In this document: positions 1 through 64,000 of the stretch, piece by piece
Numbering within the stretch: the first letter of the stretch is position 1
Layout: each line of letters starts with the position of its first letter
Assembly: GCA_963766775.1 (NCBI GenBank)
Contig: CAVYBP010000002.1
Coordinates: 406,910 to 470,909, forward strand
Length of the DNA: 64,000 nucleotides
Direction of reading: 5' to 3'
Origin: an uncultured Phycisphaerales bacterium
GTDB lineage: Bacteria > Planctomycetota > Phycisphaerae > WQYP01
Made by a program: the position numbers and the translations under genes
Notes under the pieces: model-generated
Told to the model about the DNA's origin: nothing
Database searches by the model: none
What the model saw: the letters and a program-made list of their open reading frames with translations, nothing else

Positions 1-431
1 TATCTGGAACGGGTGAAGTCGCTTCGACCCGCGGATCTTGCTCCGGCGCGCGGACGCTCGCGATGCGCCTCCGGGCCGGCGGGATCCGCATGGCACTCGT
101 TTCGGCGAGCCGCAATGCGCGGCTGGTCGTGAAATTGCTGGCGATAGACGACTGGTTTGATGCCATTGTCGATGGCGATTCAGTCAAGAAGGGCAAGCCG
201 GAGCCGGACGGCTTTCTGCTGGCGGCAAGAAAAATGCGGGTCGAGGCGGAGCACTGCGTGGTCATTGAGGACGCGGAGGCAGGAATCAAGGCGGGTCATG
301 CCGCTGAAATGGTCTGCGTGGGGATCGGGAAAAGCGCCAGCGAGGCCGACGTCGTCGTTGACGGCGTGGGCGACCTGACCGTTGAGATACTGGAGCGGGC
401 CTGGGAAGAGGACCGGCATTCTGAATGCTGA
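1..431 (+). CDS. HAD-IA hydrolase, beta-phosphoglucomutase-like, C-terminal part (5' end outside window; apparent frameshift near nt 45)
   Basis: ORF 63..431 reads DGDSVKKGKPEPDGFLLAARKMRVEAEHCVVIEDAEAGIKAGHAAEMVCVGIG, typical HAD motif III/IV. Nt 1-44 read YLERVKSLRPADLAP in another frame, which fits the same family, so the frame changes near nt 45. Confidence 0.7.
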   Translation, partial: SGTGEVASTRGSCSGARTLAMRLRAGGIRMALVSASRNARLVVKLLAIDDWFDAIVDGDSVKKGKPEPDGFLLAARKMRVEAEHCVVIEDAEAGIKAGHAAEMVCVGIGKSASEADVVVDGVGDLTVEILERAWEEDRHSEC

Positions 432-464
432 AGTCTCAATGCAGCAGCCATCATGCTGAATAGG

Positions 465-2432
465 TCATTGCGTGGGGATTTGCAGGATGGTCACGGAATA
501 AGGCGGAAAGGTGTGCGAAAATTGGGGGGCGAGGCCGCTGATTTCTGATGTTGCCGGAACGATTTTGGTGTGGTTGGTGATTGTGTTGGTATCGAGCGGG
601 CTGTCGGATTTGATGATGATGGCTTGGCCGATGGGAGCGACCGTTTTGACGCCGCTGAGAGAGATATCCACATTCTGGGGGGTGGCGATGGTGTTCACAA
701 ATTTGAGATAGATCATGCCCGTGTGCGTGTCGCGCGTCGCGACGTAAAACAGCGCCGGGACTTCACGGGCGGGCGGGGTGGCGGCACCCCGGCGGGTGCG
801 AGGTTGGTATGTTTGCGTCGGCACGTTGGTCGCTCTAATTGGCAGGATCGCGTCGCCGATGTTCGTGGTGAACATTTTTTGGACATAATACGAAGGCGAG
901 CCATAACTGTTCATGGCGTCGTAGCCGATCAGATCAGACGGCCACTGCATCCCACCCGGGTTCACGTTGACAAAGAGGGGAGCGTAGCACGAGAGGGTGA
1001 CGACATCGGAGTTGCGTTCAATTCCGGTCAGGAACGCGGCGTCGCCGAGGGCGGCGTTCATATTGGTGGTCGGCGAGCCTTCCCGCGTCGCCCATTCGCC
1101 GACGAAAATCTTTCGGCCTTCGCGGCTGAATTTATCGTAATGCGAGGCAAGCTCATACATCTCGCCCGCTTGTTTGTAGAAGTGTTCATCCAGCAAGTCC
1201 GCCTTGCGGCTCTTCACGGACGTTGTGGCAATCAGTTGGATCGCGGGATATTTGGCTTTGATGGCATCATAAAACTGTGCGAAACGGCCTTCGTAGCTGC
1301 CGGTCTTGTCAAACCAGTCTTCGTTGCCGATCTCAATGTAATTCAGTTTGAATGGGGCGGGATGGCCATCGGCGGCGCGCTGCGCGCCCCATTTGGTGGA
1401 ACTATCACCGGTGACGTACTCGATTTCGTCGAGTGCTTCCTGGACGAAAAGCTGAAGTTCCGGGCCTGGCTCCACGTGCTGTTTGCGCAGGGCGTAACCG
1501 GCGAAGACGGCAAGGACATTTTCGGCGTGCATGTCCTCGGTCCATTCGAGATATTCCAGCAGGCCCATCCCGTCGGTGGAGGCGTAAAGCCACGGGCTTG
1601 GGTGCCCGGAGCGGCGTTCGAGCGGACCAATCGTGTTCTTCCAGTCGAACCGTTCTTCGATGGTGTTGCCTTCGAGATAATTGCCGCCGGGGAAGCGGAG
1701 GAACGCGGGCTTCATGTCGACGAGCATCTGCATGAGGTCGGTGCGGTTGCCGTTGGGGCGGTTGTTGTAAGTGGGCGGAAACAGAGAGACAAGATTGAAC
1801 CAATACGTACCCGCGGAACCGGTGGAGAGAACGAAGTGGTTGCCCGTCGAGGGGGTGCATTCGCCGGTGGTGAGAGTGACGGTGTATTGCTGCCAATCGT
1901 TGGTGAGGGTGGGAACTTCGGCATGAGCGAAGACTGTCTTGCCATCGTTGGATTCAATGGAAACGGTGAGCGGACCCTTTGCGGCAAAGACCGAGCGTTT
2001 GGCGTAGAAAGACGCTTTGTAGGAGGTGTTGGGCTTCACGGGAATGCCCCAGTAACCTTCGTTGGCGATGGAAACGTGCTGGTCCTTCCCGAGGCTGTCG
2101 GCATTGAGTTTGAGCGAGACGGGCAGGGCGGCGCTGAGCGGAAGGTTGACGTCGAGCGTCGCGGTGCATTTGCCCCCGTCCGCCTGTTGCAGCGTCCAGT
2201 GCGCGGGCGTGGAGAGATCATCCTTGAAGCTGCGGTTGCGGATCAATTCGCCGTAGAGGCCGCCATCGTAGGAAAAATTAATCTCCTCGGTCATGAGGCC
2301 GTAGAGGGCGGGGCTGACTTTTCCCGACGGCTTGTCAACATCAATATGAAGGGCCGGGTCTTTCGCGAAAGACGCAAGCGGGCTCGTGGCCAGCGTGCAA
2401 AGCGTCAGAATGGAAGCGATTTTCGTGTTCAT
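465..2432 (-). CDS. secreted GH51 alpha-L-arabinofuranosidase
   Basis: The internal ATG at 2432 gives the signal peptide MNTKIASILTLCTLATSPLASFA. RFPGGNYLEG and YIEIGNEDWF are GH51-type motifs. The 121 upstream codons of the listed ORF are Arg/Pro-rich and are probably not translated. Confidence 0.85.
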   Translation of the reverse strand: MNTKIASILTLCTLATSPLASFAKDPALHIDVDKPSGKVSPALYGLMTEEINFSYDGGLYGELIRNRSFKDDLSTPAHWTLQQADGGKCTATLDVNLPLSAALPVSLKLNADSLGKDQHVSIANEGYWGIPVKPNTSYKASFYAKRSVFAAKGPLTVSIESNDGKTVFAHAEVPTLTNDWQQYTVTLTTGECTPSTGNHFVLSTGSAGTYWFNLVSLFPPTYNNRPNGNRTDLMQMLVDMKPAFLRFPGGNYLEGNTIEERFDWKNTIGPLERRSGHPSPWLYASTDGMGLLEYLEWTEDMHAENVLAVFAGYALRKQHVEPGPELQLFVQEALDEIEYVTGDSSTKWGAQRAADGHPAPFKLNYIEIGNEDWFDKTGSYEGRFAQFYDAIKAKYPAIQLIATTSVKSRKADLLDEHFYKQAGEMYELASHYDKFSREGRKIFVGEWATREGSPTTNMNAALGDAAFLTGIERNSDVVTLSCYAPLFVNVNPGGMQWPSDLIGYDAMNSYGSPSYYVQKMFTTNIGDAILPIRATNVPTQTYQPRTRRGAATPPAREVPALFYVATRDTHTGMIYLKFVNTIATPQNVDISLSGVKTVAPIGQAIIIKSDSPLDTNTITNHTKIVPATSEISGLAPQFSHTFPPYSVTILQIPTQ

Positions 2433-2489
2433 AAGGTACCCTCTGCGGAATAATAATGCAGGCGACATGATCGTGAAGTTGGAAAGTAA

Positions 2490-2954
2490 GTGAACGTTGT
2501 CGATTACGCAAGAAGTTGCAAGATGAATGCCGCGCGGTGCGTGATTCGGTCTTTGTGGACGGCCCCGACCTCTATGATTGGGTTGGGCATCGGTGCCTGC
2601 TGCACACCGTTTGGCGCACGTTGGCGAACAGATTCGGGGGTCGTGGAAATTTGTGGCGGCGGTGTCGCATGGCTGCTGGAGCACGCCACCGTCCTGCCGG
2701 GCGGGGTTCTCGCAATCACGTTTGGAGAAGTGGTGCTTGCGCGGAGCGAGGCGGCGCTGGATATGACGCGCGACCACGAGCGCGTACATGTTCAACAGGC
2801 GAGGCGGTGGGGGCCGTTGTTTATCCCCGCGTATTTATTCGCGAGCATCATCGCGATGCTGAAGGGGCGGCCCGCGTATCGCGGAAATGTGTTTGAAATC
2901 GAAGCCTATGCCGTGAGTGATGGCCGGCGAATGTCTCATCGAGATGAAAATTAA
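2490..2954 (+). CDS. conserved hypothetical membrane protein (HERVHVQQARRWGPLF motif)
   Basis: The ORF is divergent from the GH51 gene. It has a hydrophobic C-terminal segment, and I recall the HExxHVxQ..WG motif from an uncharacterised family. The start may be ATG 2523. Confidence 0.5.
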   Translation: MNVVDYARSCKMNAARCVIRSLWTAPTSMIGLGIGACCTPFGARWRTDSGVVEICGGGVAWLLEHATVLPGGVLAITFGEVVLARSEAALDMTRDHERVHVQQARRWGPLFIPAYLFASIIAMLKGRPAYRGNVFEIEAYAVSDGRRMSHRDEN

Positions 2955-4102
2955 ACCCGAGGCGGCTGGGGCGGATCGACGATCCGGATCGACTCCTCCT
3001 CCGCGATCTCGCTCACATTGCGATCCGAACGGTCGTCGCGGGTGTCGGCGAACGTGTGCTTCTCGCTTTCCATCGGCGGCAGGCTGGGCAGGCTATTGAT
3101 CCGGTCGATCATCAGCCGCAGCTTCGCGAGAGAACGTCGATCGAATTTTAGAACAATGCGCGAATACTGCGGCACCAGCGTCTCTTCGTCGATGATCTGC
3201 GTTGCGCGGTTTTCGATTTTCCCGCTCAGGCAGATTTCACCGAAATCCGCGTTCAATTGTGCGAGTTCCTCCGCGGTGGGGGCCTGTTTCACGCGGAGAA
3301 AAAGTTCATCGCGCAGATAACGGCACGAGTGATAGTTCCGATAGAACTTCTGGATGTGATCGAGCGCGTCCTGGGCGTCGTTGGTGATGTAGTAAAGGGC
3401 CGGGTCTTCTTCACTGACCAGACCGTCAGCGATAAGTTCCTCGCGGATAAACTTGTCCCAGCTTCGCCAATACGTCCCGCCGGGCTGCTCAATGAGAACA
3501 ATCGGCAGCGGATCGCAGCGGCCCGTTTGAACGAGGGTGAGAACCTCAAAGCCTTCATCATGGGTGCCGAAGCCGCCGGGAAAGAGGGCGATGGCGTGCG
3601 TCTCTTTGACGAAGACAAGTTTGCGGGAAAAAAAGTAACGGAAGTGGATCAGCTTCTCGTCACCTTCGATAACGGAATTGGTGCGTTGCTCAAACGGCAG
3701 CTTGATGGCCACCCCAAAACTGGCCGCCTGCCCCGCGCCTTCATGCCCGGCCGCCATGATGCCCCCGCCTGCGCCCGTGATGCACATAAAGCCCGCATCG
3801 GCGAGCAGCTTCCCGAACGTTTGCGCCAGAATGTAATTTGGATGCGTCGGCAGCGTGCGTGCCGACCCGAACACTGAAATCTTTCGGCGCTGGCGGTAAG
3901 GCTTAAAGACTTTGAAGGCGTAGCGCAGTTCCTTGAGCGATCGGTCCATCAGCTTCATCTCGCCCCGACCCGGCTCGTCCTTCGCGAGTTTGATCACGGC
4001 CTGCAGCATGTCGGCGGCCAATTCGCGGTCTTTTGTGACGCCCGCCTCGTCCAAGAGTGCAAACAGTTTGTCCTGTAAGACGGCATCCATTGTTCGAGTC
4101 AC
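2951..4102 (-). CDS. LOG-family (TIGR00730 / PpnN-like) nucleotide 5'-monophosphate nucleosidase with C-terminal extension
   Basis: GAGGGIMAAGHEGA and PGGFGTHDEGFEVLTLVQTG are the LOG-family signature motifs. Confidence 0.8.
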   Translation of the reverse strand: MTRTMDAVLQDKLFALLDEAGVTKDRELAADMLQAVIKLAKDEPGRGEMKLMDRSLKELRYAFKVFKPYRQRRKISVFGSARTLPTHPNYILAQTFGKLLADAGFMCITGAGGGIMAAGHEGAGQAASFGVAIKLPFEQRTNSVIEGDEKLIHFRYFFSRKLVFVKETHAIALFPGGFGTHDEGFEVLTLVQTGRCDPLPIVLIEQPGGTYWRSWDKFIREELIADGLVSEEDPALYYITNDAQDALDHIQKFYRNYHSCRYLRDELFLRVKQAPTAEELAQLNADFGEICLSGKIENRATQIIDEETLVPQYSRIVLKFDRRSLAKLRLMIDRINSLPSLPPMESEKHTFADTRDDRSDRNVSEIAEEESIRIVDPPQPPRV

Positions 4103-4356
4103 GGCACGACCTCTGTAGAAGCAAAAATCCCAAGCCGTTCCAGCTTACGGACCACGCCCCAAAACTCAACTCACAATCCCCGAATTCAAGTGCATAATTC
4201 CTCTCGCCGCCATTCCCCCCCTCAGTGTTCCAGATGAATGATTCAGAAAAACATCGACAATTCCTCAACCTTCCTGCACAATCCCCCTATCCGCGCTGTA
4301 TCCGTGCAACCAGCCAATGTCGCTGGACCGCTGTTCTGAACCCGTAATGATGGATC

Positions 4357-6311
4357 ATGCTTATGCTCTATTCGCTGTCCCCCGCAGCCGTGACGATCTT
4401 TTTGTGCTTTGTGAGTGCGGTACTCGCGCTGTCATTTTTCCTGGGCCGAAAGGCGAAATCAGCGAAAGGCTACTATGCCGCCCACGGACAAATTCCGTGG
4501 TTCATCAATGGAATCGCTTTCGCCGGCGACTACCTGTCCGCCGCCTCATTTCTCGGCATCTGCGGATACATCGCCTTCTACGGATATGACGGCTTCCTTT
4601 ACTCGATCGGCTTTCTCGCCGGCTGGGTGGTCGCTCTTTTTGTCATCGCGGAACCGATCAAGCGCCTTGGCAAATTCACCTTCGCCGACGCACTCGACTC
4701 GCAGTTCAATTCCCGCGGCATCAAACTCACCGCCGCGATTTCCACCCTCATCGTTTCCATTTTCTACCTGATCCCGCAGATGGTCGGCGCGGGAGCACTC
4801 ATCAAGCCGCTGCTGGGCCTGCCCTTTGAAGTCGGCGTCATCGGCGTCGGCATCATTGTGATTCTCATCGTCGTGACCGCCGGCATGGTTTCGACGACGT
4901 GGGTGCAATTTATCAAAGGTTCGCTCCTCGTGCTCTTTTGCGGCCTGATTACCTGCATGCTTTTCGCACGCGGCCTTTCAGCCAAGCCGCAAAATGAGTT
5001 TCCCCGTACGCTCTCAATGCAGTCTTCAAAGAGCAAATGGCTCCGACCGACACCCTGCTGACCAACACCGGCGGTTGGGCGAAAACGCATTATGCCCGCG
5101 TTCATCATGCCGACGGCTCCGTCTCCGTCTGGAAATTCAGCGGAATGGAACGGCTCGACCTCGCATGGAACGCCGCCACCTTTATGGAATGTCAGATGCT
5201 GACGGTGACCCCAGCCGGCAAAAAACTGGTCAACGGCCTGCCCCAAAAAGCCGCCACCGAAACCGCACCCGCCAACGACCTCCACCCCACCGGTTTTATC
5301 CAGCGCTTGCCCAAGGATGAAACCAACACCGGTCCCCTCGGCCCCCTCTCCTTCCTCGGCACGATCGAACAATCCGATATCGGCCTGCCCAAGTCGGAAA
5401 TCGTCGATGATGACGCCGGCAAGAACACGATTTTTTATTCCGCCATCACGTCCGGCAAAGATGTCCTCTCCGCCGGCAACAACCCCACTCTTTTCAAGGG
5501 TATCAAGTCCAAAACCACCAGCGACCGACTCAATTTCATCTCGTTCATGCTCGCGCTCTTCTTCGGCACCGCCGCGTTGCCTCACATCCTCATCCGCTAT
5601 TACACCGTGAAGGACCAGGCCTCCGCACGCAAATCCACCGTCGTCGGAATCACCGCCATCGGCCTCTTTTATATCCTTACCCTTTACCTCGGCCTTGGCG
5701 CGATGACCTCCGGAATGCTGGACCCGACCGACTCCAACATGGCCGCTCCACTCCTCGCGAAATCGTTCGGCAATCTCGCGTTCGCGTTCATCTCCGCAAT
5801 CGCTTTCACCACCGTTCTGGGCACCGTTTCAGGTCTCATCATGGCGGCCTCCGGTGCGGTTGCGCACGATCTTCTGCATAACCTTCTGGACATGAACCTC
5901 GACGACCATGCCAAGGTCCGCGCGGGTAAACTCGCGTCCGTCGTCGTCGGCATCATCGCCATCATCCTCGGCATTCTCTTCCAAAAAATGAACGTCGCCT
6001 TCCTCGTGGCTTGGGCGTTTAACATCGCCGCCTCCGCCAATCTGCCCGCGATCACCATGCTGCTGTTCTGGAAACGCACCACGCGCCAGGGCATCACCGC
6101 TTCCATCCTGGTCGGCCTACTGTCGTCCCTGACCTGGATTCTGCTGTCCACCGACGCCTACGTGAATCTCTATGGCCTCCCCGCCACCCGGTCCCCGGTT
6201 CCGTTTAACCAACCCGCGCTTGTCACGATCCCGCTGGCGTATTTGACGCTTATTGTGGTGAGTTTGGCGACAAAAAAGACGGATCGCATACCGCTTGCCG
6301 CAAGGTCCTAA
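4357..6311 (+). pseudogene. actP: cation/acetate symporter ActP-like (SSS family), split by a 1-nt frameshift near 4991-4997
   Basis: ORF 4357..5061 matches the ActP N-terminal half (GDYLSAASFLGI, IPQMVGAGALI, TTWVQFIKG). ORF 5037..6311 carries GTAALPHILIRYYTV and the C-terminal TMs. The second frame is open back to 4998. Confidence 0.8.
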
Positions 6312-6334
6312 TATCCGCTGAATCGCCAAAGAGA

Positions 6335-6402
6335 AACCGCCGATGAACGCAGATAAACGCCGATAAAAAAACATCGGCGTTCATCCGCATTCATCGGCGG
6401 TT
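6335..6402. terminator. nested hairpin between convergent actP and GH35 genes (putative bidirectional terminator)
   Basis: The outer inverted repeat is aaccgccgatgaa (6335-6347) / ttcatcggcggtt (6390-6402). The inner stem is acgccgat (6357-6364) / atcggcgt (6373-6380) around an A-rich loop. Confidence 0.5.
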
Positions 6403-6428
6403 CCCATTCATCCCCCTCGTTCCCCCGA

Positions 6429-8395
6429 TCACTGAACCCCGCCGCCCTCATCACCCTGCCCAGCCACATGAGCGACACCCTTCTTCGCGCCGCCCACCCA
6501 ATAAGGCGCGAACGGCTTCGTTTCGCTCTCCACCATTTTCGTCACGCCTTTCACTTCCGGCGTCGCCGGCGGAGTGCCGAGTTCAAGAACGGTAATTTTG
6601 TTCTCGCCCGCCTTTTCCCACGCCCCCGGCAAATAAAGCGAGCGGCTCGAGCCCACATCCCAGAACCGCCCCAGATTGTGCCCATTCACCCACACCACCC
6701 CAAAATGCCATTTGCTCATATCCAAATAAGTCTCACCCGTCGCACTCACCGTGAACGTCCCCTCATACAACGACGGCCCGGTCGGAGCACCTTTTGCCCC
6801 GACTGCCCCCGCGCCGGAAGCCCCGCAGGGTCATCCATCGGCAATGACACCATCTCCCATCCCGTTAACGCCTTCCCATCCAACGTCGGATTCTCGATCA
6901 ACCCTTTCCGTGAATGGGCCTGATCGAACGGTGAACTCGTCCGCCCAAGATTGTGCACCAGAATCTCCAACTCGCACGGCCCCCCTCCCCCCCGTCGCTC
7001 ACCGCCGTCGTCACCGTCTCCGTTCCCTTCGGCCCATTCCGTCCACTCGGCTGCGTCATCCCCTCGCCCACCACCCGCCCATCAATCATCACCCACGCAT
7101 AATCCCGCACCACTGGCAAGGTCAACGCCCCCTTCAACCCATTCTCAAACCGCTTCCGGTACAGCACAAAACCATACGACTGATCCAAATCCTCCATCGA
7201 CTTCACATCTTCAGACGTCATCGCCGCCTTCGGCAATCGTCCCAACAACGGCGAATCCAGCGTCAGCGAAAACGCGGGCACCTCAATCACATTCGGCCCG
7301 GTCGGAGGCTCCGGCGGCGTGATGTGAAGATTCTTCACGAACAATTCCCGAAGTGCAGTGTATTTGGGAGTAATGCGCCCATTTCATCAATCGGCGCATC
7401 GTAATCGTATGTCGTCTGCATCGGCCGCCCGGCGTTCGATCCCGCGGTAAAACCGAAGTTCGTCCCGCCATCGACAACGTAGTAGCAAAACGACACGTTC
7501 TTCTGGTCCAGCAAAAACTGAGTATCAGACAGTTGTTGCTGAGTGGAAACACGCATCAGATTTTTTCCCCACAGGTCAAACCAACCGGTATAGACCTCCG
7601 GGGAATAGACCGGCATTCCATGATTCACTTTGCGGGCGTCGTCGATGCGGTTCGCGGTCTGTTTTTTGAAGCCGTTGTATCCGCGAAGGATTCCCGGAAT
7701 GCCGTTGGAATTCTGCCACACGCCGCCGCTGTGATCGCAGGTCATGAGTTGCCCATCGAATCCGCCTTTGACGAAGATATCGCGCAGCTTCGCAAGATAC
7801 GGATCAATTTTGCCGTACTCATTTTCGAATTGGGTCATCAAAATCGGGCCGCCGTGGTTGACCTGAAGGTCGGCAACCTGCTTGCCGAGGGCAGTCACAT
7901 ACTCCTGACAATAGCCAAGAAATTGTGCATCATCCGAGCGCAGCTTCATCCCCTTGTGCTTGAGCATCCACGCGGGATAGCCGCCGAATTCCCACTCGCG
8001 CAGACGTACGTACCCACGCGAAGCACTACCCACAGCCCATTGTCCTGGCAGAGTTTTACAAAGCGGCGAACATCGGTCATGCCGTCAAAAACGAACTCGC
8101 CTTCTTTGGGTTGAATCTGGTTCCAGAAAATGTAGACGCTGACGGTGTTGAGGCCGAGCGCTTTGATTTTTTTGATGCGGTCTTCCCACGCCTCCGCCGG
8201 AATGCGGCCCGGATGAATTTCGCCCGCGATGAGCCGCATTGATCGGCCATCCAGCCAGAACTGATCGTCCCGCAGTTCGAGTTTGTGCGTTTTGCCATCG
8301 GGAATCGGGTCGGCAGCGAGTGCGCGCACAGTGCCGCTCGCCGCACCAAGAATTCCCGCCGCCAGAGCCGCCCGCATTGTCCAGTGAATCGCCAT
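6429..8395 (-). pseudogene. GH35 beta-galactosidase, broken into at least four frames
   Basis: The pieces are 7946..8554 (IHPGRIPAEAWEDRIKKIKALGLNTVSVYIFWNQIQPKEGEF), 7335..8033 (EWEFGGYPAWMLKH, QFENEYG), 6898..7344, 6746..6970 and 6429..6770. Together they read as one GH35 sequence. Shifts lie near 7998, 7378, about 6900-6970 and about 6750-6830. Confidence 0.85.
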
Positions 8396-8543
8396 ACGTA
8401 TCCTCCGCGTAAATCGTACAAACCCGGAAAGGATCCACACCTTATCGTGGCAGGATTGATTGAGCCAGTGCGTTTGACGCCTCCCGCTTCTCTCGTGGAT
8501 ACTGGCGTTTTCACCTGAACCAGACAATTCCACGGAGGTCGCC

Positions 8544-9236
8544 ATGGATCCCACCGAACACGTGCAGGAACATTTGCAGCATACCGCCGCCCACGGCGAT
8601 CATCATGACGGCGGCGGTCATGGGCATGGTGGGGGGGGCGGGTCGTCTCGCTGGATCACGGCGGCGGCATTGACTGCCGCCATCATCGCCGCATTTGCCG
8701 CGGTCAGTGGTGCCCTCTCCAACGGCCACCTGACGGAATCGACCCACAAACGCATCGACGCCAACGACCAATGGTCCTATTACCAGTCCAAGTCCATCAA
8801 GTCCTCGAACATTGACACCCGCATCTATATGGCCCAGCTTTCTCACGTGCCGCCGTCGAAGAAAGATGTTGCCAAACGTGCCGAGTACGAGGCCTCGCTT
8901 CCAAAAATTCAAGAATATGCCGACGCCCTCGTGACGATCTCGGATCAGCACGTGGAAACCCACGAAACCTACGAAACCGCCGAAACCATATTCCACATCT
9001 CGATTGCGATCGTCGCGATCGCCGTCGTCGCGAAGAGGCGGTCATTCTGGTACGTGTCGATGGCGATGGGGATCGCGGGTCTTATATTTTTCGGACGCGC
9101 ATACACCCATCACATCAACCCGGACCCTGAACCGATTGCGCAATCCGGAAGCGCCGCGCCGCCGGAAGGTGGAGCAACAGCTCCCGCACCCGCGCATCCC
9201 GGGCCAGCCGCGAGTGCCCCGGCCGCTCTGCCCTAA
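8544..9236 (+). CDS. DUF4337-like membrane protein with His/Gly-rich N-terminus
   Basis: It has NDQWSYYQSKSIK and two flanking TM segments, as in DUF4337 proteins. Confidence 0.7.
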   Translation: MDPTEHVQEHLQHTAAHGDHHDGGGHGHGGGGGSSRWITAAALTAAIIAAFAAVSGALSNGHLTESTHKRIDANDQWSYYQSKSIKSSNIDTRIYMAQLSHVPPSKKDVAKRAEYEASLPKIQEYADALVTISDQHVETHETYETAETIFHISIAIVAIAVVAKRRSFWYVSMAMGIAGLIFFGRAYTHHINPDPEPIAQSGSAAPPEGGATAPAPAHPGPAASAPAALP

Positions 9237-9246
9237 CCGTCTTAAA

Positions 9247-10004
9247 ATGCCAAAAACGCCGCACCATCCCAACGAGTTTCTTCCCACGCGATGGACGCTG
9301 GTCCTTGCCGCGAAGGATGGCGACACTCGTGCCGCGCGCGCCCTCGAAGACCTCGCCCGCGCCTACTGGTATCCCCTTTATGCTTTCGCCCGGCGCCAGG
9401 GACTTTCGCCAGAACACGCCGAGGATGTCATTCAATCGTTCTTCGCCGCTCTCATCGAAAAGCGAGTCCTCTCCAGCGTCGATCGCGCCAAGGGCCGCTT
9501 CCGCTCCTTTCTTCTCGCCTCCCTCAAAAACTTTCTCGCCAACGAATTTGACAAGGCAAACGCGCAGAGCGCGGTGGGGGGGGCGGGGGGAGTGGGGGGG
9601 GCAGGGGGATGACAATCCATTCCTTGTCGCCCTTTGAAACGGGGGAGGGCGAATCTCGTTATCGCTACGAACCCGTGGACGACATGACGCCGGAAAAGTT
9701 ATTTGAACGGGGATGGGCTCTCGCCGTTTTGGCGAGCGTGCTTGGACAGCTCGAAGCGGACTACACGGCCCGAGGCGAAGCCGCTCTCTTTGCCGCCCTC
9801 AAACCGCTGCTCACCGAAACCGCACCCGCGCAATCCCACGCCGCGATAGCCCAAACCCTCGAAACCACCGAAGGAGCCATCAAAACCGCCGCCCACCGAC
9901 TCCGACGCCGATATCGTGACATCCTCCGCCAGCAGATCGCCCAAACCGTCGACACACCGGAAGAAATCGATGAGGAAATCAACTATCTCCTGAATTGCCT
10001 GTAA
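9247..10004 (+). pseudogene. ECF-type RNA polymerase sigma factor (kinase-associated type), 1-nt frameshift near 9567
   Basis: TRWTLVL...AYWYPLYAFARRQG...RFRSFLLASLKNFLANE is the N-terminal (region 2-like) part, in the frame of ORF 9004..9612. The frame of ORF 9609..10004 is open from 9567 and reads ERGGGGGGSGGGRG..., then a C-terminal part (AIAQTLETTEGAIKTAAHRLRRR). The sequence has cagagcgcggt where cagaagcgcggt (QKRG) is expected. Confidence 0.8.
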
Positions 10005-10203
10005 CCTTTCCAATAATTTCCTTCTGTAACTGTCGGGAAGCGGCCTTTCACCACGAACGCACGGAGGCCCGGAGACACAGAAGGACGCACGGATATCATT
10101 ATTCCGGTGCGGGTCTCCGAGCCTCGTGCCTCAGTTGTGAAAAAATGCCCTCCCCGGCGAACCATTCTCGCTGAAGCCCCGGCCCCCAGCGCATCGAGAT
10201 TCC

Positions 10204-12750
10204 ATGCCCACCTGCCCACAATGTCACTCCCCGCTTCCCCCCGATGCCCCGGCAGGCCTCTGCCCCGCTTGCCTCCTCAAACGCGGACTCGAACCCAACA
10301 CCCTTCCCCCCTCCGAAATACCCAATCTCAAATCCTCCTCCTCCTGGACCCCGCCCACCCCCGAAGAACTCGCCCCCTTCTTCCCGGACCTCGACCTCCT
10401 CTCCCTCCTTGGCCGCGGCGGCATGGGTGCCGTCTACAAGGCCCGCCAAAAATCGCTCGACCGCATCATCGCCCTCAAAATACTCCCCCCACAAATCTCT
10501 CGCGACGCCAACGCCGCGGGTTTCGCCCAACGCTTCACTCACGAAGCCCAGGCCCTCGCAAAACTCAACCACCCCCACATTGTCACCATCTACGACTTCG
10601 GCCAACGAACTGGAGAACCCGCCACACCGGCACAAACGCCAGAAGCCCCTCCATCCCCACCCCAACCCCTCCCCTCTTCAGAATTCATAATTGATAATTC
10701 CTCCCATCCCTCCCTCTTCTACTTCCTCATGGAATACATCGACGGTCTCTCGTTGCGCCAACTCCTCGACGCCAACACCCTCGCCCCCTCCGACGCTCTC
10801 GCGATCGTCCCCCAAATCTGCGACGCCCTCCAATATGCTCACGACCGCGGCATCGTCCACCGCGACATCAAACCCGAAAATATCCTCCTCACCAAATCCG
10901 GCCAAATCAAAATCGCCGACTTCGGACTCGCGAAGTTGATGAGGACTGCGGACACAGGACTGAGGACTGAGACGACCACCGCCCACTCCCCACTAAGTCC
11001 TCAGCACTCAGTCCTCAACACTTCAATCGCCGGCACCCCTCAATACATGTCCCCCGAACAATCCTCCGCGCCCGACTCCGTCGACCACCGCGCCGACATC
11101 TACGCCCTCGGCGTCGTCTTCTACCAAATGCTCACCGGCGAACTCCCGCCGAATCCACTGACCGCCCCCTCCACCAAAGTTCACATCGACGTCCGCCTCG
11201 ACGAAATCGTCCTCCGCGCCCTGCAACAAAACCCCGACGCGAGATACCAAAACGCCACCCAGTTCAAAACCGAAGTCGAAACCGTTGCCAGCACTCAATC
11301 GCCCCGCTCGCCAACCGCCGGCACGGCAAATCTCAAGCCCGCACCTGAACCCGTCCCCGTTCCGGTTTCTTCCCGAGATCCCTGGATGTGGTCCCCCTTT
11401 CAAAACACTCGGGTTCGTGAAATCTGCGCTCACATGTCACCCCACGAGAAAATGGACGCAATGTTTGTGAGTGGCTTCTTCGGCCTCGGGATAGCTGCCA
11501 CGGTCATTGGAACATTCGTTCTATTCTTCTGTTTGTCCTATCCTTTGAACTTTATCTTCCCCCCAATCGCTCTGGCCGTAGGGATCGTCTTGATTCCTCT
11601 TTGGCGACACATGCAGCGCGAATATCTTTGCAACACCGCATGGGCACGCGAACAAAACATCACCGCCGACCAACTAACCTCAATTCATGGACCGACCTCT
11701 CCGCGGGGCGGTGTGAGTTCGCCATCAGCGACGCCCTCCGCCCCTCCCTCCACCCTCCGACTCTCCCGCATCGCCCTTCTCGGAGCCCTTTGGGCTCCCT
11801 TCTTTTTCATTACGTTCCTGCTAATGTTTCGCGCAACCAAAATCGAAGTCGTCCCTGGAACTCCCGCCGATCTTGGCCCTCCCGTGTGGCAAATCATTCT
11901 GATGATTGCTCTCATCGCCGTGGGATTCTCCGCCCCCTTCGGCACCACCATCTGCGGCCTCGTCTCTCTCTCCCAAATCCGCCGCTCCAATGGCCGCCTT
12001 TACGGCCTCCCCCTTGCCCTCTTCGACGCCCTCCTCTTCCCCCTCCTAGTCCTCGATCTCGTGATTAACCTCGCCTGGGGTCTCATCTATGAAATTGCCG
12101 GCGGCCTCATCGGCCCGGTCTCGCCTCCCATCTCCACCAGTTTGGTCATGCTCACATCGCTCTGCGTCGTGGTCACTTGGGTTGTCGTCGATTTAATCAT
12201 CATCGTCTGGGCATGGCGCGCCGCAAAACAGCCTCTCCACAACACGCCGGCACAAAACATCGCGCCGCCTTCCCCATCATCCCCTCCCGCCGCACCAAAC
12301 GCCGAACTTCTCGATCATGCCCGCCAGGACCTCCGCATCCCCTCTATCGGCCTCCGCCTCGCCGCCGGAATCAACCTCGGCCTCATCCTCATCGTCGTCG
12401 CGTTCTTTTTCATCCGCGGAATATTCATGCCCGCCTTTCATGCCGGAGAGGCCTGGGCCGCTGGCGTCACAATCATTTGCCTCCTCGCTCTTGTCATCCC
12501 TTTATTCCTCTCGCTGTTCATCCTCAATGCCGCCTCCAACATGTCCCGCCTGCGAGGATACAACTCCTCCGTCGTGGCCAGCATCCTCTCCATGCTTGCA
12601 ATTCCCGGCAACCTCCTTGGCCTCCCAATGGGCATCTGGGCACTCGTAATCCTTTCCCGCCGCGACGTAAAATCCGCTTTCGACACCCACTCACGCATCG
12701 CCGAGCCTTCCGCTTTGCACCCTTCCGGCTTGCACTCATTTTCATGCTGA
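10204..12750 (+). CDS. Ser/Thr protein kinase with N-terminal Zn-ribbon and polytopic C-terminal membrane domain
   Basis: CPQCHSPLPPDAPAGLCPACL is followed by the kinase motifs GRGGMGAVYKA, HRDIKPENILL, IADFGLAK and GTPQYMSPEQ. Multiple hydrophobic segments follow. Confidence 0.9.
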   Translation: MPTCPQCHSPLPPDAPAGLCPACLLKRGLEPNTLPPSEIPNLKSSSSWTPPTPEELAPFFPDLDLLSLLGRGGMGAVYKARQKSLDRIIALKILPPQISRDANAAGFAQRFTHEAQALAKLNHPHIVTIYDFGQRTGEPATPAQTPEAPPSPPQPLPSSEFIIDNSSHPSLFYFLMEYIDGLSLRQLLDANTLAPSDALAIVPQICDALQYAHDRGIVHRDIKPENILLTKSGQIKIADFGLAKLMRTADTGLRTETTTAHSPLSPQHSVLNTSIAGTPQYMSPEQSSAPDSVDHRADIYALGVVFYQMLTGELPPNPLTAPSTKVHIDVRLDEIVLRALQQNPDARYQNATQFKTEVETVASTQSPRSPTAGTANLKPAPEPVPVPVSSRDPWMWSPFQNTRVREICAHMSPHEKMDAMFVSGFFGLGIAATVIGTFVLFFCLSYPLNFIFPPIALAVGIVLIPLWRHMQREYLCNTAWAREQNITADQLTSIHGPTSPRGGVSSPSATPSAPPSTLRLSRIALLGALWAPFFFITFLLMFRATKIEVVPGTPADLGPPVWQIILMIALIAVGFSAPFGTTICGLVSLSQIRRSNGRLYGLPLALFDALLFPLLVLDLVINLAWGLIYEIAGGLIGPVSPPISTSLVMLTSLCVVVTWVVVDLIIIVWAWRAAKQPLHNTPAQNIAPPSPSSPPAAPNAELLDHARQDLRIPSIGLRLAAGINLGLILIVVAFFFIRGIFMPAFHAGEAWAAGVTIICLLALVIPLFLSLFILNAASNMSRLRGYNSSVVASILSMLAIPGNLLGLPMGIWALVILSRRDVKSAFDTHSRIAEPSALHPSGLHSFSC

Positions 12751-14206
12751 CGGCCTTGTTCCTCATTGGCATCGTCGTGTGGGCCGCCGCACGACATCAC
12801 ACCCTGCACCGTGGTGAATCTGCTGCACCGCTCCCCATCGCCACCATCCCTGCCGGGCCATTCGTACAAACCCTCCGCTCCGGCATCACTGTCGAACTCG
12901 TCGGCATCTCCGAAAATCCCTCCGACCACGCCCCTTGGTGGCGACCCGACGGCTCCTCCCTCCCCGCACGCCCCTACCCCCACCTCCTCGCTTCCGTCAG
13001 CCCAGACCAAACCCATCTGGCCCGCGAATTTCTCATCCGCATGAGCGACCTCCCGCCCGGCGGAGTCACCACCCGATGGCAGTTCGATCCCTCCGCCAGT
13101 TCCGCCGGTGGCGGCCCCCTCGTGCTTGATCACCAATCCCAAAACAACCTTTCCGCCATCGCCGCGCTGGTTTCCAAAGATTCCCTCACCATCCGCTTCG
13201 GAGTCGCCTCCACCCGCTGGCAAACTTTCGCCGAAGACGGTCCCCGCGGCGGCTCCTCCATGTCCTTGAAAAACGGCACCGTCATCTTCTCGCCGACCTC
13301 AGAAACAGACGGCAAGACCACCCTCTCCGTCACCCACACGTACAGGACCAATGACGCCGAAACCGAAAATGGCCGGGACATCCGTCTCATCGCCATCGAC
13401 ACCAGCGGCCACGAATACACCGGCAATCGCACAACCGGCGGCGGTGCGGGCAACATTTCCCAAATCACCGCCACCTACGACCTCCCCATCCGCCAAATCA
13501 AATCATTCCAACTCCAATCCCGCCCCTACGAATGGGCCGAATTCAAAAACATCGCCTTGTCGCCATCTTCAGGAAACCGCCCCACAAGTACGGATGCAAA
13601 TGAAATTTCCCAGCAATCCGCCGATGAACAATTCCGTCTCGCGGAAGCCCAGCAGAAGGCCGGCACCATCACCCCGCTCCAATTCCTCTACGCCAAATAC
13701 GCCCACGACCTTGCCGTCTCAAAAATTGACCCGCAGCGCATCCATCCCGAAAACGTGCGCACAACTACACCGCCGACCGCCTGAAAATTATCGCCGCCCA
13801 ATACAAAGTCGGCCTCGCCACCGCGGAGGATCTGGAGACCGCGACCTACGAGCGCGATCTCGCCCAGACCGAAATGCTGTCCAAGGAACCATGGGAAAAG
13901 CGCGACCTTCGGTGGAAATTCACAACGCAACACTTGCAGCGCGTCTCGGATCGCTTCAAAAAAGGCCTGGCGAGCGCCGAGGAACTCGAAGACGCGACGT
14001 ATGACGCGCGGGTAGCCGGGATCGATGGCATCGCCAGCTCGCCCCAGGCCGCACGTAATTTGCGAATCTCCGCCGCGGAGGACCATCTCAAGCGCGTCGC
14101 CGATCGCTACCATGCAGGCACCGCCGATGCCGCCGAATACCACCGCGCCCAAAGCGAATTAAAGACCGTACACGCTGCGGTAGAGACGCCCACGGCAAAC
14201 CGTTGA
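12744..14206 (+). pseudogene. membrane-anchored protein with C-terminal helical repeats, frameshift near 13750
   Basis: The ATG at 12744 overlaps the kinase stop (ATGCTGA). MLTALFLIGIVVWAAA is an N-terminal TM. ORF 13874..14206 is open back to 13730 and continues the repeat pattern (AEDLETATYERDLA, AEELEDATYDARVA, ADAAEYHRAQSEL). Confidence 0.6.
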
Positions 14207-14328
14207 ACATTTGATCCAAAGGTTAGCCGGCGGTTTCAACGCCGCGGGTTAGCCGCGGACGTAGCGTCCGCGCTTTCCGCGCTGGGAAAACTTACCCTTG
14301 AATCCGCAATTACGTCCGCGTACCATCC

Positions 14329-14349
14329 GTAAAGACACACCGTCTTTAC
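14329..14349. promoter_or_regulatory. inverted repeat upstream of vapB (possible operator)
   Basis: gtaaagac-acacc-gtctttac forms an 8-bp perfect inverted repeat ending 10 nt before the ATG at 14360. Confidence 0.35.
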
Positions 14350-14359
14350 AGGTGCCCAA

Positions 14360-14644
14360 ATGAGCCTGCTCAACGTCCGCCTTGACCGCGATCTGGAACG
14401 CAAAGTCAAAGCCCTTCGCAAGGACGGTCTGGTCATCTCCACTCTCGTTCGCGATGCGATCAGCGATGCCTACGCGCGGCGACAAAGGAAGACTCCGAAG
14501 GATCGCGCCGCCTTCCTCGATGAAATTCACCGCAGCTACCCCGCCAACTACCCAAGTGTGGGAAAGCGTTACAACCTCGCCGACCGCAAACAGGCTCGTG
14601 CCGCGATTCTGGAGTTGATGCACGCGAAGAAATGCGGACGATGA
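14360..14644 (+). CDS. vapB: ribbon-helix-helix antitoxin (VapB/CopG-like)
   Basis: MSLLNVRLDRDLERKVKALRK is an RHH N-terminus. The stop overlaps the PIN gene start (ATGA). Confidence 0.75.
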   Translation: MSLLNVRLDRDLERKVKALRKDGLVISTLVRDAISDAYARRQRKTPKDRAAFLDEIHRSYPANYPSVGKRYNLADRKQARAAILELMHAKKCGR

Positions 14645-15054
14645 TTCTTCTCGATACCAATGTGCTTGTCGCCTTGATTGATCCGCGCGATCAACATGCT
14701 TCCGCCGCTCGGCGAGATCTGAAACGTTTCGCAACCAAAGAACTCGTCACCATCCCCTCCGTCCTTTGCGAAGCGGTTTTCCTCCTGCCCGCGCCCGCGC
14801 TTCGTCAGGGCCTGCGGACATGGATACAGCACGCCGACATTCAGATTCTTCCTACTATCGAAGAGCAAGGTCTTTACGCCGAAGTCTTCGACTGGCTCCA
14901 AAAATACTCGGACCATTTGCCCGACTGGACCGACGCAAATATTTGCGTACTTTCAGGTCTCTTGCGCAAGATCAAAATCTGGACTTATGACAAAGAATTC
15001 CGCACGACATGGTGCAGGCCGGATGGGTCCGGCGTCCCCCTTGCCCTGCGATAA
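14641..15054 (+). CDS. vapC: PIN-domain toxin VapC
   Basis: MILLDTNVLVALIDPRD is a classic PIN N-terminus, and conserved acidic residues occur later (CEAVF, DWTDA). Confidence 0.8.
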   Translation: MILLDTNVLVALIDPRDQHASAARRDLKRFATKELVTIPSVLCEAVFLLPAPALRQGLRTWIQHADIQILPTIEEQGLYAEVFDWLQKYSDHLPDWTDANICVLSGLLRKIKIWTYDKEFRTTWCRPDGSGVPLALR

Positions 15055-15310
15055 TGCGACCTGCATTCAATTTGTGCACCATTCGGTGCCAAACGATTCG
15101 CCCTCAGAGCGATAATCCCCCACATTTCACTTGACCCGCCGCGTTTTGGTGGTATTAACAGGTCGATATCCGCAGTATTCAGCCGTTTTTATATTTGGTT
15201 GAGCGTCCGTTGTCTGGCCGCAATGGTGAATCGGCTTCATCGGTTTGCGCCTTGGCCACCCAATTCCCACGGGTGGGCTTCGCTATGCGCTTTATTATAG
15301 GAGCACCTCC

Positions 15311-18300
15311 GTGTCCATCCGCACCGCCGTCCTCGCTGCCGCTGTCGCTTCTGTCTTCTCATTCCACAATTCGCTCGCCGTCGCGGACGTTCCGACGCTC
15401 TCGGGGGATTTGGTTCTCCGCTTCTCGAGCAGTGAATCGAATCATCAAACCTTTTATCTTCTTGAAGGTATCAGCCCGACAAGTCTGGTCCTCACCCTAC
15501 CCTCCGTGATCGATTTCTCCGTCGATCCCTCAAAACTTGGTCCCGGCACCCTGAACTGGTCCAATTCAACCACGTGGTCCACGATCTCTCTCGACCAGAG
15601 CAATTTGTTTATCGGTTCCACCGGCGGCGGTTCCTACAGCTACACCATCAGCCCCTCTCTCAACGCCATACAGAGCTTTGGACCTTCACAAAATGCCGTC
15701 ACCGCCCGTGTCGACTTCGTCATGGGTCCCGACACCGCTACCAACATACCCCCCACTGTTTTCTCTAATACCGTCACCGCCAATTTCAATGTCACGCTCC
15801 CCTCCGGTGCCCATCTCAACGACGATCAATTCAATGTCACCCTCAACAATTTCACCATCAACTCCGGCGCATCCATCTCCAACACCAATAGCATGATTAT
15901 CCAGAACAACTACACGAATCACGGTTCCGGCGGCCTTGGCGGCCTCGTGCAGGGCGACTTCTTCAATGATGCCCTTTCCGCCAATGGCGACATCGCCAAC
16001 GTCGATTTCCTCATCATTGTCGGCCACATGCAAAACGTCGGTGAACTTCAGGTTGCCAATCGGCTCGATCTTCGCTCCTCCTCCACCAACACCGGCATCC
16101 TGCGTATCAATGGCGGAACGCTGCACGTCGACGGCCCTTTGGCGAATAGCGGTCAATTGATACTGTCGGCCGGCACACTTATGGGTGCCGAAACCGTCAC
16201 CAACACCGGCGCGTTCCAATGGACCGGCGGCTTGATCGAAGTCCGCCGTCGTGAACAATTCCTCCTCTTTCACCATCGCCAGCAATAACGCCCAACTCTA
16301 CACCGGCACGATTACCAACAATGGCATCGTCACCGTTTCCGGAGGCGAGGCTTTTACCATCAGCGGGAACGGAGCATTGAATAATCAGGCGGGCGGTCTC
16401 GTGAACTTTGTTGATGACACGGGCGTCGCCGGCGGATTTATGGCCGGATTCCTCAACAACGCGGGCGAAATCCGAAAATCGGGCGGCACTGGCTTCTCCT
16501 TCATCGATACCACCATCAACAACACCGGCACCATCACAGTCAATACCGGCACCCTTGCTTTCAGGGTCGGTGGCAGCTTGTCCGGTACTCTCGGTTTCGC
16601 CAACAGTGGCTCGATACAACTCGCCGGCGGCTCAACCTTTTCCCTTAACGGTTTCATTACCGCCTCTGGCAATGGCACCCTGAACCTCGCCGGACCGCAC
16701 GCCACCGTTTTCACCGGCCAATCCGCTACCTTTCAAAACTTTACCAACGGTGCCAACTTTCTTATTACCGCCGGCACCCTCGGTGCTGATGTCGGAGGCA
16801 CACTTACGCTCAACCTCACCGGTCCCGCCTCCGTGCAAATGTCCGGCGGCAATATCGGCGGCGCTGGTTCCACCATCAACACCGGAAACTTCCAACTTTC
16901 CGGCGGCAATATCGTCGGCAACCTCACCAACAATTCCAATACCTTCTCCATCACCGCCGGTGCCTCCATCTTTGAAGGCAACCTCACCAACAACGGCACT
17001 GTCTCGCTCTCCGGTCCCAGTGACTTCAACGTCGGCGGCTTCGGCACCATCAACAATCAGGCCGGCACTCTCTTTGACATCCTCGATGACAGCCGCATCA
17101 TTGCCAGTTTTAACGGCGGCACCATCACCAACGCCGGAACCTTCCGCAAATCCGGCGGCACCGGCAACTCCTACATCAATGTCCCCTTCCAAAACACCGG
17201 CATCCTCTCCGTTACCAGCGGCGTCCTCTCTTTTGGTGGCAGCGGCTCCATCGCAGGCTCCTTCGTCTTTGCCAACGGTGGCCAAGTACAAATCATCAAT
17301 TCCACTTACCCCCTACAAGGAACCGTCTCCGCCTCTGGAAATGGTGCCTTTAACATCGCCGGCGGAACCCTGTTCGCACCCGACTCCCAATCCGCCACCC
17401 TCGCCAATTTCACCAATGGTGCCAACCTCCTCATCACCGGTGGCCTTCTTAAAGCCGACGGCACCGGGACCTTGACCTTGAATCTTACCGGCGCGGCCTC
17501 CGTTCAAATGTCCGGCGGAAACATTGGCGGCACCGGTTCCGTCCTCAACACCGGCAACTTCCAATTCGCCGGCGGCGAGGTCGTCGGAAACCTCGCCAAC
17601 GCCTCTTCAACTTTTACCATCACCTCTGGAGCCTACATTTTCGGAGGACTTCTCACCAACACCGCCACCATTTCCGAATCCGGGAACATTGACCTCAACA
17701 TCGGCGGCTTCGGTACCTTGAACAATCAGGCCGGCGCTCTCTTTAACATCCTCGATGACAGCCGCATCATCGCCAGCTTTAACGCTGGCACCATCACCAA
17801 CGCAGGAACCTTCCGAAAATCCGGCGGCACTGGGAACTCTTACATCAATCTCCCCTTCTCAAGCACCGGCATCGTCTCTGTTACCAGCAATGGAATTCTG
17901 TCGTTTGGCGGAAGCGGCAGTTTCGCCGGATCGTTCGTCTTCGCCAACGGCGGTCAGGTGCAAATCATCAATTCGACCTACGCGCTTCAGGGTACCGTTT
18001 CCGCCTCCGGTAACGGTGCCTTTAACGTCGCCGGCGGAACCTTATTTGTGCCTGACACGCAATCCTCTACATTCACCAACTTCACCAACGGAGCGAACCT
18101 CCTCATTACGAACGGCACGATTAAAGCCGACGGCGGCTGCACATTGACCCTCAATCTCACGGGCCCTGCCTCCGTCCAAATGTCCGGCGGCAACATCGGC
18201 GGTGCCGGTTCCATCATCAATACCGGCAATTTCCAATTGTCCGGCGGTGAGGTCGTCGGAAACCTCCTCAATTCGTCCAATTCCTTTTCCATTACTTCAT

Positions 18301-19571
18301 CCCCAATGATCTTCGGTGGAACTCTCTCCAACGCCGGCACCATCTCGCAATCCGGTGCCAGTACGTTCTTCATCGGAAATGCCGGAGTCCTCGAAAACCA
18401 GTCCACCGGCCTCTACAACCTGCTTGACGACAGCGGCATCTTCAACGCTTTTAATGGCGGCTCCGTCACCAACGCCGGCACTTTCCGGAAATCCGGCGGA
18501 CTCGGAACCTCCAACATCGTTGTCCCAATGAGCAACACCGGCACCATCGATGTCCAGTCTGGAACACTTGCCATCGCCAGCATCACGCAAGCCTCCAACT
18601 CCACCCTCACCGGCGGCACATGGATCGTTCGTGCCAACTCCACCCTGACGATCGCCAACATTGCGATTTCCACCAATCAAGCCACCATCGCCCTCCACGG
18701 CCCCGGCTCTTCTTTCACTAATATCGCCGCCCTCAACAACAACCAGGGCCACTTTAGTATTCTTGAAGGCGCATCCTTTCAAATGAATGCCGACCTCACC
18801 AACTCCGGCACCTTTACCGTCGATGCCGCCAGTTCTCTTATTCCAGCGGCCGGCGTCACACTCACCAATTCCGGCACGGCCATTCTCGGCTCCGACACTG
18901 GTTCGCCTTTGAACGCCCCCCTCGCCATCGTCAACACCGGCAGCCTCACCCTTTCCTCCACGCAACACCTCGCCTCCCTCTTCAACATCGGCGGCACAAT
19001 CACCATCACCGCCGGCACCACTAAAACCAATGCCCTCTCCATCACCAGCGGCGGCGTCGATAACATCACCAGCGCCAAACTCATTGTGGAAACCGGCGCG
19101 GACCACAACGCCGTCTTTGCCGCTCTTCAATCCGACGCCGCCTCCCAGGCCCTCACCAGTTCCACTCTCCCCCCCGGCTTCGGCATCGCTGTCCTCGACA
19201 ACGCGGTGCTGAACCTCTCCACCTTCGGCGGCGAAACCGTGGACGCCAACGCCATCCTCATCAGTGCCGAACTCACCGGCGACGCCAATGCCGACGGTCA
19301 CGTCGACCTCAACGATCTCAACACCATCCTCAACAACCTCGGAACCGCCAGCGGCGGCTGGACCCGTGGCGGCTTCGACGGCCAACCCACCATCGACCTC
19401 AACGACCTCAACGACGTCCTCAATAACCTCGGCACCACCTACGCCAACAGCAGCAGCGTCATCGCCGCCGAATCCCTCCTCGCCGCCACCCCAACCCCCG
19501 AACCCACCTCCCTGGCAACGGCCGCCACCCTCTCCATCCTCGTCCTCTTACGCCGACAGCGTCGCGCCTAA
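15311..19571 (+). pseudogene. giant repetitive beta-helix-type surface protein with dockerin-like repeats and PEP-CTERM anchor; frameshift near 16243
   Basis: The GTG at 15311 follows aggag and gives the signal peptide VSIRTAVLAAAVASVFSFHNSLAVA. ORF 15245..16288 and ORF 16251..19571 (open from 16236) join as WTGGLIE/AVVNNSSSF. The C-terminus has DANADGHVDLNDLN, TIDLNDLN and PEPTSLA...LLRRQRRA. Confidence 0.8.
16379..18560 (+). repeat. tandem repeat of about 670 bp (about 223 aa), about 3.2 copies, inside the adhesin gene
   Basis: Unit starts (aa[ct]aatcaggc[cg]ggc / gaaaaccagtcc) lie at 16379, 17052, 17721 and about 18393. Copies 2 and 3 are nearly identical (NQAG.LF.ILDDSRIIASFN.GTITNAGTFRKSGGTGNSYIN). 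Confidence 0.85.
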
Positions 19572-19881
19572 AAAAAACACGCGCGAATTGAACCCCCTCC
19601 CCTAACGCCCGCCATCCGCAGATGGCGCGGGCCAATGTGCCACCGCCGACAGAACAAAGCATTACACAAACCACGAAGTCCTTCACGCGACGCCCTGACG
19701 AATCGACCTATAAGCATCAAATCAACGTGCTCCCTTCACCTCGCTATCCCACCGCTTCGTTTTCACCCGAATTTTCATTGCTTTGCATTCCTCGCAAAGG
19801 TACCGTGAAGAAAATCGCCTCCTTCTTCAATACACCCCCCCAATTCCCTGTCGATGTCGTGTCCTGACCGGCCCAACTTTT

Positions 19882-22800
19882 ATGCATTGCAAACGTATCC
19901 CATCACCGTCCGCGCATCCTCTTATACATTCCATCGCGCACACTCCACCCATACCGTGGTCCCTCTTCGCTGTCGCCATTCTACCTGCCCTCCTCGCCAC
20001 CCCCGCGTTCGCGCAATTTACCGACAAAACCACCACCACTCCCATCGACATTCAGGACGGCTTCGGACCCGTCGGCGACGACCTCCCCTACAACGGCCTC
20101 AATTACTGCGTCCCTACCTCCGTCACGATGTCTCTCAGCTACCTCGGCGTCAATGGCTTCAACCAACTCGCCCCTCTCGCTCCCACCTTCGCCGACGGTC
20201 TTAACCTCGACCGCGTCATGAGCGGCATGATGCAAACGGGTGCCACCACCGGCACGGCCGCTAACCCATTCGTCTCCGCCATTCAAACCTACCTCGCTGC
20301 CAAAGGCATCTCCACCGCCAACTACACCCTCACCACCTACGAGGCACCAACCGTCAGCCTCCTCAGTTCCATCAACACCAACCAAACCGTCGTCGATCTC
20401 GTCTTCGGTTACTACAACACCGCCAACGTCCGTATCGATGGCCACTGCGTCGCGCTCGATAATCAGGCCGTCAACGTGCAAGGCCAAGCCTCCCCCAATA
20501 CCCTCGTCTTCAACAACCCTAAACCTGGAACCTTCACGCCGCTCGCCGATACCCCCGCTGCCTCCCTGCAATACATCAACATGGTCCCCACCAGCGGCAA
20601 CGACACCACCGACGGTGCACTCCAGCTCGACACCACCCAATACCCCAGCTTCTGGGGCTCCACCCGCGTCGTCCTCGAAACCGCCTACGCACTCACCATC
20701 AATGCCAACCAACAGTCCATCAATAATCCGACGCCCTCCCTTTGGACGCTTCCTGGCATCGCCGTCCTCAATACCAACGGCGGACTCCTCAACGTCATCG
20801 CCCCCATGACCGGCCCGGGCGGCATCTACTCCGTTCAACCCGGCACCCTTGAACTCGATGCTCCCGACAATACCACTGGCACCAACTACGGCTTCGGCGT
20901 CACCCTTAAAAGCACCATCGCCTCCGGAACCCCCTTCGGCACCGGCACCCTACAAATCCAAACTACCACGTTGCAACTCGCCCCCGCCCCCGATCCCAGC
21001 GACGCCGCCTTCACCGCCGCTTCCGGTCCCGGCCAACAACTCCTCTACGGCGGTGCTTCCACCATCGCCCTCAACCGCAACACCCGCACCTCACTCACCC
21101 TCACCCTCGGCGGAAATGTAGATACCACGACGTCAAACATTATCCGCAGCACCAACGGCACGCTCCTCATCGCCGCCTCCGACGGCACCGCTTCCCTCGG
21201 CTCACTCGACATCCTCACCATCGCCGGCACCGGCGCAAATCTCCCCGCCGTCGCGCACGGGATCGTCACCCCCTCCATCCTCGCAAAAGACACCGACGCC
21301 GGTGCGTCCGCTGACTTCCTCAACTACACCAGCAACGGTTTCATCAAAGCCACCTACCAATCCTCCGACATCACACCTCTAGCCGCCGTCAGCGCGAACA
21401 CCGTCTACAACGTCAACACCGATGTCTCCGTCCCCGCCAACGCCACCGCGCATCTTTACGCCCTCAAAGTCGGCTCCCACAACATCGCCGGTGGAACTTC
21501 CAGCACTCTCGACGTCGGCCCGCAAGCCGCAGGCCAGGCAGGCATCATCCTCAACGGCGGTTCAATCAGCACCACTAATCTCAATTTCGGCCCCGCCGAA
21601 GGACTTATTTACACCAGCCTCAACGGCGGCACGATCTCTTCCGTCATCCAAGGCTCCGCCGGCATCACGACCTTCGGTCCCGGAAACCTCACCCTCCTCT
21701 CCGCCAACACCTACTCCGGCAACACCACCCTTCAGTCCGGCACCCTTATCGCCGCCAACTTCTCCGGCAATGGCTCCGTCACCGGCTCCAGCGCCGTCAT
21801 TGTCAATCAAACCGCCACACTTGAAATCTACGGCGCAAACGCCAAAGCCGGCGGCGCTGGCGGTACCACCATCAACCCCAACGGAACTCTCCTCCTCAAC
21901 GGCGGCACCCTCACCGGCAACCTCTCCATGCAGCCCGGTTCCTTCCTCAAAGGTCACGGGATTATCTCCGGGTCTTCCACCATCCTCGGCACCATCGGCG
22001 GCGATAACCTCCCCCAAAACATCACCTTCAACGGCAACGTCTCCATGTCCAACACCACCATCTACGACTGGCGACTCAATGCCCTCGACGACACCCCCGC
22101 TCACGCCGGCACCAATTGGAGCCTCCTCACCTTCAACGGACCCTCCACCATCCTCGGCACAAGCACCAAGCCCATCAACTTCACCATCGACCTTCCCAGC
22201 TTCCTCCCCGATCCCAATAGTGGCAATCTCTTCTGGGAACAGACCCACCAGTGGCTCATTATCACCGCCAGCAGTTTATCCACCTATTACAGCGGCGCTC
22301 TCCCCAGCTTCCTCCAAGGCTATTTCTCGCTCCCCGCGACCCTCAGCATCCCCCAAGTATCGCTCACTTACACGCCCTTCCCCGCCGTATCTTCAACATG
22401 GACTTCAGGCGGCAGCGGAAGCTGGAGCCTCACCTCCAACTGGGCCAACCAGACCTTCGCAAAACATGTTGGCGACACCGCCAATTTCACCACTTTCTCC
22501 GCCCCTTCCACCATCAACCTTGACGGCAGTTGGACCCTCGGAAATATCCATTTCCAAAGCCCATTTATTCTCAACATTGCGCCCGGCGCAAATGGCATGA
22601 TCACCCTTAACAACGGCAATAGCGACTCTCTCATCAACAACACCGGCGGTGCCTTCACCCTCAGCGCCCCGCTCACTCTCTTTTCCTCAGCCAACTTCCA
22701 AACCACAAACTCCACCGACTCCATCACCCTCTCCGGCCCCATCACCGGCCCCAACAGCATCACCTCCTCCGGTCCCGGCACCCTCACCCTATCAGGCTTA

Positions 22801-23565
22801 AACACCTATCAAGGCAACACCACCATCACCAGCGGAACCCTGCTAATCAACGCCGCCACGGCACTCCCCTCCGCCACCAACCTCACCATCGGAACCAACT
22901 CCACCTCCGCCGCCGTCCATTTCACCGCCAACATCGGTGCCTCTAAAATCAAATCCCTCACCCTCGCCGGCAACTCCCAAGTCGATCTCGCCAACGATCC
23001 CCTCATCATCGAAGCCCCCGACGCCGCCGCCAAATCCACCTTCCTCTCGCAACTTATCCAGGAAGTAAACACCGCCCGCAACAACAACGCCTGGAACGGT
23101 CCCGGAATCACAAGTTCCACCGTCGCCGCCAACCCCACCCAACTCTCCATCGCAATCGTCGACAACGCCTCCCTCCCCACGCCCTTCACCACCTTCGCCG
23201 GCCAATCCGTCGACCTCAACTCCATCCTCGTCGCCCCCGAACTCCTCGGCGACGCCAACATCGACGGCCACGTCGACCTCAACGACCTCAACACCGTCCT
23301 CAACAACCTCGGCACCACCAGCGGCGGCTGGATCCGCGGCGGATTCGACGGCCAACCCACCATCGACCTTAATGACTTGAACAACGTCCTCAACAACCTC
23401 GGCACCAGTTACGCCAACAGCAGCAGCGTCATCGCCGCCGAATCCCTTCTTGCCACCCCCGCCCCCGAACCCACCTCCCTAGCCCTCCTTGCCCTCGCCC
23501 CTCTCCTGCTCGCCCGCCGCTCCACACAGTGTCGTTTCCCCCGATTCAGCCCAGCACTAGCATAA
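19882..23565 (+). CDS. large surface protein: N-terminal Cys/His peptidase-like domain, autotransporter-associated beta-strand repeats, dockerin-like repeats, PEP-CTERM
   Basis: The ATG at 19882 gives ...LFAVAILPALLATPAFAQ. The N-terminal domain has NYCVPTSVTMSLSYLG and IDGHCVAL. GNLTLLSANTYSGNTTLQSGTLIA and GTLTLSGLNTYQGNTTITSGTLLI are beta-strand repeats. The C-terminus has DANIDGHVDLNDLN ... PEPTSLALLALAPLLLARR. Confidence 0.85.
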   Translation: MHCKRIPSPSAHPLIHSIAHTPPIPWSLFAVAILPALLATPAFAQFTDKTTTTPIDIQDGFGPVGDDLPYNGLNYCVPTSVTMSLSYLGVNGFNQLAPLAPTFADGLNLDRVMSGMMQTGATTGTAANPFVSAIQTYLAAKGISTANYTLTTYEAPTVSLLSSINTNQTVVDLVFGYYNTANVRIDGHCVALDNQAVNVQGQASPNTLVFNNPKPGTFTPLADTPAASLQYINMVPTSGNDTTDGALQLDTTQYPSFWGSTRVVLETAYALTINANQQSINNPTPSLWTLPGIAVLNTNGGLLNVIAPMTGPGGIYSVQPGTLELDAPDNTTGTNYGFGVTLKSTIASGTPFGTGTLQIQTTTLQLAPAPDPSDAAFTAASGPGQQLLYGGASTIALNRNTRTSLTLTLGGNVDTTTSNIIRSTNGTLLIAASDGTASLGSLDILTIAGTGANLPAVAHGIVTPSILAKDTDAGASADFLNYTSNGFIKATYQSSDITPLAAVSANTVYNVNTDVSVPANATAHLYALKVGSHNIAGGTSSTLDVGPQAAGQAGIILNGGSISTTNLNFGPAEGLIYTSLNGGTISSVIQGSAGITTFGPGNLTLLSANTYSGNTTLQSGTLIAANFSGNGSVTGSSAVIVNQTATLEIYGANAKAGGAGGTTINPNGTLLLNGGTLTGNLSMQPGSFLKGHGIISGSSTILGTIGGDNLPQNITFNGNVSMSNTTIYDWRLNALDDTPAHAGTNWSLLTFNGPSTILGTSTKPINFTIDLPSFLPDPNSGNLFWEQTHQWLIITASSLSTYYSGALPSFLQGYFSLPATLSIPQVSLTYTPFPAVSSTWTSGGSGSWSLTSNWANQTFAKHVGDTANFTTFSAPSTINLDGSWTLGNIHFQSPFILNIAPGANGMITLNNGNSDSLINNTGGAFTLSAPLTLFSSANFQTTNSTDSITLSGPITGPNSITSSGPGTLTLSGLNTYQGNTTITSGTLLINAATALPSATNLTIGTNSTSAAVHFTANIGASKIKSLTLAGNSQVDLANDPLIIEAPDAAAKSTFLSQLIQEVNTARNNNAWNGPGITSSTVAANPTQLSIAIVDNASLPTPFTTFAGQSVDLNSILVAPELLGDANIDGHVDLNDLNTVLNNLGTTSGGWIRGGFDGQPTIDLNDLNNVLNNLGTSYANSSSVIAAESLLATPAPEPTSLALLALAPLLLARRSTQCRFPRFSPALA

Positions 23566-23579
23566 AGAGACTGAGGCGT

Positions 23580-23608
23580 TTGCAATCGAATCCGGGGGTC
23601 TGTACAAT
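23580..23608 (+). promoter_or_regulatory. sigma70-like promoter for rpmB
   Basis: TTGCAA (23580-23585), a 17-nt spacer and TACAAT (23603-23608) lie about 30 nt upstream of the rpmB ATG. A gaaggaa RBS follows. Confidence 0.45.
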
Positions 23609-23637
23609 GCGTGGCTCGTTTTTGAAGGAATCATGCC

Positions 23638-23913
23638 ATGCCATATGAATGCGCTTACACTGGCCGTCGGACGAAGATTGGCCGTCAATGCACCTACCGC
23701 GGCAAAGCCAAGTATTTGGGCGGGGTCGGTATCAAGATTACGGGTCGCTCGTCCCGCAAGTTCAAGCCGAATCTGCAGAAGATTCGGGTTGTGATTGACG
23801 GGAAGGCGGAGCGGGTCTGGGCGTCGGCCAAGGCGATGCGGTCGGGTCTGGTGACGAAGCGGTTGCGCCGGTCGCAGACGTACAAGCATGTGAAGGCCGA
23901 AGCGAAGGCCTGA
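23638..23913 (+). CDS. rpmB: 50S ribosomal protein L28
   Basis: MPYECAYTGRRTKIGRQ...RKFKPNLQKIRV...VWASAKAMRSG fits the L28 pattern (GR..G...S......R.F.PNLQ). Confidence 0.85.
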   Translation: MPYECAYTGRRTKIGRQCTYRGKAKYLGGVGIKITGRSSRKFKPNLQKIRVVIDGKAERVWASAKAMRSGLVTKRLRRSQTYKHVKAEAKA

Positions 23914-23974
23914 ATGGGCGTTGGCGCGGCTTTTTAGAGTTGCTCGCGTTGACCGATAGTTAAAACTGACGTAC

Positions 23975-24001
23975 AAACGAGACCTTCGGGTCTCGTTTTT
24001 T
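23975..24001 (+). terminator. rho-independent terminator after rpmB
   Basis: aaacgagacc-ttcg-ggtctcgttttttt is a 7-bp GC-rich stem with a tetraloop and a T6 tail. Confidence 0.8.
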
Positions 24002-24034
24002 ATGCGCGACGTTTATTCGGGAAGGATCCACGCG

Positions 24035-24382
24035 ATGGCTACGGGAACGGTTGAGGCGGTAGGGGGGGGAGGGGGGGATCGGCTGGATGAGGCGCAGGTG
24101 CGGCATGTCGCGAAGTTGGCGCGGTTGAAATTGACGGATGCGGATGTGGCGCGGTATGCGACGCAGATCACGGCGATTCTTGGGTATGTGGCGCAGTTGA
24201 AGTCGGTGGATGTGGGAGCGACGGAGCCGATGGCGCATCCGCTGCCGTTGAACAATGTGCTGCGGGAGGATGTGGTGAAGCCGTCGCTGACGACGGAGCA
24301 GGTGCTGGCGAATGCGCCGGGGAGGGATGGGCCTTACTTCACGGTGCCGAAGGTGCTGGATAATGGGCTGGGCGGCGGTTAA
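24035..24382 (+). CDS. gatC: Asp/Glu-tRNA amidotransferase subunit C
   Basis: VRHVAKLARLKLTDADVARYATQITAILGYVAQLKSVDV...MAHPL is the GatC pattern. The start is chosen at ATG 24035, after the rpmB terminator. Confidence 0.85.
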   Translation: MATGTVEAVGGGGGDRLDEAQVRHVAKLARLKLTDADVARYATQITAILGYVAQLKSVDVGATEPMAHPLPLNNVLREDVVKPSLTTEQVLANAPGRDGPYFTVPKVLDNGLGGG

Positions 24383-24489
24383 TGGAAGCGAGACGGGCGG
24401 AGTGAAGGTCGCAGGGTCGACGGGTACGGGCGTTAGCGTGTACCCTTGTTAGACGTGGTTTCGTCCTTATCGTGGTAAAGGTGCCTGCA

Positions 24490-25113
24490 ATGATTAAACG
24501 AATGATTCCTGTGGCTTTGTTGGCGGCGATCGCGTTGGGCGGTTGTGCAAGCAAGCATTATCTGGATACGCAGTACACGCCGTACCGGGCGGACCTGACG
24601 GATCAGCCGATCGAGGTCAGTCACACGCCGCCAGCGGCGGCACCGGTGGAGGTGGTGAATCCGGATCCGAGCGGGGGAGCAAGCGCGACGCCGCCGGTGG
24701 AGGATGTGGTGACGGGAACGTGGACGTTCACGACGCCGCGGACGGTGACGCGGGTGGAGCGTAAGAGCGGGGATTTGGCGGAATTTTCTTTGTACAACGG
24801 TCGGCCTTCGGGGACTCAGACGCCGATGGTTGTCATCACGGTTGCGCCACCGGGGTCGGATACGGAAAGCCAGGCGACGAGCGATGGAGAGAAATACAAG
24901 GTTTCGGGCAGCCGCGATTATGTTTTGAATGGCAATCTTGCGAAAGAGTGGACCGGGCTTACGAGCAATGGTTCCGCGTTTTGTGAATTGATTGTGCGGC
25001 GGGCGGGCGGGAAGGGCGATGTGTGTCATGCGATGGCGGTTGCGAAGGATACCGAGGAGAGGAAAGCGGCGCTGGATATTTTGGGGAGCATCACATGGCA
25101 GGCGAGGCCGTGA
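24490..25113 (+). CDS. hypothetical lipoprotein
   Basis: MIKRMIPVALLAAIALGGCAS contains a lipobox (LGGC). The gene sits between gatC and gatA. Confidence 0.6.
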   Translation: MIKRMIPVALLAAIALGGCASKHYLDTQYTPYRADLTDQPIEVSHTPPAAAPVEVVNPDPSGGASATPPVEDVVTGTWTFTTPRTVTRVERKSGDLAEFSLYNGRPSGTQTPMVVITVAPPGSDTESQATSDGEKYKVSGSRDYVLNGNLAKEWTGLTSNGSAFCELIVRRAGGKGDVCHAMAVAKDTEERKAALDILGSITWQARP

Positions 25114-25253
25114 GGTGGAATGGTGAACGCTGAAAAGAGGCTGATGATTTGAAGAGGTGCTCGCGATCATGCGAGGTGCCCACGCTGCCTGAGGCAGCGG
25201 GCGTCGATTGCTTTGTCTGACTACCGGCCACATTTTCCAAAGGGTTTATCCTG

Positions 25254-26734
25254 ATGCTGTCCGATTTTTCCGCCCGTGAAGTGCGCGACCAGATTGCCGC
25301 AGGCAAGATTTCCAGCCGCGAGGCGACGCAATACTCGCTCGATGCGATCAGCAGATTGAATCCGGAACTGCATGCGTACAACAGTGTGTTTGCGGAGTGC
25401 GCGATGCAGCAGGCGGCGGCGGCGGATGCGCGGCGGGCGGCCGGCGAAAAGGGGGGCTTGCTGGCGGGGGTGCCGATCAGCATTAAAGACAACATGTGCA
25501 CCAATTACGGCACGACGACGTGCTCGAGCAAGATGCTGGAGCATTTTCATGCGCCATATACGGCGACGGCGGTGGAGAAGTTGGAAGCGGCGGGGGCGGT
25601 AATTCTTGGGAAGACGAATCTGGATGAATTTGCGATGGGGTCGTCGACGGAGAATTCCGCGTTTGGGCCATCGAAAAATCCGTGGAATGTGAAGTGTGTT
25701 CCCGGCGGGTCTTCAGGCGGTGCGGCGGCGGCGTGCGCGGCGCGGCTTGGGTTTGGCGGGTTGGGGTCGGACACGGGCGGGTCGATTCGGCAGCCGGCGT
25801 CGCTGTGCGGGATCGTCGGGTTGAAGCCGACGTATGGGTTGGTGTCACGGTATGGGCTGGTGGCGTTTGCGTCGTCGCTGGATCAGATTGGGCCGATGAC
25901 ATTGACGGTGGAAGACGCGGCGTTGTTTCTGCAGGTGATTGCGGGGCATGATGAGAAGGATTCGACGAGCTGGCAGGGAGGTGGGGAGCGGGGGGCGGAT
26001 TATTTGGCGGAGTTGAACACGCCGATGAAGGGGCTGCGGATCGGGTTGCCGAAGGAGTTTTTTGAGGTGGAGGGTGGGGGCATGGAGCCGGAGGTGAAGG
26101 CAGCGGTGGAGAAGGCGGTGCAGTGGTACAAGTCGCAGGGTGCGACGCTGGTGGATATTTCGTTGCCGTACACGCAGTATGGGATCGCGGCGTATTACAT
26201 TATTGCGCCGGCGGAGGCGTCGAGTAACTTGCGCGGTATGACGGGGTTCATTATGGTCATCGGACGAAATCGCCTGCGGATCTTTTTGATCTGTACGCGG
26301 CGTCGCGCGGGGAGGGATTTGGGGCGGAGGTCAAGCGGCGCATCATGTTGGGGACTTATGCGTTGTCGGCGGGGTATGCGGACAAGTTTTATTTGCAGGC
26401 GCAGAAGGTGCGTGCGCTGATCAAGAAGGATTTTGATGAGGCGTTTGAGAAGTGCGACGTGATCGCGGGGCCGACGAGTCCGACGGTGGCGTTTGAGTTT
26501 GGGAGCAAGGGTGATAATCCGTTGGCGATGTATTTGTGTGATGTGTTTACAGTGACATGCAACATCGCGGGGATACCGGGGTTGAGTTTGCCGTGTGGGA
26601 TTTCGAGTGCGGGGTTGCCGATTGGGTTGCAGTTGCTGGGGCCGGTGTTTAGTGAGAAGACGCTGCTGCGGATAGGGCGGCAGTATGAGGCGGGGCATGA
26701 GTGGGGGAAGAGGAAGCCGGGGGTTTGTGGGTAA
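25254..26734 (+). pseudogene. gatA: Glu-tRNA(Gln) amidotransferase subunit A with 1-nt deletion near 26228
   Basis: It carries the amidase signature GGSSGGAAAACAARLGFGGLGSDTGGSIRQPAS. After APAEASSNL the frame must shift to read [49 protein letters not shown] (the frame of ORF 26345..26734). The sequence has aacttgcgcgg where aacttggcgcgg is expected. Confidence 0.9.
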
Positions 26735-26823
26735 GGAGGGAGGGGTGGGAACCTAAAGTTGGCTCGTATGAAGATTGCTACTACCTGTCCGTAGGCAACA
26801 TGGTTGCATTCTAAGGACAACTT

Positions 26824-27510
26824 ATGACATTTCGGCACGTGGTGTGGGGAATCGGTACGTTTTTAGCAATGTTTGCGACAGCGAGTGCGACTGAACTGCC
26901 GGTGCAGCCGACTTCAATCTCACTCAGCGATCCGAGTTTGGTGGGACATACGTTAGAGAGCCGAACCTATTCTTTAACGAATGGTTCGCGAGGCGTTGGC
27001 GCTACGGTGATGGTCGATGAACGCATCGTGAGAGAAACATCGGGGACATTGGATTTCTATTTTCGAGCATTCGAAACGCCGGGACGCAGCGAGGCGCTCA
27101 CGTCGCTGTCCGTTCAATCAAGCTCGGTGGGTGTAGGGATTGCGGCGGAATATGCCAACGATGGACCTGGATCACTCATCCCTGCCGACTCCGTATCTCA
27201 TGACACAGGGGCGGTTGAATATCTATTTGCAGTGGATTATACGAATGGGTCTCCTCCCGGATTTCCCAGCACGCCTTCTCCGATCGCTAACTTTGATGCC
27301 ACCGGAACGCGCTGGCTGATTTTGCGAACTGATACCTCGAGCTACACGAATGGTACGATTGAGTTATTCGGGTCCGGAGGCGATTTCGGCTATTCGATTG
27401 GCTCGGCCACGGTGTTTGTCCCCGCAGCGGCCGGACTGCCGGAACCATTGTCGGTGGCTTTGCTTCCGCTGGCGGTGGGGGGGTTACTCGTGCGAATGCG
27501 GCGGCGTTAA
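26824..27510 (+). CDS. PEP-CTERM sorting-domain secreted protein
   Basis: It has a signal peptide (GTFLAMFATASA) and the C-terminal GLPEPLSVALLPLAVGGLLVRMRRR. Confidence 0.8.
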   Translation: MTFRHVVWGIGTFLAMFATASATELPVQPTSISLSDPSLVGHTLESRTYSLTNGSRGVGATVMVDERIVRETSGTLDFYFRAFETPGRSEALTSLSVQSSSVGVGIAAEYANDGPGSLIPADSVSHDTGAVEYLFAVDYTNGSPPGFPSTPSPIANFDATGTRWLILRTDTSSYTNGTIELFGSGGDFGYSIGSATVFVPAAAGLPEPLSVALLPLAVGGLLVRMRRR

Positions 27511-27601
27511 GGGATGGCGGGCGAATGAAGATGGATTGGGGGTCATCTCCGCGTTTGTAATTCCTGCTCGCGAGCGACATGTGATTTATTAGCAGAGGGA
27601 A

Positions 27602-27648
27602 TGCACCCGACAGGAGTCGAACCTGTAACCTTCTGATTCGTAGTCGAA
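27602..27648 (-). other. 3' fragment of tRNA-Arg(ACG): putative prophage attachment-site copy
   Basis: The minus strand reads TTCGA-CTACGAA-TCAGA-AGGTT-ACAGG-TTCGACT-CCTGT-CGGGTGC-A. That is an anticodon loop with ACG, a variable loop, a T-arm and the 3' acceptor strand. No D-arm or 5' acceptor strand lies upstream. Confidence 0.6.
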
Positions 27649-27801
27649 GGGGATATACACAGAATTCTCGGTTAATAATATCGGATTTAATATAAAACGC
27701 AACGGTGCTATGGTCGTGCTATGAGTTTTTTTGGAATTATGTTGCCGGAGCGGCGGGGGTGGTGGCATGATTTGTGGGGATTTTTGATGGAGAAGTTGCC
27801 G

Positions 27802-27993
27802 ATGCGATATTTACTTGCGTTCCTCTTTCCACCTTTGGCTGTCCTGTTGTGCGGAAAACCGGGTAAAGCATTTTTGAATCTCATCCTCACCTTGTGCTTT
27901 TATGTTCCTGGCGTCATTCACGCCATACTTGTCATTTCGGAAAAAAAGGCGGATGCCCGCACTGATCGTATCGTCAAGGCGATGGCGAAGTAA
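27802..27993 (+). CDS. YqaE/Pmp3-family small membrane protein
   Basis: MRYLLAFLFPPLAVLLCGKPGKAFLNLILTLCFYVPGVIHAILVI matches the family. A GGAGAA RBS lies 7 nt upstream of ATG 27802. Confidence 0.7.
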   Translation: MRYLLAFLFPPLAVLLCGKPGKAFLNLILTLCFYVPGVIHAILVISEKKADARTDRIVKAMAK

Positions 27994-29500
27994 TCTCACA
28001 CCACTTTCCATAATCGATCGCGACTGTCAATTGACCGCTGAGTATCCCCGCCCACGACTCCCAACACCTCCCCTTGTCTCCCGCTGTCTCACGCAACCGC
28101 TGATACCCCGCCTGCGCCATCCGCTGCCTCATGGCGTCGTCATAGGCGAGCATGGTGGCCTTCTCGGCGGCTTCGGTGGAGGTTTTGCACCGAAAGCCCG
28201 TCACTCCATTTTCGATGAGGTCAGGGAAGGCGTAATCGTCCTCGACAATCGGTATGACGCCGGCACTCCACGCCTCCAGCAGCACGCGGGGGTAGTTTTC
28301 CCGACTCCCGCCTGTTTGATGGATCATTGCATGGATGCGGGAGTAGAAGTCGGCTGCGGGCACACCCCCTGGCCCCCAGGTGAGCCAGTCCAGCCCCGGT
28401 GGCGGCGAGCCGCACTTACTTTTGGCCTTGTCTCCAAAGCCCAGCACGAACGCCTTGACGGGCTTGGGAGCTTTGACCGCGGCGAAGGTCTGCCACATAT
28501 CGGCGGGGTACTTGTTCGCATCGTCACGGCTGATTCTGCCGATGCCAAAGTAGCCCTTGTCACGGACCGGGTCGAAGACGAGCGGGTTGTCGCTGTCGAT
28601 CTTGTAGAACGGTTCATAGTCGAAGACTTTGACGGGCGCGATCGTCTCAAGCTCTGCGACAAGTTTATTGCGCTGGTAGGTTGTCTGGTATCCGAATTGG
28701 GTGATCTGCCCCCGGCGATGGGCTTCCTTCTCGGCGTCGAAAAGCCACGTCATGCAGTTGAACCAAATCACTTCCCTCGGCGGGGCATGTTGCCAAATCT
28801 CCGGCAACCGCTTTAGGAATTCGCCGCTGCAAAATGATACGACGATTCGATTGCGGAACACGCACGGGGAGTAGGGGACAGTCTCACAGCCGAGGCCGTC
28901 ACACAGCTTTCGCATTTCAACCGTCGGCGAGTTGAATGGCACGAGCACCACTCGCACCCCATAGGACCGCCACAGATACACCTGGTGGAGTAGTTCGGTG
29001 TCCGCGCCCCCGTAATGCCCCGGATACCCGCCGACGTAAATCTCCATTGCGGCCGGTTTGGACTCGATGGTGGGGAATTTGAGCTTCGGCCATTTATTGA
29101 GTAGGCACGCGGACTGGACAGGCTGGCCATCGGGGTAAGCGGCGTCAACAATCCCGAAGCGTTTGCGTATGTCGTTTTTCACACAATCGCACTGGTCGCA
29201 TCCGGCAATCGCACCGTCTTTGATGACGACGTGTTTGCACGAGTTGCATACTGCGGTCTGTGCCTCACTCAGCCCCGGCGAGTAAATGGGCAGACGATGG
29301 AGTTTAAGGTTGGCGACGTTCAGCATGTTGATGGGGCGGCTTGTCGCTTTTCGATCCGCCATTAGGGCATAGGCGGCGTCGGTCAAGTAGTAAGTGATGT
29401 CAGTGTCGCGTTCCTTATCGCGCAAACGCAATGCAGCATCCAAATACCATGGATGCTTTCGATTCTCTTTCTCTACATGCTGTTTCAGAATGTGTGGCAT
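27974..29500 (-). CDS. GT-B fold (GT4-like) glycosyltransferase with Cys-rich N-terminal region
   Basis: GGSRENYPRVLLEAWSAGVIPIVEDDYAFPDLIENGVTGF resembles the GT4 E-x7-E region. The N-terminus has CNSCKH...CDQCDC. The start overlaps the upstream stop (TAATG). Confidence 0.7.
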   Translation of the reverse strand: MPHILKQHVEKENRKHPWYLDAALRLRDKERDTDITYYLTDAAYALMADRKATSRPINMLNVANLKLHRLPIYSPGLSEAQTAVCNSCKHVVIKDGAIAGCDQCDCVKNDIRKRFGIVDAAYPDGQPVQSACLLNKWPKLKFPTIESKPAAMEIYVGGYPGHYGGADTELLHQVYLWRSYGVRVVLVPFNSPTVEMRKLCDGLGCETVPYSPCVFRNRIVVSFCSGEFLKRLPEIWQHAPPREVIWFNCMTWLFDAEKEAHRRGQITQFGYQTTYQRNKLVAELETIAPVKVFDYEPFYKIDSDNPLVFDPVRDKGYFGIGRISRDDANKYPADMWQTFAAVKAPKPVKAFVLGFGDKAKSKCGSPPPGLDWLTWGPGGVPAADFYSRIHAMIHQTGGSRENYPRVLLEAWSAGVIPIVEDDYAFPDLIENGVTGFRCKTSTEAAEKATMLAYDDAMRQRMAQAGYQRLRETAGDKGRCWESWAGILSGQLTVAIDYGKWCEITSPSP

Positions 29501-30447
29501 TATGGTGGCCCCGCCACAATGGTGAGTGTTCCGGTCACGTTTACACCTGGGTCAGGATCAATTCCGCTATAGGTTGTCGAAAGGACACTGTAGGCACCTG
29601 TTGGGTCGCGCCTGTTTGACCCGCCTTTAAGCACTACGGCCCACGACGAATCAACGTCACCAAACGGGAAGCCGGGGCGGGGTCCGGGGCGGCTCAACGT
29701 CGTATGCGCATACCAATTGCAATCGGTGTTCGACCAGGCAAATTGCACCACCGATGCGATAAAAAATCCGGGAGAGCCAGTGACTTTCAAATCCGGAAAA
29801 TCATAGGGGGGACCGGGCCCTCCAAGATGGCCATAACCGGGGTCTGAGTCGTATTCAAAAAGACAATTGATGTCTCTGCCAGTCAAAGGACCCACGGTAT
29901 CGCTTGCGGTCGGGGCGTCGGTTTGACCGTCGAGGGCGAGGGTCAGCCCGCTCACTGCATGGTATTGAGTATTTTGCGGGTCACATAGGCAAATGCAGAT
30001 CGCACATGTGGAGGCTGATTGATGCTCATAGCTGGAGTCCAATGCAGGGTTACTGACGGCACTAATGATGCACTTATAACAATCGCCATTTTTTAACTGA
30101 ACGACTTGACCAACGCCGACACCGACATAGTACCCACTCAGTAACCCGCCCCCTTCGCAATTTTGCATGTCCAGAAAAGCATTGGGTCCGAATGGGTTTG
30201 AACTCGATGAAGTGGAGGAGGAAGACGATGACGAGGAGCTACTGGAGGAGGAGCTTGAAGAACTGGAGGAGGAAGATGAGCTGGAGGATGAGCTGTCGCT
30301 ACTGCTCGTGCTTCCGCTGTCGCTCGATGAGGTCGAATCGGAAGACGATGATGATGTAGAGTCCGATGAACTCGACGAGGTACTGGTACTCAGACCGCAG
30401 CACGTTGCGGTTGCTGACGAACTGCAATTTGGAATTGTGGGGCGCGA
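29500..30447 (-). CDS. poly-serine tract plus Cys-rich C-terminal domain (probably the 3' part of the 30390..31490 gene)
   Basis: The listed ORF 29500..30168 starts at the first ATG, but the frame is open to 30447. The open part encodes about 85 Ser-rich codons, including 27 consecutive Ser. Confidence 0.6.
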   Translation of the reverse strand, partial: SRPTIPNCSSSATATCCGLSTSTSSSSSDSTSSSSSDSTSSSDSGSTSSSDSSSSSSSSSSSSSSSSSSSSSSSSSSSTSSSSNPFGPNAFLDMQNCEGGGLLSGYYVGVGVGQVVQLKNGDCYKCIISAVSNPALDSSYEHQSASTCAICICLCDPQNTQYHAVSGLTLALDGQTDAPTASDTVGPLTGRDINCLFEYDSDPGYGHLGGPGPPYDFPDLKVTGSPGFFIASVVQFAWSNTDCNWYAHTTLSRPGPRPGFPFGDVDSSWAVVLKGGSNRRDPTGAYSVLSTTYSGIDPDPGVNVTGTLTIVAGPP

Positions 30448-31490
30448 TCACTTCCTGATGTGGAACTCGGCAGACTTGGGCCATCCGGGCACGTTCCGTC
30501 CGCGTTTGGACACTTACCTCCGGGGCAACCGAGAGCCTTCTTGCGTTTCTGACCGCACCATCCTGGGCAAGCGTTTTGTGTGGGGTCGGGCATGCAGATT
30601 CGATTGTCGCGCAACATGACAACTTTGAAGCTGCTGTGCTCGATTACCACATTGTATCGAGCGCCATGTTGCATGAGAATTGATGATGATTGGGTGCCAT
30701 TACCCGAACAATTTGGATCGCCAGCGTTTACCGCCGTTACCTGACTAAAGAACGCCGTTGGAACATTGGCCGATGTAGACAGTGCTGGATGGCCCAATTG
30801 TAAATCTGTGCTTATCGCTCCAACATTGCAAAACGCCTTGGCTGTGAAATCCACAAGGTCAAGGCTCTCATTGAACGTGTTGGCGAGTGCGCCAGATGCA
30901 ACTGGGAATCCGAATAAAAACCGTTGCCTTGTGGTGCCGGTGTAATCCGGTAGTTGCAAGGCATCTAAACCGACCCGCATCTCCGCATTCGCACCATCGC
31001 TTGGCGACGTGGTTAAATCCGGTGATGGCTTAGCCAAAACGCCGGTGATAAATACATCTTTATTTGGTCCCGCATCGACTCCAGGGGTCGGAAAGTAATG
31101 CACATCACTTACATCGCCGGCCCCGACTGTCACAGTTACATTGCTCGTCCCCACATGCTGATTAGTCATGCTTTGACCAGTGGGAAATGCGAATATGAAA
31201 GAACCGTCCGCGGAGGTCGTTTCAACATGCGCCGTGTAGTAAATGGTCCAATTAGAGGGGCATGGGTAGTTGGGGCAAGTGTCACTCCCATCAATTTTTA
31301 TCAGCCCGATTTGAAGTGATATGTCAGCCGTCATCCCCAAGTCCGATGGATCATGGTGGTTGGTAGCGTCAGGATTTGCGTGAAAGCAATAAAAGCAATT
31401 GCCAAGACCGCGTGAAGGGCCGACGTTAACCTTGTCACTTGGGACGCCCTGAGAGCAGCAGTATTTACAGCAAGCCGCTGAGACGGGCAT
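30390..31490 (-). CDS. Cys-rich tail-distal protein (putative tail fibre / receptor-binding protein, N-terminal part)
   Basis: The gene lies downstream of the tape measure. Its N-terminus has CCKYCCSQG and its C-terminus has CPGWCGQKRKKALGCPGGKCPNADGTCPDG. Confidence 0.55.
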   Translation of the reverse strand: MPVSAACCKYCCSQGVPSDKVNVGPSRGLGNCFYCFHANPDATNHHDPSDLGMTADISLQIGLIKIDGSDTCPNYPCPSNWTIYYTAHVETTSADGSFIFAFPTGQSMTNQHVGTSNVTVTVGAGDVSDVHYFPTPGVDAGPNKDVFITGVLAKPSPDLTTSPSDGANAEMRVGLDALQLPDYTGTTRQRFLFGFPVASGALANTFNESLDLVDFTAKAFCNVGAISTDLQLGHPALSTSANVPTAFFSQVTAVNAGDPNCSGNGTQSSSILMQHGARYNVVIEHSSFKVVMLRDNRICMPDPTQNACPGWCGQKRKKALGCPGGKCPNADGTCPDGPSLPSSTSGSDRAPQFQIAVRQQPQRAAV

Positions 31491-31498
31491 ATAGTCAC

Positions 31499-32581
31499 CT
31501 AACTTGAGCTGGAGCTATCGGGAACTTCCTGCGACGAATTCATGGCGTTGGTGATGGTCCAATAAGGTGTCGGCGGGGTTGTGCTGGTGTCGTAGCCACG
31601 GAATCGCACGACAATAAAAGCGCCGTTCGGTAGCGGAAGCAAGGCGCAATTTCCACTGTCAATAGTGCCATCCGATTGCTTGACGTTGGTATTGCCGGTG
31701 CCGATGGTTCCGGTGCCAGTGAAGGTGTTGAGGCTTTCGGCGGAACTGAAGGCGATGAGGGTATTACTTCCTGAACCGCCCCACGTCCCGCCAGCCGAAG
31801 CCCCGGAACTCATATTCCAAGCGCCTAGCTGGATGGTATATTTCCACCGGATCGCACCATTGATCGCTGTTGGATCGGCGACGATCTTTGCATCGGATGT
31901 TTCACGGCCGCCAGCGGTGATTGTGTAGTAGGTCCTGGGCGGCGTGGTGCCGCTGTCCACTCCTCGGACCTCGACAGTGACGTAATCACCTACCAGAATG
32001 CCAACGCGAGGATTATCAAAGTAAGCCGAAGCGTCTGTGCCCCCGCTATCGTCAGTCCATGCCCCTTTTGAGGAGCCCGATGGGTTATCCCAATGTCCAA
32101 TTTGTATCTTGAAAATGACATCCGGGGTGGCGGCGGTGTTTTTGGTTATCGCGGTGACTTTGGCCTGAATTAAGTTGTTGTCTCTTGAGAATCTGTTGCT
32201 CCGTATCCATTGGGATGGTCCTGAATCCCAAACCCTCGTGAATCTAAGCCACACGACTGGTGTTCCTGCGACTGCCCCCCCGCCGCCTCCAAACTCGTCA
32301 TCATTGATCGCAAAATTGTCGCTCGTCGTCCCGCTTTGTCCGGACGGCATGTCGTCAAAACCTGTTGTGGTTTCGCGTTGCTCAGTCCACGCATAATGGT
32401 TCACACCGCTGACGACAGTGGGGCTGGCGGCAATCTTTGCCCAACATCCCGCATTCGCTTCCCCGTCCTGGCTTCCGCTCGGCCCGCCCACAAAGTTCGT
32501 AGGCGTCCTCTCGAACGCCTTCACTGCACGAGCGATGCGATTAACTTCTTTGGCTGCGAATCCGTAAACGGCGTCTGGCAT
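31499..32581 (-). CDS. tail-tip/baseplate-like protein with three internal domain repeats
   Basis: Units of about 100 aa end in RGVDSGTTPPRTYYTITAGG and RGYDTSTTPPTPYWTITNA. The C-terminus is DSSSSS. The start overlaps the upstream stop (TAATG). Confidence 0.5.
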   Translation of the reverse strand: MPDAVYGFAAKEVNRIARAVKAFERTPTNFVGGPSGSQDGEANAGCWAKIAASPTVVSGVNHYAWTEQRETTTGFDDMPSGQSGTTSDNFAINDDEFGGGGGAVAGTPVVWLRFTRVWDSGPSQWIRSNRFSRDNNLIQAKVTAITKNTAATPDVIFKIQIGHWDNPSGSSKGAWTDDSGGTDASAYFDNPRVGILVGDYVTVEVRGVDSGTTPPRTYYTITAGGRETSDAKIVADPTAINGAIRWKYTIQLGAWNMSSGASAGGTWGGSGSNTLIAFSSAESLNTFTGTGTIGTGNTNVKQSDGTIDSGNCALLPLPNGAFIVVRFRGYDTSTTPPTPYWTITNAMNSSQEVPDSSSSS

Positions 32582-33480
32582 TATGCGAATCCAAAACCGG
32601 CGAATGACATCGGTTTGTAAGGCTTAAAAGTGAGCGTTGCAGGCGTGTCCGATGAATCCGCCTTGCCCACACCACTGCCATCCAGCGGCCATGGCTTGTC
32701 GGTCTTTATGGGTGGGCTCGCCGGGTTGTCGTCAGCCATCATGATCGGGTTGAGGTTGCCGCTTCCGTCCAATTCGTTGAAGCCGACATCCGCAAGTGTG
32801 TCGTCCCACGATTGACGGAGTTTGAGAACGATGGTTTGTTCCCTGTAGGCTATACCGTTTGTTAGCTTGAAGGGCCCTGCGCTCATTCCTGAAATGATCG
32901 CCCGATTCGCAGCAACGGTGTACCCATCAATGGTGAACGCGTCGTTGTTGACCGCCTTTCCGTTGGTGCCATCGCCGCAATAAGTGATCGCGGTGGCGGG
33001 GCTGAATGCTGCGACATTCTTTTTATAGGTCACAACCACCGTGCCAGTTTCGCGCTCAAGTAGCTGCTCAAACGGTTGGCCGGCGGAGTTCACCACCGGC
33101 TTTGGCGTCGGCGAATTATCCAAAAAATAGGTTTGGGTGGCGTCGGCAAAATCCCACGTGATTTCCGCAGGAACGCTCAGTGGGTTTTGAAAATCTGTCC
33201 GGTCAGAATAATCGACCTGCACCTGCCAAATGGTGCCAACCACAGAATCCTGATCATCCCACGCTTTTACGGTGATTGATTTCACGCGGCGTGGGTATGT
33301 GGCCACTACATCCTCGGGCAAAACCTGTGAGTAAATTGGGATAGATGTAGCGGTTTCCGCAATCGCGGGTGCGGTGCGAACGTTGTAGAAAACTAAGAAG
33401 TATCGCGTTGCAATTGCTTCGTCCTTTGTGCGATTCGTCGTCGCCAATTGGGTTTGTTCTTTGGTCGTCAGATAGGCCAC
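32581..33480 (-). CDS. putative distal tail protein
   Basis: It is the first gene after the tape measure. No motif was recognised. It ends in FAGFGFA. Confidence 0.45.
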   Translation of the reverse strand: MAYLTTKEQTQLATTNRTKDEAIATRYFLVFYNVRTAPAIAETATSIPIYSQVLPEDVVATYPRRVKSITVKAWDDQDSVVGTIWQVQVDYSDRTDFQNPLSVPAEITWDFADATQTYFLDNSPTPKPVVNSAGQPFEQLLERETGTVVVTYKKNVAAFSPATAITYCGDGTNGKAVNNDAFTIDGYTVAANRAIISGMSAGPFKLTNGIAYREQTIVLKLRQSWDDTLADVGFNELDGSGNLNPIMMADDNPASPPIKTDKPWPLDGSGVGKADSSDTPATLTFKPYKPMSFAGFGFA

Positions 33481-33490
33481 GTCGGGACTC

Positions 33491-35614
33491 CTATGTGAAC
33501 GTCGCCACAGCGAGGAGCGGCTGGCGCGTGTTTTTTTCGATCTTGTCTAAAAAGGTTTGGTTGCGGCGTTCGTTTTCATCGCGCCGGTTGTCCGAAATGA
33601 GCGTGCCACCGGGCGATGCGCTGGCTCTCACGGGGGCAGCCACCGGACGTGGGGCGGACGCTCCCGCCGGCGAGGAAATTGTTGCAAACTGGAATGCCAA
33701 AGCCTGTGCCTCCGCGCTCCCCGCGTGAATCGCTTTTGCAAGTTTAGGCTCAATCGTCACGGTGAGGGTTTGCGGGTCGAGTGACGTTTTGAGGGGCGAT
33801 GGTTGTTCGATTTTTGGAGCTTTAATCGTTGGGGCGGCCACAGGGTGGAAAAGGTTCTTGAAAAAATCGCTCACACCTTTTGCGCCCTGCTCAGCTTCCT
33901 GCTGGCGCTTCGCAATGTGGTCCGCCAATCCATCCGCGAAATTGTTTTCGAGATAGTTGTTTTCATCTTCAAGCTGCTTTTCTAGTTCGCCTTTTTCCCG
34001 TTCCGCGATGCCGGGCCATTCAATGACGGTTTCTTCAAAGCCCTTCGTCAATGGAGTCCACACGTCGCTCCACTTTGTTTTGCCGCTGATGAGGCCTGGC
34101 AAATTAGTGAAAACGGCTGCAATGTTGTGTCCGAGATTCCCAAAAATGGTGGTGGTGAAGTCGTAGAAGTTCTGGAACTTCGACACTAAAACGGCGATTG
34201 CGTAGCCAACCGTGGTTACGATGACTTCATTAAAAATGTATTCAATTTGGTTCCCAACGCGCACCACAACTAGCGCCACCTTTGTACCAGCAAGTTCAAA
34301 GAAGTCCTGCCAGTGCGTGATCGCGTATTCAACTGTGTCAAAAACCGCCGTCAAGCCGTTTTTCATGTCGTTCCCGACATCAATTATCTTCTCGAACACG
34401 GTGGTGGTGTCCGCACCCATTTCAGTCGTAGAACCGGTAATGAGTTCCGCCCCTGAGTCCCAAATTATGACAATTCCTTGCCACAGTTGTGATGCAAGTT
34501 CCTCAATAGCGCCCCACACCGCGGACAGCGTGTTCCAGATCGCGAGGCCATACGCCACATTGCTTTCAACGATGGATTCCCAGCGGCTCGAAAACGCCTC
34601 ATATAGGCTTCCAAGAATCGGCGCGATGAAGTTGTAAATGGATGTCCAGGTGTTGGAAATAGATGAATAAATTTTGGCCATCGCTCCGCTGATGTTCGGC
34701 TCAATCATTTCCCATGCGTTGGTGACGAAGGCAACCGTCCTGGTGATGACTGGGGCGATGTAGGTATAAATCCCCGACATAGCGCCCGTAATGTTCCCCA
34801 CGATCCGTTGGATGGCGGGGACGGCGGCACTGAGGCCGGCAGTGAGTTTGTCGGCCGTAAATTGCACGAATGGGGCGAAGGCAATTGCGATGGTTCTGCC
34901 GATGCCAACGAAAACAGATTTGAATCGGTTCACTGCTTCATTCGCCCGCTCAATGCGGGATGCATCCAACCTGCTGAACGTGATTCCGAGTCGCGATGCC
35001 TCGCTCTGCATGTCGCCGATTGCGTTGCTACCTTGGTTCAAAAGCGGGATAAGGGTCTGTCCACTTTTACCGAATACGTCCATCGCTGCGGCAGCCTTCT
35101 GTGCCGGATTCTGAATCTGGCTGATCGTCTGCGCAATTTGTTTGAACGCATCGTCCGGAGATTCGTTCTGCAACGTCTGGAAATTCAGGCCCAGCTTGTT
35201 AAACGTCTCCACCGCCTCTTTTGATCCGCCGTTTGCCTTCCCCAGCGTTTTGAACATCTTCTCAAACCCGTTGGTCAATTCCTCGTCTTCAACACCACAA
35301 ATCTCTGCGGCATGCTGAAAGCCCGTGAGGCTCTCTGTGCTGATGCCGAGGCGATCTGAGAGCTTGGCAATATTGTCGATCGCTGCAAATTGCCCTCGGA
35401 CGCCGAACCCCTGGGTGATCGCGCTACCAATGGATTCCAAAGCGGTTCCAACAATGCTTGCAATGCCGGTGATGGCACCGATTTTCGCGCCGGCACCGAG
35501 AATGCCGCTCACAAAGCTGTTGACCGATTCGACGGCGTTTCCGGAGAAGGCTTTTGAGAAGTTGCCGATATCTCCGAACAGGCCGACGCTGAGAGATGTG
35601 ATTTGTTTTGCCAT
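33491..35614 (-). CDS. tail tape measure protein
   Basis: The 707-aa protein is Ala/Gly/Ile-rich and helical and sits after the tail chaperones. GISTESLTGFQHAAEICGVEDEELTNGFEKM is a typical TMP N-terminal region. Confidence 0.8.
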   Translation of the reverse strand: MAKQITSLSVGLFGDIGNFSKAFSGNAVESVNSFVSGILGAGAKIGAITGIASIVGTALESIGSAITQGFGVRGQFAAIDNIAKLSDRLGISTESLTGFQHAAEICGVEDEELTNGFEKMFKTLGKANGGSKEAVETFNKLGLNFQTLQNESPDDAFKQIAQTISQIQNPAQKAAAAMDVFGKSGQTLIPLLNQGSNAIGDMQSEASRLGITFSRLDASRIERANEAVNRFKSVFVGIGRTIAIAFAPFVQFTADKLTAGLSAAVPAIQRIVGNITGAMSGIYTYIAPVITRTVAFVTNAWEMIEPNISGAMAKIYSSISNTWTSIYNFIAPILGSLYEAFSSRWESIVESNVAYGLAIWNTLSAVWGAIEELASQLWQGIVIIWDSGAELITGSTTEMGADTTTVFEKIIDVGNDMKNGLTAVFDTVEYAITHWQDFFELAGTKVALVVVRVGNQIEYIFNEVIVTTVGYAIAVLVSKFQNFYDFTTTIFGNLGHNIAAVFTNLPGLISGKTKWSDVWTPLTKGFEETVIEWPGIAEREKGELEKQLEDENNYLENNFADGLADHIAKRQQEAEQGAKGVSDFFKNLFHPVAAPTIKAPKIEQPSPLKTSLDPQTLTVTIEPKLAKAIHAGSAEAQALAFQFATISSPAGASAPRPVAAPVRASASPGGTLISDNRRDENERRNQTFLDKIEKNTRQPLLAVATFT

Positions 35615-35949
35615 TAATTGGCTCCAAGTCTCGCGACGTGTCTTTCGTAGGCTCGCATGGATCGTTCTCGGTATTCTTCTTGCGTCGGCGGGGCTTTAGC
35701 CTCGAAAGTGAGCATGTAATCACGTTCGTCAAGCCGCTTTTTTCCAGATGCAACTTGCAACGTTGCCCATACTTGGCGGGCCATCCGCATATCTGCCCGC
35801 TCCTCGCCCCACGGCTCGACTGCGTAGAATTCCTTCCACTCACTCACTTGTCGCGGAGAAAGGATCGTCTCGAGCATGTCGGGATGAGGTACACCTACGG
35901 CGAGGCAGACCCGGAAAAGGAAGCGATTTTCCGGGCTTAAGATTTTGGG
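35614..35949 (-). CDS. tail assembly chaperone, frameshift-extension (gpT-like) part
   Basis: The -1 frame is open without stops from the slippery site at 35949 through the listed ORF 35614..35877. Confidence 0.65.
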   Translation of the reverse strand, partial: PKILSPENRFLFRVCLAVGVPHPDMLETILSPRQVSEWKEFYAVEPWGEERADMRMARQVWATLQVASGKKRLDERDYMLTFEAKAPPTQEEYRERSMRAYERHVARLGAN

Positions 35950-36263
35950 TCGATGGCCTCCTTTGTCTGCATTCCTGAATGTTCAAGAACCGCTTTCACG
36001 ATATTGTTGAGGGTTCCGATACCCAGTGCGTTGAGGGCTTCTGGAGCCTCTTCGGCGGTAAGCAAATTGGAACCAGCTTCATCCACTAAACACCGCTGCG
36101 CGATAAAAATAGCCGCGTCGGCATTTTTTTCCTTGAATTCGTTTGAAAGCGATTTCGCTTCGGCGACGGTCAATTCACGAACCCGCACCGCTCCCAAGCC
36201 ATCAATTTCGACGGACTTGGTAACGATAGCGCGTTTGCTGAGGAAGGTTTCACGAGTGAGCAT
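35937..36263 (-). CDS. tail assembly chaperone (gpG-like)
   Basis: The 108-aa acidic protein lies between the major tail protein and the tape measure. Confidence 0.65.
   Translation of the reverse strand: MLTRETFLSKRAIVTKSVEIDGLGAVRVRELTVAEAKSLSNEFKEKNADAAIFIAQRCLVDEAGSNLLTAEEAPEALNALGIGTLNNIVKAVLEHSGMQTKEAIDPKS
35943..35949 (-). promoter_or_regulatory. -1 programmed ribosomal frameshift slippery heptamer C-CCA-AAA
   Basis: The minus strand reads gaC CCA AAA tct taa. The heptamer sits two codons before the gpG stop. Confidence 0.65.
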
Positions 36264-36301
36264 GGGAGGTAGCCTTTCAAAAATTGAGCATTAAAAAAAC
36301 G

Positions 36302-36745
36302 TTAGGCTCCGGGAACGGAAGTTCCCAATGTTGCGCTGAACACGGGTTTCGTGGTCAGTTTGAGCGTAATCTGATTTTTGATCGCTTCGTCTTCTGTTTT
36401 GGTTTCGGTTCCAAATTTCTTGAGGTAGCCGCTGAATGTCCACCCCGCGCCGTCAGGGTAAACCTCGGCGTAGTCGTAGATGTTCCCGTCTCCGAACGTC
36501 GCGTAAATTGCGGCGGCCTGGGTCTTGTTGTAAATCACGTCGAACTCTTGTGTGCCCGGCTCGATCATGCCGGGTTTGTACTCGTGGGTGTTGCCAGGGC
36601 TGTCGTTATTGGTGATCTTCACGTCCCCAACCTCGGGCTCTGGGCCCTTGAGGTCGATAGACGCGGCAAACTTCACCCATGTGGTTGTTCCGGTGGGGGC
36701 ATGATAGAGCTGACTGGCGTAACCGAGTGTTGAGTTGGTTGGCAT
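36302..36745 (-). CDS. major tail protein
   Basis: MPTNSTLGYASQLYHAPTGTTTWVKFAASIDLKGPEPEVGDVKITNNDSPG resembles TP901-1/phi13-type tail tube proteins, and the position fits. Confidence 0.7.
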   Translation of the reverse strand: MPTNSTLGYASQLYHAPTGTTTWVKFAASIDLKGPEPEVGDVKITNNDSPGNTHEYKPGMIEPGTQEFDVIYNKTQAAAIYATFGDGNIYDYAEVYPDGAGWTFSGYLKKFGTETKTEDEAIKNQITLKLTTKPVFSATLGTSVPGA

Positions 36746-36758
36746 TTTCCGGCGCTCC

Positions 36759-37175
36759 TTAATGGTAGTAATCAATGGTCAATTCAAGCCGCACACGTTG
36801 CGGCGGTTTTGTTTGTCCCTCTTCAACAGGCTGATGGTCGTCGCTGATGTCTGTGACGCGGATACAACCAATTCGTATCCCTGAAAATGTTCCGCTCACG
36901 CCGTCAAGAGCGGCCTCGGCGGCGTCCGCGATGGCTCGGGCGGTTAACAGGTCATCGGCGGACGCATAGAGGTAGAGGCGGCATTGCCGCAAACTCGCTG
37001 GGCCGTCGTTGCTGTACTGTTTCTCGGTCCCGATCCTTTCGTGATACATTTTTGGGCGCGCGTTTTTATCCGCACCCGTGGCAGTCGAAATGCGGTTACC
37101 AATGAGGGCAAACACACCGGAATCCGCGATGAGCATCGCAGTGAGTGCGCCTTCGACTGTCTGCAATGTGGGCAT
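36759..37175 (-). CDS. tail completion / tail terminator-like protein (DUF3168-like)
   Basis: The call rests on position and size. MPTLQTVEGALTAMLIADSGVFALIGNRI is a typical N-terminus. Confidence 0.55.
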   Translation of the reverse strand: MPTLQTVEGALTAMLIADSGVFALIGNRISTATGADKNARPKMYHERIGTEKQYSNDGPASLRQCRLYLYASADDLLTARAIADAAEAALDGVSGTFSGIRIGCIRVTDISDDHQPVEEGQTKPPQRVRLELTIDYYH

Positions 37176-37178
37176 GCG

Positions 37179-37634
37179 TCAACCTTTTTTAGCTTCGGAC
37201 TCAATGGCCTCGGCGAGTTTTTCTTCATACACCGCAAGGCACTGAGCTTGCGAAGAATCGAAGCCCTTTTGAAGCGGATGTTGTCCAGGCACTACTTTTC
37301 CTCCGATATGCTCAAAACCTTTTTCGACCAAATGAAGGTGACGGGCCACGCGTTCAGGTTTCTCATGCTCTCCCGTAGGCGTGGTCATTTTTGAAGTATC
37401 CACGCCCACGCGTCCGTTAAATTTGAAGTTCCTGCCGGAGATTTTCTTTGCGACCGCTTTCTTTAGACCTCCGCTGGCAACAGGCATGTTGTCACGAACG
37501 GCTTTGAGCATTGGTGTGGTGGCGGCATTCGTCACTTTCCTCAGCACCCTCGCCGCCGTGGAAGCGCTGCCAAGATTCTGGAGCTTCCGCAACAGTTCTT
37601 TGTGTCCTTTGATTACAAACCTCGGCCTGCTCAC
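37179..37634 (-). CDS. HK97 gp10-family tail component
   Basis: The pattern KGHKELLRKLQNLG...LRKVTNAATTPMLKAVRDNMPV...HLVEKG fits the family. Confidence 0.65.
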   Translation of the reverse strand: MSRPRFVIKGHKELLRKLQNLGSASTAARVLRKVTNAATTPMLKAVRDNMPVASGGLKKAVAKKISGRNFKFNGRVGVDTSKMTTPTGEHEKPERVARHLHLVEKGFEHIGGKVVPGQHPLQKGFDSSQAQCLAVYEEKLAEAIESEAKKG

Positions 37635-37975
37635 GTCTGCACCTGATTACAAGAGCTTTCCCAAAACATTTGACGCGACTCAATATCAATGACCCCAACA
37701 ATGTCCAGCACATTCCCGCGAAACATCCATCTGAAATCCGTGCTGTTGAGGCCCGGGAAATACCTAGTCACGACGATATGGGAAACATTCGACACCACAC
37801 GCGCATCTGATTCGAGACGTTCTTTGGCGGTAATTGGTGTCACCCTTGCCCATCTAGGATCGCCCACATTTGTCCACGTCTCCACCGATTCTCGCATCTC
37901 GTTTGGCGTGCGCGTTATTTGTTGCAACTGCACCTGATTCCTGAGTTCCCCTGCTTGGATGTCGGCCTTTCCCAC
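37631..37975 (-). CDS. head closure / head-tail adaptor protein
   Basis: A GTG start at 37975 follows the upstream stop. AGELRNQVQLQQ...WTNVGDPRWARVTPITAKERL is the head-tail joining pattern. Confidence 0.65.
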   Translation of the reverse strand: MGKADIQAGELRNQVQLQQITRTPNEMRESVETWTNVGDPRWARVTPITAKERLESDARVVSNVSHIVVTRYFPGLNSTDFRWMFRGNVLDIVGVIDIESRQMFWESSCNQVQT

Positions 37976-37977
37976 TG

Positions 37978-38658
37978 TTAAAACCCCTTCACGCGGTCTT
38001 GCATGACGAGCGCCATGGTCCCCATCGGAACCTCGTTTAATGCTCCCGGGGAAACGCTGGCGCGGTTGGTGTACCAATGGGCCGCAAGCTGGAGAATCGC
38101 AAGTTGGTACGTCTCTGGTACGTTCGTGCCAGCCGTGCCGTAGCCAGCGGTGTAATTCACCACCACGGCGTCAATGACCGGCTTGGTGGCCGGCCAACTC
38201 AATCCCGTTGACGGTGTGATGCGTCCGGGTTCAGAGTCCGCGTCCACCGTATAGGTGCTGGGGTCGAGTGTCTGAACGTTCCCCGATGGGTCGATGTACG
38301 TGATGGAACTCACCGCAATGAGCGGTGGGTTGGGCAACTTAAACGCCGATCTGGCTGGGTCAAAAATGTCCAGTCCGAGAAGCGGCTGCATGTCGATTCC
38401 CGAAATAGCACCTGCGCCGGAGTAGTAAGGCCGACCGAACGGGGATGGGAAGCAATCCACGGTGAGGCGATACCCTGCGGTAATCATCTGCCTCCCGCAC
38501 GCGCCCTCCACGTACCGCCTCGCTGCCGAGATATAGACAGCAATGAGGGAGTCTTCGGTCGTGATGTCGGCGTCTATGCGGGCTTGGCTTTTCACCAGAG
38601 CCACGGACACCGGCTCAACACCGGGGGGCGTCACAAGTTTTAGCGCTTCGTGTGCCAT
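37978..38658 (-). CDS. gp6-like head-tail connector protein
   Basis: VKSQARIDADITTEDSLIAVYISAARRYVEGACGRQMI is a gp6-like N-terminal domain. Confidence 0.65.
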   Translation of the reverse strand: MAHEALKLVTPPGVEPVSVALVKSQARIDADITTEDSLIAVYISAARRYVEGACGRQMITAGYRLTVDCFPSPFGRPYYSGAGAISGIDMQPLLGLDIFDPARSAFKLPNPPLIAVSSITYIDPSGNVQTLDPSTYTVDADSEPGRITPSTGLSWPATKPVIDAVVVNYTAGYGTAGTNVPETYQLAILQLAAHWYTNRASVSPGALNEVPMGTMALVMQDRVKGF

Positions 38659-38664
38659 GATCCC

Positions 38665-38886
38665 TTACTTGATGGGGGGAGTGACGGGCTTGGCGGCGGC
38701 GCCCTTGTCTTTTGCCGACTTCCATGCGGCATACGCTTTTTCGCCAGCTTCATCGGCGGCGCTCACAATGCCTTTTTCGATGAAGCGAAACGCTTCCGGC
38801 TCGTCGGTCAACGTGTAAGTGCGTCCCGACTTGTAAGCGAAATTCGGCCCTGCAACGCTCTCCTCAAATACAACTTTGACGGGCAT
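38665..38886 (-). CDS. hypothetical small head-module protein
   Basis: The internal ATG at 38886 gives MPVKVVFEESVAG.... The gene lies between the capsid and connector genes. Confidence 0.4.
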   Translation of the reverse strand: MPVKVVFEESVAGPNFAYKSGRTYTLTDEPEAFRFIEKGIVSAADEAGEKAYAAWKSAKDKGAAAKPVTPPIK

Positions 38887-38988
38887 GGGGTTTCTCCTGT
38901 GGGTGAAGTGATACAAAAAACAACGATATAGGGCGGGTGGGGCCGGCCCTGGCGTAAGGCCGGCCCCGAGCGACACCCCATGCGTCGA

Positions 38989-40311
38989 TTACGGGTGAAC
39001 GTAGTGTTTGACCGGGTGCATTCCGGCGTCGATCAAATTGCCGTCGATGCGCTGGTACATCATGATTCCGATCTGGAACTTGTCGGCGTAGCGTTCCTGG
39101 AACCGAACGAACTGCATGCCCTTGACCGTGCGGACCTTGTACTTGGAGAAGTCGCCGAACACGATGGATTTATTGCCCGTCGCGATCTGCGCCATGTCCT
39201 GATTGATCCCGAATGGGTAGCCGTTGATGCGGTCCGGGTCACTGCCATTGATGCCCTCGGTGGTTCCACCGGCGAGGAAGAGCGGGCGACCGTTGCTATC
39301 CACGAGCTTTTTGATGGCCAGCAAGGTGGTATCGTGGAAGAGGAACTTGGCCTTCGGACGATAGGCCGGGTCGATGGAGTGAATGAGGGTGAGGATTTCA
39401 CTGTACGCGATGGCGGTAGCGGACGCCGCGGTAACGCCCAGCGTGGTCACCGTCATGAGGCCGGTCGGCTGAGTGGTCGGGCCGGTACCGTTAGTGAAGA
39501 GGCTGTTCTTGCGACGGCCCAAACGCTCGGCAGCAGCCGCTTTGATGTAGCTCTCGATGTCAAAACCCGAGTCCTGCAAAAGCATGATCGGAATAAGCAC
39601 GATGCCGGAGTCAACAAGATACGCGCCCAACGTGAGCGACCCGAACGTGGGGTCCTGCGTGCTGGTGGCGGTGGTGTTTTCGGCGAGATTTTCGCCGCTG
39701 TTGGCCACGTCGGTCATGCTGGGCAAGGTGAGGGGATGGCCGGTGTCGGTCTGGTAGGTGGTGGTGTCCACGAAGTTCAGCAAGTCGCCCCACGCCTTTT
39801 CAGCAACTTCCAACTGCGTGGAAAGTTCCGTGGGGATCGTGACGCCGCCGGCAGAGCCGGTGACGAGCGACAGGGCGCGCTTGTTCTCGCTGTCGATCTT
39901 CGACTCTTCGTATTCCTGAAACGCGCGTTCCTCTTCGGTGTGGTGGGCCATCGAGCCATTCATAATGACCTTGCGGAGCGATTCCTTGCGCAGGCTTCGC
40001 GCCTTGGCCGGGTCCATCTTGGTGAACTTCTCCTCGGCGGCGTTGTCCGCGCCGGTGATGTCTTCCCGTCCGCCGCGTCGGGCGTCGGGCTTGATTTCAT
40101 TCATTTCCCGGTCAGCGTCAAGCTGGCGCTCGATACGTTCGATGTCGATTTTGAGGGTGTCGCCTTCCTTGTGGCGTTTCTCAAACTCGGCATTCTCCTC
40201 CGTGGTGAACTCCCGCTTTTCAGCGGTCACTTTGGTGAGGATGGCGTTGGCGCCATCGAGTGCGGCTTTGCGCTGGGTGCGTTTTTCTTTGAGGGCAATC
40301 GTGAGAGACAT
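38989..40311 (-). CDS. HK97-family major capsid protein
   Basis: The ATG at 40311 is preceded by ggagaa. A coiled-coil delta-like N-terminus (MSLTIALKEKRTQRKAALD...) is followed by the HK97-fold core (GYPFGINQDM, FGDFSKYKVR). Confidence 0.85.
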   Translation of the reverse strand: MSLTIALKEKRTQRKAALDGANAILTKVTAEKREFTTEENAEFEKRHKEGDTLKIDIERIERQLDADREMNEIKPDARRGGREDITGADNAAEEKFTKMDPAKARSLRKESLRKVIMNGSMAHHTEEERAFQEYEESKIDSENKRALSLVTGSAGGVTIPTELSTQLEVAEKAWGDLLNFVDTTTYQTDTGHPLTLPSMTDVANSGENLAENTTATSTQDPTFGSLTLGAYLVDSGIVLIPIMLLQDSGFDIESYIKAAAAERLGRRKNSLFTNGTGPTTQPTGLMTVTTLGVTAASATAIAYSEILTLIHSIDPAYRPKAKFLFHDTTLLAIKKLVDSNGRPLFLAGGTTEGINGSDPDRINGYPFGINQDMAQIATGNKSIVFGDFSKYKVRTVKGMQFVRFQERYADKFQIGIMMYQRIDGNLIDAGMHPVKHYVHP

Positions 40312-40353
40312 GGAATTCTCCGGCTTGCGCCGACGGTCCCCGCGATTTGCGGT

Positions 40354-40415
40354 AGCCCAAAAGCAAAAGCACGGGCCGTCAGCAAGGTTTTTAATCTTGC
40401 GAACAGCCCGTGCTT
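40354..40415 (-). terminator. terminator-like hairpin in the protease-capsid spacer
   Basis: The minus strand has AAGCACGGGC...GCCCGTGCTT (40415-40406 / 40376-40367) with an inner GCAAG/CTTGC stem, followed by TTTGCTTTTGGG. Confidence 0.4.
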
Positions 40416-40562
40416 GTCTCGGCAATGCCTCGGGTCTGCGTCTCACGTTTCCCGCGTCGTCGTCTCTGCGCCGTTCATCGGGGTCGTGGTGGGCTCGGGT
40501 TTTTCGATTCACCAACTCTATAGGTTGGGATACTCTCCGCAATGGTTTCGATTACAAACCCA

Positions 40563-41171
40563 TTACATGCTCAATTCCGCTCGCCGCTGGCGAATCTGTT
40601 GCGGGCTCAATTCCGCCGTCTTGGGCGGCGTCTGCTTGCCCTGCCATGTACGAAGCTCGCGGACGGCAACGCTGGTGTCCGGGTAGGCCGGGAAGGTCAC
40701 CACGGATACGTCGCCGTCGTCTATCTCCACCTCCAGCAACGTCCTCACCACTAGGCCGTTCACCTCTGCCCACGAATCGCTAACCGTCCAGAATCCAAAG
40801 CTCATTTGGTCGATGTCGCCACGGTCCATGCTGGCCATCAAATCCCGGGCGAAGCTGGTGTCGGGGGCGTCGATCTCCACGCTCAGCCCGCTATCGTCCT
40901 GGGTGAGCCGCAACGTGTTGGATTTTGTACGACCCAACACCTTCCCGCTGTCATGGTCGATGAGTGCCCGCACGTCGGGGTTCTTGGCAAGGGTATTGGT
41001 GAACGCACCTCTGGCCACGCGCTCCACAAATCCGCCCAAGTCGAAAGAATTTTTGTCGAACACGCTGGCGTATCCTTCGATCACGGGCGCTTTGCCGGCG
41101 TCCCGTCGCACACGCAATTCCTTCATGGTGAAGGTGCGGAGTTCTTTTTCCTTGACGATTTTGGTAGCCAT
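40563..41171 (-). CDS. HK97-family prohead protease
   Basis: VIEGYASVFDKNSFDLGGFVERVARGAFTNTL...ALIDHDSGKVLGRT...MSFGF are S78 motifs. The ATG at 41171 lies just after the portal stop. Confidence 0.85.
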   Translation of the reverse strand: MATKIVKEKELRTFTMKELRVRRDAGKAPVIEGYASVFDKNSFDLGGFVERVARGAFTNTLAKNPDVRALIDHDSGKVLGRTKSNTLRLTQDDSGLSVEIDAPDTSFARDLMASMDRGDIDQMSFGFWTVSDSWAEVNGLVVRTLLEVEIDDGDVSVVTFPAYPDTSVAVRELRTWQGKQTPPKTAELSPQQIRQRRAELSM

Positions 41172-41176
41172 GCGGC

Positions 41177-42915
41177 TTATCCTTTCAATTTGAGGGCGAC
41201 AATATCCACGATCTTCTGTGACAACTCCGACGCAACGGCGGCGGGGCGGGTTTTCTCTCGCTCTTGGCAAAATTCTTTGACCCGGCCTGCCCCGAAAGCC
41301 GTGCGAAGTGACTCCCGCACGCTTTTTAGTTCAGCGTCAATGAACACGTTGACGGCGCTTTGGACGGCGGCAGCAAGGTCGAGGGCGAGGCCATCCCCGC
41401 CCGCGGCGGCTTCGGCGAGGGCTTCGGCTGGCACGATGTATGCCTCTCGAAGATGGTCCCGATGCTCCCCATAGAACTTCTCGGCCCATTGCTCAAAAGC
41501 TCCCGCGTCTCGACCGTCGAAACGCTCAGCCGCCCTCGCTTCTTTCCTGACGAGCCGCTCGGCGGCGGCGGCGAAGAGCCGGGCATGTGATTTAGCGAGG
41601 CGGCGCATGGCGTTGGCGTTGTCCACGGTGCGGTTGGTTGGCACTGGTAGCGCGCGGTCCTTTTTCTTTTTCTTCGGCGAGTCCGGTTCATCATCGGACG
41701 GATCGGCGGGCGTCGGCGGGTCAGTTTCTTCGACCGGGTCGGCGGCGTCGGTCATATTGGTTGGCGATAGGTATGTGTCGCCGCCCTTGATCTGATTCAA
41801 GTCTTCCATCCCGCGCACGTCGTTGGCGCTGAGGTATCCATTCTGCCGGCCGCTGGCATAAAATGCCATGCGGGATTTGATGTCGCCGCGCAAAAGCGAT
41901 CGCTCGTTAAAGCTGGTGTAATACTGTCCGCCTGGCGGGAGAAGTTTAGCATCACATTCCTGTTCGAATTTACACGTGTAAGTCGCAAGCGTGTTGGTGA
42001 GGAAGTCGAGGGATTGCTGCTCGATGTTGTTGTTTGTCGAACGGTCGAGGTCAGCCAGCATGTGCGGCGGGATGCGGTAGATACGGGCGATCTCCTGCAC
42101 CTGAAATTTCCGGGTTTGAAGGAACTGCGCATCCTCGGGCGGAATCCCCACGCGGTTGTAGGTCATTCCCTCCTCGAGGATCGTCAATTTGTTGGCGTTG
42201 TTCACGCCCTGATGTTTCGCATTCCAACTCTCCATCAAACGGCGGTAAGCGCCATCGGTGAGATTCTTGGGATGGGTGAGGGTTCCACTCACATTTGCAC
42301 CATTCCCGAAAAATGCTGCGCCGAAAAGCTCCGCAGCCTTTCCGAGTCCCACGGCTTCGCGAGCGTAGGCGATGGGTGAAAGCCCCTCAATCCCGTTCAG
42401 GCTTAGGCCCGGAACGTACAGCACTTCATCCATGCTGAATTCCCCGCCGCCGTCCACTTGGATTTTCATCACGCCGCCGGTGCGGGTCGGGCGCATGAGG
42501 CGGGACATAAAGGGGATGAGTCGGGCAGGGCGTCCGGCGTTGTCATATTCGATCTTCGCGCCGCTCGCCCCCACAACACGAGATTCGCGAAAAACGTCTC
42601 CTTGAACACGGCGGCGGTCATGTACTCATTGGCGGCGGTCGAGAGAAGCCGGTGGGCGGGCATACTTCGGGCAATCTCCTTGCCCTGATCGTTTTCGAGG
42701 TTCCGATAAACGTTCACCTCCATGCTTCCTAGCGCCTCGGACAGCACGCGAACGGCGGCAAAAACAGCACTGAAGGTCAAGGCCGTCGCCTCATTGATTT
42801 GAACGCCGGATTTCGTCGGACCCATCGACAGAAGCATGGCCAATTGCTCCATGTTGATAGGCACGTTCGGATTTTCAATTGAGCGGTTTTCCCGCAAGAT
42901 TCCAAGCAAACCCAT
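41177..42915 (-). pseudogene. HK97-family portal protein, 1-nt deletion in a C5 run at 42568-42572
   Basis: The N-part (ATG 42915, MGLLGILREN...FKETFFANLVLWG) and the C-part (ASGAKIEYDNAGRP...YRIPPHMLADL) join if the G run on the coding strand is 6 rather than 5. Confidence 0.85.
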
Positions 42916-43103
42916 TATTGCTCCTCTGGTTTGGATGGCGGCGTAGGCCGACCGCTCGTGATCGCTTCGGCCAATAGGAATCCGCCCCCGACAATGAGAG
43001 ATGCGGGAAAATAAATCAGCCCCGCGCCCACGGTGATGCTGGTGGCTCCGAGGACTGCGATGATCGTGCTGGGCGGAATATTCGGCATTTTTGGCATTTT
43101 CAT
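42915..43103 (-). CDS. small membrane protein between terminase and portal
   Basis: The 62-aa protein has two hydrophobic segments. The ends abut or overlap the neighbouring genes by 1-4 nt (ORF coordinates). Confidence 0.45.
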   Translation of the reverse strand: MKMPKMPNIPPSTIIAVLGATSITVGAGLIYFPASLIVGGGFLLAEAITSGRPTPPSKPEEQ

Positions 43104-44782
43104 AGCGTGCGTAGTCCTCGTGTTTCGTAGACGCTCGTTTCGTTCGTGTCGCTGAACATTGCCCGCGCAAGAGCGGTCACTATTGCGGCTATGCCGTCGA
43201 TCTTCTCGGTGCTTTTTGACTTCGATGGCTTGATGTTGCCTGCGGAGTCTGTTTCAGCGGCCACATTGGACGCCATCCAATCCAGAACTGGGTTTCCATC
43301 GTGCGCAAAATCTCCATGTACAATCTGCTTTTCCAGTTCCTTCGATGGAGAATTCAGGTCTTTGAATCTTTGATTCACTTCTACGACCGTCATGCCCTGC
43401 GCCTGCAACTTCAAAACAAGCTGGGTGGCGTTAAAGGGATCAAATCCGATTTCCTGGACATCCCACAGCTTGGCATCCGTCTCAATTTGAGCCTGGATGT
43501 AGTCGTAGTCGATGACGTTGCCCGGCGTAAGAAAAAGGAAACCTTGCTCCCCCCACGTCTTATAGGGAACCTTGTCGTTCGACTCTCGCGATGCGGCGGT
43601 TTCTTCCGGCACCCAAAAACGACCCTTGTACCTCCACCGCCGATCCGCTTCGGTCGGGGGGAAACAATACACAGCGGCGGTGATGTCCAGTTTGGTCGAT
43701 AAATCGAGGCCGAGAAAACACCGCCGGCCAGATAGGTCGATGTCGGCCATAGGTGATTTGCACATTCGCCATTTGTCCATGCGAATCCAACGCTGCGCCT
43801 GCTCTGTCCATCGGTTCATGTGCTTGCGCAGGAATTCGTTTTGGAAGGTCGGCATCTGATCGGCTTTTCTGGCCTTCCGCTCCAAATCGTCAATTTTGAC
43901 CGACACACCGAGCCCTGGGTTAGCTTTAGGCCAGTTTTTGGGATCGCGCCAGTCGTCCTCTTCATCAATCGCATAAATGATCGCGAAGAAAGTGTCGTCT
44001 TGAATGATCCCTTCCAGCACTTTTTCGGAGTACGCGTGCATGTCCCAACAGACGCCGATTCGGCCCGCGCCGGCGGTGGTGATGATGAAGATTAGTGGTT
44101 GGCGGCGGGATCCCGTAGCGGAGTCCAGAACATCCAAAAGCCCGCGAGTTTTGTGCGCATGAAGCTCATCGACAATCGCGCCATGCGGGTTCAGGCCATC
44201 GAGCGTGTCCGAGTCCGCGCCAAGCGGGACAAACTTTGACGCCGTCTCCTCCAGAAATAGATTGTCCTTTAGGACTGCGATTAGCGTTTTGAGGTCGGGC
44301 GAGGCTTTGACCATTCGGACGGCTTCTGAATGGACAATTCGTGCCTGGTCCCGCTTCGTGGCGGCGGTGTAAACTTCGGCACCCGGCTCGCCGTCTCCGG
44401 CGAAGAGTTCAAGTCCGATCCCTGCTGCAAACGTCGATTTGCCATTTTTTCGCGCGACCTCTTCATAAGCCATTCGGAACCGCCGGAACCCATCCGCCCG
44501 ACGCCAGCCAAAAAGACACCACAAAATAAACTGCTGCCAGTCCGACAATGCAAACTGAGTTCCCGCCCACTCGCCTTTCGAGTGTTTGAGGAAAGAAAAA
44601 AAGCGGATTGCCCGCTCGGCCTTCGCGCGATCGAACCGAAGCCCACGCTTGTGGCCATCGCGCAGGTCGTTCACATGGCGCTCTACCGCGAGCCGTGCCC
44701 ACTTGCCTATGACGATATTCCCCGCCAAAACATCCGTTATGTACTGCTCTGCCGGGTGAGCTATGAGCTTTTGCGTTTTCAT
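43100..44782 (-). CDS. terL: terminase large subunit
   Basis: It has a Walker A-like VARKNGKST and DELH, and size and position fit. The start is chosen at MKTQKL (44782). Confidence 0.85.
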   Translation of the reverse strand: MKTQKLIAHPAEQYITDVLAGNIVIGKWARLAVERHVNDLRDGHKRGLRFDRAKAERAIRFFSFLKHSKGEWAGTQFALSDWQQFILWCLFGWRRADGFRRFRMAYEEVARKNGKSTFAAGIGLELFAGDGEPGAEVYTAATKRDQARIVHSEAVRMVKASPDLKTLIAVLKDNLFLEETASKFVPLGADSDTLDGLNPHGAIVDELHAHKTRGLLDVLDSATGSRRQPLIFIITTAGAGRIGVCWDMHAYSEKVLEGIIQDDTFFAIIYAIDEEDDWRDPKNWPKANPGLGVSVKIDDLERKARKADQMPTFQNEFLRKHMNRWTEQAQRWIRMDKWRMCKSPMADIDLSGRRCFLGLDLSTKLDITAAVYCFPPTEADRRWRYKGRFWVPEETAASRESNDKVPYKTWGEQGFLFLTPGNVIDYDYIQAQIETDAKLWDVQEIGFDPFNATQLVLKLQAQGMTVVEVNQRFKDLNSPSKELEKQIVHGDFAHDGNPVLDWMASNVAAETDSAGNIKPSKSKSTEKIDGIAAIVTALARAMFSDTNETSVYETRGLRTL

Positions 44783-45245
44783 CCGCGCCCCCGCCCAAGA
44801 ATTTCGCAAGGTTGTTTTCAGGAGCATCCTTCTCCACGCGCAGGCTCGACCGGCTGGAAGGCGTCAAACCAAACTCCGCGCCGAGCTTCCGCATTTGCTC
44901 CATCGCTTTATTTGCGATGGGGAGATAAGGATTGGGCTGCGGTGATCCGCCAACGTTCACCACTTCTCCATCCTCGACAACCCTCTTCTGTGAACGCACG
45001 AGACGAGCGTAGGCAAGGCAGTACATCACAATCGCATCACGATCTGTTTTCGCCAATATCTTCATCTCCCGAAGTTCAGTTAAGAGTGAGAACCACCGTT
45101 GCTGTGCGATGGGGTCAACAATCTCCTCTGGCCACACGGGATCACCTGGCGGCGGCTTCGGCTCATCACCATTGATTGGCCGCTTGCCGGGGTTGCCTTG
45201 GGCGAGTTTGAGGGCATTGGGCTTTGGCTTGGGTCCGCGTTTCAT
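44779..45245 (-). CDS. terS: terminase small subunit, P27 family (3' end uncertain; probable frameshift)
   Basis: MKRGPKPKPNALKLAQGNPGKRP...DAIVMYCLAYARLVR...LGAEFGLTPSSRS fits the P27 family. The listed frame runs 320 nt into terL, whereas another frame ends in a TGA overlapping the terL ATG (gGATGAaa). Confidence 0.65.
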
Positions 45246-45904
45246 TTTGTGTCCCCCGCTGCCAACACGGTATCCATCCACGTGCTGTGAAAATCATAGA
45301 GTTGCGGGTCGTTGGTGATGGTGAACTGTTCAGTGTTCCTGCAACTTCTTAAATTTGCCGATCCATCCACCGTGTAACTCTCGCCCGCCGTCGTCCGCAT
45401 CATGATTATTTTGGCGTGATTGCGCATCGCCACAATCTTCTGACCGCGCACATAAAGCCCTGCGGTCATGTGCTCGAAAATCTCGGTGCTCGTGGAGCGG
45501 AAATAGCAACTGCACACGATCTTGGCCGCACTGATCTTGCCTGCGTCGATCATGGCGAAAAGATCGTTTGCGTTTTTGACCGAAAATCCGAGAGTTGCAA
45601 TCCGAAGTTCGGCGATTGTGGCGGGGGAAATCATGGCGATGGTGGCAGGGACGATATCGAAGAGGGAATAGTTGCCGCGAGTTATGCAATGGAGCGAGAC
45701 GCCTTGCGCGGGAAGTTCCCTGATGTGATCGGTGGCGTTGGCAACGCGCAGGGAATCGAAGTATTCACGCTTCGTCGGTTTTCGGCTGAAGGTGGCATTC
45801 TTAATCATCTCCGGCGTCGGGTCGGTAGCCACGTCTTGTGTCATGGCCGATTCAAATCCCCGCAACTCCCGTATGCTGGTCATAGAAAAATCTTTGACTG
45901 TCAT
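45242..45904 (-). CDS. hypothetical protein with a single degenerate HKD-like (PLD/Nuc-type) motif
   Basis: NHAKIIMMRTTAGESYTVDGSANL resembles HxK(x)4D(x)nGSxN but with R in place of D and longer spacing. ATGA overlaps occur with HNH upstream and terS downstream. Confidence 0.4.
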   Translation of the reverse strand: MTVKDFSMTSIRELRGFESAMTQDVATDPTPEMIKNATFSRKPTKREYFDSLRVANATDHIRELPAQGVSLHCITRGNYSLFDIVPATIAMISPATIAELRIATLGFSVKNANDLFAMIDAGKISAAKIVCSCYFRSTSTEIFEHMTAGLYVRGQKIVAMRNHAKIIMMRTTAGESYTVDGSANLRSCRNTEQFTITNDPQLYDFHSTWMDTVLAAGDTK

Positions 45905-46212
45905 CGTCCAAATCCCCCATCCTCGGTCGCGGTCTTTTTATTGTGGTGCGTCTCACATAACGGTTGATGGTTGCTGTTGTCCCAAAACAACTTATCGTCG
46001 CCGCGGTGCGGGATGATATGGTCAACCACGGTTGGGGGTGTGAATCGGCCTTCCGCTTTGCAATGCCGACACACTGCATTCTCGGGCTGTCCGAGAAACC
46101 AAATCCGATACTTCTGCCACCTCGCCCCATATCCACGTTCCGCCGCCGTTCCGCGACGCTCGTCGTGCGACTGGTGAAAGGCTGGGCGATGAATGGGTGG
46201 GCGAGTTGGCAT
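45901..46212 (-). CDS. HNH endonuclease
   Basis: CRHCKAEGRFTPPTVVDHIIPHRGDDKLFWDNSNHQPLCETHHNKKT is an HNH motif. The position next to the terminase is typical. Confidence 0.85.
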   Translation of the reverse strand: MPTRPPIHRPAFHQSHDERRGTAAERGYGARWQKYRIWFLGQPENAVCRHCKAEGRFTPPTVVDHIIPHRGDDKLFWDNSNHQPLCETHHNKKTATEDGGFGR

Positions 46213-46515
46213 TTACATGACTACCAATAAATCGGCATAGAGGCTTTGGCTTGCGCTTGCGGATTGAATTTGGATGAGGGCGATTCCATTGCCATTAGTG
46301 CCGCCGCTTATTTGCTTGATTCCGCCGGGCCCGATGGAGAGAAAATTGACGCGACCTTGAATGTCGGTCCATTGGATGGCGATGCGATCCGTATTCGCTG
46401 TGGGAGCTTCAAATTCAAACGTGCGGGCCGGGCCATCCGTGCTTGCATTAAAGACGGTGCTGAGCGTGGCCGGCGTTGCCGACGTAACAAATGGTGTTGC
46501 GCTTCCTCGACTCAT
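46213..46515 (-). CDS. hypothetical protein
   Basis: The 100-aa ORF is tightly packed (TAAATG junction with HNH). No motif was recognised. Confidence 0.4.
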   Translation of the reverse strand: MSRGSATPFVTSATPATLSTVFNASTDGPARTFEFEAPTANTDRIAIQWTDIQGRVNFLSIGPGGIKQISGGTNGNGIALIQIQSASASQSLYADLLVVM

Positions 46516-46530
46516 GATGATATTCCTTTG

Positions 46531-48123
46531 TTAAAATCCAAAACCAAAACCGCCGCCTGATAGTTGCCCCGCTCCCGCCCCGTTCGCATTACTAAAAAGC
46601 TTAAATAAAACCGTATTAGACCAAGCCGCCGCCAACACGGGTTGACCAGTTGCGTTCGGATGCAGTCCGTCTGCGCTCCATGCGTTGTAATTGTTGGCGA
46701 AAAGCTGATATGCGGTGCGGTCGCCGATGATTGCACCGCTCAAGTTGTAATGTGATGCGTTGTAGGCCAACAGCAACGCGTTGGTTGAATCGACAAATGC
46801 GCTATTGGCAAAGCTCTGGTTGTAATAGAGACAGCCATTGACGACGACCTTGCCAGTGCCGAGGTTGGACGTGGCCGCGCGGCACCAATTGACGATGGCC
46901 TGCATGTTGACCTGGTACGCAGCGGCGGTGCGTAATCCCACCGCCGCGTCGTTTGCGCCGAGCATGAGCAGAACGATATCGGGGGCAAAGGCGACGATTG
47001 CTGATTGATAGGCGATGTACTCCGCGCCGCCGCTGATCCAGTCGCTCGTTTGAGTGCCGGATACCGCATAATTTGCGAGCGTTATGTCGCAACCCAAAAT
47101 TGCCTCAAGGTCCGCCTTAAACGCGGCGGCGGTTGCCCCCGGCGAGTTGATGGGGTCGGCTGGATTTCCGCCCGCGCTGCTGATTGAGTCGCCGACTACC
47201 GCGATCTTAATTGAGGGCCGGGTCTTGAGGGCGACGGCAATCTTGGAAGAGTAGCCAATTTGGGGAGTTGGCGATGTCGAGTCCGTGATTTTGTAGGCGT
47301 AAAAGTATGTGGTGTTTTTTGTCGGCGGAGGTGCGTCAGTCGTCGGAGCCGAGCTGCCGGACGCAATCAATGTCGCCCCGCTCGGAGTGAAGGTCGGGTC
47401 GGTAGAGCGGTGAAGTTCATACGAATATGGCGAGGTTCCTCCACTGACGGTGCCGGGGACGATGGTGATTGTCGTATTGGTGCTGCTGATAGTTGGGAGC
47501 GTCATTGCAGGCAGCGTAGTGTATTGAAAAGTGTCCACACGATAAATGCTGCCGGTCGTATCGGCCTGCAAACCAAACTGCCAAGCACCTCCACCGCCCG
47601 CGTTTGTGAACGCGTTGTCGGTCCAAGTTTGGGTCGCAAGAATCGTTGTGGGATCGCTGACGAGCGCAAGTGTTGCGGTGATCGTGTTGGTTCCAGGGCT
47701 TAACTCTTGGACCGAGTAGGTGTAAACGTAATCTTTTGTGGTGTCGAAAAAATTGATGAATTGGGATTGTGATCCATGCGCGGCCCCACCAAATACCGTT
47801 CCTCCGTTAAAGAATTTGTTGAACGCATCCCCGCCGATGTCGGAGTAATAGCACGTCTCCCCATAGGACGGATAAGTCGCATAATATTTTGCGAATACCC
47901 GAATATGATTGAGCCCAGTCCCGTGGAAATAAACCTGAATTTGACCATTGAGGACAGTTTCGGGCATGAGCGCCGACGCCAGCGGGTTGATCGTCAATGC
48001 CGCCGATCCGACGAGCAGTCCTCCACTGACCGAGTATGCCGACGTGCCAGAGTGGTTGGAGGTCCAGCCAGCCGGAAACGTAGAGCCTGACAGGACATAG
48101 CTGTTGAGGAGTTGGAGGGACAT
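46531..48123 (-). CDS. multidomain SGNH/GDSL esterase (N-terminal lectin-like + Fn3-like + SGNH)
   Basis: IAVVGDSISSAGG (block I), GANDA (block III) and DGLHPN (block V) are SGNH motifs. The protein ends in GGGFGFGF. Confidence 0.75.
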   Translation of the reverse strand: MSLQLLNSYVLSGSTFPAGWTSNHSGTSAYSVSGGLLVGSAALTINPLASALMPETVLNGQIQVYFHGTGLNHIRVFAKYYATYPSYGETCYYSDIGGDAFNKFFNGGTVFGGAAHGSQSQFINFFDTTKDYVYTYSVQELSPGTNTITATLALVSDPTTILATQTWTDNAFTNAGGGGAWQFGLQADTTGSIYRVDTFQYTTLPAMTLPTISSTNTTITIVPGTVSGGTSPYSYELHRSTDPTFTPSGATLIASGSSAPTTDAPPPTKNTTYFYAYKITDSTSPTPQIGYSSKIAVALKTRPSIKIAVVGDSISSAGGNPADPINSPGATAAAFKADLEAILGCDITLANYAVSGTQTSDWISGGAEYIAYQSAIVAFAPDIVLLMLGANDAAVGLRTAAAYQVNMQAIVNWCRAATSNLGTGKVVVNGCLYYNQSFANSAFVDSTNALLLAYNASHYNLSGAIIGDRTAYQLFANNYNAWSADGLHPNATGQPVLAAAWSNTVLFKLFSNANGAGAGQLSGGGFGFGF

Positions 48124-48139
48124 TTTTTATCCTTAAAAA

Positions 48140-49588
48140 TCAGGGACGGGAGAATGATTCGGTCGAGCCGTCCGAGTACGTGACGTTGACGGTGATGCTC
48201 CGGATAGTCTTGACGGATGGAGCGACAGGTGCGGCTGGCGTCGGCGTAGCGGGCACGACGGCTCCCACTGGCGTCAAGGTCAGGTCGCGGAAGTTGCATT
48301 GAGTGCCCGGCACGGTCGCGATGCGGAGCGTTGATAGTCCGGTGGGGAGGGCAATGCGGTAGGTCCACGATACGTATCGTTGCCAGTCTCCACTAGCAGG
48401 GGTGGAACTGGTTGCGACGGATTGCCCGTTGACCGAAATGATGCTCGTTACGGCTGAGATAGACCCGATGGGAATGACCAGATTGTACGCTCCATCTGCG
48501 ATAACGCTGACGGCGAAATCGACATAAGCCCCCTTGGGATCGACAAAGCCAAGGTTGGGGATACCTGACGGTCCAGACTCAATCCGCATCCCCGTGGGGA
48601 TGCCGCTGACAACGGGCACGGTTGTGGGAGTGGTTGGGGAGATTGCGATGGTCATGGTGGGCTCCTGGGGGGTCATGGAGGGGGTTAACGGCGCTGTAGT
48701 GGTCGTCGTGGAGGTGGCTGGCGGCGGTGACTGTTGAACATAGGCCGCCAGCAATCGCTTCCTAACCGGAAACGATCCTGTCTGCGCGCCGTTGAAGATC
48801 GCAGGGTTGGCAACAGTCGATGGAGATGTGGGCGAAATATCAATCGAGCCGGCCCACGGGTTTCGCATGAGGAGGTTGCCCGCGGCGTCCGACGCACGGA
48901 CCGCGTAAAAATGATCCTGAACCCACGGCGATGGGGCCGTGGGCGTGGTCATAAGAGAAACCACGGACCCCGCATTCATCGCGGCAATGATGGCGGATGA
49001 GGCGACCACCGTGCCGCCGACATCCAATCCGAACGCCGCCAGCGCCGACACGACGTTTCCGAGGTTCAACTGGTAGTAATCGCTGATCCCATTGCGGAAA
49101 AACGCATACACCTTCTCCAGCAACTCCACCCGAATATCCCCATTGACTGGTTTGTCGTAATCGGTGGAGACGACGAGCGATGTGGTAATCTGAATAATCA
49201 GCCCGTTCGACCACAATTGAACGACCACCTTCCCGTCACCGATGGGCACAATCAGGTCGTCAAAATAAGACGGGTCGCGAAACAGAATCAGCAGAATTGC
49301 GACCAACAGCCAACAATCGCCCAGCACGTTCTGATTGACGGCGGCGGGGTCGATGGGGCCTGTTAAGATCGTCCCGACCGTCGTATCCCCTGCATGGTCA
49401 ATAGTCGTCTGCGTTTCCGTCTTGATCGGCGGTGGTGCGTCTCCGGCAGAGATCACGCGTACCGACTCGATGTTCGTACGCTTCACCCCATTGATTGCCT
49501 TATACCGATCCCGCTTCATTAGCGGTCGGGTATCGACGGCGATCATGCCGTTGAAGTGGGCTTCAAGTTTTGCGGGCATGGTTTTCAT
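48140..49588 (-). CDS. calpain-like (peptidase C2) cysteine protease with C-terminal carbohydrate-binding-like beta domain
   Basis: QNVLGDCWLLVA (Cys), ELLEKVYAFF, DHFYAV (His) and LLMRNPWAGS (Asn) occur in calpain order. The start is chosen at ATG 49588, 1 nt after the upstream stop. Confidence 0.75.
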   Translation of the reverse strand: MKTMPAKLEAHFNGMIAVDTRPLMKRDRYKAINGVKRTNIESVRVISAGDAPPPIKTETQTTIDHAGDTTVGTILTGPIDPAAVNQNVLGDCWLLVAILLILFRDPSYFDDLIVPIGDGKVVVQLWSNGLIIQITTSLVVSTDYDKPVNGDIRVELLEKVYAFFRNGISDYYQLNLGNVVSALAAFGLDVGGTVVASSAIIAAMNAGSVVSLMTTPTAPSPWVQDHFYAVRASDAAGNLLMRNPWAGSIDISPTSPSTVANPAIFNGAQTGSFPVRKRLLAAYVQQSPPPATSTTTTTAPLTPSMTPQEPTMTIAISPTTPTTVPVVSGIPTGMRIESGPSGIPNLGFVDPKGAYVDFAVSVIADGAYNLVIPIGSISAVTSIISVNGQSVATSSTPASGDWQRYVSWTYRIALPTGLSTLRIATVPGTQCNFRDLTLTPVGAVVPATPTPAAPVAPSVKTIRSITVNVTYSDGSTESFSRP

Positions 49589-49589
49589 T

Positions 49590-50366
49590 TCAGGATGGCC
49601 CCGATTTACAGTGATATGGACGGCTCTGAAATCTCTTGGTCGTGCGCCCACACCAGTTAGCCCCGAGTTCTGCTGGCTCACTTTCCAGGTGGACGACAAC
49701 GATCTCCGGCAAAAGCTCGCGATTACGGCGGTCCCACTGGAGGGCGAATTGAACATCGGATCGGCACGCGTCCCCGTGGCTGATCGGATACGTGCGGTGC
49801 CTGCGCCCGCGCCATTCATCCGCTGAACCGTGCCAGAGCTGGAAGAATCCAATCGGGACGTATCCGCTGGCCGAGAGTGCCCAGCGCGTTCCGATGTCGA
49901 TGCCCATTGGCATGTTGACGCTGCAATGAGTGTGGCCGAGAAATCCGCTGGCTTTTACCGCCTGCCATTGCTCCCATGACCGGACCATCATCCGATCACA
50001 TCCGTACAGATTGTTGGGGTTTAGATGAGCCCCCTCGATCATGCGGCGGAACTGATGCGGCAAAACAATGTCGCCGTCGAGGTGTAGACGCCACGAATCT
50101 GAGGAGAGCATGGAGAGCCCGCGATCTACCATCCGGCCTTTGTTGAACGCCCCTCCATCCATGCCGCCGGCGGCGCGGCGATGATCGTTGCTGAGAACCG
50201 TTTCAAGATCGTGAACACGGCAGATTTCCCGCGTCTCTTCATCGTCCTCGGTCGTTACGATGATCCACCGGTCGAGGAGGCCGGCGTTGTAGCTCGCAGT
50301 CTCCGCGAGAAAGTCCGCATATCCGACGCACACCGTCACGGCCTCAAGTCTTTGAATGGAACGCAT
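49590..50366 (-). CDS. putative GT-A-fold glycosyltransferase
   Basis: VTVCVGYADFL....WIIVTTEDDEET...FNKGRMVDRGL...WRLHLDGDIVLP has a DxD-like motif. This is a motif-level call only. Confidence 0.5.
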   Translation of the reverse strand: MRSIQRLEAVTVCVGYADFLAETASYNAGLLDRWIIVTTEDDEETREICRVHDLETVLSNDHRRAAGGMDGGAFNKGRMVDRGLSMLSSDSWRLHLDGDIVLPHQFRRMIEGAHLNPNNLYGCDRMMVRSWEQWQAVKASGFLGHTHCSVNMPMGIDIGTRWALSASGYVPIGFFQLWHGSADEWRGRRHRTYPISHGDACRSDVQFALQWDRRNRELLPEIVVVHLESEPAELGANWCGRTTKRFQSRPYHCKSGPS

Positions 50367-50378
50367 GGTATCTCCGGA

Positions 50379-50981
50379 CTAAACATGGATGATGGATGAA
50401 TGAGGCTGCCAACGGGGTACGTGCGTGTCTCTACGAGTTCGCGGTGCGCCAGCGCTGGCAGCGACGGAGGGCATCGCCGCTGACACGTATGCGACGATGC
50501 GCACTCTGATCGATGCGAGCCCCTGAATCGAACAATGGTCAACGCCTGGACCGTCACAATTAACATTGAGATAAACGTCAGACGCATTGTGGATTCCCGC
50601 GCTATGCGGTACCGAATTAACATTGAAGGCGACTGCACCGGAGATATTCGATGGGATGTGCCACGGCTCGCCATAGAACTGACCGAACCAAAAGCGGGGA
50701 ACGCCGGCGATGATGAACAATTGTTGAATGATCGGCTTTGTCGAAAGCACATACATCGCGTGCCACAGTGCGGCCTGACCATACGAATAGGTCACAACCA
50801 CGTCGTGGCCGGGGATGTCAGTCGGGTCAAGGGTGTCCCATTGTCGGCGGGTGACTGGAGACGGCAGGATTAAATCGAGAGCATCGGCGATATCCCAAAT
50901 GCCCGACCCGTCGCCAACCTTCTCGTTGAATCCGCTGACAATTAAAACTTTCATAATCGGTCCTTTGCTGAGGGTTGTCAC
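50379..50981 (-). CDS. hypothetical alpha/beta-fold-like protein
   Basis: MKVLIVSGFN...VVVTYSYGQAALW is a GxSxG-like nucleophile elbow with the first G replaced. The C-terminal 50 aa look out of frame. Confidence 0.35.
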   Translation of the reverse strand: MTTLSKGPIMKVLIVSGFNEKVGDGSGIWDIADALDLILPSPVTRRQWDTLDPTDIPGHDVVVTYSYGQAALWHAMYVLSTKPIIQQLFIIAGVPRFWFGQFYGEPWHIPSNISGAVAFNVNSVPHSAGIHNASDVYLNVNCDGPGVDHCSIQGLASIRVRIVAYVSAAMPSVAASAGAPRTRRDTHVPRWQPHSSIIHV

Positions 50982-51031
50982 GAACGGGCCGACGTTGCCA
51001 TCGGCCCGTGATGTGAGAATCGTCAGAGCCT

Positions 51032-51460
51032 TTACTTGGGCGAACTATTGCCCGCGATAGCCGCCTGCGCGGTCGCATGCGCCGCCTGATTTGATTTGTG
51101 CATGAACAGCCCAAAGAGTCCGGCAATGAGTGGCGTGGCAAAAGCGGTGATAAAGCTCGCCAATGCGAGGTATGGGCTTGCCGGCGTTGGCACCACACTG
51201 GCCGCCGCGGTCGCCTGCGAGATTGCATTGCCGGTGGCCTGGACCACGGCGGCGGGGTCCCCGGTGGCCTGCGCCTGCTGAATGCCGGAGATACTTGCGT
51301 TAAGTCCAGGCATCGCTGAGTTAATCGTGTTCACAGCCTGCACCACGGCGGTGGGGATTTTCACCTGAGGCGGTGACGGGGCGGTGGTCTGTGCCATCGT
51401 GGGTGCGGCTGCAATAAAAAATAGCGATAGGATGAGAGGCAAAACGGTTCGGAGTTTCAT
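51032..51460 (-). CDS. secreted/membrane-anchored Ala-rich protein
   Basis: The ATG at 51460 follows aagga. It has a signal peptide (MKLRTVLPLILSLFFIAAAPTMAQ) and a C-terminal TM (LASFITAFATPLIAGLFGLF). Confidence 0.5.
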   Translation of the reverse strand: MKLRTVLPLILSLFFIAAAPTMAQTTAPSPPQVKIPTAVVQAVNTINSAMPGLNASISGIQQAQATGDPAAVVQATGNAISQATAAASVVPTPASPYLALASFITAFATPLIAGLFGLFMHKSNQAAHATAQAAIAGNSSPK

Positions 51461-51521
51461 GTGGATTCCTTTTCTGTGGGTCTTTTCAAGTTCTCGGAAA
51501 ACATTCCCGAGACGTTTGAAT

Positions 51522-51791
51522 TCATTGCCTTCGATGGTTGCTAAAAGCCCGCATCGTTTCCTGGTGCCGATCTGCGGAAATTTCATTTTGCATCCGCATC
51601 GATTCATTCAAAATCTTGCTCGATTCCGCAAGTTGCCGGATACCATTCATCACTACATCCTCGGATGAGTTATTGGTCGGGCGCTTCCACAACCGGTCCC
51701 CAACCAGCACTATCACGCTGACGAGAGAAGCAAATGACATCCACCATGTGGTGTCCGGTCCAGCGGCATCTGCAATCGCTTGTATGAGCAT
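51522..51791 (-). CDS. small single-TM protein (holin-like by size and topology only)
   Basis: The TM is WWMSFASLVSVIVLVG, followed by a charged tail. Confidence 0.4.
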   Translation of the reverse strand: MLIQAIADAAGPDTTWWMSFASLVSVIVLVGDRLWKRPTNNSSEDVVMNGIRQLAESSKILNESMRMQNEISADRHQETMRAFSNHRRQ

Positions 51792-51871
51792 TTTTTACAT
51801 CCCATGATGGCCCGCGATATGTTGTCGGACTTCAACATAGCCTCTATTTCAATCGCTGTGGGGCCATTCGG

Positions 51872-52183
51872 TTACAAACCCATTACATGAGGTCCGTATA
51901 TTTCGTCCCAATACTTCTCCCCACTCGCGCGTGCCTCCATCCATGACCGTGTGGACACACACGCGACCCGGCCATAATTGGTTGAGTTCGTCACGAATAT
52001 CTCAAAGCCCAACTCTCGCAACTGCTCAATTAAATTGTGGGCCTGAATCTGAGTTTGGAGGCGAAGGTCGGAAACGATGGTTGAGAGTGGAACCCGATGC
52101 GGATAAGACGGCAGGCATAGCAGTAATTCCATCGGCAGACTGAATTTTGGATGTATTGAATCCGAATGCGTGAAGACGGGCAT
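51872..52183 (-). CDS. hypothetical protein
   Basis: The 103-aa ORF's stop lies inside the 22-nt repeat at 51868-51889. Confidence 0.4.
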   Translation of the reverse strand: MPVFTHSDSIHPKFSLPMELLLCLPSYPHRVPLSTIVSDLRLQTQIQAHNLIEQLRELGFEIFVTNSTNYGRVACVSTRSWMEARASGEKYWDEIYGPHVMGL

Positions 52184-52243
52184 GCGATCTCCAGAAGTGA
52201 GTAGTGTGACTCAACATTAACGCAAGCCCCGCCGAACCGTTCT

Positions 52244-52462
52244 CTACTTTTCGTTATTTGTCACTAATGGCACTAATTGTCGCGCAGTCGTCAGCCTTGT
52301 GACGCTGGCGGGGTTGATTCGCCACTTCCGCCGCTTCCCGCCCGGATTGGTGTCATAGCACTCGAAAACGCGATCTTTACATCGACGGCCTACCGTCCGT
52401 TCGCTCACTTCAATTGCCGCGGCCACTGCCTTAGCGTCCCACCATTTGCTTCGATCATCCAC
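52244..52462 (-). CDS. excisionase/AlpA-like HTH DNA-binding protein
   Basis: WWDAKAVAAAIEVSERTVGRRCKD is an HTH. The protein has 72 aa. Confidence 0.5.
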   Translation of the reverse strand: MDDRSKWWDAKAVAAAIEVSERTVGRRCKDRVFECYDTNPGGKRRKWRINPASVTRLTTARQLVPLVTNNEK

Positions 52463-52655
52463 GGTTGATCTCCTTTCAACTGGCCTCCATGCCCCGAGTG
52501 TGCAGCGAACGTCTAAGACGATTTAATTTGCGGGAAAACACGTTGATGGTGCGTACGGTCTGGAGCCTTAACGCCCCGAGGATTTACATACCCATACCCC
52601 CTGACGATATGTCGTACATGAACGATCTGTTTCCGTTGCGGTTCGCCGCTCGTTT

Positions 52656-53003
52656 GCGCCTGATGCGCCTGATGTGCGCCATATAAGAAAATTAAAGTCA
52701 AAATAAACACAGACACCTCAATTCCCTCTGTTGAATTCACCTTAAATATCTACTACATGACACATCAGGCGCATCAGGCGCATCAGGCGCAAAACCGCGT
52801 TATTGACCACGAAAACGCTGCGCCTGATGCGCTATTCAACATGCTAAAAACACCTTCATCAGGCGCAAAATGCTCCCGAACTATGCCGCCTCGTTCATTT
52901 GGGCAGAGAGAGTTGTTCATGATTGCGGTCATGTCTTGTCCCACCATTGGTTTTGCGCCTGATGCGAGTCGGTTTGCGCCTGATTGCCGTTTTCATCAGG
53001 CGC
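52656..53003. repeat. iteron array flanking an AT-rich segment: putative phage replication origin
   Basis: GCGCCTGATG occurs at 52656, 52665, 52820, 52955 and 52976 (a variant ending TT). Its complement CATCAGGCG(C) occurs at 52763, 52772, 52781, 52857 and 52994. The AT-rich stretch is 52681-52760. Confidence 0.65.
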
Positions 53004-54959
53004 AACTGCTGAATCCGGATTTTCGCTGAAGAGGTATAACTTTATGTCGCGGCGGTTCACCTCGTCACATTCGGTGTAGCGGGTGATGTAGATGCCGTCG
53101 ATTACCAACGAATCCATCTTGCGATCTGGCGTCGATACTCCCAACTTTGTAAAGCATTGGCCTATGCGGCGTCCCATAGATTGGAAGATGTTTCTTTTGA
53201 TTGTTTCGTCGTTGGTGTCGGCACCGTCAACCAATCCAGGAATTTCCACATTGCCGTTTTGTTCAAGAATATTGAAGAGGTCATAGACCCTTGATACACG
53301 CTCCATCCTCCCGGCGGCTTTGACCGCTAACGCCACGTCCCTCAACCAATTGAGCGCGGGGGTTGTCATACGAGCCTGCGTTTCTTTGTGGCCGTCGAGC
53401 AGTGGGGCTTGACCGAGTAGCTCCACAACGATCCAGTCCAGTGACCGCGCCCACGCGCGGAAGTCATGACGGTTCTCGTTGCTGCGAGGCTTCCCACGAT
53501 AGAGCCAAGTCGCGATTACTGTAAAAACAGCACCCAAAAAAAGTGGCTGGTTCGCGCGGATATGGTCGAGAATTTCCCCCTCGGGATAGACAGAATATTG
53601 GAACCCATCGGCCTGTTTCATGATGCGAACGCTGGACGATCTGTTTCCCAAATCGACAGTCAAATCCGCCTTGTTGCTGGTCATTTGGATGGCGATGCGG
53701 TGCGGCTCGATATCCATATTTCCAGAGTATGGGATACGGCACGTGTAGGAATCTTCGGTCATGAAACTTTCAAGTGCTGGCGAATCAATTGTGCCGCGGA
53801 TGTTGTCGAGGGAAATAAAGCTGTATCCCTTCACGACTTTTGAATCAAACTTTTCTTCCAAGCTACCAACGCCTCCACGTTGCCCTCGCGGTGCAACAGC
53901 CTGCGGTGTTGTGCGATAAATCGCGGTAGTGAGTTTGTTTCGATAACCTTTCCCAGACTGCGACTTGTCAGCTTCACCCAAATCAATCGGGGCGCGTCCA
54001 CCGAGTAGACCGCCTTGAATAAGTGCCGGCGTAAGCAGGGCTGCAAACGCACGCGAGCGGTCGGATGGCGTTGCGAAATTGAAGTCCTTCAACACAAGCT
54101 CCAACACTGCCTTTGCCTCGGCGAGTTTCATTCGCACGGTTGGTTTGCCGAACGCTTTGATGCCAGATTCGCGGTCGTATGATGAAACCTCGTGAATTTT
54201 TCCGCTGCGTTCAATCAATACGGGGCAGTTGCTCAAAAGCGTGATTTTTGGCAGTTGATCACGGAACACAGTGGCGGCTGCGATTACTTTAGCTGTAGCC
54301 TCGGTGCATACCGCATTCACTAGATTGCCTTCCTTGTCATATTTCTTGAGGCTCGATACTTTCTCAAATTCAGTGACGAGCGTGGCGCTCGTGATTGGTT
54401 TGATGATCTTGTTATCTTTGGCCTCGGCATCATCCTCATCGGCGACTGTTACCAATACCCCGCCCCGCACGTAGTACCCGCCGAGATTGTCTAGAAGTCC
54501 CGCCAGCGTCGCGGCGGCCGTCGACACGGTGCTTGCTGTACCTGGAAGCATCACAACGGGCAATTCGGAAAAATCTCCTGTGGGCATAGTGCTGCCGCTG
54601 AATTCCCCTTCGTTGGGATTAAATCCGGCCAAACTTTCCGAAGCGATGGGCGCAACGGAAGGATTTATTGATAGCTTTTCATGGTCTCGCATCGCATCAT
54701 CGACCATGCTCTTTATGTCTGCGGCGCTGTAGGCGTCAAACTCTCTCACCATTGTGTTGATAAATCGCGTCCGGTCCTGGGCGTCGTCGGGGTCGAGGTT
54801 GTCGGAATATATTTTTGTGTTCGTGGCGACTTCATGGAATATCATTTTTCCACGGCGAGCGTGACGACGGCGCGGTGGTTTGTATTCCGCCTTAATCAGC
54901 CCATCGTCTGATGCGCCTACACCCTCAATGCACGGTTGCTCCTCGTAACTCATTCGCAT
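52929..54959 (-). CDS. replication-associated protein, SF3-helicase-like (non-canonical P-loop)
   Basis: It follows the primase-polymerase gene. GEADKSQSGKGY may be a P-loop. FISLDNIRGTIDSPALESFMTEDSYTCRIPYSG...QMTSNK resembles the post-Walker-B region of P4/D5-type helicases. The start may be ATG 54953. Confidence 0.5.
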   Translation of the reverse strand: MRMSYEEQPCIEGVGASDDGLIKAEYKPPRRRHARRGKMIFHEVATNTKIYSDNLDPDDAQDRTRFINTMVREFDAYSAADIKSMVDDAMRDHEKLSINPSVAPIASESLAGFNPNEGEFSGSTMPTGDFSELPVVMLPGTASTVSTAAATLAGLLDNLGGYYVRGGVLVTVADEDDAEAKDNKIIKPITSATLVTEFEKVSSLKKYDKEGNLVNAVCTEATAKVIAAATVFRDQLPKITLLSNCPVLIERSGKIHEVSSYDRESGIKAFGKPTVRMKLAEAKAVLELVLKDFNFATPSDRSRAFAALLTPALIQGGLLGGRAPIDLGEADKSQSGKGYRNKLTTAIYRTTPQAVAPRGQRGGVGSLEEKFDSKVVKGYSFISLDNIRGTIDSPALESFMTEDSYTCRIPYSGNMDIEPHRIAIQMTSNKADLTVDLGNRSSSVRIMKQADGFQYSVYPEGEILDHIRANQPLFLGAVFTVIATWLYRGKPRSNENRHDFRAWARSLDWIVVELLGQAPLLDGHKETQARMTTPALNWLRDVALAVKAAGRMERVSRVYDLFNILEQNGNVEIPGLVDGADTNDETIKRNIFQSMGRRIGQCFTKLGVSTPDRKMDSLVIDGIYITRYTECDEVNRRDIKLYLFSENPDSAVAPDENGNQAQTDSHQAQNQWWDKT

Positions 54960-55934
54960 TCTTTCTTCTGTGATACGTTTGTCGCTGGGCGAAGGTATCC
55001 AACTAACCGTGATGGGCGCGGGGTATAAAAGTCCCGCCCCGCTTCCAAAGCCTTACCAATCGTGGCGGATCGGTAATCGGCGCGGTGAATCCACTTTTCA
55101 TCGCACAATGCGCGTAGCGCGGAAGATGCGGTCGATGCGGTCGGGGTCTGGTCCAGCCCAAAAAGCGATCATCGAACACAAGGCGAGGTCGGCTTCGCTG
55201 CCGGACGCATGGCCGGCGACGGCCCCATCGTAAAACAGTCGGCGGAACTTCATGCCATTGCTGGCGGTGCCGGCGCGGCGGATGATTTCGTTGTCGCTGA
55301 AATTGGCGGTGGTGCCGGTAGGACGCATGCGCGGCGGCATGGGCGGCGGTGGCGGGAACGTCTCATTGAAGAACGCCAGTAACTCTGCCTGACGCTCTGC
55401 GATGCCTGTCGGCGTCCCCGCCAAGAGCGTGCCCGTGACGGTGAAGAAACGTGCGCGGTCGTATAGTTCGATATTGCCCTTCCGACAGCGGCACTTTCCT
55501 TCATTCACACGCGGGAGCTTGCCGCGAATGAACATTTTCACGCCGCGGCCACTCGGCGAGATTTCAGCGCGGGTGTTGAACCGTGCGATGATCGGCGCGG
55601 CCCACGGCAGCGGGGCTTTGTTTTCGTCAAGAGAATCGTCAAGGTCGATGCCGCAATAAGGATCCTCAATTTCGATGCGGCGGATGAATTCACCCGTTTT
55701 CCCGTCGATGATATTGTGAGGCTTGCTGAACACGTACCCGATGCCATCGTAGCCGCCGACGAATTTTGCCAATTCCGCCTCGGCGAAAGTCCGCCATGTT
55801 GATGGATCGGTCGTGCTGGCTGCGCGGCCCGTGATCGGGTCGAAAAGAACCTTGGTCTTTTTCCCGTGGCGCACGAGCATCCGCCACACGACCCATTGAG
55901 GTATAAATTTCAATTCATCCGGTACGTCGATCAT
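54950..55934 (-). pseudogene. primase-polymerase with PriCT-2-like C-terminus, 1-nt indel near 55115
   Basis: IPQWVVWR...YCGIDLD...ISPSGRGVKMF are prim-pol motifs. SEADLALCSMIAFWAGPDPDRIDRIFRA continues in the +1 frame as ALCDEKWIHRADYRSATIGKAL, ending in a TGA that overlaps the ATG at 54953. Confidence 0.7.
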
Positions 55935-55949
55935 CCGTGAGAGTCCAAG

Positions 55950-56345
55950 TCAATCCGATTCCGTTCGGCGGTTTGAGAAATGGGATTTATAGCCGCCATC
56001 CTGATTTATCAACGCCTCAAGTTCCGCAATCTTTAGACGGGCTGCGACGAGGGCTTTTATGTACAGGGGTATGGCTGTCCTCGCGCGAGTGAGGAGCTTG
56101 GCGGTGGCTACTCGTCGCGGTGATACACCGGCGTGTTCCTCGCTGATGTTGTACCCGTCGTCGTCATGCGGCCCATCCTTGGCGTAAACTCGATTGGCAA
56201 AAACAACAGTTTCGTGCGTATGCTCAAGAATCTCATAAAACGGCCTTCCGTCATGGCCGACACCCACAAGCCACGGTCCTGGCAATGCTGAATTGCAAAG
56301 CGATTTGTCTGCCTCAATTTGTTCCAGCGATAATATCTCAGTCAT
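55950..56345 (-). CDS. hypothetical early protein
   Basis: The 131-aa ORF is co-oriented and packed with its neighbours. It has ALPGPW and a C-terminal coiled-coil-like segment. Confidence 0.45.
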   Translation of the reverse strand: MTEILSLEQIEADKSLCNSALPGPWLVGVGHDGRPFYEILEHTHETVVFANRVYAKDGPHDDDGYNISEEHAGVSPRRVATAKLLTRARTAIPLYIKALVAARLKIAELEALINQDGGYKSHFSNRRTESD

Positions 56346-56535
56346 TGCTGTACTCCTGGATCAAAAACCAATCTGATTTGATCCCGCCGTTCATAATTTC
56401 AAACCACGCTCCGGCAAGCTGCCAAGTCAATCGAATCGAACGTAGCCGCCCTCCGTACCGCTTGCGAAAATACACAACGTTGTGATGCCCTTGCGTGAGT
56501 ACCATCCAGATTTGAAACCACACTTTTCGCATCAC
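56338..56535 (-). CDS. hypothetical small protein
   Basis: The 65-aa ORF overlaps the downstream gene by 8 nt. Confidence 0.35.
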   Translation of the reverse strand: MMRKVWFQIWMVLTQGHHNVVYFRKRYGGRLRSIRLTWQLAGAWFEIMNGGIKSDWFLIQEYSND

Positions 56536-56601
56536 GAATCCTCAAAAATCCCGGCGTCCGCGAGCGTTTAAGGCTGGTCCCTGGGGTTCACGATCCGCCA
56601 T

Positions 56602-56829
56602 TCATTGTGGATCTTCATACGCCTTTGGCACTTGTGCCCAACCGCCGTTGGCGTCGTCGTCAACCTGCGCGAATCCGCGGCGGTGTCGATCTGCTGATTG
56701 CCGCCTCGTCGGGATCAAGTCCGCCGTGGCGATGATCGTTCCGCACCGCTGGCAAGTATTCTTGGTGACTGCGAAAAAATCACAGTACGGGCATAATTTT
56801 TGAGAGGTTTCCATGATCGTAGTTTTCAC
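56602..56829 (-). CDS. Zn-ribbon small protein
   Basis: It contains CPYC...CQRC. Confidence 0.4.
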   Translation of the reverse strand: MKTTIMETSQKLCPYCDFFAVTKNTCQRCGTIIATADLIPTRRQSADRHRRGFAQVDDDANGGWAQVPKAYEDPQ

Positions 56830-57077
56830 GTGCCCGTAACCCCGTTGTAGGATGAGGATGATGATGACGAGCTACTCAATTGAGCTTCCTTCTCCACCCT
56901 CATCGCGTCGGCAATCTTGTAAGAAAGTCTTGTCAAATATTCGGGGTGTATGACGCGAGCCCCGATAAGCGCAATCATGGCCGATTCGGCGATCCGATCC
57001 CGGTCCGAGAGTGGTGGAATGAAATGGTCCCCGGCGTTGTTTCGGGCGTCAATTTCCGCATCTTTCATCCTGCTCAT
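56826..57077 (-). CDS. hypothetical small protein with Ser9 run
   Basis: The sequence is MSRMKDAEIDARNN...EAQLSSSSSSSSSYNG. The start is chosen at the internal ATG. Confidence 0.4.
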   Translation of the reverse strand: MSRMKDAEIDARNNAGDHFIPPLSDRDRIAESAMIALIGARVIHPEYLTRLSYKIADAMRVEKEAQLSSSSSSSSSYNGVTGT

Positions 57078-57100
57078 TTGAGTAACTCCAAAAAAAATAG

Positions 57101-57328
57101 TCAGTGCCGACAATCGACACAACAGTTATCCACGAATGGTGGCTGATCTGACCTCGCTGGGCGACCGCACCCTGCACAATTCATAACCTCCGGCGGGTCG
57201 ATGGATTCAACGGATTCTGATCGCAATCCAAAAGAGCGAAGTAGAACCTTCAGCGCCTTCCGAATTCTGATAATGGCCGGCGGGCCGTGGCCTTCAGCGC
57301 GCAGGATGATCCGCCAACGGTCACTCAC
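57101..57328 (-). CDS. hypothetical small Cys-rich protein
   Basis: The C-terminus has CAGCG...CCVDC. Confidence 0.35.
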   Translation of the reverse strand: MSDRWRIILRAEGHGPPAIIRIRKALKVLLRSFGLRSESVESIDPPEVMNCAGCGRPARSDQPPFVDNCCVDCRH

Positions 57329-57739
57329 GTGTTCACCGACGACGCCTTACCTGCCGCCTGTTCATACTGCTGTTTCGATAACCATTTCAAAAAACGCCCA
57401 CAATCAACGCATGTGAGCATCCCCGCGTGTTCCGCCTTGCCGGGTTTCACTTCAAGATTCGATGATCCGCACCCGGCACACTCGGTTGGGAATGGCTTTA
57501 GGCTTCTTTGCGCGTCAGAGTTTTCAGGTGTCAAGCGTGCCTCCCTTGCAATTCTCAGCACTGGCGGTGGGGGGGGGGGGGGGCGAACTGTCGCAGATGA
57601 TGCAGTCGGCAAACATCCCGGCGATTTCGACCAAATGCGACGGCACTAATTTTTCGCGCGGCGATGTTTGAAAGTGCGAACTTATCAGAGTCGGCAGAAG
57701 GTTGATGATGATGTGCTGGCGTGTGTTGAGCGTGGTCAT
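57325..57739 (-). pseudogene. early gene split by a G15/C15 homopolymer (Zn-ribbon C-terminal half)
   Basis: The ATG at 57739 (ATGA overlap with the upstream gene) opens MTTLNTRQ...ADCIICDSSPPPPP. After the tract another frame reads PPVLRIAREARL...CAGCG...CVDCGRFLKW to 57325. Confidence 0.5.
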
Positions 57740-58026
57740 TCCCCACCCCCGTCGAATTTGTGCGAGGTGTTCTTGATGGCCCATTCCCCGACGATGCGCT
57801 TGTAGTAAACGACACGCTGGCCGCGCTTTTCAAAAGTTAGTCCTTGTTCGACAAAACGCCTTTTTCTGTAACGGTCCGCCATGATCGTGCCCGCAGGAAT
57901 CCCGATCACTTTTGCCACTCCGTGAATGTCTAGCGTGTTGTCGAGTTGGTCATAGTTCGGAATAAGGAACCGGATGCGGCGAAGGGTTTCCGCTTCCGAA
58001 AGAGCGTGTGGCGCTTTCGTTTTCAC
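57736..58026 (-). CDS. HTH DNA-binding early protein
   Basis: IHGVAKVIGIPAGTIMADRYRKRR is HTH-like. Confidence 0.45.
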   Translation of the reverse strand: MKTKAPHALSEAETLRRIRFLIPNYDQLDNTLDIHGVAKVIGIPAGTIMADRYRKRRFVEQGLTFEKRGQRVVYYKRIVGEWAIKNTSHKFDGGGE

Positions 58027-58328
58027 AATTCTCTCCTTCCCTGCCCGTCCAACGCTTCCCGATCACGGCCTCCCCCGCGCGATATGCGGATGTATGGGTC
58101 GGCGTCGATGGCGAATTTGACAGAGCGGCGAGGCTCAATCCGATTTACTACGAAACGTACTGGTGGCAGGCCGGGGAACTCAATGGCGACGACGCGGCCA
58201 ACGGGGACGCGGGTAAAGGTAATCGTGGCTGAGTCCTCGTGGATGAATCCAACGCCAACGGTGAATGGCAACTCACCTGGAGCTTTCAGAATCACCGTTT
58301 CGGCTCTACCTCTGGATATACAAAGCAT
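58023..58328 (-). CDS. hypothetical protein with weak CsrA-like termini
   Basis: MLCISRGRAETVIL and VKFAIDADPYIRISRGG resemble CsrA beta1 and the VRIGIEAPxxVxIxREE region. About 50 aa separate them. Confidence 0.35.
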   Translation of the reverse strand: MLCISRGRAETVILKAPGELPFTVGVGFIHEDSATITFTRVPVGRVVAIEFPGLPPVRFVVNRIEPRRSVKFAIDADPYIRISRGGGRDREALDGQGRREL

Positions 58329-58376
58329 GCAGACTCCAAAGAAAGCCGGCGGGGGGGTGATCCCGCCGGCGCGTGA

Positions 58377-59003
58377 TTATTCGACCATCGTTTTCGATAG
58401 GTTTACAATTTCGTATTGCTTGTTGAGTATCGCTTTGTAGGGGTCTGCCGCATCATGCTTCACGAGTAAATGGCGGCGAATAAATCCTACAGATTTGAAT
58501 GATTCTTTGCAGATTGGGCAGAGCGGCTTTTTGTATTCGTTGAGGAAGATTTTGACGGTCGATTTACCGTCCGCCGTTTCATCGGCTTGCGGTTGAGGCA
58601 CATTCGCAACTTTTTCACCATCCAATCCGCACGAGCATTTCGGCCCATAGAACTGGACGCTGCATTTGTTGCATCGGTGCCATCCATCCGGCGGTGCGGC
58701 GTCAACCTTGGCCTCAGCCTGTTCGGCGCGGTGCCGAAGCGTGACGAGCATACCTTTGGTGTCGGTGAGTTCCGCTCGGCTTCGCTGGAGTTCCTCGCGA
58801 ATGTCAGCCAGTGCTTGCTTCTGATCTTCCCATTCTTTGAAACTTTTTTCTTCAATAAAAAAGTTCTCGTGGCCATTCGGGCAGTAGATGGGTTTGCCAC
58901 CATTCCGCCGGTTATTCCATTGAACTGTTGGCGCAGAGTATGGGCAACCGCATTTGAAGCAAATAAAGTTAGTAATTTCAACGGTTATGTTTGCTGTACT
59001 CAA
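58377..59003 (-). CDS. Zn-finger/coiled-coil protein
   Basis: It has a TTG start. CFKCGC...CPNGH is followed by a coiled coil, then CNKCS...CSCG and CPICK...H..KH. Confidence 0.5.
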   Translation of the reverse strand: MSTANITVEITNFICFKCGCPYSAPTVQWNNRRNGGKPIYCPNGHENFFIEEKSFKEWEDQKQALADIREELQRSRAELTDTKGMLVTLRHRAEQAEAKVDAAPPDGWHRCNKCSVQFYGPKCSCGLDGEKVANVPQPQADETADGKSTVKIFLNEYKKPLCPICKESFKSVGFIRRHLLVKHDAADPYKAILNKQYEIVNLSKTMVE

Positions 59004-59629
59004 TTGCCACCCCCTTTCAATTCCAATTTCTCATTCAGGTCACGAAGCGTCGAGTGTGCCAACCCGCTGGCCTTGAACGCCGCGAAAAGTTTGTCCGACG
59101 CGATGTGAGAGTCGATACGTTGTTCAACGTTGCTGTAACCAATTGCAATGCCCTGATCTTGGCGGTTTTTCGGGTCGCTCGCATAGCGGTGCACGTCTCG
59201 CATCTTCTCCCCATGGGGCACTTCAATCCGCCGCTCCACAAGGGCTGCGATGAGGCGGATGTCTTTTCGATGAACGATGTCTGCAAAGTATTGGCGACAG
59301 TCGCCCACGATGCAGACTACGGACTTGGACGGGTAATAAATTCGACCGAAGTATTGATCGCCATTTTTGGCGAACACATACACCACGTCACCCTCAACGT
59401 ATTTAGCTTTGGGTGAGAATACCCCAACGACGCCTTCCATGAGGCACTTCATGGCGCTTTGGTTGTGGCCATCGATAATGAAGGCGTCTTTGTCTTCAAT
59501 GCCGTGTCGGTCGAGGCACGGTGGGCGTTTGACTTTGTACCGATCCGTCCATTCCTGCGGACGGTTCGGGTGCGAGGTTGGCGTGGCCTGAGCGGTAGTG
59601 GACTTTTTAATTTTTGCGAGCGTCTTCAA
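59000..59629 (-). CDS. S24 (LexA/CI C-terminal)-like fold protein without an evident HTH
   Basis: It has a TTG start. IIDGHNQSAMKCLMEG...GDVVYVFAKNGDQYFGRIY...VCIVGD...IRLIAALVERRI is a motif-level resemblance only. Confidence 0.4.
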   Translation of the reverse strand: MKTLAKIKKSTTAQATPTSHPNRPQEWTDRYKVKRPPCLDRHGIEDKDAFIIDGHNQSAMKCLMEGVVGVFSPKAKYVEGDVVYVFAKNGDQYFGRIYYPSKSVVCIVGDCRQYFADIVHRKDIRLIAALVERRIEVPHGEKMRDVHRYASDPKNRQDQGIAIGYSNVEQRIDSHIASDKLFAAFKASGLAHSTLRDLNEKLELKGGGN

Positions 59630-60000
59630 TTGCCACCCCCTTCCGACTTTTTCTCCAACTCCAACAACCTCCCACGCTCCACAGCCCGCTCTGTCGCCAC
59701 CATGCCCGCCGCGCCATTGCCGACGATTTTTAGACTTGTTTGTATGGCGGACTCGATATGCTCTTGGGCTTTGATAACAAGCATTTCGTCAAAGTCGGCA
59801 AGGGCAACTGCTCCAACGCAAAGAGCGGAATTTTCGTCAACTACGTGGGCGAATTGGAATGCGGCACGTTCCAAGTGTTTGATGATTTCCAATACGTCCG
59901 GTTTATCTGGCGATGCGGTTGCGCGGTCTGCGGCGATCTTCGCATAGTCTGCCAGTACCGCCATCACAAGCGCTGACGGTTGACCGATGTATTCCCCCAT
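59626..60000 (-). CDS. hypothetical protein (may be the C-terminal part of 59903..60997)
   Basis: The ATG sits in aatgggggaata. Removing one G of the G5 run fuses it in frame to the upstream ORF. Confidence 0.4.
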   Translation of the reverse strand: MGEYIGQPSALVMAVLADYAKIAADRATASPDKPDVLEIIKHLERAAFQFAHVVDENSALCVGAVALADFDEMLVIKAQEHIESAIQTSLKIVGNGAAGMVATERAVERGRLLELEKKSEGGGN

Positions 60001-60997
60001 TACCTGCGCAAGCGCCTTCTATTTGCCGGATGAATTCTCGAAGTTCATTGGCGAGTTTTTCATGTTCCGAGTTACTTTCGACTCTGTAGGCGACTTCATT
60101 TAGTAATTCGCGCGCAGTGAGGGTGCTTTTTTGGGTCGTATCAAGCGTCTCTTGCAACCCATACCGCAATACAAAGCCTTCTGCGGCGACCTCGTGGAGT
60201 TGCATTTCGTCGGCGTTGGAAAGGATAGCGTCGATGGTATTGGCGGAAATTCTTTGCTGCCCCGCGTCTGCGACAGTTTTGTTGAGTTCTCCTAACTTGG
60301 CATAGTCGCTCTCGATGGCCTCAACTACACCTGGCCACGTTATAGACCTTAGAACACTATGACCGCTCGCGTCGATGAGTTTCATCAATCGGTCCATAGC
60401 ATTCACCCCCGCAAACATTCCGTCCCGGATGCTGGTCAATTCCTCAATGATGTCTTCGGGCTTCCACTCAGAGTCCCAATCAAGTCCGGCGGCGAGGAGG
60501 AGTTTGCCGATGAAGTCTTGCCCGGCTGTTGTACATGCAATGGGGATATCGCGGTGCCGGCGCGGTGGGGCGAATGGTGCGGTCAGTGGATGCACTTCAA
60601 AGCTCGCCGCGATGTGGTTGGCGAGCGCATTGAACGGTCCCGAGGCGTCGTACTGTTTCTCAACGCATTCCATCACGCGTTTCATGCTCATGGTCCAATA
60701 TGACCCGCTCGCGCAAACGACGTGAACGTCATTGGCTTCGGCGATGACCTTCACCACAAGACACAATTCGTCGTTGAGGCTGTCGAGGAAGATAATGCCT
60801 GGGCGAATGGTCGGTTTTGTTGTTGAAGTCTCGGCGGGCGGTACGGTATGATTGCTCGTGCTAGTTTGGGCCTTGGCTGTGTCGCTGTGATTTGCCGTCG
60901 TTGCGACTCCTTCAAGGCCCTTTTTATTTTTGCCGCCTGCGGGTGGCGGCGGTCGCTTCGGAGTGGCCTTTGGTGTCCGGTTGCGTTTCGTGGTCAT
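59903..60997 (-). CDS. hypothetical early protein with basic N-terminus
   Basis: It starts MTTKRNRTPKATPKRPPPPAGGKNKKG. The last 30 aa or so are Arg/Cys-rich and look out of frame. Confidence 0.45.
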   Translation of the reverse strand: MTTKRNRTPKATPKRPPPPAGGKNKKGLEGVATTANHSDTAKAQTSTSNHTVPPAETSTTKPTIRPGIIFLDSLNDELCLVVKVIAEANDVHVVCASGSYWTMSMKRVMECVEKQYDASGPFNALANHIAASFEVHPLTAPFAPPRRHRDIPIACTTAGQDFIGKLLLAAGLDWDSEWKPEDIIEELTSIRDGMFAGVNAMDRLMKLIDASGHSVLRSITWPGVVEAIESDYAKLGELNKTVADAGQQRISANTIDAILSNADEMQLHEVAAEGFVLRYGLQETLDTTQKSTLTARELLNEVAYRVESNSEHEKLANELREFIRQIEGACAGNGGIHRSTVSACDGGTGRLCEDRRRPRNRIAR

Positions 60998-61054
60998 GTG
61001 GAAAACCTCCGTGAGAAAAAAATGAAACCGCCCCGCGACGTGCGGGAGCGGTGA

Positions 61055-61252
61055 TTAGTTGAATCCGAATTGGGTGAGGAGTTTGCGGCGGCGTTTTGGG
61101 TCACGCTCGGCGAGGGCGGTAGCAATTGCCATTCGGCCAATAGCCATAAGGCGCGTTGCAGCTTTGGAGCGGGTGCGTTCCCCGAGCATGGATTTCATTT
61201 CATCCGCAACAGCGATCGATGTATTTTCCCGAATTACAATAGTTCGTGTCAC
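61055..61252 (-). CDS. small Cro/RHH-like early regulator
   Basis: This 65-aa gene is the first of the leftward operon and is divergent from the multi-HTH regulator. Confidence 0.45.
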   Translation of the reverse strand: MTRTIVIRENTSIAVADEMKSMLGERTRSKAATRLMAIGRMAIATALAERDPKRRRKLLTQFGFN

Positions 61253-61329
61253 GCAAAACCTCTTCCTAAACGTTCGTAGTGGCTCATTATAGGCTCATAC
61301 GGTATCGTTCTGCAACAATACAGTATCAA

Positions 61330-61347
61330 AAACGTTATAAGACGTTT
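61330..61347. promoter_or_regulatory. operator-like palindrome in the divergent regulatory region
   Basis: AAACGT-TATAAG-ACGTTT is the palindrome. A related aaacgtt occurs at 61268-61274, and GGCTCAT occurs twice (61281, 61292). Confidence 0.4.
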
Positions 61348-61361
61348 CAAAAAGCGGTGTT

Positions 61362-62507
61362 ATGAATCATTTTATGGTGGACAAGGGGCACCGATTGCTT
61401 CAGAATTGGTGCATGGAAAACCAGTTTTGCGGCATTATCCGGGAACTTCGTAACTTTGCGCGTCTTTCCCAGCGAGACCTTGCGGTACTCGCGAAAGTTT
61501 CGCCAACGACGATAGTTAATCTAGAGTCTAGGGGCCGCGAGGACGCAAGAGATGCAACCGTGTCCGCAGTCGGTCGGGCGCTTGCTGAGGCACTTCATAT
61601 ACCACCGGACGTTGTTATTGCAGCCCTAGACAAATATCGTCCGGAAATTCATAGTGCCCGTTTGATGGTGAGCACAACTGACAGTGCGCTAATGCTTCAT
61701 CTAAAAAGCAATAAAAGCCGGACGGCTTATCTATCGTTGGCCGCGAAACTAACGCATGCTTTTTCTCTTTCAATTCACCAGATTTCCCGCGCGTCAGGGA
61801 TCAATTTGGCGACGATTGTACGTGCTTTCGCAACATCTTATTGTCCAGAAGATGACGTGTGGCCGCTTTTTCGTGGGTTTCGAGAAGTGTTACGTGCTAG
61901 GCTCAACATTCTCGATAACGCAAGAGATGAGATCGACAAAATCTTAATCGCGCAGAAGGAATTGCCCGCTGGTTCAGGAACGCATAGCGGTGAAACTGGT
62001 GTGTCACCTTTGCGCATCGAGCGAATCGGTGGTATCGGAGATATGTTGGGCAATTTGCTGCGAGTTCGGAAGTGGAAATTTTCTGATGTTGCATTGGTCG
62101 CAAAAATTCCTGAAGAACGGATAAAAGCTATTGTCTCGGGCGATGAGGCGACGTACGACGAGACGATTATTCTGGCGAGAGTGCTTCATAGTCATGAGCT
62201 GGTCCCTCGTTGGCAGGCGGACTCTGCTGCCGTTAGGGATTCGGATGCACGCACCAAAAAACAAATAACTCTGTACGCGCAGGTTTTGCTACAGAGGGTT
62301 CAAATTGAATTGATGAAGGCTATTTCGGCAGCGCAGGGAGTGGGAACCGATGCAGACAGACTTCAGCACGTCGTAATGCATTTGACGAAAGGCGAAAAGA
62401 TCGTAGGCGATGCGCTCTCGAAGATAGACACCGAGATTTCTGCCGTCAGTGTATTAGACGCGGTCAACGACGCAATGCAACACGAAACGTCAGGGGATGA
62501 AAAATGA
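61362..62507 (+). CDS. XRE-family regulator with three HTH-like modules (putative prophage repressor)
   Basis: The three modules are IRELRNFARLSQRDLAVLAKVSPTTIVNLESRG, FSLSIHQISRASGINLATIVRAF and VRKWKFSDVALVAKIPEERIKAIVSG. It is the only plus-strand gene of the prophage core. Confidence 0.6.
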   Translation: MNHFMVDKGHRLLQNWCMENQFCGIIRELRNFARLSQRDLAVLAKVSPTTIVNLESRGREDARDATVSAVGRALAEALHIPPDVVIAALDKYRPEIHSARLMVSTTDSALMLHLKSNKSRTAYLSLAAKLTHAFSLSIHQISRASGINLATIVRAFATSYCPEDDVWPLFRGFREVLRARLNILDNARDEIDKILIAQKELPAGSGTHSGETGVSPLRIERIGGIGDMLGNLLRVRKWKFSDVALVAKIPEERIKAIVSGDEATYDETIILARVLHSHELVPRWQADSAAVRDSDARTKKQITLYAQVLLQRVQIELMKAISAAQGVGTDADRLQHVVMHLTKGEKIVGDALSKIDTEISAVSVLDAVNDAMQHETSGDEK

Positions 62508-62610
62508 TGGGCGGCACTGGCTCTCACTGCAATTAAAACATGCGGTGGCCAAGGCGGTGCCGACGATCACTCCCGATCAGCGGAAAAAAGAACATTAAGT
62601 TCAGCTCGCA

Positions 62611-62850
62611 TCAGCGCCGCATGCTCGCGCCAAGCTCGGACGGAGAAATTTTGCACTCCATGAGTTCCAGCATGGTGATGGGGCGTTGATTGAATCGCTT
62701 CTCTCCGTCGATGGTTAAGTCCCATCGCAGAAAAAACATGATTCCAGCTTCATCCTCGGCAATGCGTATCGAGTACGTTCCGCTTTTTAGTTCAGCAGCC
62801 CACGCCGCGAAGCATTCCCCGATGGCATCCCATTCTTTGCTTTTCATCAT
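62611..62850 (-). CDS. hypothetical protein downstream of integrase
   Basis: The internal start MMKSKEWD lies at 62850/62847, abutting the integrase stop. The upstream part of the listed ORF overlaps int out of frame. Confidence 0.4.
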   Translation of the reverse strand: MMKSKEWDAIGECFAAWAAELKSGTYSIRIAEDEAGIMFFLRWDLTIDGEKRFNQRPITMLELMECKISPSELGASMRR

Positions 62851-64000
62851 CGTCCTTTCAATAAGCATCCCCACCCCGGCGTCGTCTTTGCCATTCCGAG
62901 ATAAGTGTATCGGGTCTGCATCATCGCCGCCGTCGCTGCGGCCATCACCGCCTTCACCGGATCGGTGGCGACGTGAGCATACCGCGCCGTCGTCGCCGGT
63001 TGGGAATGCCCGAGCCCCTTGCCGATCAAGAGAAGCGATGTCCCGCCCGCCGCCATCCACGATGCGAGCGTGTGTCTCAAGTCGTGAACGCGGTATCCCT
63101 CAAGGCCGGATTTCTTCATCAACGCCTGCCACGCGCCCTTGGGTTCAACAATGTGGCCGGATGCGGATCGTGGAGAAGGAAATACCCACGGTGACTCTCC
63201 GTCCGCGGCCTTACGCTCTGCCAGGACCGCAAGGGCTTCTTGTGTTAATGGAACCGTGTGCGAGCGGTTGGCTTTGGTATCGGGCATTCTCCACACGCCT
63301 TCCGATACGTGTTCCCATCGCATCGTCTGGATGTTCCCCCGCCTCTGGCCGGTGAAGAGTGCGAAGCGGAAAAAGTCCGCCGTCGTTTTGTATCGTAAGG
63401 CGCTCAAGTTCTGAAAGAATAGTGATACTGCGTCGGGGTTCAGGTATTTTTCCCGCTTCTCTTCCTTGAATCTTTCTATGCCCTCAGCCGGATTCGGTGC
63501 CTCTCCCGCAGCCCGCACGATGGACACGCCGAGCGAACGGGCGCGATTGAACATCGAAGAAATGAGTGCCATGAGCCGGTTGGCGAGGTACGGATGCTTC
63601 GCGCCGATCTTCGTGTGAAGGCTGGATACCGCGGCGTGTGTGATCTCCGAGAGCTTGCGATTCTTCCAATGGGATAGGTGCAGGTTGTAGTTGGCTTCGT
63701 CCTGTGGTGCCGACTTTGGACGTCGGGGCTTTTTGTATTGCTCCAGGTACGCTGTGAAGAGTTCCCCAAACGTCGCTTCGGTGCGAGCCTCAATCTTCTG
63801 TCGTTGAGGATTGACCCCTTGGGCTATCAGCCCATTCTTCTCCGCGGCCATACGTCGTGCTTGGTCGATTGTGATATCACCGATGGTGGCGAGGCGGATT
63901 CGTTCGGGGCGTCCGTTCACCCAGCGGTACAGGTAGAACGTCCGCTTGTCGGATGCAGTGATGCACAGGGCGAGCCCACGGATAAGCGTGTCGTAGTGGT
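62847..64000 (-). CDS. int: tyrosine integrase, P4-type with DUF4102-like arm domain (5' end outside window)
   Basis: It has HDLRHTLASWM and LGHSQPATTARYAHV (catalytic Tyr). The frame stays open upstream of the listed ATG to the window edge (HYDTLIRGLALCITASDKRTFYLYRWVNGRPERI). Confidence 0.85.
   Translation of the reverse strand, partial: HYDTLIRGLALCITASDKRTFYLYRWVNGRPERIRLATIGDITIDQARRMAAEKNGLIAQGVNPQRQKIEARTEATFGELFTAYLEQYKKPRRPKSAPQDEANYNLHLSHWKNRKLSEITHAAVSSLHTKIGAKHPYLANRLMALISSMFNRARSLGVSIVRAAGEAPNPAEGIERFKEEKREKYLNPDAVSLFFQNLSALRYKTTADFFRFALFTGQRRGNIQTMRWEHVSEGVWRMPDTKANRSHTVPLTQEALAVLAERKAADGESPWVFPSPRSASGHIVEPKGAWQALMKKSGLEGYRVHDLRHTLASWMAAGGTSLLLIGKGLGHSQPATTARYAHVATDPVKAVMAAATAAMMQTRYTYLGMAKTTPGWGCLLKGR

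Follow-up and report, generated by a model that had tools for sequence, protein, structure and literature searches.

Why does a glycosyltransferase gene lie at the end of a phage tail operon, directly behind a gene that encodes 27 consecutive serines? This question was raised by a 64,000-nucleotide stretch of DNA (the window), which carries a siphovirus-type prophage in whose late operon the genes of a distal tail protein and a glycosyltransferase (GT) come last. The prophage genes comprised those of the terminase small and large subunits, portal, protease, major head protein, connector proteins, major tail protein, chaperone and tape measure protein, the last at 33491..35614 on the minus strand (phrog_9483, a PHROG tape-measure family, E 6e-48). 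Two further minus-strand ORFs lie between the tape measure gene and ORF1, the first half of the tail gene: that of a 299-aa tail-tip protein immediately after the tape measure gene (32581..33480), which had no family match, and that of a 360-aa tail-tip protein (p360, 31499..32581), which ends ...PDSSSSS and has a homologue at 7045..8136 of the related locus L001 (E 1.5e-7).

The distal tail gene occupies 29500..31490 on the minus strand, after the tape measure gene, as the last structural gene of the prophage, and it is split in the assembly into two ORFs. ORF1 (30390..31490, 366 aa as called, 16 Cys) encodes the N-terminal Cys-rich part; it begins MPVSAACCKYCCSQG and ends in the Cys cluster CPGWCGQKRKKALGCPGGKCPNADGTCPDG, and its counterpart in L004 has 846 aa and begins MAGVYWCDNCCDY. 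ORF2 (29500..30168, 222 aa from its ATG, 9 Cys) encodes a C-terminal Cys-rich domain with the motif CAICICLCD, and the Cys motifs quoted for both ORFs in the first-pass annotation were present in the translations. Translation of 29500..30450 on the minus strand gave a stop, then SRPTIPNCSSSATATCCGLSTSTSSSSSDSTSSSSSDSTSSSDSGSTSSSD, then 27 Ser, then TSSSSNPFGPNAFLDM..., and the frame was open for 93 codons upstream of the ORF2 ATG (30169..30447) with neither a stop nor an ATG, GTG or TTG, as that annotation had described. ORF1 terminates within this open Ser frame, which is in the -1 frame relative to ORF1 and shares 56 nt with it. The 27-Ser run itself (30214..30294, minus strand) uses all six Ser codons (TCC 12, AGC 4, TCA 4, TCT 3, AGT 2, TCG 2), and since Tandem Repeats Finder returned just one 12-nt unit in 2.1 copies, the tract is not a DNA repeat, in agreement with the original reading. 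It forms part of a Ser-rich linker of about 75 residues (30199..30423, minus strand), in which S(3-5)D units are followed by the homopolymer and which we propose as an O-glycosylation substrate. A six-frame scan of the 64 kb found just two further Ser runs of at least six residues, one of 6 and one of 9. The Ser runs previously noticed in two other phage proteins were found as SSSSS at the C-terminus of p360 and as nine consecutive Ser near the C-terminus of a 98-aa early-region ORF (56826..57122, minus strand).

Next, the split of the tail gene was analyzed. A single inserted base anywhere in the frame-overlap zone (30391..30450, minus strand) generated one frame open from 31490 to 29500, with CCCC at 30439..30442 and AAA at 30428..30430 as candidate sites of the missing base. 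The repaired protein has 663 aa and 28 Cys, three of them in the translated overlap/linker stretch, and this bears out the earlier suggestion that one 1-nt indel separates the two ORFs from a single protein of about 660 aa. In agreement, gatA, an essential host gene, is interrupted by a one-base deletion between ...APAEASSNL and ARYDGVHYG..., and the portal gene is split with the shift in the same direction as in gatA and ORF1/ORF2 (portal profile positions 42-157 at 42469..43170, positions 159-511 at 41177..42574). Moreover, L001, the nearest relative, which is tied to the window by its GT (57% identity) and the p360 homologue, has at the tail-gene position a single 616-aa ORF that encodes 29 Cys and 10 poly-Ser tracts. 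Because gatA and the portal gene are split alike, the split between ORF1 and ORF2 most likely stems from a base missing in the assembly, and the tail gene would be one coding sequence.

We consider it quite unlikely that the split is genuine, which would mean that the prophage is decaying, that ORF1 and ORF2 are separate products with the Ser stretch untranslated, or that the true gene is an ORF on the other strand. The Ser frame lacks a start codon in the assembly, and the split portal gene can be read in the same way; after mononucleotide shuffling, 5.6% of sequences of the composition of the Ser frame remained open, and an acidic ORF at 30167..30619 on the plus strand is open, has an ATG and was chosen by a gene caller in another assembly of the region. 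However, the same type of deletion in the essential gatA makes an assembly error the simpler account, the poly-Ser tracts of the relatives sit inside long ORFs on the operon strand, the scrambled Ser codons favour selection on the Ser reading, and a plus-strand ORF would oppose the direction of the whole late operon. A programmed -1 ribosomal frameshift fusing ORF1 to the Ser-ORF2 frame, yielding one short and one long product as tail chaperone genes do, would suit the -1 frame of ORF2 and the 56-nt overlap; it is very unlikely, given that the overlap has no X XXY YYZ slippery heptamer, that related phages have one continuous ORF, and that the shift has the same direction in gatA and the portal gene, for which no programmed frameshifting is expected. 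No homologues of ORF1 or ORF2 were found among 5.8 billion proteins, nor among 1.84 billion proteins, and by its gene position the 663-aa tail protein is probably a receptor-binding or fibre protein.

The last prophage gene (27974..29500, minus strand) encodes 508 aa, and its start overlaps the ORF2 stop in the TAATG reported in the first-pass annotation. No promoter or terminator was found between the two genes, and the GT is translationally coupled to the tail gene. Its 3' end runs into the convergent Pmp3 gene of the host (27721..27993, plus strand), and the integrase (62847..63920) lies far away. The protein matched Pfam PF00534 with 36.6 bits (threshold 26.4) and has 401 homologues. Its catalytic core (residues about 150-495, 28016..29053, minus strand) contains an invariant EX7E (E401, E409) and the motif GR(I/V)SRDDxxK, and no membrane-type segment was found in the protein. 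Foldseek matched the AlphaFold2 model to BshA, HepE, PimB', PglA, SdgB and TarM, and a profile search of PDB sequences returned BshA with E 3e-11; by both fold and sequence the neighbours belong to GT4. Collectively, these data identify the 508-aa protein as a soluble GT4-type (retaining) glycosyltransferase of the GT-B fold, which upholds the GT4-like GT-B signature first assigned to it. Of the AlphaFold models that had been proposed as a check, that of the GT was confident, with a core pLDDT >90 and a GT-B fold, but ORF1/ORF2 gave a pLDDT of 34. The N-terminal extension of the GT (about 150 aa, 29054..29500, minus strand) carries the Cys cluster CNSC...CDQCDC, was modelled with low confidence and had no detectable homologues; it stands where L001 has an Erv1/ALR domain. 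The fold leaves the acceptor open, with T4 DNA alpha-glucosyltransferase and lipid or small-molecule GT4 enzymes scoring equal to SdgB. UDP-GlcNAc or UDP-Glc serves as donor for its closest relatives of solved structure.

A second, GT-A-like enzyme had also been proposed at 49590..50366 (minus strand), and this assignment is unproven. The product is a conserved 258-aa phage protein that matched Pfam Glyco_tranf_2_4 at E 0.058, and a PDB profile search gave nothing meaningful. Among its more than 1000 homologues, none has a Pfam domain and one was named 'glycosyltransferase family 2' by its source; D97 and D99 in LHLDADIVLP, a D-A-D motif, are invariant.

To relate the GT to poly-Ser beyond the window, 86 non-redundant loci with a GT homologue were analyzed, and a Ser run was defined as at least 8 consecutive Ser. 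Such runs were present in 17 of 177 GT-adjacent ORFs (9.6%) and in 1 of 426 ORFs at 6-10.5 kb (0.2%), their density dropping steeply with distance from the GT inside the same loci. An ORF with a run lay within 3 kb of the GT in 34 of the 86 loci, and about half of the loci had no run within 10 kb. The longest runs had 94, 65, 59 and 46 residues; in the first of these, the codon entropy was 2.50 of 2.58 bits and no codon occurred more than twice consecutively. Such scrambled Ser codons argue for selection at the protein level. The 45 poly-Ser carriers fell into 20 unrelated clusters (protein families), and in the relatives the poly-Ser ORF and the GT were usually separated by -28 to +18 nt. In L011, two proteins encoded beside the GT have poly-Ser tails at the C-terminus, one a capsid cement protein and the other a minor tail protein; in L006-L010, the GT is part of a glycan-building cluster with HtrL_YibB, a PF11397 GlcNAc transferase and a CmcI-like methyltransferase, adjoining a poly-Ser protein; and L015 and L064 have GT2+GT1 fusions. 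The pairing is found again in some bacteria and in dozens of uncultured phages, the hosts of the relatives being probably Planctomycetota-like and other environmental bacteria.

Within one tail-protein family, all 14 poly-Ser members had a glycosyltransferase just downstream, of which two were seen only as the first 38-57 residues since the contigs end within the gene. In one of these members, L141, a GT25/sulfotransferase fusion replaces the GT4-type enzyme. In contrast, no homologue of the GT of the window was detected near any of the 11 members without poly-Ser, two of which lie on contigs that stop less than 500 nt downstream, and a Pfam screen of the neighbours of eight such members found a glycosyltransferase of any family in 1 of 76 ORFs. 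The poly-Ser members are related most closely to one another, and this co-occurrence reflects few evolutionary events. Together with the enrichment at adjacent positions and the 20 unrelated carrier families, it lends weight to the initial idea that the GT and the Ser tract are linked.

The best-supported reading, which we judge from the sequences to be a little likelier right than wrong, is that the GT O-glycosylates the Ser linker of the tail protein and so coats the virion, the poly-Ser tract being its putative acceptor. The product would be a protein of about 663 aa in which a Cys-rich N-terminal part and a Cys-rich C-terminal domain are joined by the Ser-rich linker, whose roughly 75 residues include 27 straight Ser. 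Late in infection, the soluble GT would use a nucleotide sugar as donor in the cytoplasm and add O-linked sugars to the linker serines while the tail protein is still there, and the assembled virion would carry a densely glycosylated, mucin-like spacer. If this is true, the benefit to the phage could lie in shielding from proteases or antibodies, in a more soluble or stiffer linker, or in adhesion, and the recurring pairing would point to an undescribed route by which virus particles are coated with sugar. In our literature search, a Ser homopolymer substrate of this kind was not found described for phages.

The position of the GT in the prophage could suggest lysogenic conversion, with the GT as a moron acting on a host envelope glycan (LPS, EPS or glycolipid) and the poly-Ser serving only as a flexible tail-fibre linker. 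The GT is the terminal prophage gene, adjoining Pmp3 of the host and distant from the integrase, and a terminal place at the host junction is typical of this role too. GT4 enzymes often use lipid-linked or envelope acceptors (PimA, PglA, WaaG), and where homologues of the GT occur on long bacterial contigs, cellular genes and GT2 enzymes surround them. This alternative seems weakened, and we regard it as unlikely: the GT is co-directional with the tail gene, overlaps it in TAATG with no promoter or terminator found in between, and is without a membrane segment; its homologues are placed likewise in phages that bring replication genes of their own, such as L004 with a DNA polymerase and ThyX; and adjacency to 20 unrelated poly-Ser families, capsid proteins included, would be left unexplained.

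Doubtful, too, is the reading that the GT serves the phage on another acceptor (another virion protein, the host receptor or a cell-wall precursor), with the poly-Ser as an unmodified spacer and the two found together only through both ending tail modules. Here the fold, which does not disclose the acceptor, and the half of GT loci without long Ser runs are in favour, as are the polyserine linkers that occur in bacterial multidomain enzymes (genome papers PMC2386152 and PMC2699552). The steep fall of Ser-run density away from the GT in the same loci argues against it, as do the tail family that pairs poly-Ser with a glycosyltransferase even where one member has swapped the GT family, and the capsid proteins of L011, whose poly-Ser tails beside the GT have no tail-fibre context. 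Glycosylation of phage DNA, as by the T4 alpha- and beta-glucosyltransferases, is a known role of phage glycosyltransferases (PMC12619734), and the T4 alpha-glucosyltransferase (1xv5) ranked 23 among the structural matches; nonetheless, this target is extremely unlikely, with the gene in the tail operon and outside the replication module, no hydroxymethylated-base gene among the prophage ORFs scanned, and the poly-Ser link unexplained.

Finally, virion O-glycosylation by the GT was compared with the closest known systems. BshA, whose acceptor is L-malate, shares the EX7E and the GT-B fold with the GT and is its best match (2jjm, 3mbo and 5d00 at E about 1e-11, Foldseek E 3e-13). Identity is only 13-16%, however, and the GT adds the 150-aa Cys-containing N-terminal extension; it was rejected as a BshA, with 22.8 bits against the NCBIfam BshA model (cut-off 273.7). 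In secreted carbohydrate-active enzymes of Saccharophagus degradans, Teredinibacter turnerae and Cellvibrio, long Ser homopolymers join folded domains (PMC2386152, PMC2699552). The carriers in the module are instead phage structural or large Cys-rich proteins with an adjoining GT gene, and in the literature searchable here no dedicated glycosyltransferase was reported beside the polyserine-linker enzymes.

The cytoplasmic GT4-type GT-B enzymes SdgA/SdgB and GtfA/GtfB glycosylate long disordered Ser-rich repeats of Gram-positive adhesins (PMC7948813, PMC6973325). As in these systems, the enzyme gene adjoins that of the putative substrate. The tract of the window contains S(3-5)D units, and SdgB and GtfA/Gtf1 were among the structural and sequence matches of the GT. 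Membership in the SdgA family was rejected (NF047880 16 bits, cut-off 800; 4pqg E 0.034), and neither a GtfB partner nor an accessory Sec system was seen. The proposed substrate differs in being a virion protein that is never secreted, and the runs of the module consist of Ser only, in place of SD or SAS-type repeats. In the mycobacteriophages Che8, Corndog and Myrna, structural proteins of the phage are modified in the cytoplasm by glycosyltransferases that the phage itself encodes (Freeman et al. 2023, as cited in PMC12363180 and PMC12619734), with the virion glycans on flexible terminal regions of surface-exposed subunits. A kinship to this system at the level of the enzyme did not hold: a tblastn search of 50,697 deposited phage genomes, mycobacteriophages included, returned no homologue, indicating that the GT of the window is a different enzyme with no sequence-level relation to any deposited phage glycosyltransferase. 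The targets differ as well, being the C-termini of capsid and tail-tube subunits in mycobacteriophages and, as we propose, a Ser homopolymer in an internal linker of the distal tail protein here, whereas the relative L011 resembles the mycobacteriophages in having terminal poly-Ser tails on its capsid cement and minor tail proteins.

The end of the late operon (27.9-35.6 kb, - strand) runs from the tape measure protein (33491..35614, -), which matched PHROG tape-measure families with a best E value of 6e-48, through two ORFs without a family match (32581..33480 and 31499..32581, both -) to ORF1 (30390..31490, -), ORF2 (29500..30168, -), and the 508-aa ORF encoding the candidate glycosyltransferase (GT; 27974..29500, -). 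The Cys motifs that the first-pass annotation had quoted from ORF1 and ORF2 were found in the translations, and so was the TAATG overlap between the ORF2 stop and the start of the 508-aa ORF. Translation of 29500..30450 (-) showed a stretch of 93 open codons above the ORF2 ATG, and this reads SRPTIPNCSSSATATCCGLSTSTSSSSSDSTSSSSSDSTSSSDSGSTSSSD, followed by 27 Ser and then TSSSSNPFGPNAFLD. The 27-Ser run is real (30214..30294) and, as had been claimed, all six Ser codons are used in it (TCC 12, AGC 4, TCA 4, TCT 3, AGT 2, and TCG 2). An origin of the tract as a simple DNA repeat was discarded, since Tandem Repeats Finder reported a 12-nt unit in 2.1 copies and nothing else, and all six codons are present. 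When the 64 kb were searched in all six frames, the other runs of at least six Ser were one of 6 and one of 9 residues. The two further phage proteins said to carry Ser runs were also recovered, one with SSSSS at its C-terminus (31499..32581) and the other with 9 Ser (56826..57122).

The codons ATG, GTG, and TTG are all absent from the 93-codon stretch, so the only way to translate the Ser tract is by reading on from ORF1, the two frames overlapping by 56 nt. ORF2 is in the -1 frame relative to ORF1, as expected from one missing base. A single base inserted anywhere in 30391..30450 generated one open frame from 31490 to 29500, with a product of 663 aa and 28 Cys (hereafter, the repaired protein). 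Two short homopolymers lie in the overlap, CCCC at 30439..30442 and AAA at 30428..30430, and if the missing base belongs to the C run, the junction reads ...GPSLPSSTSGSDRAPTIPNCSSSATATCCGL.... The essential host gene gatA (25254..26734, +) is also broken, at 26200..26260 (AAC TTG [G]CG CGG, between ...EASSNL and ARYDGVHYG...), and continues in the -1 frame; the portal gene (- strand) is split in the same direction into 42469..43170 and 41177..42574, which cover portal-profile positions 42-157 and 159-511, respectively. Because gatA is essential, its disruption argues for an assembly error rather than gene decay, and since it is broken by a one-base deletion, single-base deletions are present in this assembly, at least three in 64 kb. 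The first-pass annotation had proposed one protein of about 660 aa, arising from either a 1-nt indel or a programmed -1 shift. The gatA and portal breaks, in the same direction, support the indel, whereas the programmed shift was rejected because the overlap contains no X XXY YYZ slippery heptamer. It is highly probable that ORF1 and ORF2 are a single gene from which one base is missing in the assembly. A second assembly of the region (Logan contig of ERR11571141) is silent on the frameshift because the contig begins inside the Ser tract; in its counterpart of window 30167..30450, the gene call was for an acidic antisense ORF instead of ORF2.

No homologue of the concatenated ORF1 and ORF2 was found among 5.8 billion proteins, nor of ORF1 among 1.84 billion representative proteins, and neither ORF had a match in Pfam or PHROGs; both are therefore orphans. 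Similarly, phmmer gave no similarity between ORF1 or ORF2 and the poly-Ser carriers of the related loci. Structure prediction, which had been recommended for both partners, returned a confident GT-B core for the GT, but the single-sequence model of the repaired protein had a mean pLDDT of 34 and was unusable. By gene position alone, the ORF1/ORF2 product is a candidate fibre or receptor-binding protein.

The GT4-like GT-B signature attributed to the 508-aa protein held in the domain scan, in which residues 385-468 matched PF00534 (Glycos_transf_1) with 36.6 bits (gathering score, 26.4); NCBIfam gave sub-threshold matches only. A large protein collection contained 401 homologues, nearly all of about 340 aa, with matches confined to residues ~150-490 and identities of 42-57%. 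In an alignment of 27 homologues, E401 and E409 (SRENYPRVLLEAW) were invariant, and the motifs GGADTEL, NCMTW, GR(I/V)SRDDxxK, and TGGSRENYPR were also found. The two residues make up EX7E, a motif of GT4 enzymes located in the C-terminal domain. The AlphaFold2 model built from the homologue alignment had a pLDDT above 90 over residues ~150-495 and displayed a two-Rossmann GT-B fold. When compared with the PDB by Foldseek, it matched BshA, HepE, PimB', PglA, SdgB, T4 alpha-glucosyltransferase, and TarM at 9-16% identity, the top matches all being GT4 GT-B enzymes with target-normalised TM-scores of 0.62-0.69. In agreement, a profile search of PDB sequences retrieved BshA (E 3e-11), and a viral structure library gave generic GT-B matches only, at identities of at most 15%. 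The enzyme is thus predicted to be a retaining GT4-type GT; the modelled fold sets its class and does not give its acceptor. The protein has no membrane-type segment, with a maximum 19-residue Kyte-Doolittle mean of 0.82 versus 2.41 for Pmp3. Its first 150 residues (29054..29500, -) had no homologues, were modelled with low confidence, and contain a CxxC...CxxCxC cluster (CNSC...CDQCDC).

The remaining prophage genes were named by PHROG and Pfam scans, and included the small terminase (44463..45281), the large terminase (43100..44827), the head protease (40563..41270), the major head protein (38989..40542), adaptor, head-closure, and tail-completion proteins, the major tail protein (36302..36775), which has no Ser run, and the tail chaperone (35937..36263). 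A tyrosine integrase (62847..63920, -) and an HTH regulator (61362..62507, +) are found at the prophage end opposite to the GT, and the host Pmp3 gene (27721..27993), convergent with the GT, overlaps its 3' end; the GT is therefore the last prophage gene. A search for an attachment-site repeat of at least 12 nt common to the prophage's GT end and 50-64 kb found none, and there was no tRNA integration site, the window being devoid of tRNA genes. The junction on the integrase side is probably outside the window. On the host side, the protein encoded at 26824..27510 (+) ends in a PEP-CTERM-like sorting signal, ...GLPEPLSVALLPLAVGGLLVRMRRR.

The 258-aa ORF at 49590..50366 (-), earlier put forward as a GT-A-like enzyme, matched Pfam Glyco_tranf_2_4 below threshold (E 0.058), had no PHROG family match, and gave no meaningful match in a PDB profile search. 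It belongs to a large family conserved in phages, in which a D-A-D motif is invariant (D97 and D99, LHLDADIVLP), and one homologue carries the source's name 'GT family 2'. Its GT-A (GT2-like) identity is unproven. Just upstream of the terminase genes, 46531..49852 (-) contains two large ORFs: that of 530 aa has a GDSL/SGNH esterase domain (E 1.6e-17), and that of 570 aa gave weak CBM6 and calpain-like matches. Phage carbohydrate esterases are often receptor-modifying enzymes, so a place ahead of the packaging genes is unusual for the esterase ORF. The start of the 570-aa ORF and the 258-aa ORF overlap by 263 nt, and overlaps of roughly 100 nt or longer occur between several further pairs of adjacent ORFs, at 50.3-51.6 kb and at 37.6-38.7 kb. 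The overlaps at 48140..50366, 50.3-51.6 kb, and 37.6-38.7 kb may be further single-base errors or miscalled starts.

Next, we compared the window with loci of uncultured phages and bacteria that were collected by their GT homologue or, for some, by a tail-protein domain. The taxa of the closest GT homologues were Planctomycetota and Polyangia, which, taken with the PEP-CTERM-like signal of the host protein, gives a hint as to the type of host. GT homologues stand beside the structural operon, in the same place as in the window, in L001, L004, L014, and others, and the two closest, in L001 and L004, are both at the ends of phage tail modules. In L001, a tape-measure-sized ORF is followed by ORFs of 277, 107, 363, and 616 aa, the GT (57% identical), and a holin-like gene. 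The 363-aa protein is homologous to that of window 31499..32581 (E 1.5e-7), and the 616-aa ORF (8140..9990) has 29 Cys and ten tracts of at least five Ser. In place of this ORF, the source's gene caller had recorded one gene of 287 aa and another on the antisense strand. Poly-Ser genes are handled badly by gene callers, and the miscalls in L001 and in the second assembly imply that poly-Ser virion proteins are probably under-represented in protein databases. L004, a phage contig of 58 kb, encodes a DNA polymerase and ThyX of its own, and its GT is preceded by an 846-aa protein with 37 Cys, ten Ser tracts, and the start MAGVYWCDNCCDY.

These two relatives also carry an Erv1/ALR sulfhydryl-oxidase domain (PF04777) adjoining the tail protein with 29-37 Cys. 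In L001, it is the N-terminal domain of the GT (10001..11569), and in L004 it is encoded by a separate gene (9411..9989) between the Cys-rich protein and the GT. The N-terminal 150 residues of the window GT hold the place of the L001 Erv1 domain; their identity as Erv1/ALR was rejected, as BLASTP showed no similarity past the junction with the GT core, and no Erv1-like ORF was found anywhere in the window. Our literature search retrieved nothing relevant on poly-Ser proteins or sulfhydryl oxidases in phages, and no report of a phage gene for such an oxidase next to that of a Cys-rich tail protein. As far as the searched literature shows, the Erv1/ALR link in the closest relatives would be new for phages.

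To quantify the association between poly-Ser and the GT, scans with the GT alignment yielded 44 viral and 80 genome loci, which were reduced to 86 by clustering the GTs at 90% identity, and ORFs were called by a simple longest-ORF rule. ORFs with at least 8 consecutive Ser accounted for 17/177 (9.6%) of those less than 300 bp from the GT, 9/162 (5.6%) at 0.3-1.5 kb, 10/199 (5.0%) at 1.5-3 kb, 10/376 (2.7%) at 3-6 kb, and 1/426 (0.2%) at 6-10.5 kb. Such an ORF was present within 3 kb of the GT in 34 of the 86 loci, and a long Ser run was absent in about half of the GT loci. The longest runs had 94 (L028), 65 (L015), 59 (L026), 46 (L006), and 41 (L014) residues. With Ser/Thr-rich parts masked, the 45 poly-Ser carriers fell into 20 clusters with no similarity between clusters. 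They included, in L011, a capsid cement protein (4342..4812) ending in 26 consecutive Ser and a minor tail protein (8525..9670) ending in 29 and located 331 nt upstream of the GT, and, in bacterial genomes, very large Cys-rich proteins such as one of 3309 aa and 95 Cys in Paraburkholderia nodosa (L070). The L028 carrier (1458..3089) is a 543-aa Cys-rich phage protein in which the 94-Ser run is accompanied by a second long one. The codon entropy of the 94-Ser run was 2.50 of 2.58 bits, and the same codon occurred at most twice consecutively; these scrambled codons extend to relatives the first-pass argument that the Ser tract is selected at the protein level.

The association was also seen within one tail-protein family. 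An alignment (A2) of the ~290-aa N-terminal domain common to the L014, L016, L027, and other tail proteins was used to search viral contigs. Among the 14 poly-Ser members, a GT homologue followed directly in 13; in two of these (L135 and L136), the contig ends inside the GT gene, with the first 57 and 38 residues visible. The 14th (L141, 7910..11722) is followed by a fusion of GT25 and sulfotransferase domains and not by a GT4-type enzyme. The substitution of an unrelated glycosyltransferase suggests that it is glycosylation itself that goes with poly-Ser, and the fusion hints at sulfated glycans on this phage tail protein. The 11 members without a Ser run, mostly of only ~300 aa, had no GT homologue, two of them (L140 and L148) being uninformative as their contigs end less than 500 nt downstream. 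In a Pfam screen of the neighbours of eight loci lacking a Ser run, one of 76 ORFs belonged to a mannosyltransferase family and none to another GT family. Since the poly-Ser members are most closely related to one another, the co-occurrence goes back to few independent events.

In other relatives, the GT belongs to larger glycan modules. It is the last gene of a multi-enzyme cluster in L006-L010 (about 5500..11000), with HtrL_YibB, a PF11397 GlcNAc transferase (E 1e-68), a CmcI-like methyltransferase, and a 338-aa ORF (327 aa in L008/L009 and absent in L010), and an 836-917-aa protein with 25-46 consecutive Ser is encoded near this cluster. GT2+GT1 fusions were found in L015 and L064. The family is also cellular: when 100 ORFs were scanned around 12 genome loci on long contigs, the neighbours included response regulators, GT2 enzymes, a rhamnosidase, and further cellular genes. 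A tblastn search with the GT core gave no match at E 1e-5 in 50,697 deposited phage genomes, and no cultured system is therefore at hand.

The known roles of phage GTs are DNA glycosylation, host serotype conversion, and virion glycosylation (PMC12619734), and of the three, virion glycosylation would be the best fit to the window. It is favoured because the GT is soluble; because neither a promoter nor a terminator separates it from the last tail gene, to which it is coupled; because its position is kept in phages with lytic-type gene content, such as L004; and because Ser homopolymers accompany the GT in surface-exposed virion proteins that are unrelated to one another. Taking the model as a whole, we lean slightly towards a GT that O-glycosylates the Ser linker of the tail protein. 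A broader joint reading, which we put forward tentatively, is that of a widespread, uncharacterised family of poly-Ser O-glycosyltransferases combined with Erv1/ALR-assisted maturation of tail proteins. The GT family would be common to uncultured phages, prophages, and some bacteria, and codon-scrambled Ser homopolymers of 10 to 94 residues would be turned into mucin-like glycan brushes on tail fibres, capsid cement proteins, and giant Cys-rich surface proteins. The phage would bring both oxidative folding, through Erv1/ALR, and glycosylation into the bacterial cytoplasm, where the Cys-rich tail protein would be matured. To our knowledge, secretory-pathway-like treatment of viral proteins has so far been associated with large eukaryotic viruses.

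If real, virion glycosylation at poly-Ser would provide a sequence-level predictor of glycosylated virion proteins. For glyco-engineering, it would offer a candidate enzyme/tag pair, as proteins can readily be given a poly-Ser tag. It would also explain a gene class routinely mis-annotated by gene callers, and would raise the question of what a tail-fibre glycan brush does in host recognition or virion protection.

By analogy, the closest mechanistic parallels are SdgA/SdgB and GtfA/GtfB, cytoplasmic GT4 enzymes acting on Ser-rich repeats of Gram-positive adhesins (PMC7948813, PMC6973325). The window GT had no match to the SdgA/SdgB model NF047880 at E ≤0.01, its homologue P0003 scored 16 bits against a cut-off of 800, and SdgB ranked 22 among the Foldseek matches, no better than other GT4 enzymes. 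SdgA/SdgB act on long (Ser-Asp)n repeats; the window tract has S(3-5)D units and then pure Ser. Many S(n)D units were found in L001 and L141, and a strict SD dipeptide repeat in none of the three. Regarding the GtfA/GtfB type, neither a second GT-B enzyme nor a SecA2/SecY2 component was found among the scanned prophage ORFs; the window differs in having one GT beside the substrate, and the match to Gtf1 (4pqg) had an E value of 0.034. With these NF047880 and 4pqg scores, membership of the GT in either family was rejected.

Experimental demonstrations of virion glycosylation come mainly from mycobacteriophages, in which it changes recognition by antibodies. As in those systems, the GT of the window is encoded by the phage, within or beside the structural operon, its gene here overlapping the stop of the last tail gene. 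The window differs in the enzyme, which has no homologue in deposited phages, and in the type of substrate, since the mycobacteriophage glycans are on C-terminal regions of capsid and tail-tube subunits, whereas the Ser tract of the window is an internal linker of a candidate distal tail protein. The C-terminal poly-Ser tails of the L011 capsid cement and minor tail proteins are, by their placement, the closest analogue of mycobacteriophage C-terminal glycosylation. Collectively, the locus comparisons suggest a second virion-glycosylation system, unrelated to that of mycobacteriophages and maybe much more widespread, whose marks would be a dedicated GT4-type enzyme, a Ser-homopolymer substrate visible from the sequence, and occurrence in phages of many environmental phyla.

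Follow-up and report, generated by a model that had tools for sequence, protein, structure and literature searches.

A Candidate Non-canonical Lysis Module in the Gene Block between Early and Packaging Genes of a Phycisphaerae Prophage

Phages lambda and HK97 carry their lysis genes S-R-Rz between the replication and packaging genes. In mycobacteriophages, LysA can contain papain-family domains, and the esterase LysB acts on the outer membrane; LysB is encoded by a separate small gene beside the peptidase, and the enzymes lack signal peptides (PMC3314691, PMC6116114). For the unimolecular spanins (u-spanins), 13 families have been described, and for T1 gp11 the prediction is a periplasmic domain composed mostly of beta-sheet (Kongari et al., 2018; PMC6139136).

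Position and layout of the block

We compared these systems with a gene block on the minus strand (51791–46213) of a 64,000-nucleotide stretch of DNA (the window), which contains an HK97/lambda-like prophage of the Phycisphaerae (Planctomycetota). The prophage gene order is int–early genes–block–HNH/terS/TerL–head–tail, in agreement with an earlier, sequence-only reading that placed the block between the early/replication genes and HNH-terS. The same reading set down this domain combination in this position as apparently undescribed; since the lysis genes of lambda and HK97 occupy exactly this site, the position is the expected one for a lysis cassette rather than odd, and the block sits where a normal cell-wall-cutting lysis enzyme would be expected. 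The reading that we prefer, with confidence about evenly balanced, is that the block opens the late operon of a lambda/HK97-organized prophage and is mosaic, with a non-canonical lysis module at its core. Seven genes plus an HNH endonuclease gene, rather than the eight counted earlier, fill 51791–45901; as had been claimed, they are all co-oriented and tightly packed, with intergenic gaps of 0–61 nt and otherwise overlapping reading frames (start codons were vetted against RBS-like motifs). The features are as follows:

g1: 51522..51791, minus strand, 89 aa, putative small membrane protein
g2: 51032..51460, minus strand, 142 aa, signal-peptide-like N terminus and C-terminal TMD
g3: 50379..50954, minus strand, 191 aa, predicted minimal serine hydrolase
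g4: 49590..50366, minus strand, 258 aa, GT-A glycosyltransferase-like protein
g5: 48140..49588, minus strand, 482 aa, calpain-like core and CBM6-like module
g6: 46531..48123, minus strand, 530 aa, C-terminal SGNH/GDSL esterase
g7: 46213..46515, minus strand, 100 aa
HNH endonuclease: 45901..46212, minus strand, Pfam HNH E 6e-6, phrog_2323 E 1e-27
Packaging genes (220-aa phrog_16945 protein, P27-type terS, TerL): 43100..45904, minus strand
62-aa membrane protein in the TerL/portal interval: 42915..43103, minus strand, phrog_502 'membrane protein' E 3.5e-8
508-aa GT1-family glycosyltransferase at the distal end of the tail module: 27974..29500, minus strand, Pfam Glycos_transf_1 E 4e-9

The HNH gene, which starts 1 nt past the g7 stop codon, forms the junction to the packaging genes, beyond which lie the genes for portal, S78 protease, HK97-type capsid protein, and tail. 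Promoter-like and terminator-like sites are not enriched within the block, and the frames overlapping or abutting into HNH-terS imply late lytic expression. The 62-aa membrane protein of the late operon is a possible holin candidate. The GT1 glycosyltransferase, 57% identical to the product of 7202–8770 in phage L256, ties the prophage to that phage, in which the orthologous gene precedes a lysis-type cassette containing a g3 relative.

As in the lambda/HK97 holin-endolysin-spanin cassette, the block lies between early/regulatory genes and cos/HNH-terS, runs in the same direction as the packaging genes and directly into them, and starts with its small membrane proteins; unlike that cassette, it is much longer (5.6 kb) and includes extra enzymes, and the window lacks a muralytic enzyme family, a recognizable holin family, and a lipoprotein o-spanin. 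Pfam and PHROG comparisons of the minus-strand ORFs scanned at ∼27.9–64 kb, which took in the cassette, packaging, head, and tail genes and the larger early genes and left aside ∼10 of the shortest early-region ORFs (41–95 aa), gave no lysin-family match; at that level, and for these ORFs, the earlier statement that the prophage has no recognizable endolysin stands. No peptidoglycan-binding or muralytic signature was found in any gene of the block. Because the portal, actP-like, and gatA genes of the window are split by frameshifts, a lysin gene lost to indel errors is conceivable; no fragment of such a gene was seen.

The g1–g3 genes and their relatives

g1 has a short N-terminal hydrophobic segment (∼residues 16–31) followed by a charged helical tail. 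The segment behind its earlier description as a single-TM protein is present, but it is short and marginal, falling below the hydropathy cut-off used here (Kyte-Doolittle 1.5 over 19 residues; ∼1.4 by hand calculation). g1 has no Pfam, PHROG, or PADLOC match and may be a membrane plus coiled-coil protein resembling a holin or an i-spanin; its charge distribution suggests an N-out/C-in arrangement, unlike that of an i-spanin. Analogous but non-homologous TM plus coiled-coil proteins flank the g3 relatives in L082, L085, L251, and L256.

Hydropathy bears out the signal peptide and C-terminal TM segment that had been read in the Ala-rich g2: a signal-peptide-like segment at residues 5–23 and a TMD at 98–116 enclose an Ala/Gln-rich middle, and a short tail follows, the layout of a type I membrane protein. 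The protein is 48% identical to the product of the gene that immediately precedes the g3 homologue in L082–L084, and another relative, L253_200, resembles the T1 gp11-type unimolecular spanins in combining a true lipobox (LLTGC) with a C-terminal TMD, which is the u-spanin topology. g2 itself, in contrast to T1 gp11, lacks the lipobox cysteine (no lipobox is present in any ORF of the block), and its periplasmic part is Ala/Gln-rich and predicted to be probably helical.

The g3 product, which had been called alpha/beta-fold-like, is verified by modeling as a predicted signal-less minimal alpha/beta serine hydrolase. Its AF2 model (pLDDT 79.5) matches the minimal alpha/beta hydrolases B. subtilis LipA and YdeN in Foldseek (E 3e-3, TM ∼0.5), as well as an 'Alpha/beta hydrolase [uncultured Caudovirales phage]' (E 2.4e-5), and S57 (in the YSYG elbow) and H140 are invariant among 33 relatives. 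The likeness to LipA and YdeN extends to size, strand order, the Ser elbow after the central strand, and the His near the C terminus; against it stand the modest TM and E values, the lack of an identifiable conserved acidic triad residue, and the lack of any matching Pfam family. The g3 family is small, with 85 representative clusters, and in four of these the domain is fused to a papain-like peptidase: P0140, P0149, and P0181 join the g3 domain to Peptidase_C1 (Pfam E 3.5e-14 to 7.5e-8), and P0141 joins it to a peptidase of the L085 type.

Relatives of g3 lie in lysis-type gene clusters of five other phage lineages, with holin-like, lipoprotein, and membrane plus coiled-coil neighbors. L256–258 have the order GT1–Phage_holin_10 protein (a weak Pfam match in L256)–lipoprotein–42-aa TM protein–g3–TM/coiled-coil protein, and the L251 cluster holds a TM/coiled-coil protein, a 2-TM holin-like protein, two lipobox proteins, and g3. 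In the Mu-like L085, L086, and L250, a lipobox protein, a papain-like peptidase, g3, and a TM/coiled-coil protein directly precede gp27/TerL, the site of lys in Mu. L082–84 have a TM/coiled-coil protein, a g2 homologue, and g3 upstream of the GpA terminase, and L253 has a lipobox g2-like protein, g3, a LamG protein, and a 287-aa protein without a Pfam match that is a possible terS candidate. The papain-like peptidases recur elsewhere: in the GenBank phage MW202816.1, the peptidase gene and an Amidase_2 endolysin gene overlap over 10 nt and are read in the same direction, with genes for a multi-TM protein and a lipobox protein ahead of them, and in Komagataeibacter phage phiKX2 a gene of the peptidase family is followed by a lipoprotein gene. 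By its gene context, the g3-associated peptidase family itself appears to be lysis-linked.

The holin-like and lipoprotein genes beside g3 relatives, the peptidase fusions, and the MW202816.1 overlap therefore lead us to read g1–g3 as a non-canonical lysis module. Most likely, by analogy, this conserved core of small membrane proteins and a tiny serine esterase would burst the host in an unusual way. The unconventional lysis cassette suggested earlier for the whole block thus finds its support, from the lysis-type clusters and the peptidase fusions, in this core only, and g5 joins it by analogy.

g4 to g7 and alternative readings of the block

The GT-A likeness earlier seen in g4 from an LDGD motif was confirmed: the AF2 model (pLDDT 91) has a GT-A fold (Foldseek matches to K4CP, SpsA, hyaluronan synthases, and GT2 structures, E 3e-7), and the DxD motif D97-x-D99 is invariant. 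Homologues number more than 1000 (55–84% identity) and occur in at least 202 IMG/VR loci with unrelated neighbors, as seen across 64 loci; none was found in GenBank phages. One has TerL on one side and, ahead of the head genes, a 98-aa ORF on the other (L259), one lies between a lysozyme gene and the integrase gene at a prophage end (L168), a typical moron site, and a lone homologue is present in a planctomycete chromosome. Judged from these sequences, g4 is an autonomous, highly conserved, and widespread phage glycosyltransferase-like gene without fixed neighbors, tied to lysis by proximity alone. A lysogenic-conversion or surface-glycan remodeling cassette, expressed from the prophage, in which the GT-A enzyme adds and the esterases remove substituents of envelope polysaccharides, would accommodate g4, the two esterases, and the carbohydrate-binding modules of the block, as well as the L168 and chromosomal g4 homologues; yet signal peptides and membrane anchors are absent from the enzymes, the block showed no promoter or terminator of its own, the frames run on into HNH-terS, and no flippase or Gtr-like membrane partner accompanies them. 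Of the three explanations first offered for the block it is the least supported, and we regard it as very improbable.

g5 consists of a conserved N-terminal ∼80 aa, a calpain-like core, a Thr/Pro linker, a CBM6-like module, and a short C-terminal beta region. The CBM-like C terminus that had been proposed is confirmed as CBM6 by the family profile (E 6e-9 against PDB CBM6; the Pfam match falls just below threshold). As for the calpain-like assignment, the motifs GDCW (C92), QDH (H226), and RNPW (N243) are present, whereas the Pfam Peptidase_C2 match (E 1.4e-4) scores 21.5 bits, just below the 23.8 cut-off. Like calpain (peptidase C2), g5 has LGDCWLL, H, and RNPW in the right order, and the Pfam C2 alignment spans model positions 45–220; unlike calpain, it scores below the gathering threshold, lacks the calpain accessory domains, is fused to a CBM6-like module, and is phage-encoded, two of the four family members do not retain the Asn, and the family profile matches PDB calpains at the Cys motif only. 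The other three members are P0002, P0003, and a PA14 fusion in L085, whose gene is flanked by those for the major head protein and a tail-fibre-like protein; one of the three, in L001, stands alone in a non-phage chromosomal context. No homology is detectable between g5 and the g3-associated papain-like peptidases.

In g6, an N-terminal part of ∼300 aa precedes an SGNH/GDSL esterase (Pfam Lipase_GDSL E 1.6e-17) with all four SGNH blocks (GDS311, the SG Gly near 350 as read from the translation, GAND389, and DGLH485) and with PDB matches to acetyl esterases at weak E values. The esterase described earlier is intact, whereas domain tests of the N-terminal part for lectin-like or Fn3-like regions were negative and leave these unsupported. 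SGNH domains are also found in an 859-aa L168 protein encoded immediately before the lysozyme cluster and in a minor tail protein of a Curtobacterium phage. g7 gave no Pfam, PHROG, or PADLOC match and has no TMD at the hydropathy cut-off, and no relatives of g6 or g7 were found in viral collections. The N termini of g3, g5, and g6 carry no export signal (the hydropathy scan found no N-terminal hydrophobic segment), which fits holin-dependent release. By prediction, g5 and g6 are probable accessory envelope hydrolases.

Alternatively, g5, g6, and g7, and possibly g3, may be virion-associated or co-released envelope-degrading, EPS-degrading, or adhesion proteins encoded away from the tail module, leaving lysis to g1 and g2 at most. 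Carbohydrate-binding modules recur (CBM6 in g5, PA14 in its L085 relative, and LamG_3 in proteins downstream of g3 in L082 and L253), SGNH domains occur in phage tail-region proteins, and CBM6, PA14, LamG, and SGNH modules are typical of receptor-binding and depolymerase proteins too. The head and fibre-like neighbors of the L085 relative fit as well, as do an 815-aa protein in the same place in L082, fibre-like by eye only and with no Pfam or PHROG match, and the small tail-tip proteins of the window, among which no receptor-binding protein is recognized. We nevertheless consider this reading unlikely: g5 and g6 resemble neither PHROG structural families nor the tail proteins of the window, fibre-like repeats and anchor domains were not recognized in them, the L001 homologue lies outside a phage context, and the g3-peptidase fusions and holin or lipoprotein neighbors point to lysis rather than virion structure.

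The repeated finding of g3 beside membrane proteins, lipoproteins, and peptidases, at both classical sites for a lysis cassette, and its fusion to peptidases also argue against the block being a pile-up of unrelated late-region accessory genes (morons) in which g2-g3 serve another role, such as superinfection exclusion or counter-defense; moreover, no other lysis genes were found in the prophage ORFs scanned, and PADLOC gave no match for the block. The autonomy of g4 and its placement after TerL in L259, the tiny and scattered g5 family, the lack of g6 and g7 relatives in viral collections, and the restriction of what the window and the related cassettes have in common to g2 and g3 speak for such a pile-up, which we hold to be improbable. 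The lone standing of g4 and the scatter of g5 leave the earlier picture of one enzyme-rich, single-purpose operon unsupported.

Proposed mechanism and the mycobacteriophage parallel

From the folds, motifs, gene order, fusions, and neighborhoods observed here, we infer all activities, substrates, and timing of the preferred lysis module as follows. Late in infection, g1, through its TM segment and helical tail, and g2, a type I membrane protein with relatives that have a lipobox and C-terminal TMD like a unimolecular spanin, would permeabilize or bridge the envelope, and the signal-less enzymes, having built up in the cytoplasm, would then gain access to it. The Ser-His alpha/beta hydrolase g3 would cut an ester bond in an envelope lipid, a lipoprotein, or an acylated polymer, a role analogous to that of mycobacteriophage LysB, and a clan-CA cysteine peptidase would cut peptide links of the wall, in peptidoglycan stems or envelope proteins. 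That peptidase would be the calpain-like g5 here, targeted via its CBM6-like module, and the papain-like enzyme fused or adjacent to g3 in the relatives. g6 would be a probable accessory de-O-acylase, and g4 an independent late gene, there by chance and outside the lysis chemistry.

Like the mycobacteriophage cassette (LysA with a papain-family/C39-like N5 domain, LysB, and holin), the block brings together small membrane proteins with a predicted cysteine peptidase and a predicted esterase of the serine alpha/beta-hydrolase type, its enzymes lack signal peptides, and the host has an atypical envelope. It differs in having no glycosidase, amidase, or peptidoglycan-binding domain, in a peptidase that is calpain-like with a CBM6 module, and in its host, a diderm planctomycete rather than a mycolate bacterium. 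Nor is g3 homologous to LysB: BFVD matches to LysB/esterase proteins are non-significant (E 0.06–0.27), and its minimal fold of 170–190 aa is nearer to LipA and YdeN.

Prophage layout and place of the block

The prophage occupies the minus strand over about 27.9-64 kb of the window. Its host belongs to the Phycisphaerae: gatA in the flank shares 85% identity with counterparts in Phycisphaerae MAGs, and a PEP-CTERM protein adjoins the prophage.

Features of the prophage, read along the minus strand
62847-63920: tyrosine integrase
Next: early genes, among them an NrS-1-like primase-polymerase and a protein of 676 aa (possibly a helicase) with matches to two PHROGs of unassigned function
51791-46213, minus strand: the block, g1 to g7 (89, 142, 191, 258, 482, 530 and 100 aa)
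46212-45901, minus strand: HNH, followed by a phrog_16945 protein, a P27-type terS and TerL
Past TerL: portal, S78 prohead protease and HK97-fold capsid protein
Then: head-tail connectors, tail tube, chaperones, tape-measure protein and four small tail-tip proteins
27974-29500, minus strand: GT1 glycosyltransferase, at the end of the tail module

The gene order (integrase, early genes, block, HNH, terS, TerL) puts the block first among the late genes, a lysis-cassette position; the order is that of the lambda prophage, so the block lies where lambda and HK97 have S-R-Rz. The sequence-only reading had described eight tightly packed, co-oriented genes between the replication and packaging modules, in a prophage with no recognisable endolysin. 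That description holds overall, including the tight packing, and only the count changes: there are seven genes, with RBS-like motifs and with short spacers or overlapping frames, and the HNH gene begins one base beyond the end of g7. Scanning the block for promoters and terminators returned fewer sites than shuffled sequence, with terminators not in excess, and given this and the close spacing the block would most simply be the 5' part of a late transcript.

No muralytic family (lysozyme, transglycosylase, amidase or peptidoglycan endopeptidase) was found by Pfam and PHROG searches in the block or in the other prophage ORFs scanned, in agreement with the earlier impression. PHROGs gave zero matches to g1-g7, and among 80 loci of TerL relatives from many phyla, which have HNH and terS in common with the window, none carries any of g1-g7. 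A defence-system reading was rejected, as PADLOC models gave zero matches to g1-g7 and their neighbours. The assembly contains genes split by frameshifts, namely the portal gene (41177-43170, minus strand; two overlapping frames, with Phage_portal positions 1-74 in 42469-43170 and 70-321 in 41177-42574), an actP-like host transporter (4357-6311, plus strand) and gatA (25254-26420, plus strand), whose C-terminus is garbled. This suggests indel errors of a long-read assembly, the probable cause, or a decaying prophage, and makes the absence of any gene slightly less secure.

The g2-g3 core and its relatives

An AF2 model of g3 (built from 7 sequences, pLDDT 79.5) is, by Foldseek, similar to LipA and YdeN, two minimal alpha/beta hydrolases, and to small proteins from uncultured phages annotated 'alpha/beta hydrolase' (E 2.4e-5, TM 0.55-0.62); the sequence itself has no match in the PDB. 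In a 33-sequence alignment, invariance is confined to S57, in a Y-S-Y-G elbow, V85 and H140, and no acid residue is conserved. The fold matches and the invariant Ser and His identify g3 as an alpha/beta hydrolase, substantiating its earlier description as alpha/beta-fold-like. Of the features of the mycobacteriophage LysB/cutinase family, with its G-x-S-x-G motif and Ser-Asp-His triad, g3 has the fold, the Ser and the His, and LysB/esterase structures match only at E 0.06-0.27, values that do not support homology and at which g3 would be a functional analogue of LysB only. With 85 representative clusters out of 1.84 billion, the family is a small one, and its broad alignment (A5) is too divergent for locus scans; a single metagenome scan gave one locus only. 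Homologues of g3, g4 and g5 are absent among GenBank phages.

All readable g3 contexts are phage late-region clusters rich in small membrane proteins and lipoproteins.

Gene neighbourhoods of g3 homologues in relatives (L-numbers are loci)
L082-84: TM/coiled-coil protein, g2 homologue (48% identity), g3 (80%), LamG_3 protein, 815-aa protein; upstream of GpA terminase
L085 (from a Phycisphaerae MAG), L086 and L250, Mu-like: lipobox protein, papain-like peptidase, g3, TM/coiled-coil protein, gp27/TerL; the Mu lys position
L251: tail genes, TM/coiled-coil protein, 2-TM holin-like protein, two lipobox proteins, g3
L253: g2-like protein with a true lipobox and C-terminal TMD, g3, LamG_3 protein, 287-aa protein with no Pfam match (possible terS)
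L256-258: tail genes, GT1 (57% identity to that of the window), weak Phage_holin_10 protein, lipoprotein, 42-aa TM protein, g3, TM/coiled-coil protein

From these neighbourhoods, the conserved core of the block appears to be g2-g3 with a g1-like partner. An 80-aa Cys-rich protein (MHYRNGREAKNGDKIVKLEGG...) is conserved beside g3 homologues in two unrelated cassettes (L251 8129-8371 and L253 1331-1573) and is missing from the window.

The two small membrane proteins differ in how clearly their segments stand out. Two clear hydrophobic segments are present in g2, at residues 5-23 and 98-116, as expected from the signal peptide and C-terminal TM segment previously read there; the latter (mean hydropathy 1.97) is a C-terminal TMD such as unimolecular spanins have. 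Proteins of the g2 type approach the topology of unimolecular spanins (Kongari et al., PMC6139136), but the signal of the window's g2 ends in ...AAPTMAQ, with no Cys, and so lacks the defining lipobox, which is present as LLTGC in its homologue L253_200. An embedded o-spanin ORF was sought in the block and rejected, the search being empty, and no lipobox ORF occurs across 45.8-52.6 kb. The single TM segment attributed to g1 can be seen but is short and marginal (best 19-residue hydropathy about 1.4 by hand calculation, below the 1.5 cut-off); it is accompanied by a charged tail, and g1 matches no holin family. In the relative cassette L256, a weak Phage_holin_10 match and the 42-aa TM protein are found. 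Proteins of the g1 type may be either holins or i-spanin analogues.

A probable connection of g3 with lysis comes from papain-like peptidases. Four clusters of the g3 family are fusions with an N-terminal peptidase of this kind, recognised as Peptidase_C1 in the relative proteins P0140, P0149 and P0181 (E 3.5e-14, 6e-11 and 7.5e-8), and the N-terminus of the fourth fusion, P0141, is 49% identical to the separate peptidase that is paired with g3 in L085. The family of the L085 peptidase, phrog_19005, is present in GenBank MW202816.1, where the peptidase gene overlaps an Amidase_2 gene (AmpDh2/AmpD/AmiD matches, E 3e-7) by 10 nt in the same orientation, with a multi-TM protein and a lipobox protein upstream; in Komagataeibacter phages, a peptidase of the same type is followed by a lipoprotein. 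Fusion or adjacency of g3 to the peptidase, and the peptidase's membership of a lysis cassette, form a chain that would tie g3 to lysis, a two-step guilt by association that recurs consistently in different lineages and at each of the two classical lysis-cassette positions.

Accessory genes and lysis of planctomycete hosts

The AF2 model of g4 (66 sequences, pLDDT 91) has a GT-A fold, with K4CP, SpsA and the hyaluronan and heparosan synthases as Foldseek matches (E 3e-7 to 1e-5), and its D97 and D99 (D-x-D) are invariant, so that the GT-A-like assignment made from the LDGD motif stands. By sequence, g4 falls below threshold against the Pfam GT2 models and has no match in the PDB. There is no Pfam model for its family, which comprises ~250-aa GT-A proteins encoded by phages from the environment and by prophages in several phyla (L087, L168-L249, L259), with more than 1000 homologues at 55-84% identity, at least 202 loci in IMG/VR and none in 50,697 GenBank phage records.

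Examples of g4 contexts
L168, Bacteroidota prophage: beside Phage_lysozyme, near the integrase
Mu-like phages: upstream of gp27/TerL
L259: directly after TerL, with a 98-aa ORF and then the head genes behind it
Planctomycete chromosome: lone copy

Clustering of neighbours at 64 loci found no shared partner gene, and a Pfam scan of g4 neighbours (n = 150) returned scattered, unrelated functions; such partnerless contexts make g4 an autonomous late gene. The idea that g4 is the missing endolysin was rejected because of its clear GT-A fold, the bona fide Phage_lysozyme adjoining it in L168 and the lack of conserved neighbours. One possibility, which is speculation, is that g4 glycosylates virion proteins, as proposed for mycobacteriophage glycosyltransferases (PMC11256854); the idea is of note given the second glycosyltransferase of the prophage (GT1) and the Ser/Thr/Pro-rich linkers in g5 and g6. 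Being very conserved, present in hundreds of environmental phages and in none of those in GenBank, g4 is itself a target for functional work. A 312-aa protein of L082 was considered as a second GT-A protein and dismissed, the likeness being a short motif match only (hhalign probability 3%); its sequence has no match in the PDB.

The proposal that g5 is calpain-like with a CBM-like C-terminus proved sound for the CBM: CBM_6 is just under the Pfam threshold for the single sequence, and a three-sequence g5-family profile matches CBM6 chains in the PDB at E 6e-9. For the calpain part, the motifs GDCW (with C92), QDH and RNPW occur in calpain order, but Peptidase_C2 scores 21.5 bits against a cut-off of 23.8, and about a dozen PDB calpains match the family profile in the Cys motif only (E 0.3-0.7). 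Homologues of g5 number only two among 5.8 billion proteins, one of them alone in a chromosome, plus a relative in the Mu-like Phycisphaerae phage L085 (17269-18666), in which the calpain-like domain is fused to PA14 and is flanked by the major head protein and a PHROG-427 protein of 130 aa on one side and by a fibre-like gene on the other; this phage also carries the papain-like peptidase and g3 pair in the lys position. A profile comparison of g5 with the g3-associated papain-like peptidases gave no similarity, and the two are treated as analogous rather than homologous.

Of the lectin-like and SGNH parts previously assigned to g6, the second is borne out: g6 is a bona fide SGNH esterase (Lipase_GDSL, 64.8 bits against 23.6) with blocks I, II, III and V all present (GDS311, GAND389, DGLH485). 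No domain was found in its N-terminal 300 residues, for which a PDB sequence search was empty, and BLASTP and hhalign gave no similarity to the LamG_3 proteins of related cassettes, which does not bear out a lectin-like N-terminus. Close relatives of g5 and g6 were absent from genome and viral collections, and an exact look-up found neither g6 nor the relative protein P0003 on record. A role of g6 in lysis would be assigned by context only.

Taken together, the data support the earlier interpretation in part: the block is a mosaic made of a lysis-type core and independent accessory genes. Of the unconventional lysis cassette proposed from sequence the core survives, whereas the single-purpose operon does not, g4 being autonomous and g5 scattered. 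The functions of all the block genes are ones that we infer. In this prophage the calpain-like g5 would act as the peptidase partner of the lysis module, the weakest step, since g5 is not homologous to the papain-like partners. Lysis of planctomycetes by phages is, to our knowledge, essentially unstudied; a 2025 review of Planctomycetota mentions phages once, and a literature search on planctomycete phages and endolysins turned up no relevant work. The closest parallel is the LysA/LysB/holin system of mycobacteriophages, which attacks an atypical envelope with a peptidase domain of the papain family and an esterase that is a separate protein (PMC3314691, PMC6116114). For a long time the wall of planctomycetes was held to be proteinaceous; peptidoglycan components were detected later, and the cells resist peptidoglycan-targeting antibiotics (PMC12673574). 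In Planctopirus limnophila, several peptidoglycan synthesis genes are non-essential (PMC10632474). For such an envelope, it would be reasonable for lysis to depend on a protease and an esterase instead of a muramidase.

That phages of Phycisphaerae and other Planctomycetota lyse their hosts with no muralytic endolysin, relying on a dedicated set of small membrane proteins or lipoproteins together with a cysteine peptidase of clan CA and a minimal serine hydrolase of the g3 type, we regard as unlikely; the reason would be that envelope integrity rests more on protein or lipid-linked components than on peptidoglycan. If it were true, lysis enzymes of phages would gain a new class in the g3 family. 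Should the g3-plus-cysteine-peptidase module be the lytic machinery, it would represent a new lysis-enzyme family of about 85 clusters that has no Pfam or PHROG model and would probe which bonds hold the planctomycete envelope together, and the endolysin-less automated annotation of such prophages would be explained.

Other features of the window

The end of the tail module (27974-31490, minus strand) encodes the 508-aa GT1 glycosyltransferase, which has a Cys-rich N-terminal part; before it come two small tail-tip proteins (366 and 222 aa) that are unusually rich in Cys. In the corresponding stretch of L256 (6328-8770), the GT1 orthologue carries an Evr1_Alr sulfhydryl-oxidase domain. This hints at tail tips that are disulfide-rich and possibly glycosylated. 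The terS and TerL ORFs, in different frames, have about 365 nt in common (44463-44827, minus strand), and the C-terminal 60-100 aa of the terS frame give separate tblastn matches at TerL gene starts in distant relatives (L002, L006, L014, L018 and L081), a pattern suggestive of a long terS/terL overlap under conservation, or of a product from an alternative frame. Between TerL and portal, an odd site for a small membrane protein, lies a 62-aa membrane protein (phrog_502; 42915-43103, minus strand) that could be a holin or antiholin candidate. A 381-aa plus-strand protein between the integrase and the early genes (61362-62507) seems by eye to contain several XRE-like HTH repeats and is possibly an unusual multi-HTH repressor. 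Across the host genes at 10000-24000 (plus strand), which encode very large repeat proteins (848, 1106 and 1260 aa), the GC skew has strongly negative values, between -0.2 and -0.4, and its sign flips near 24 kb.
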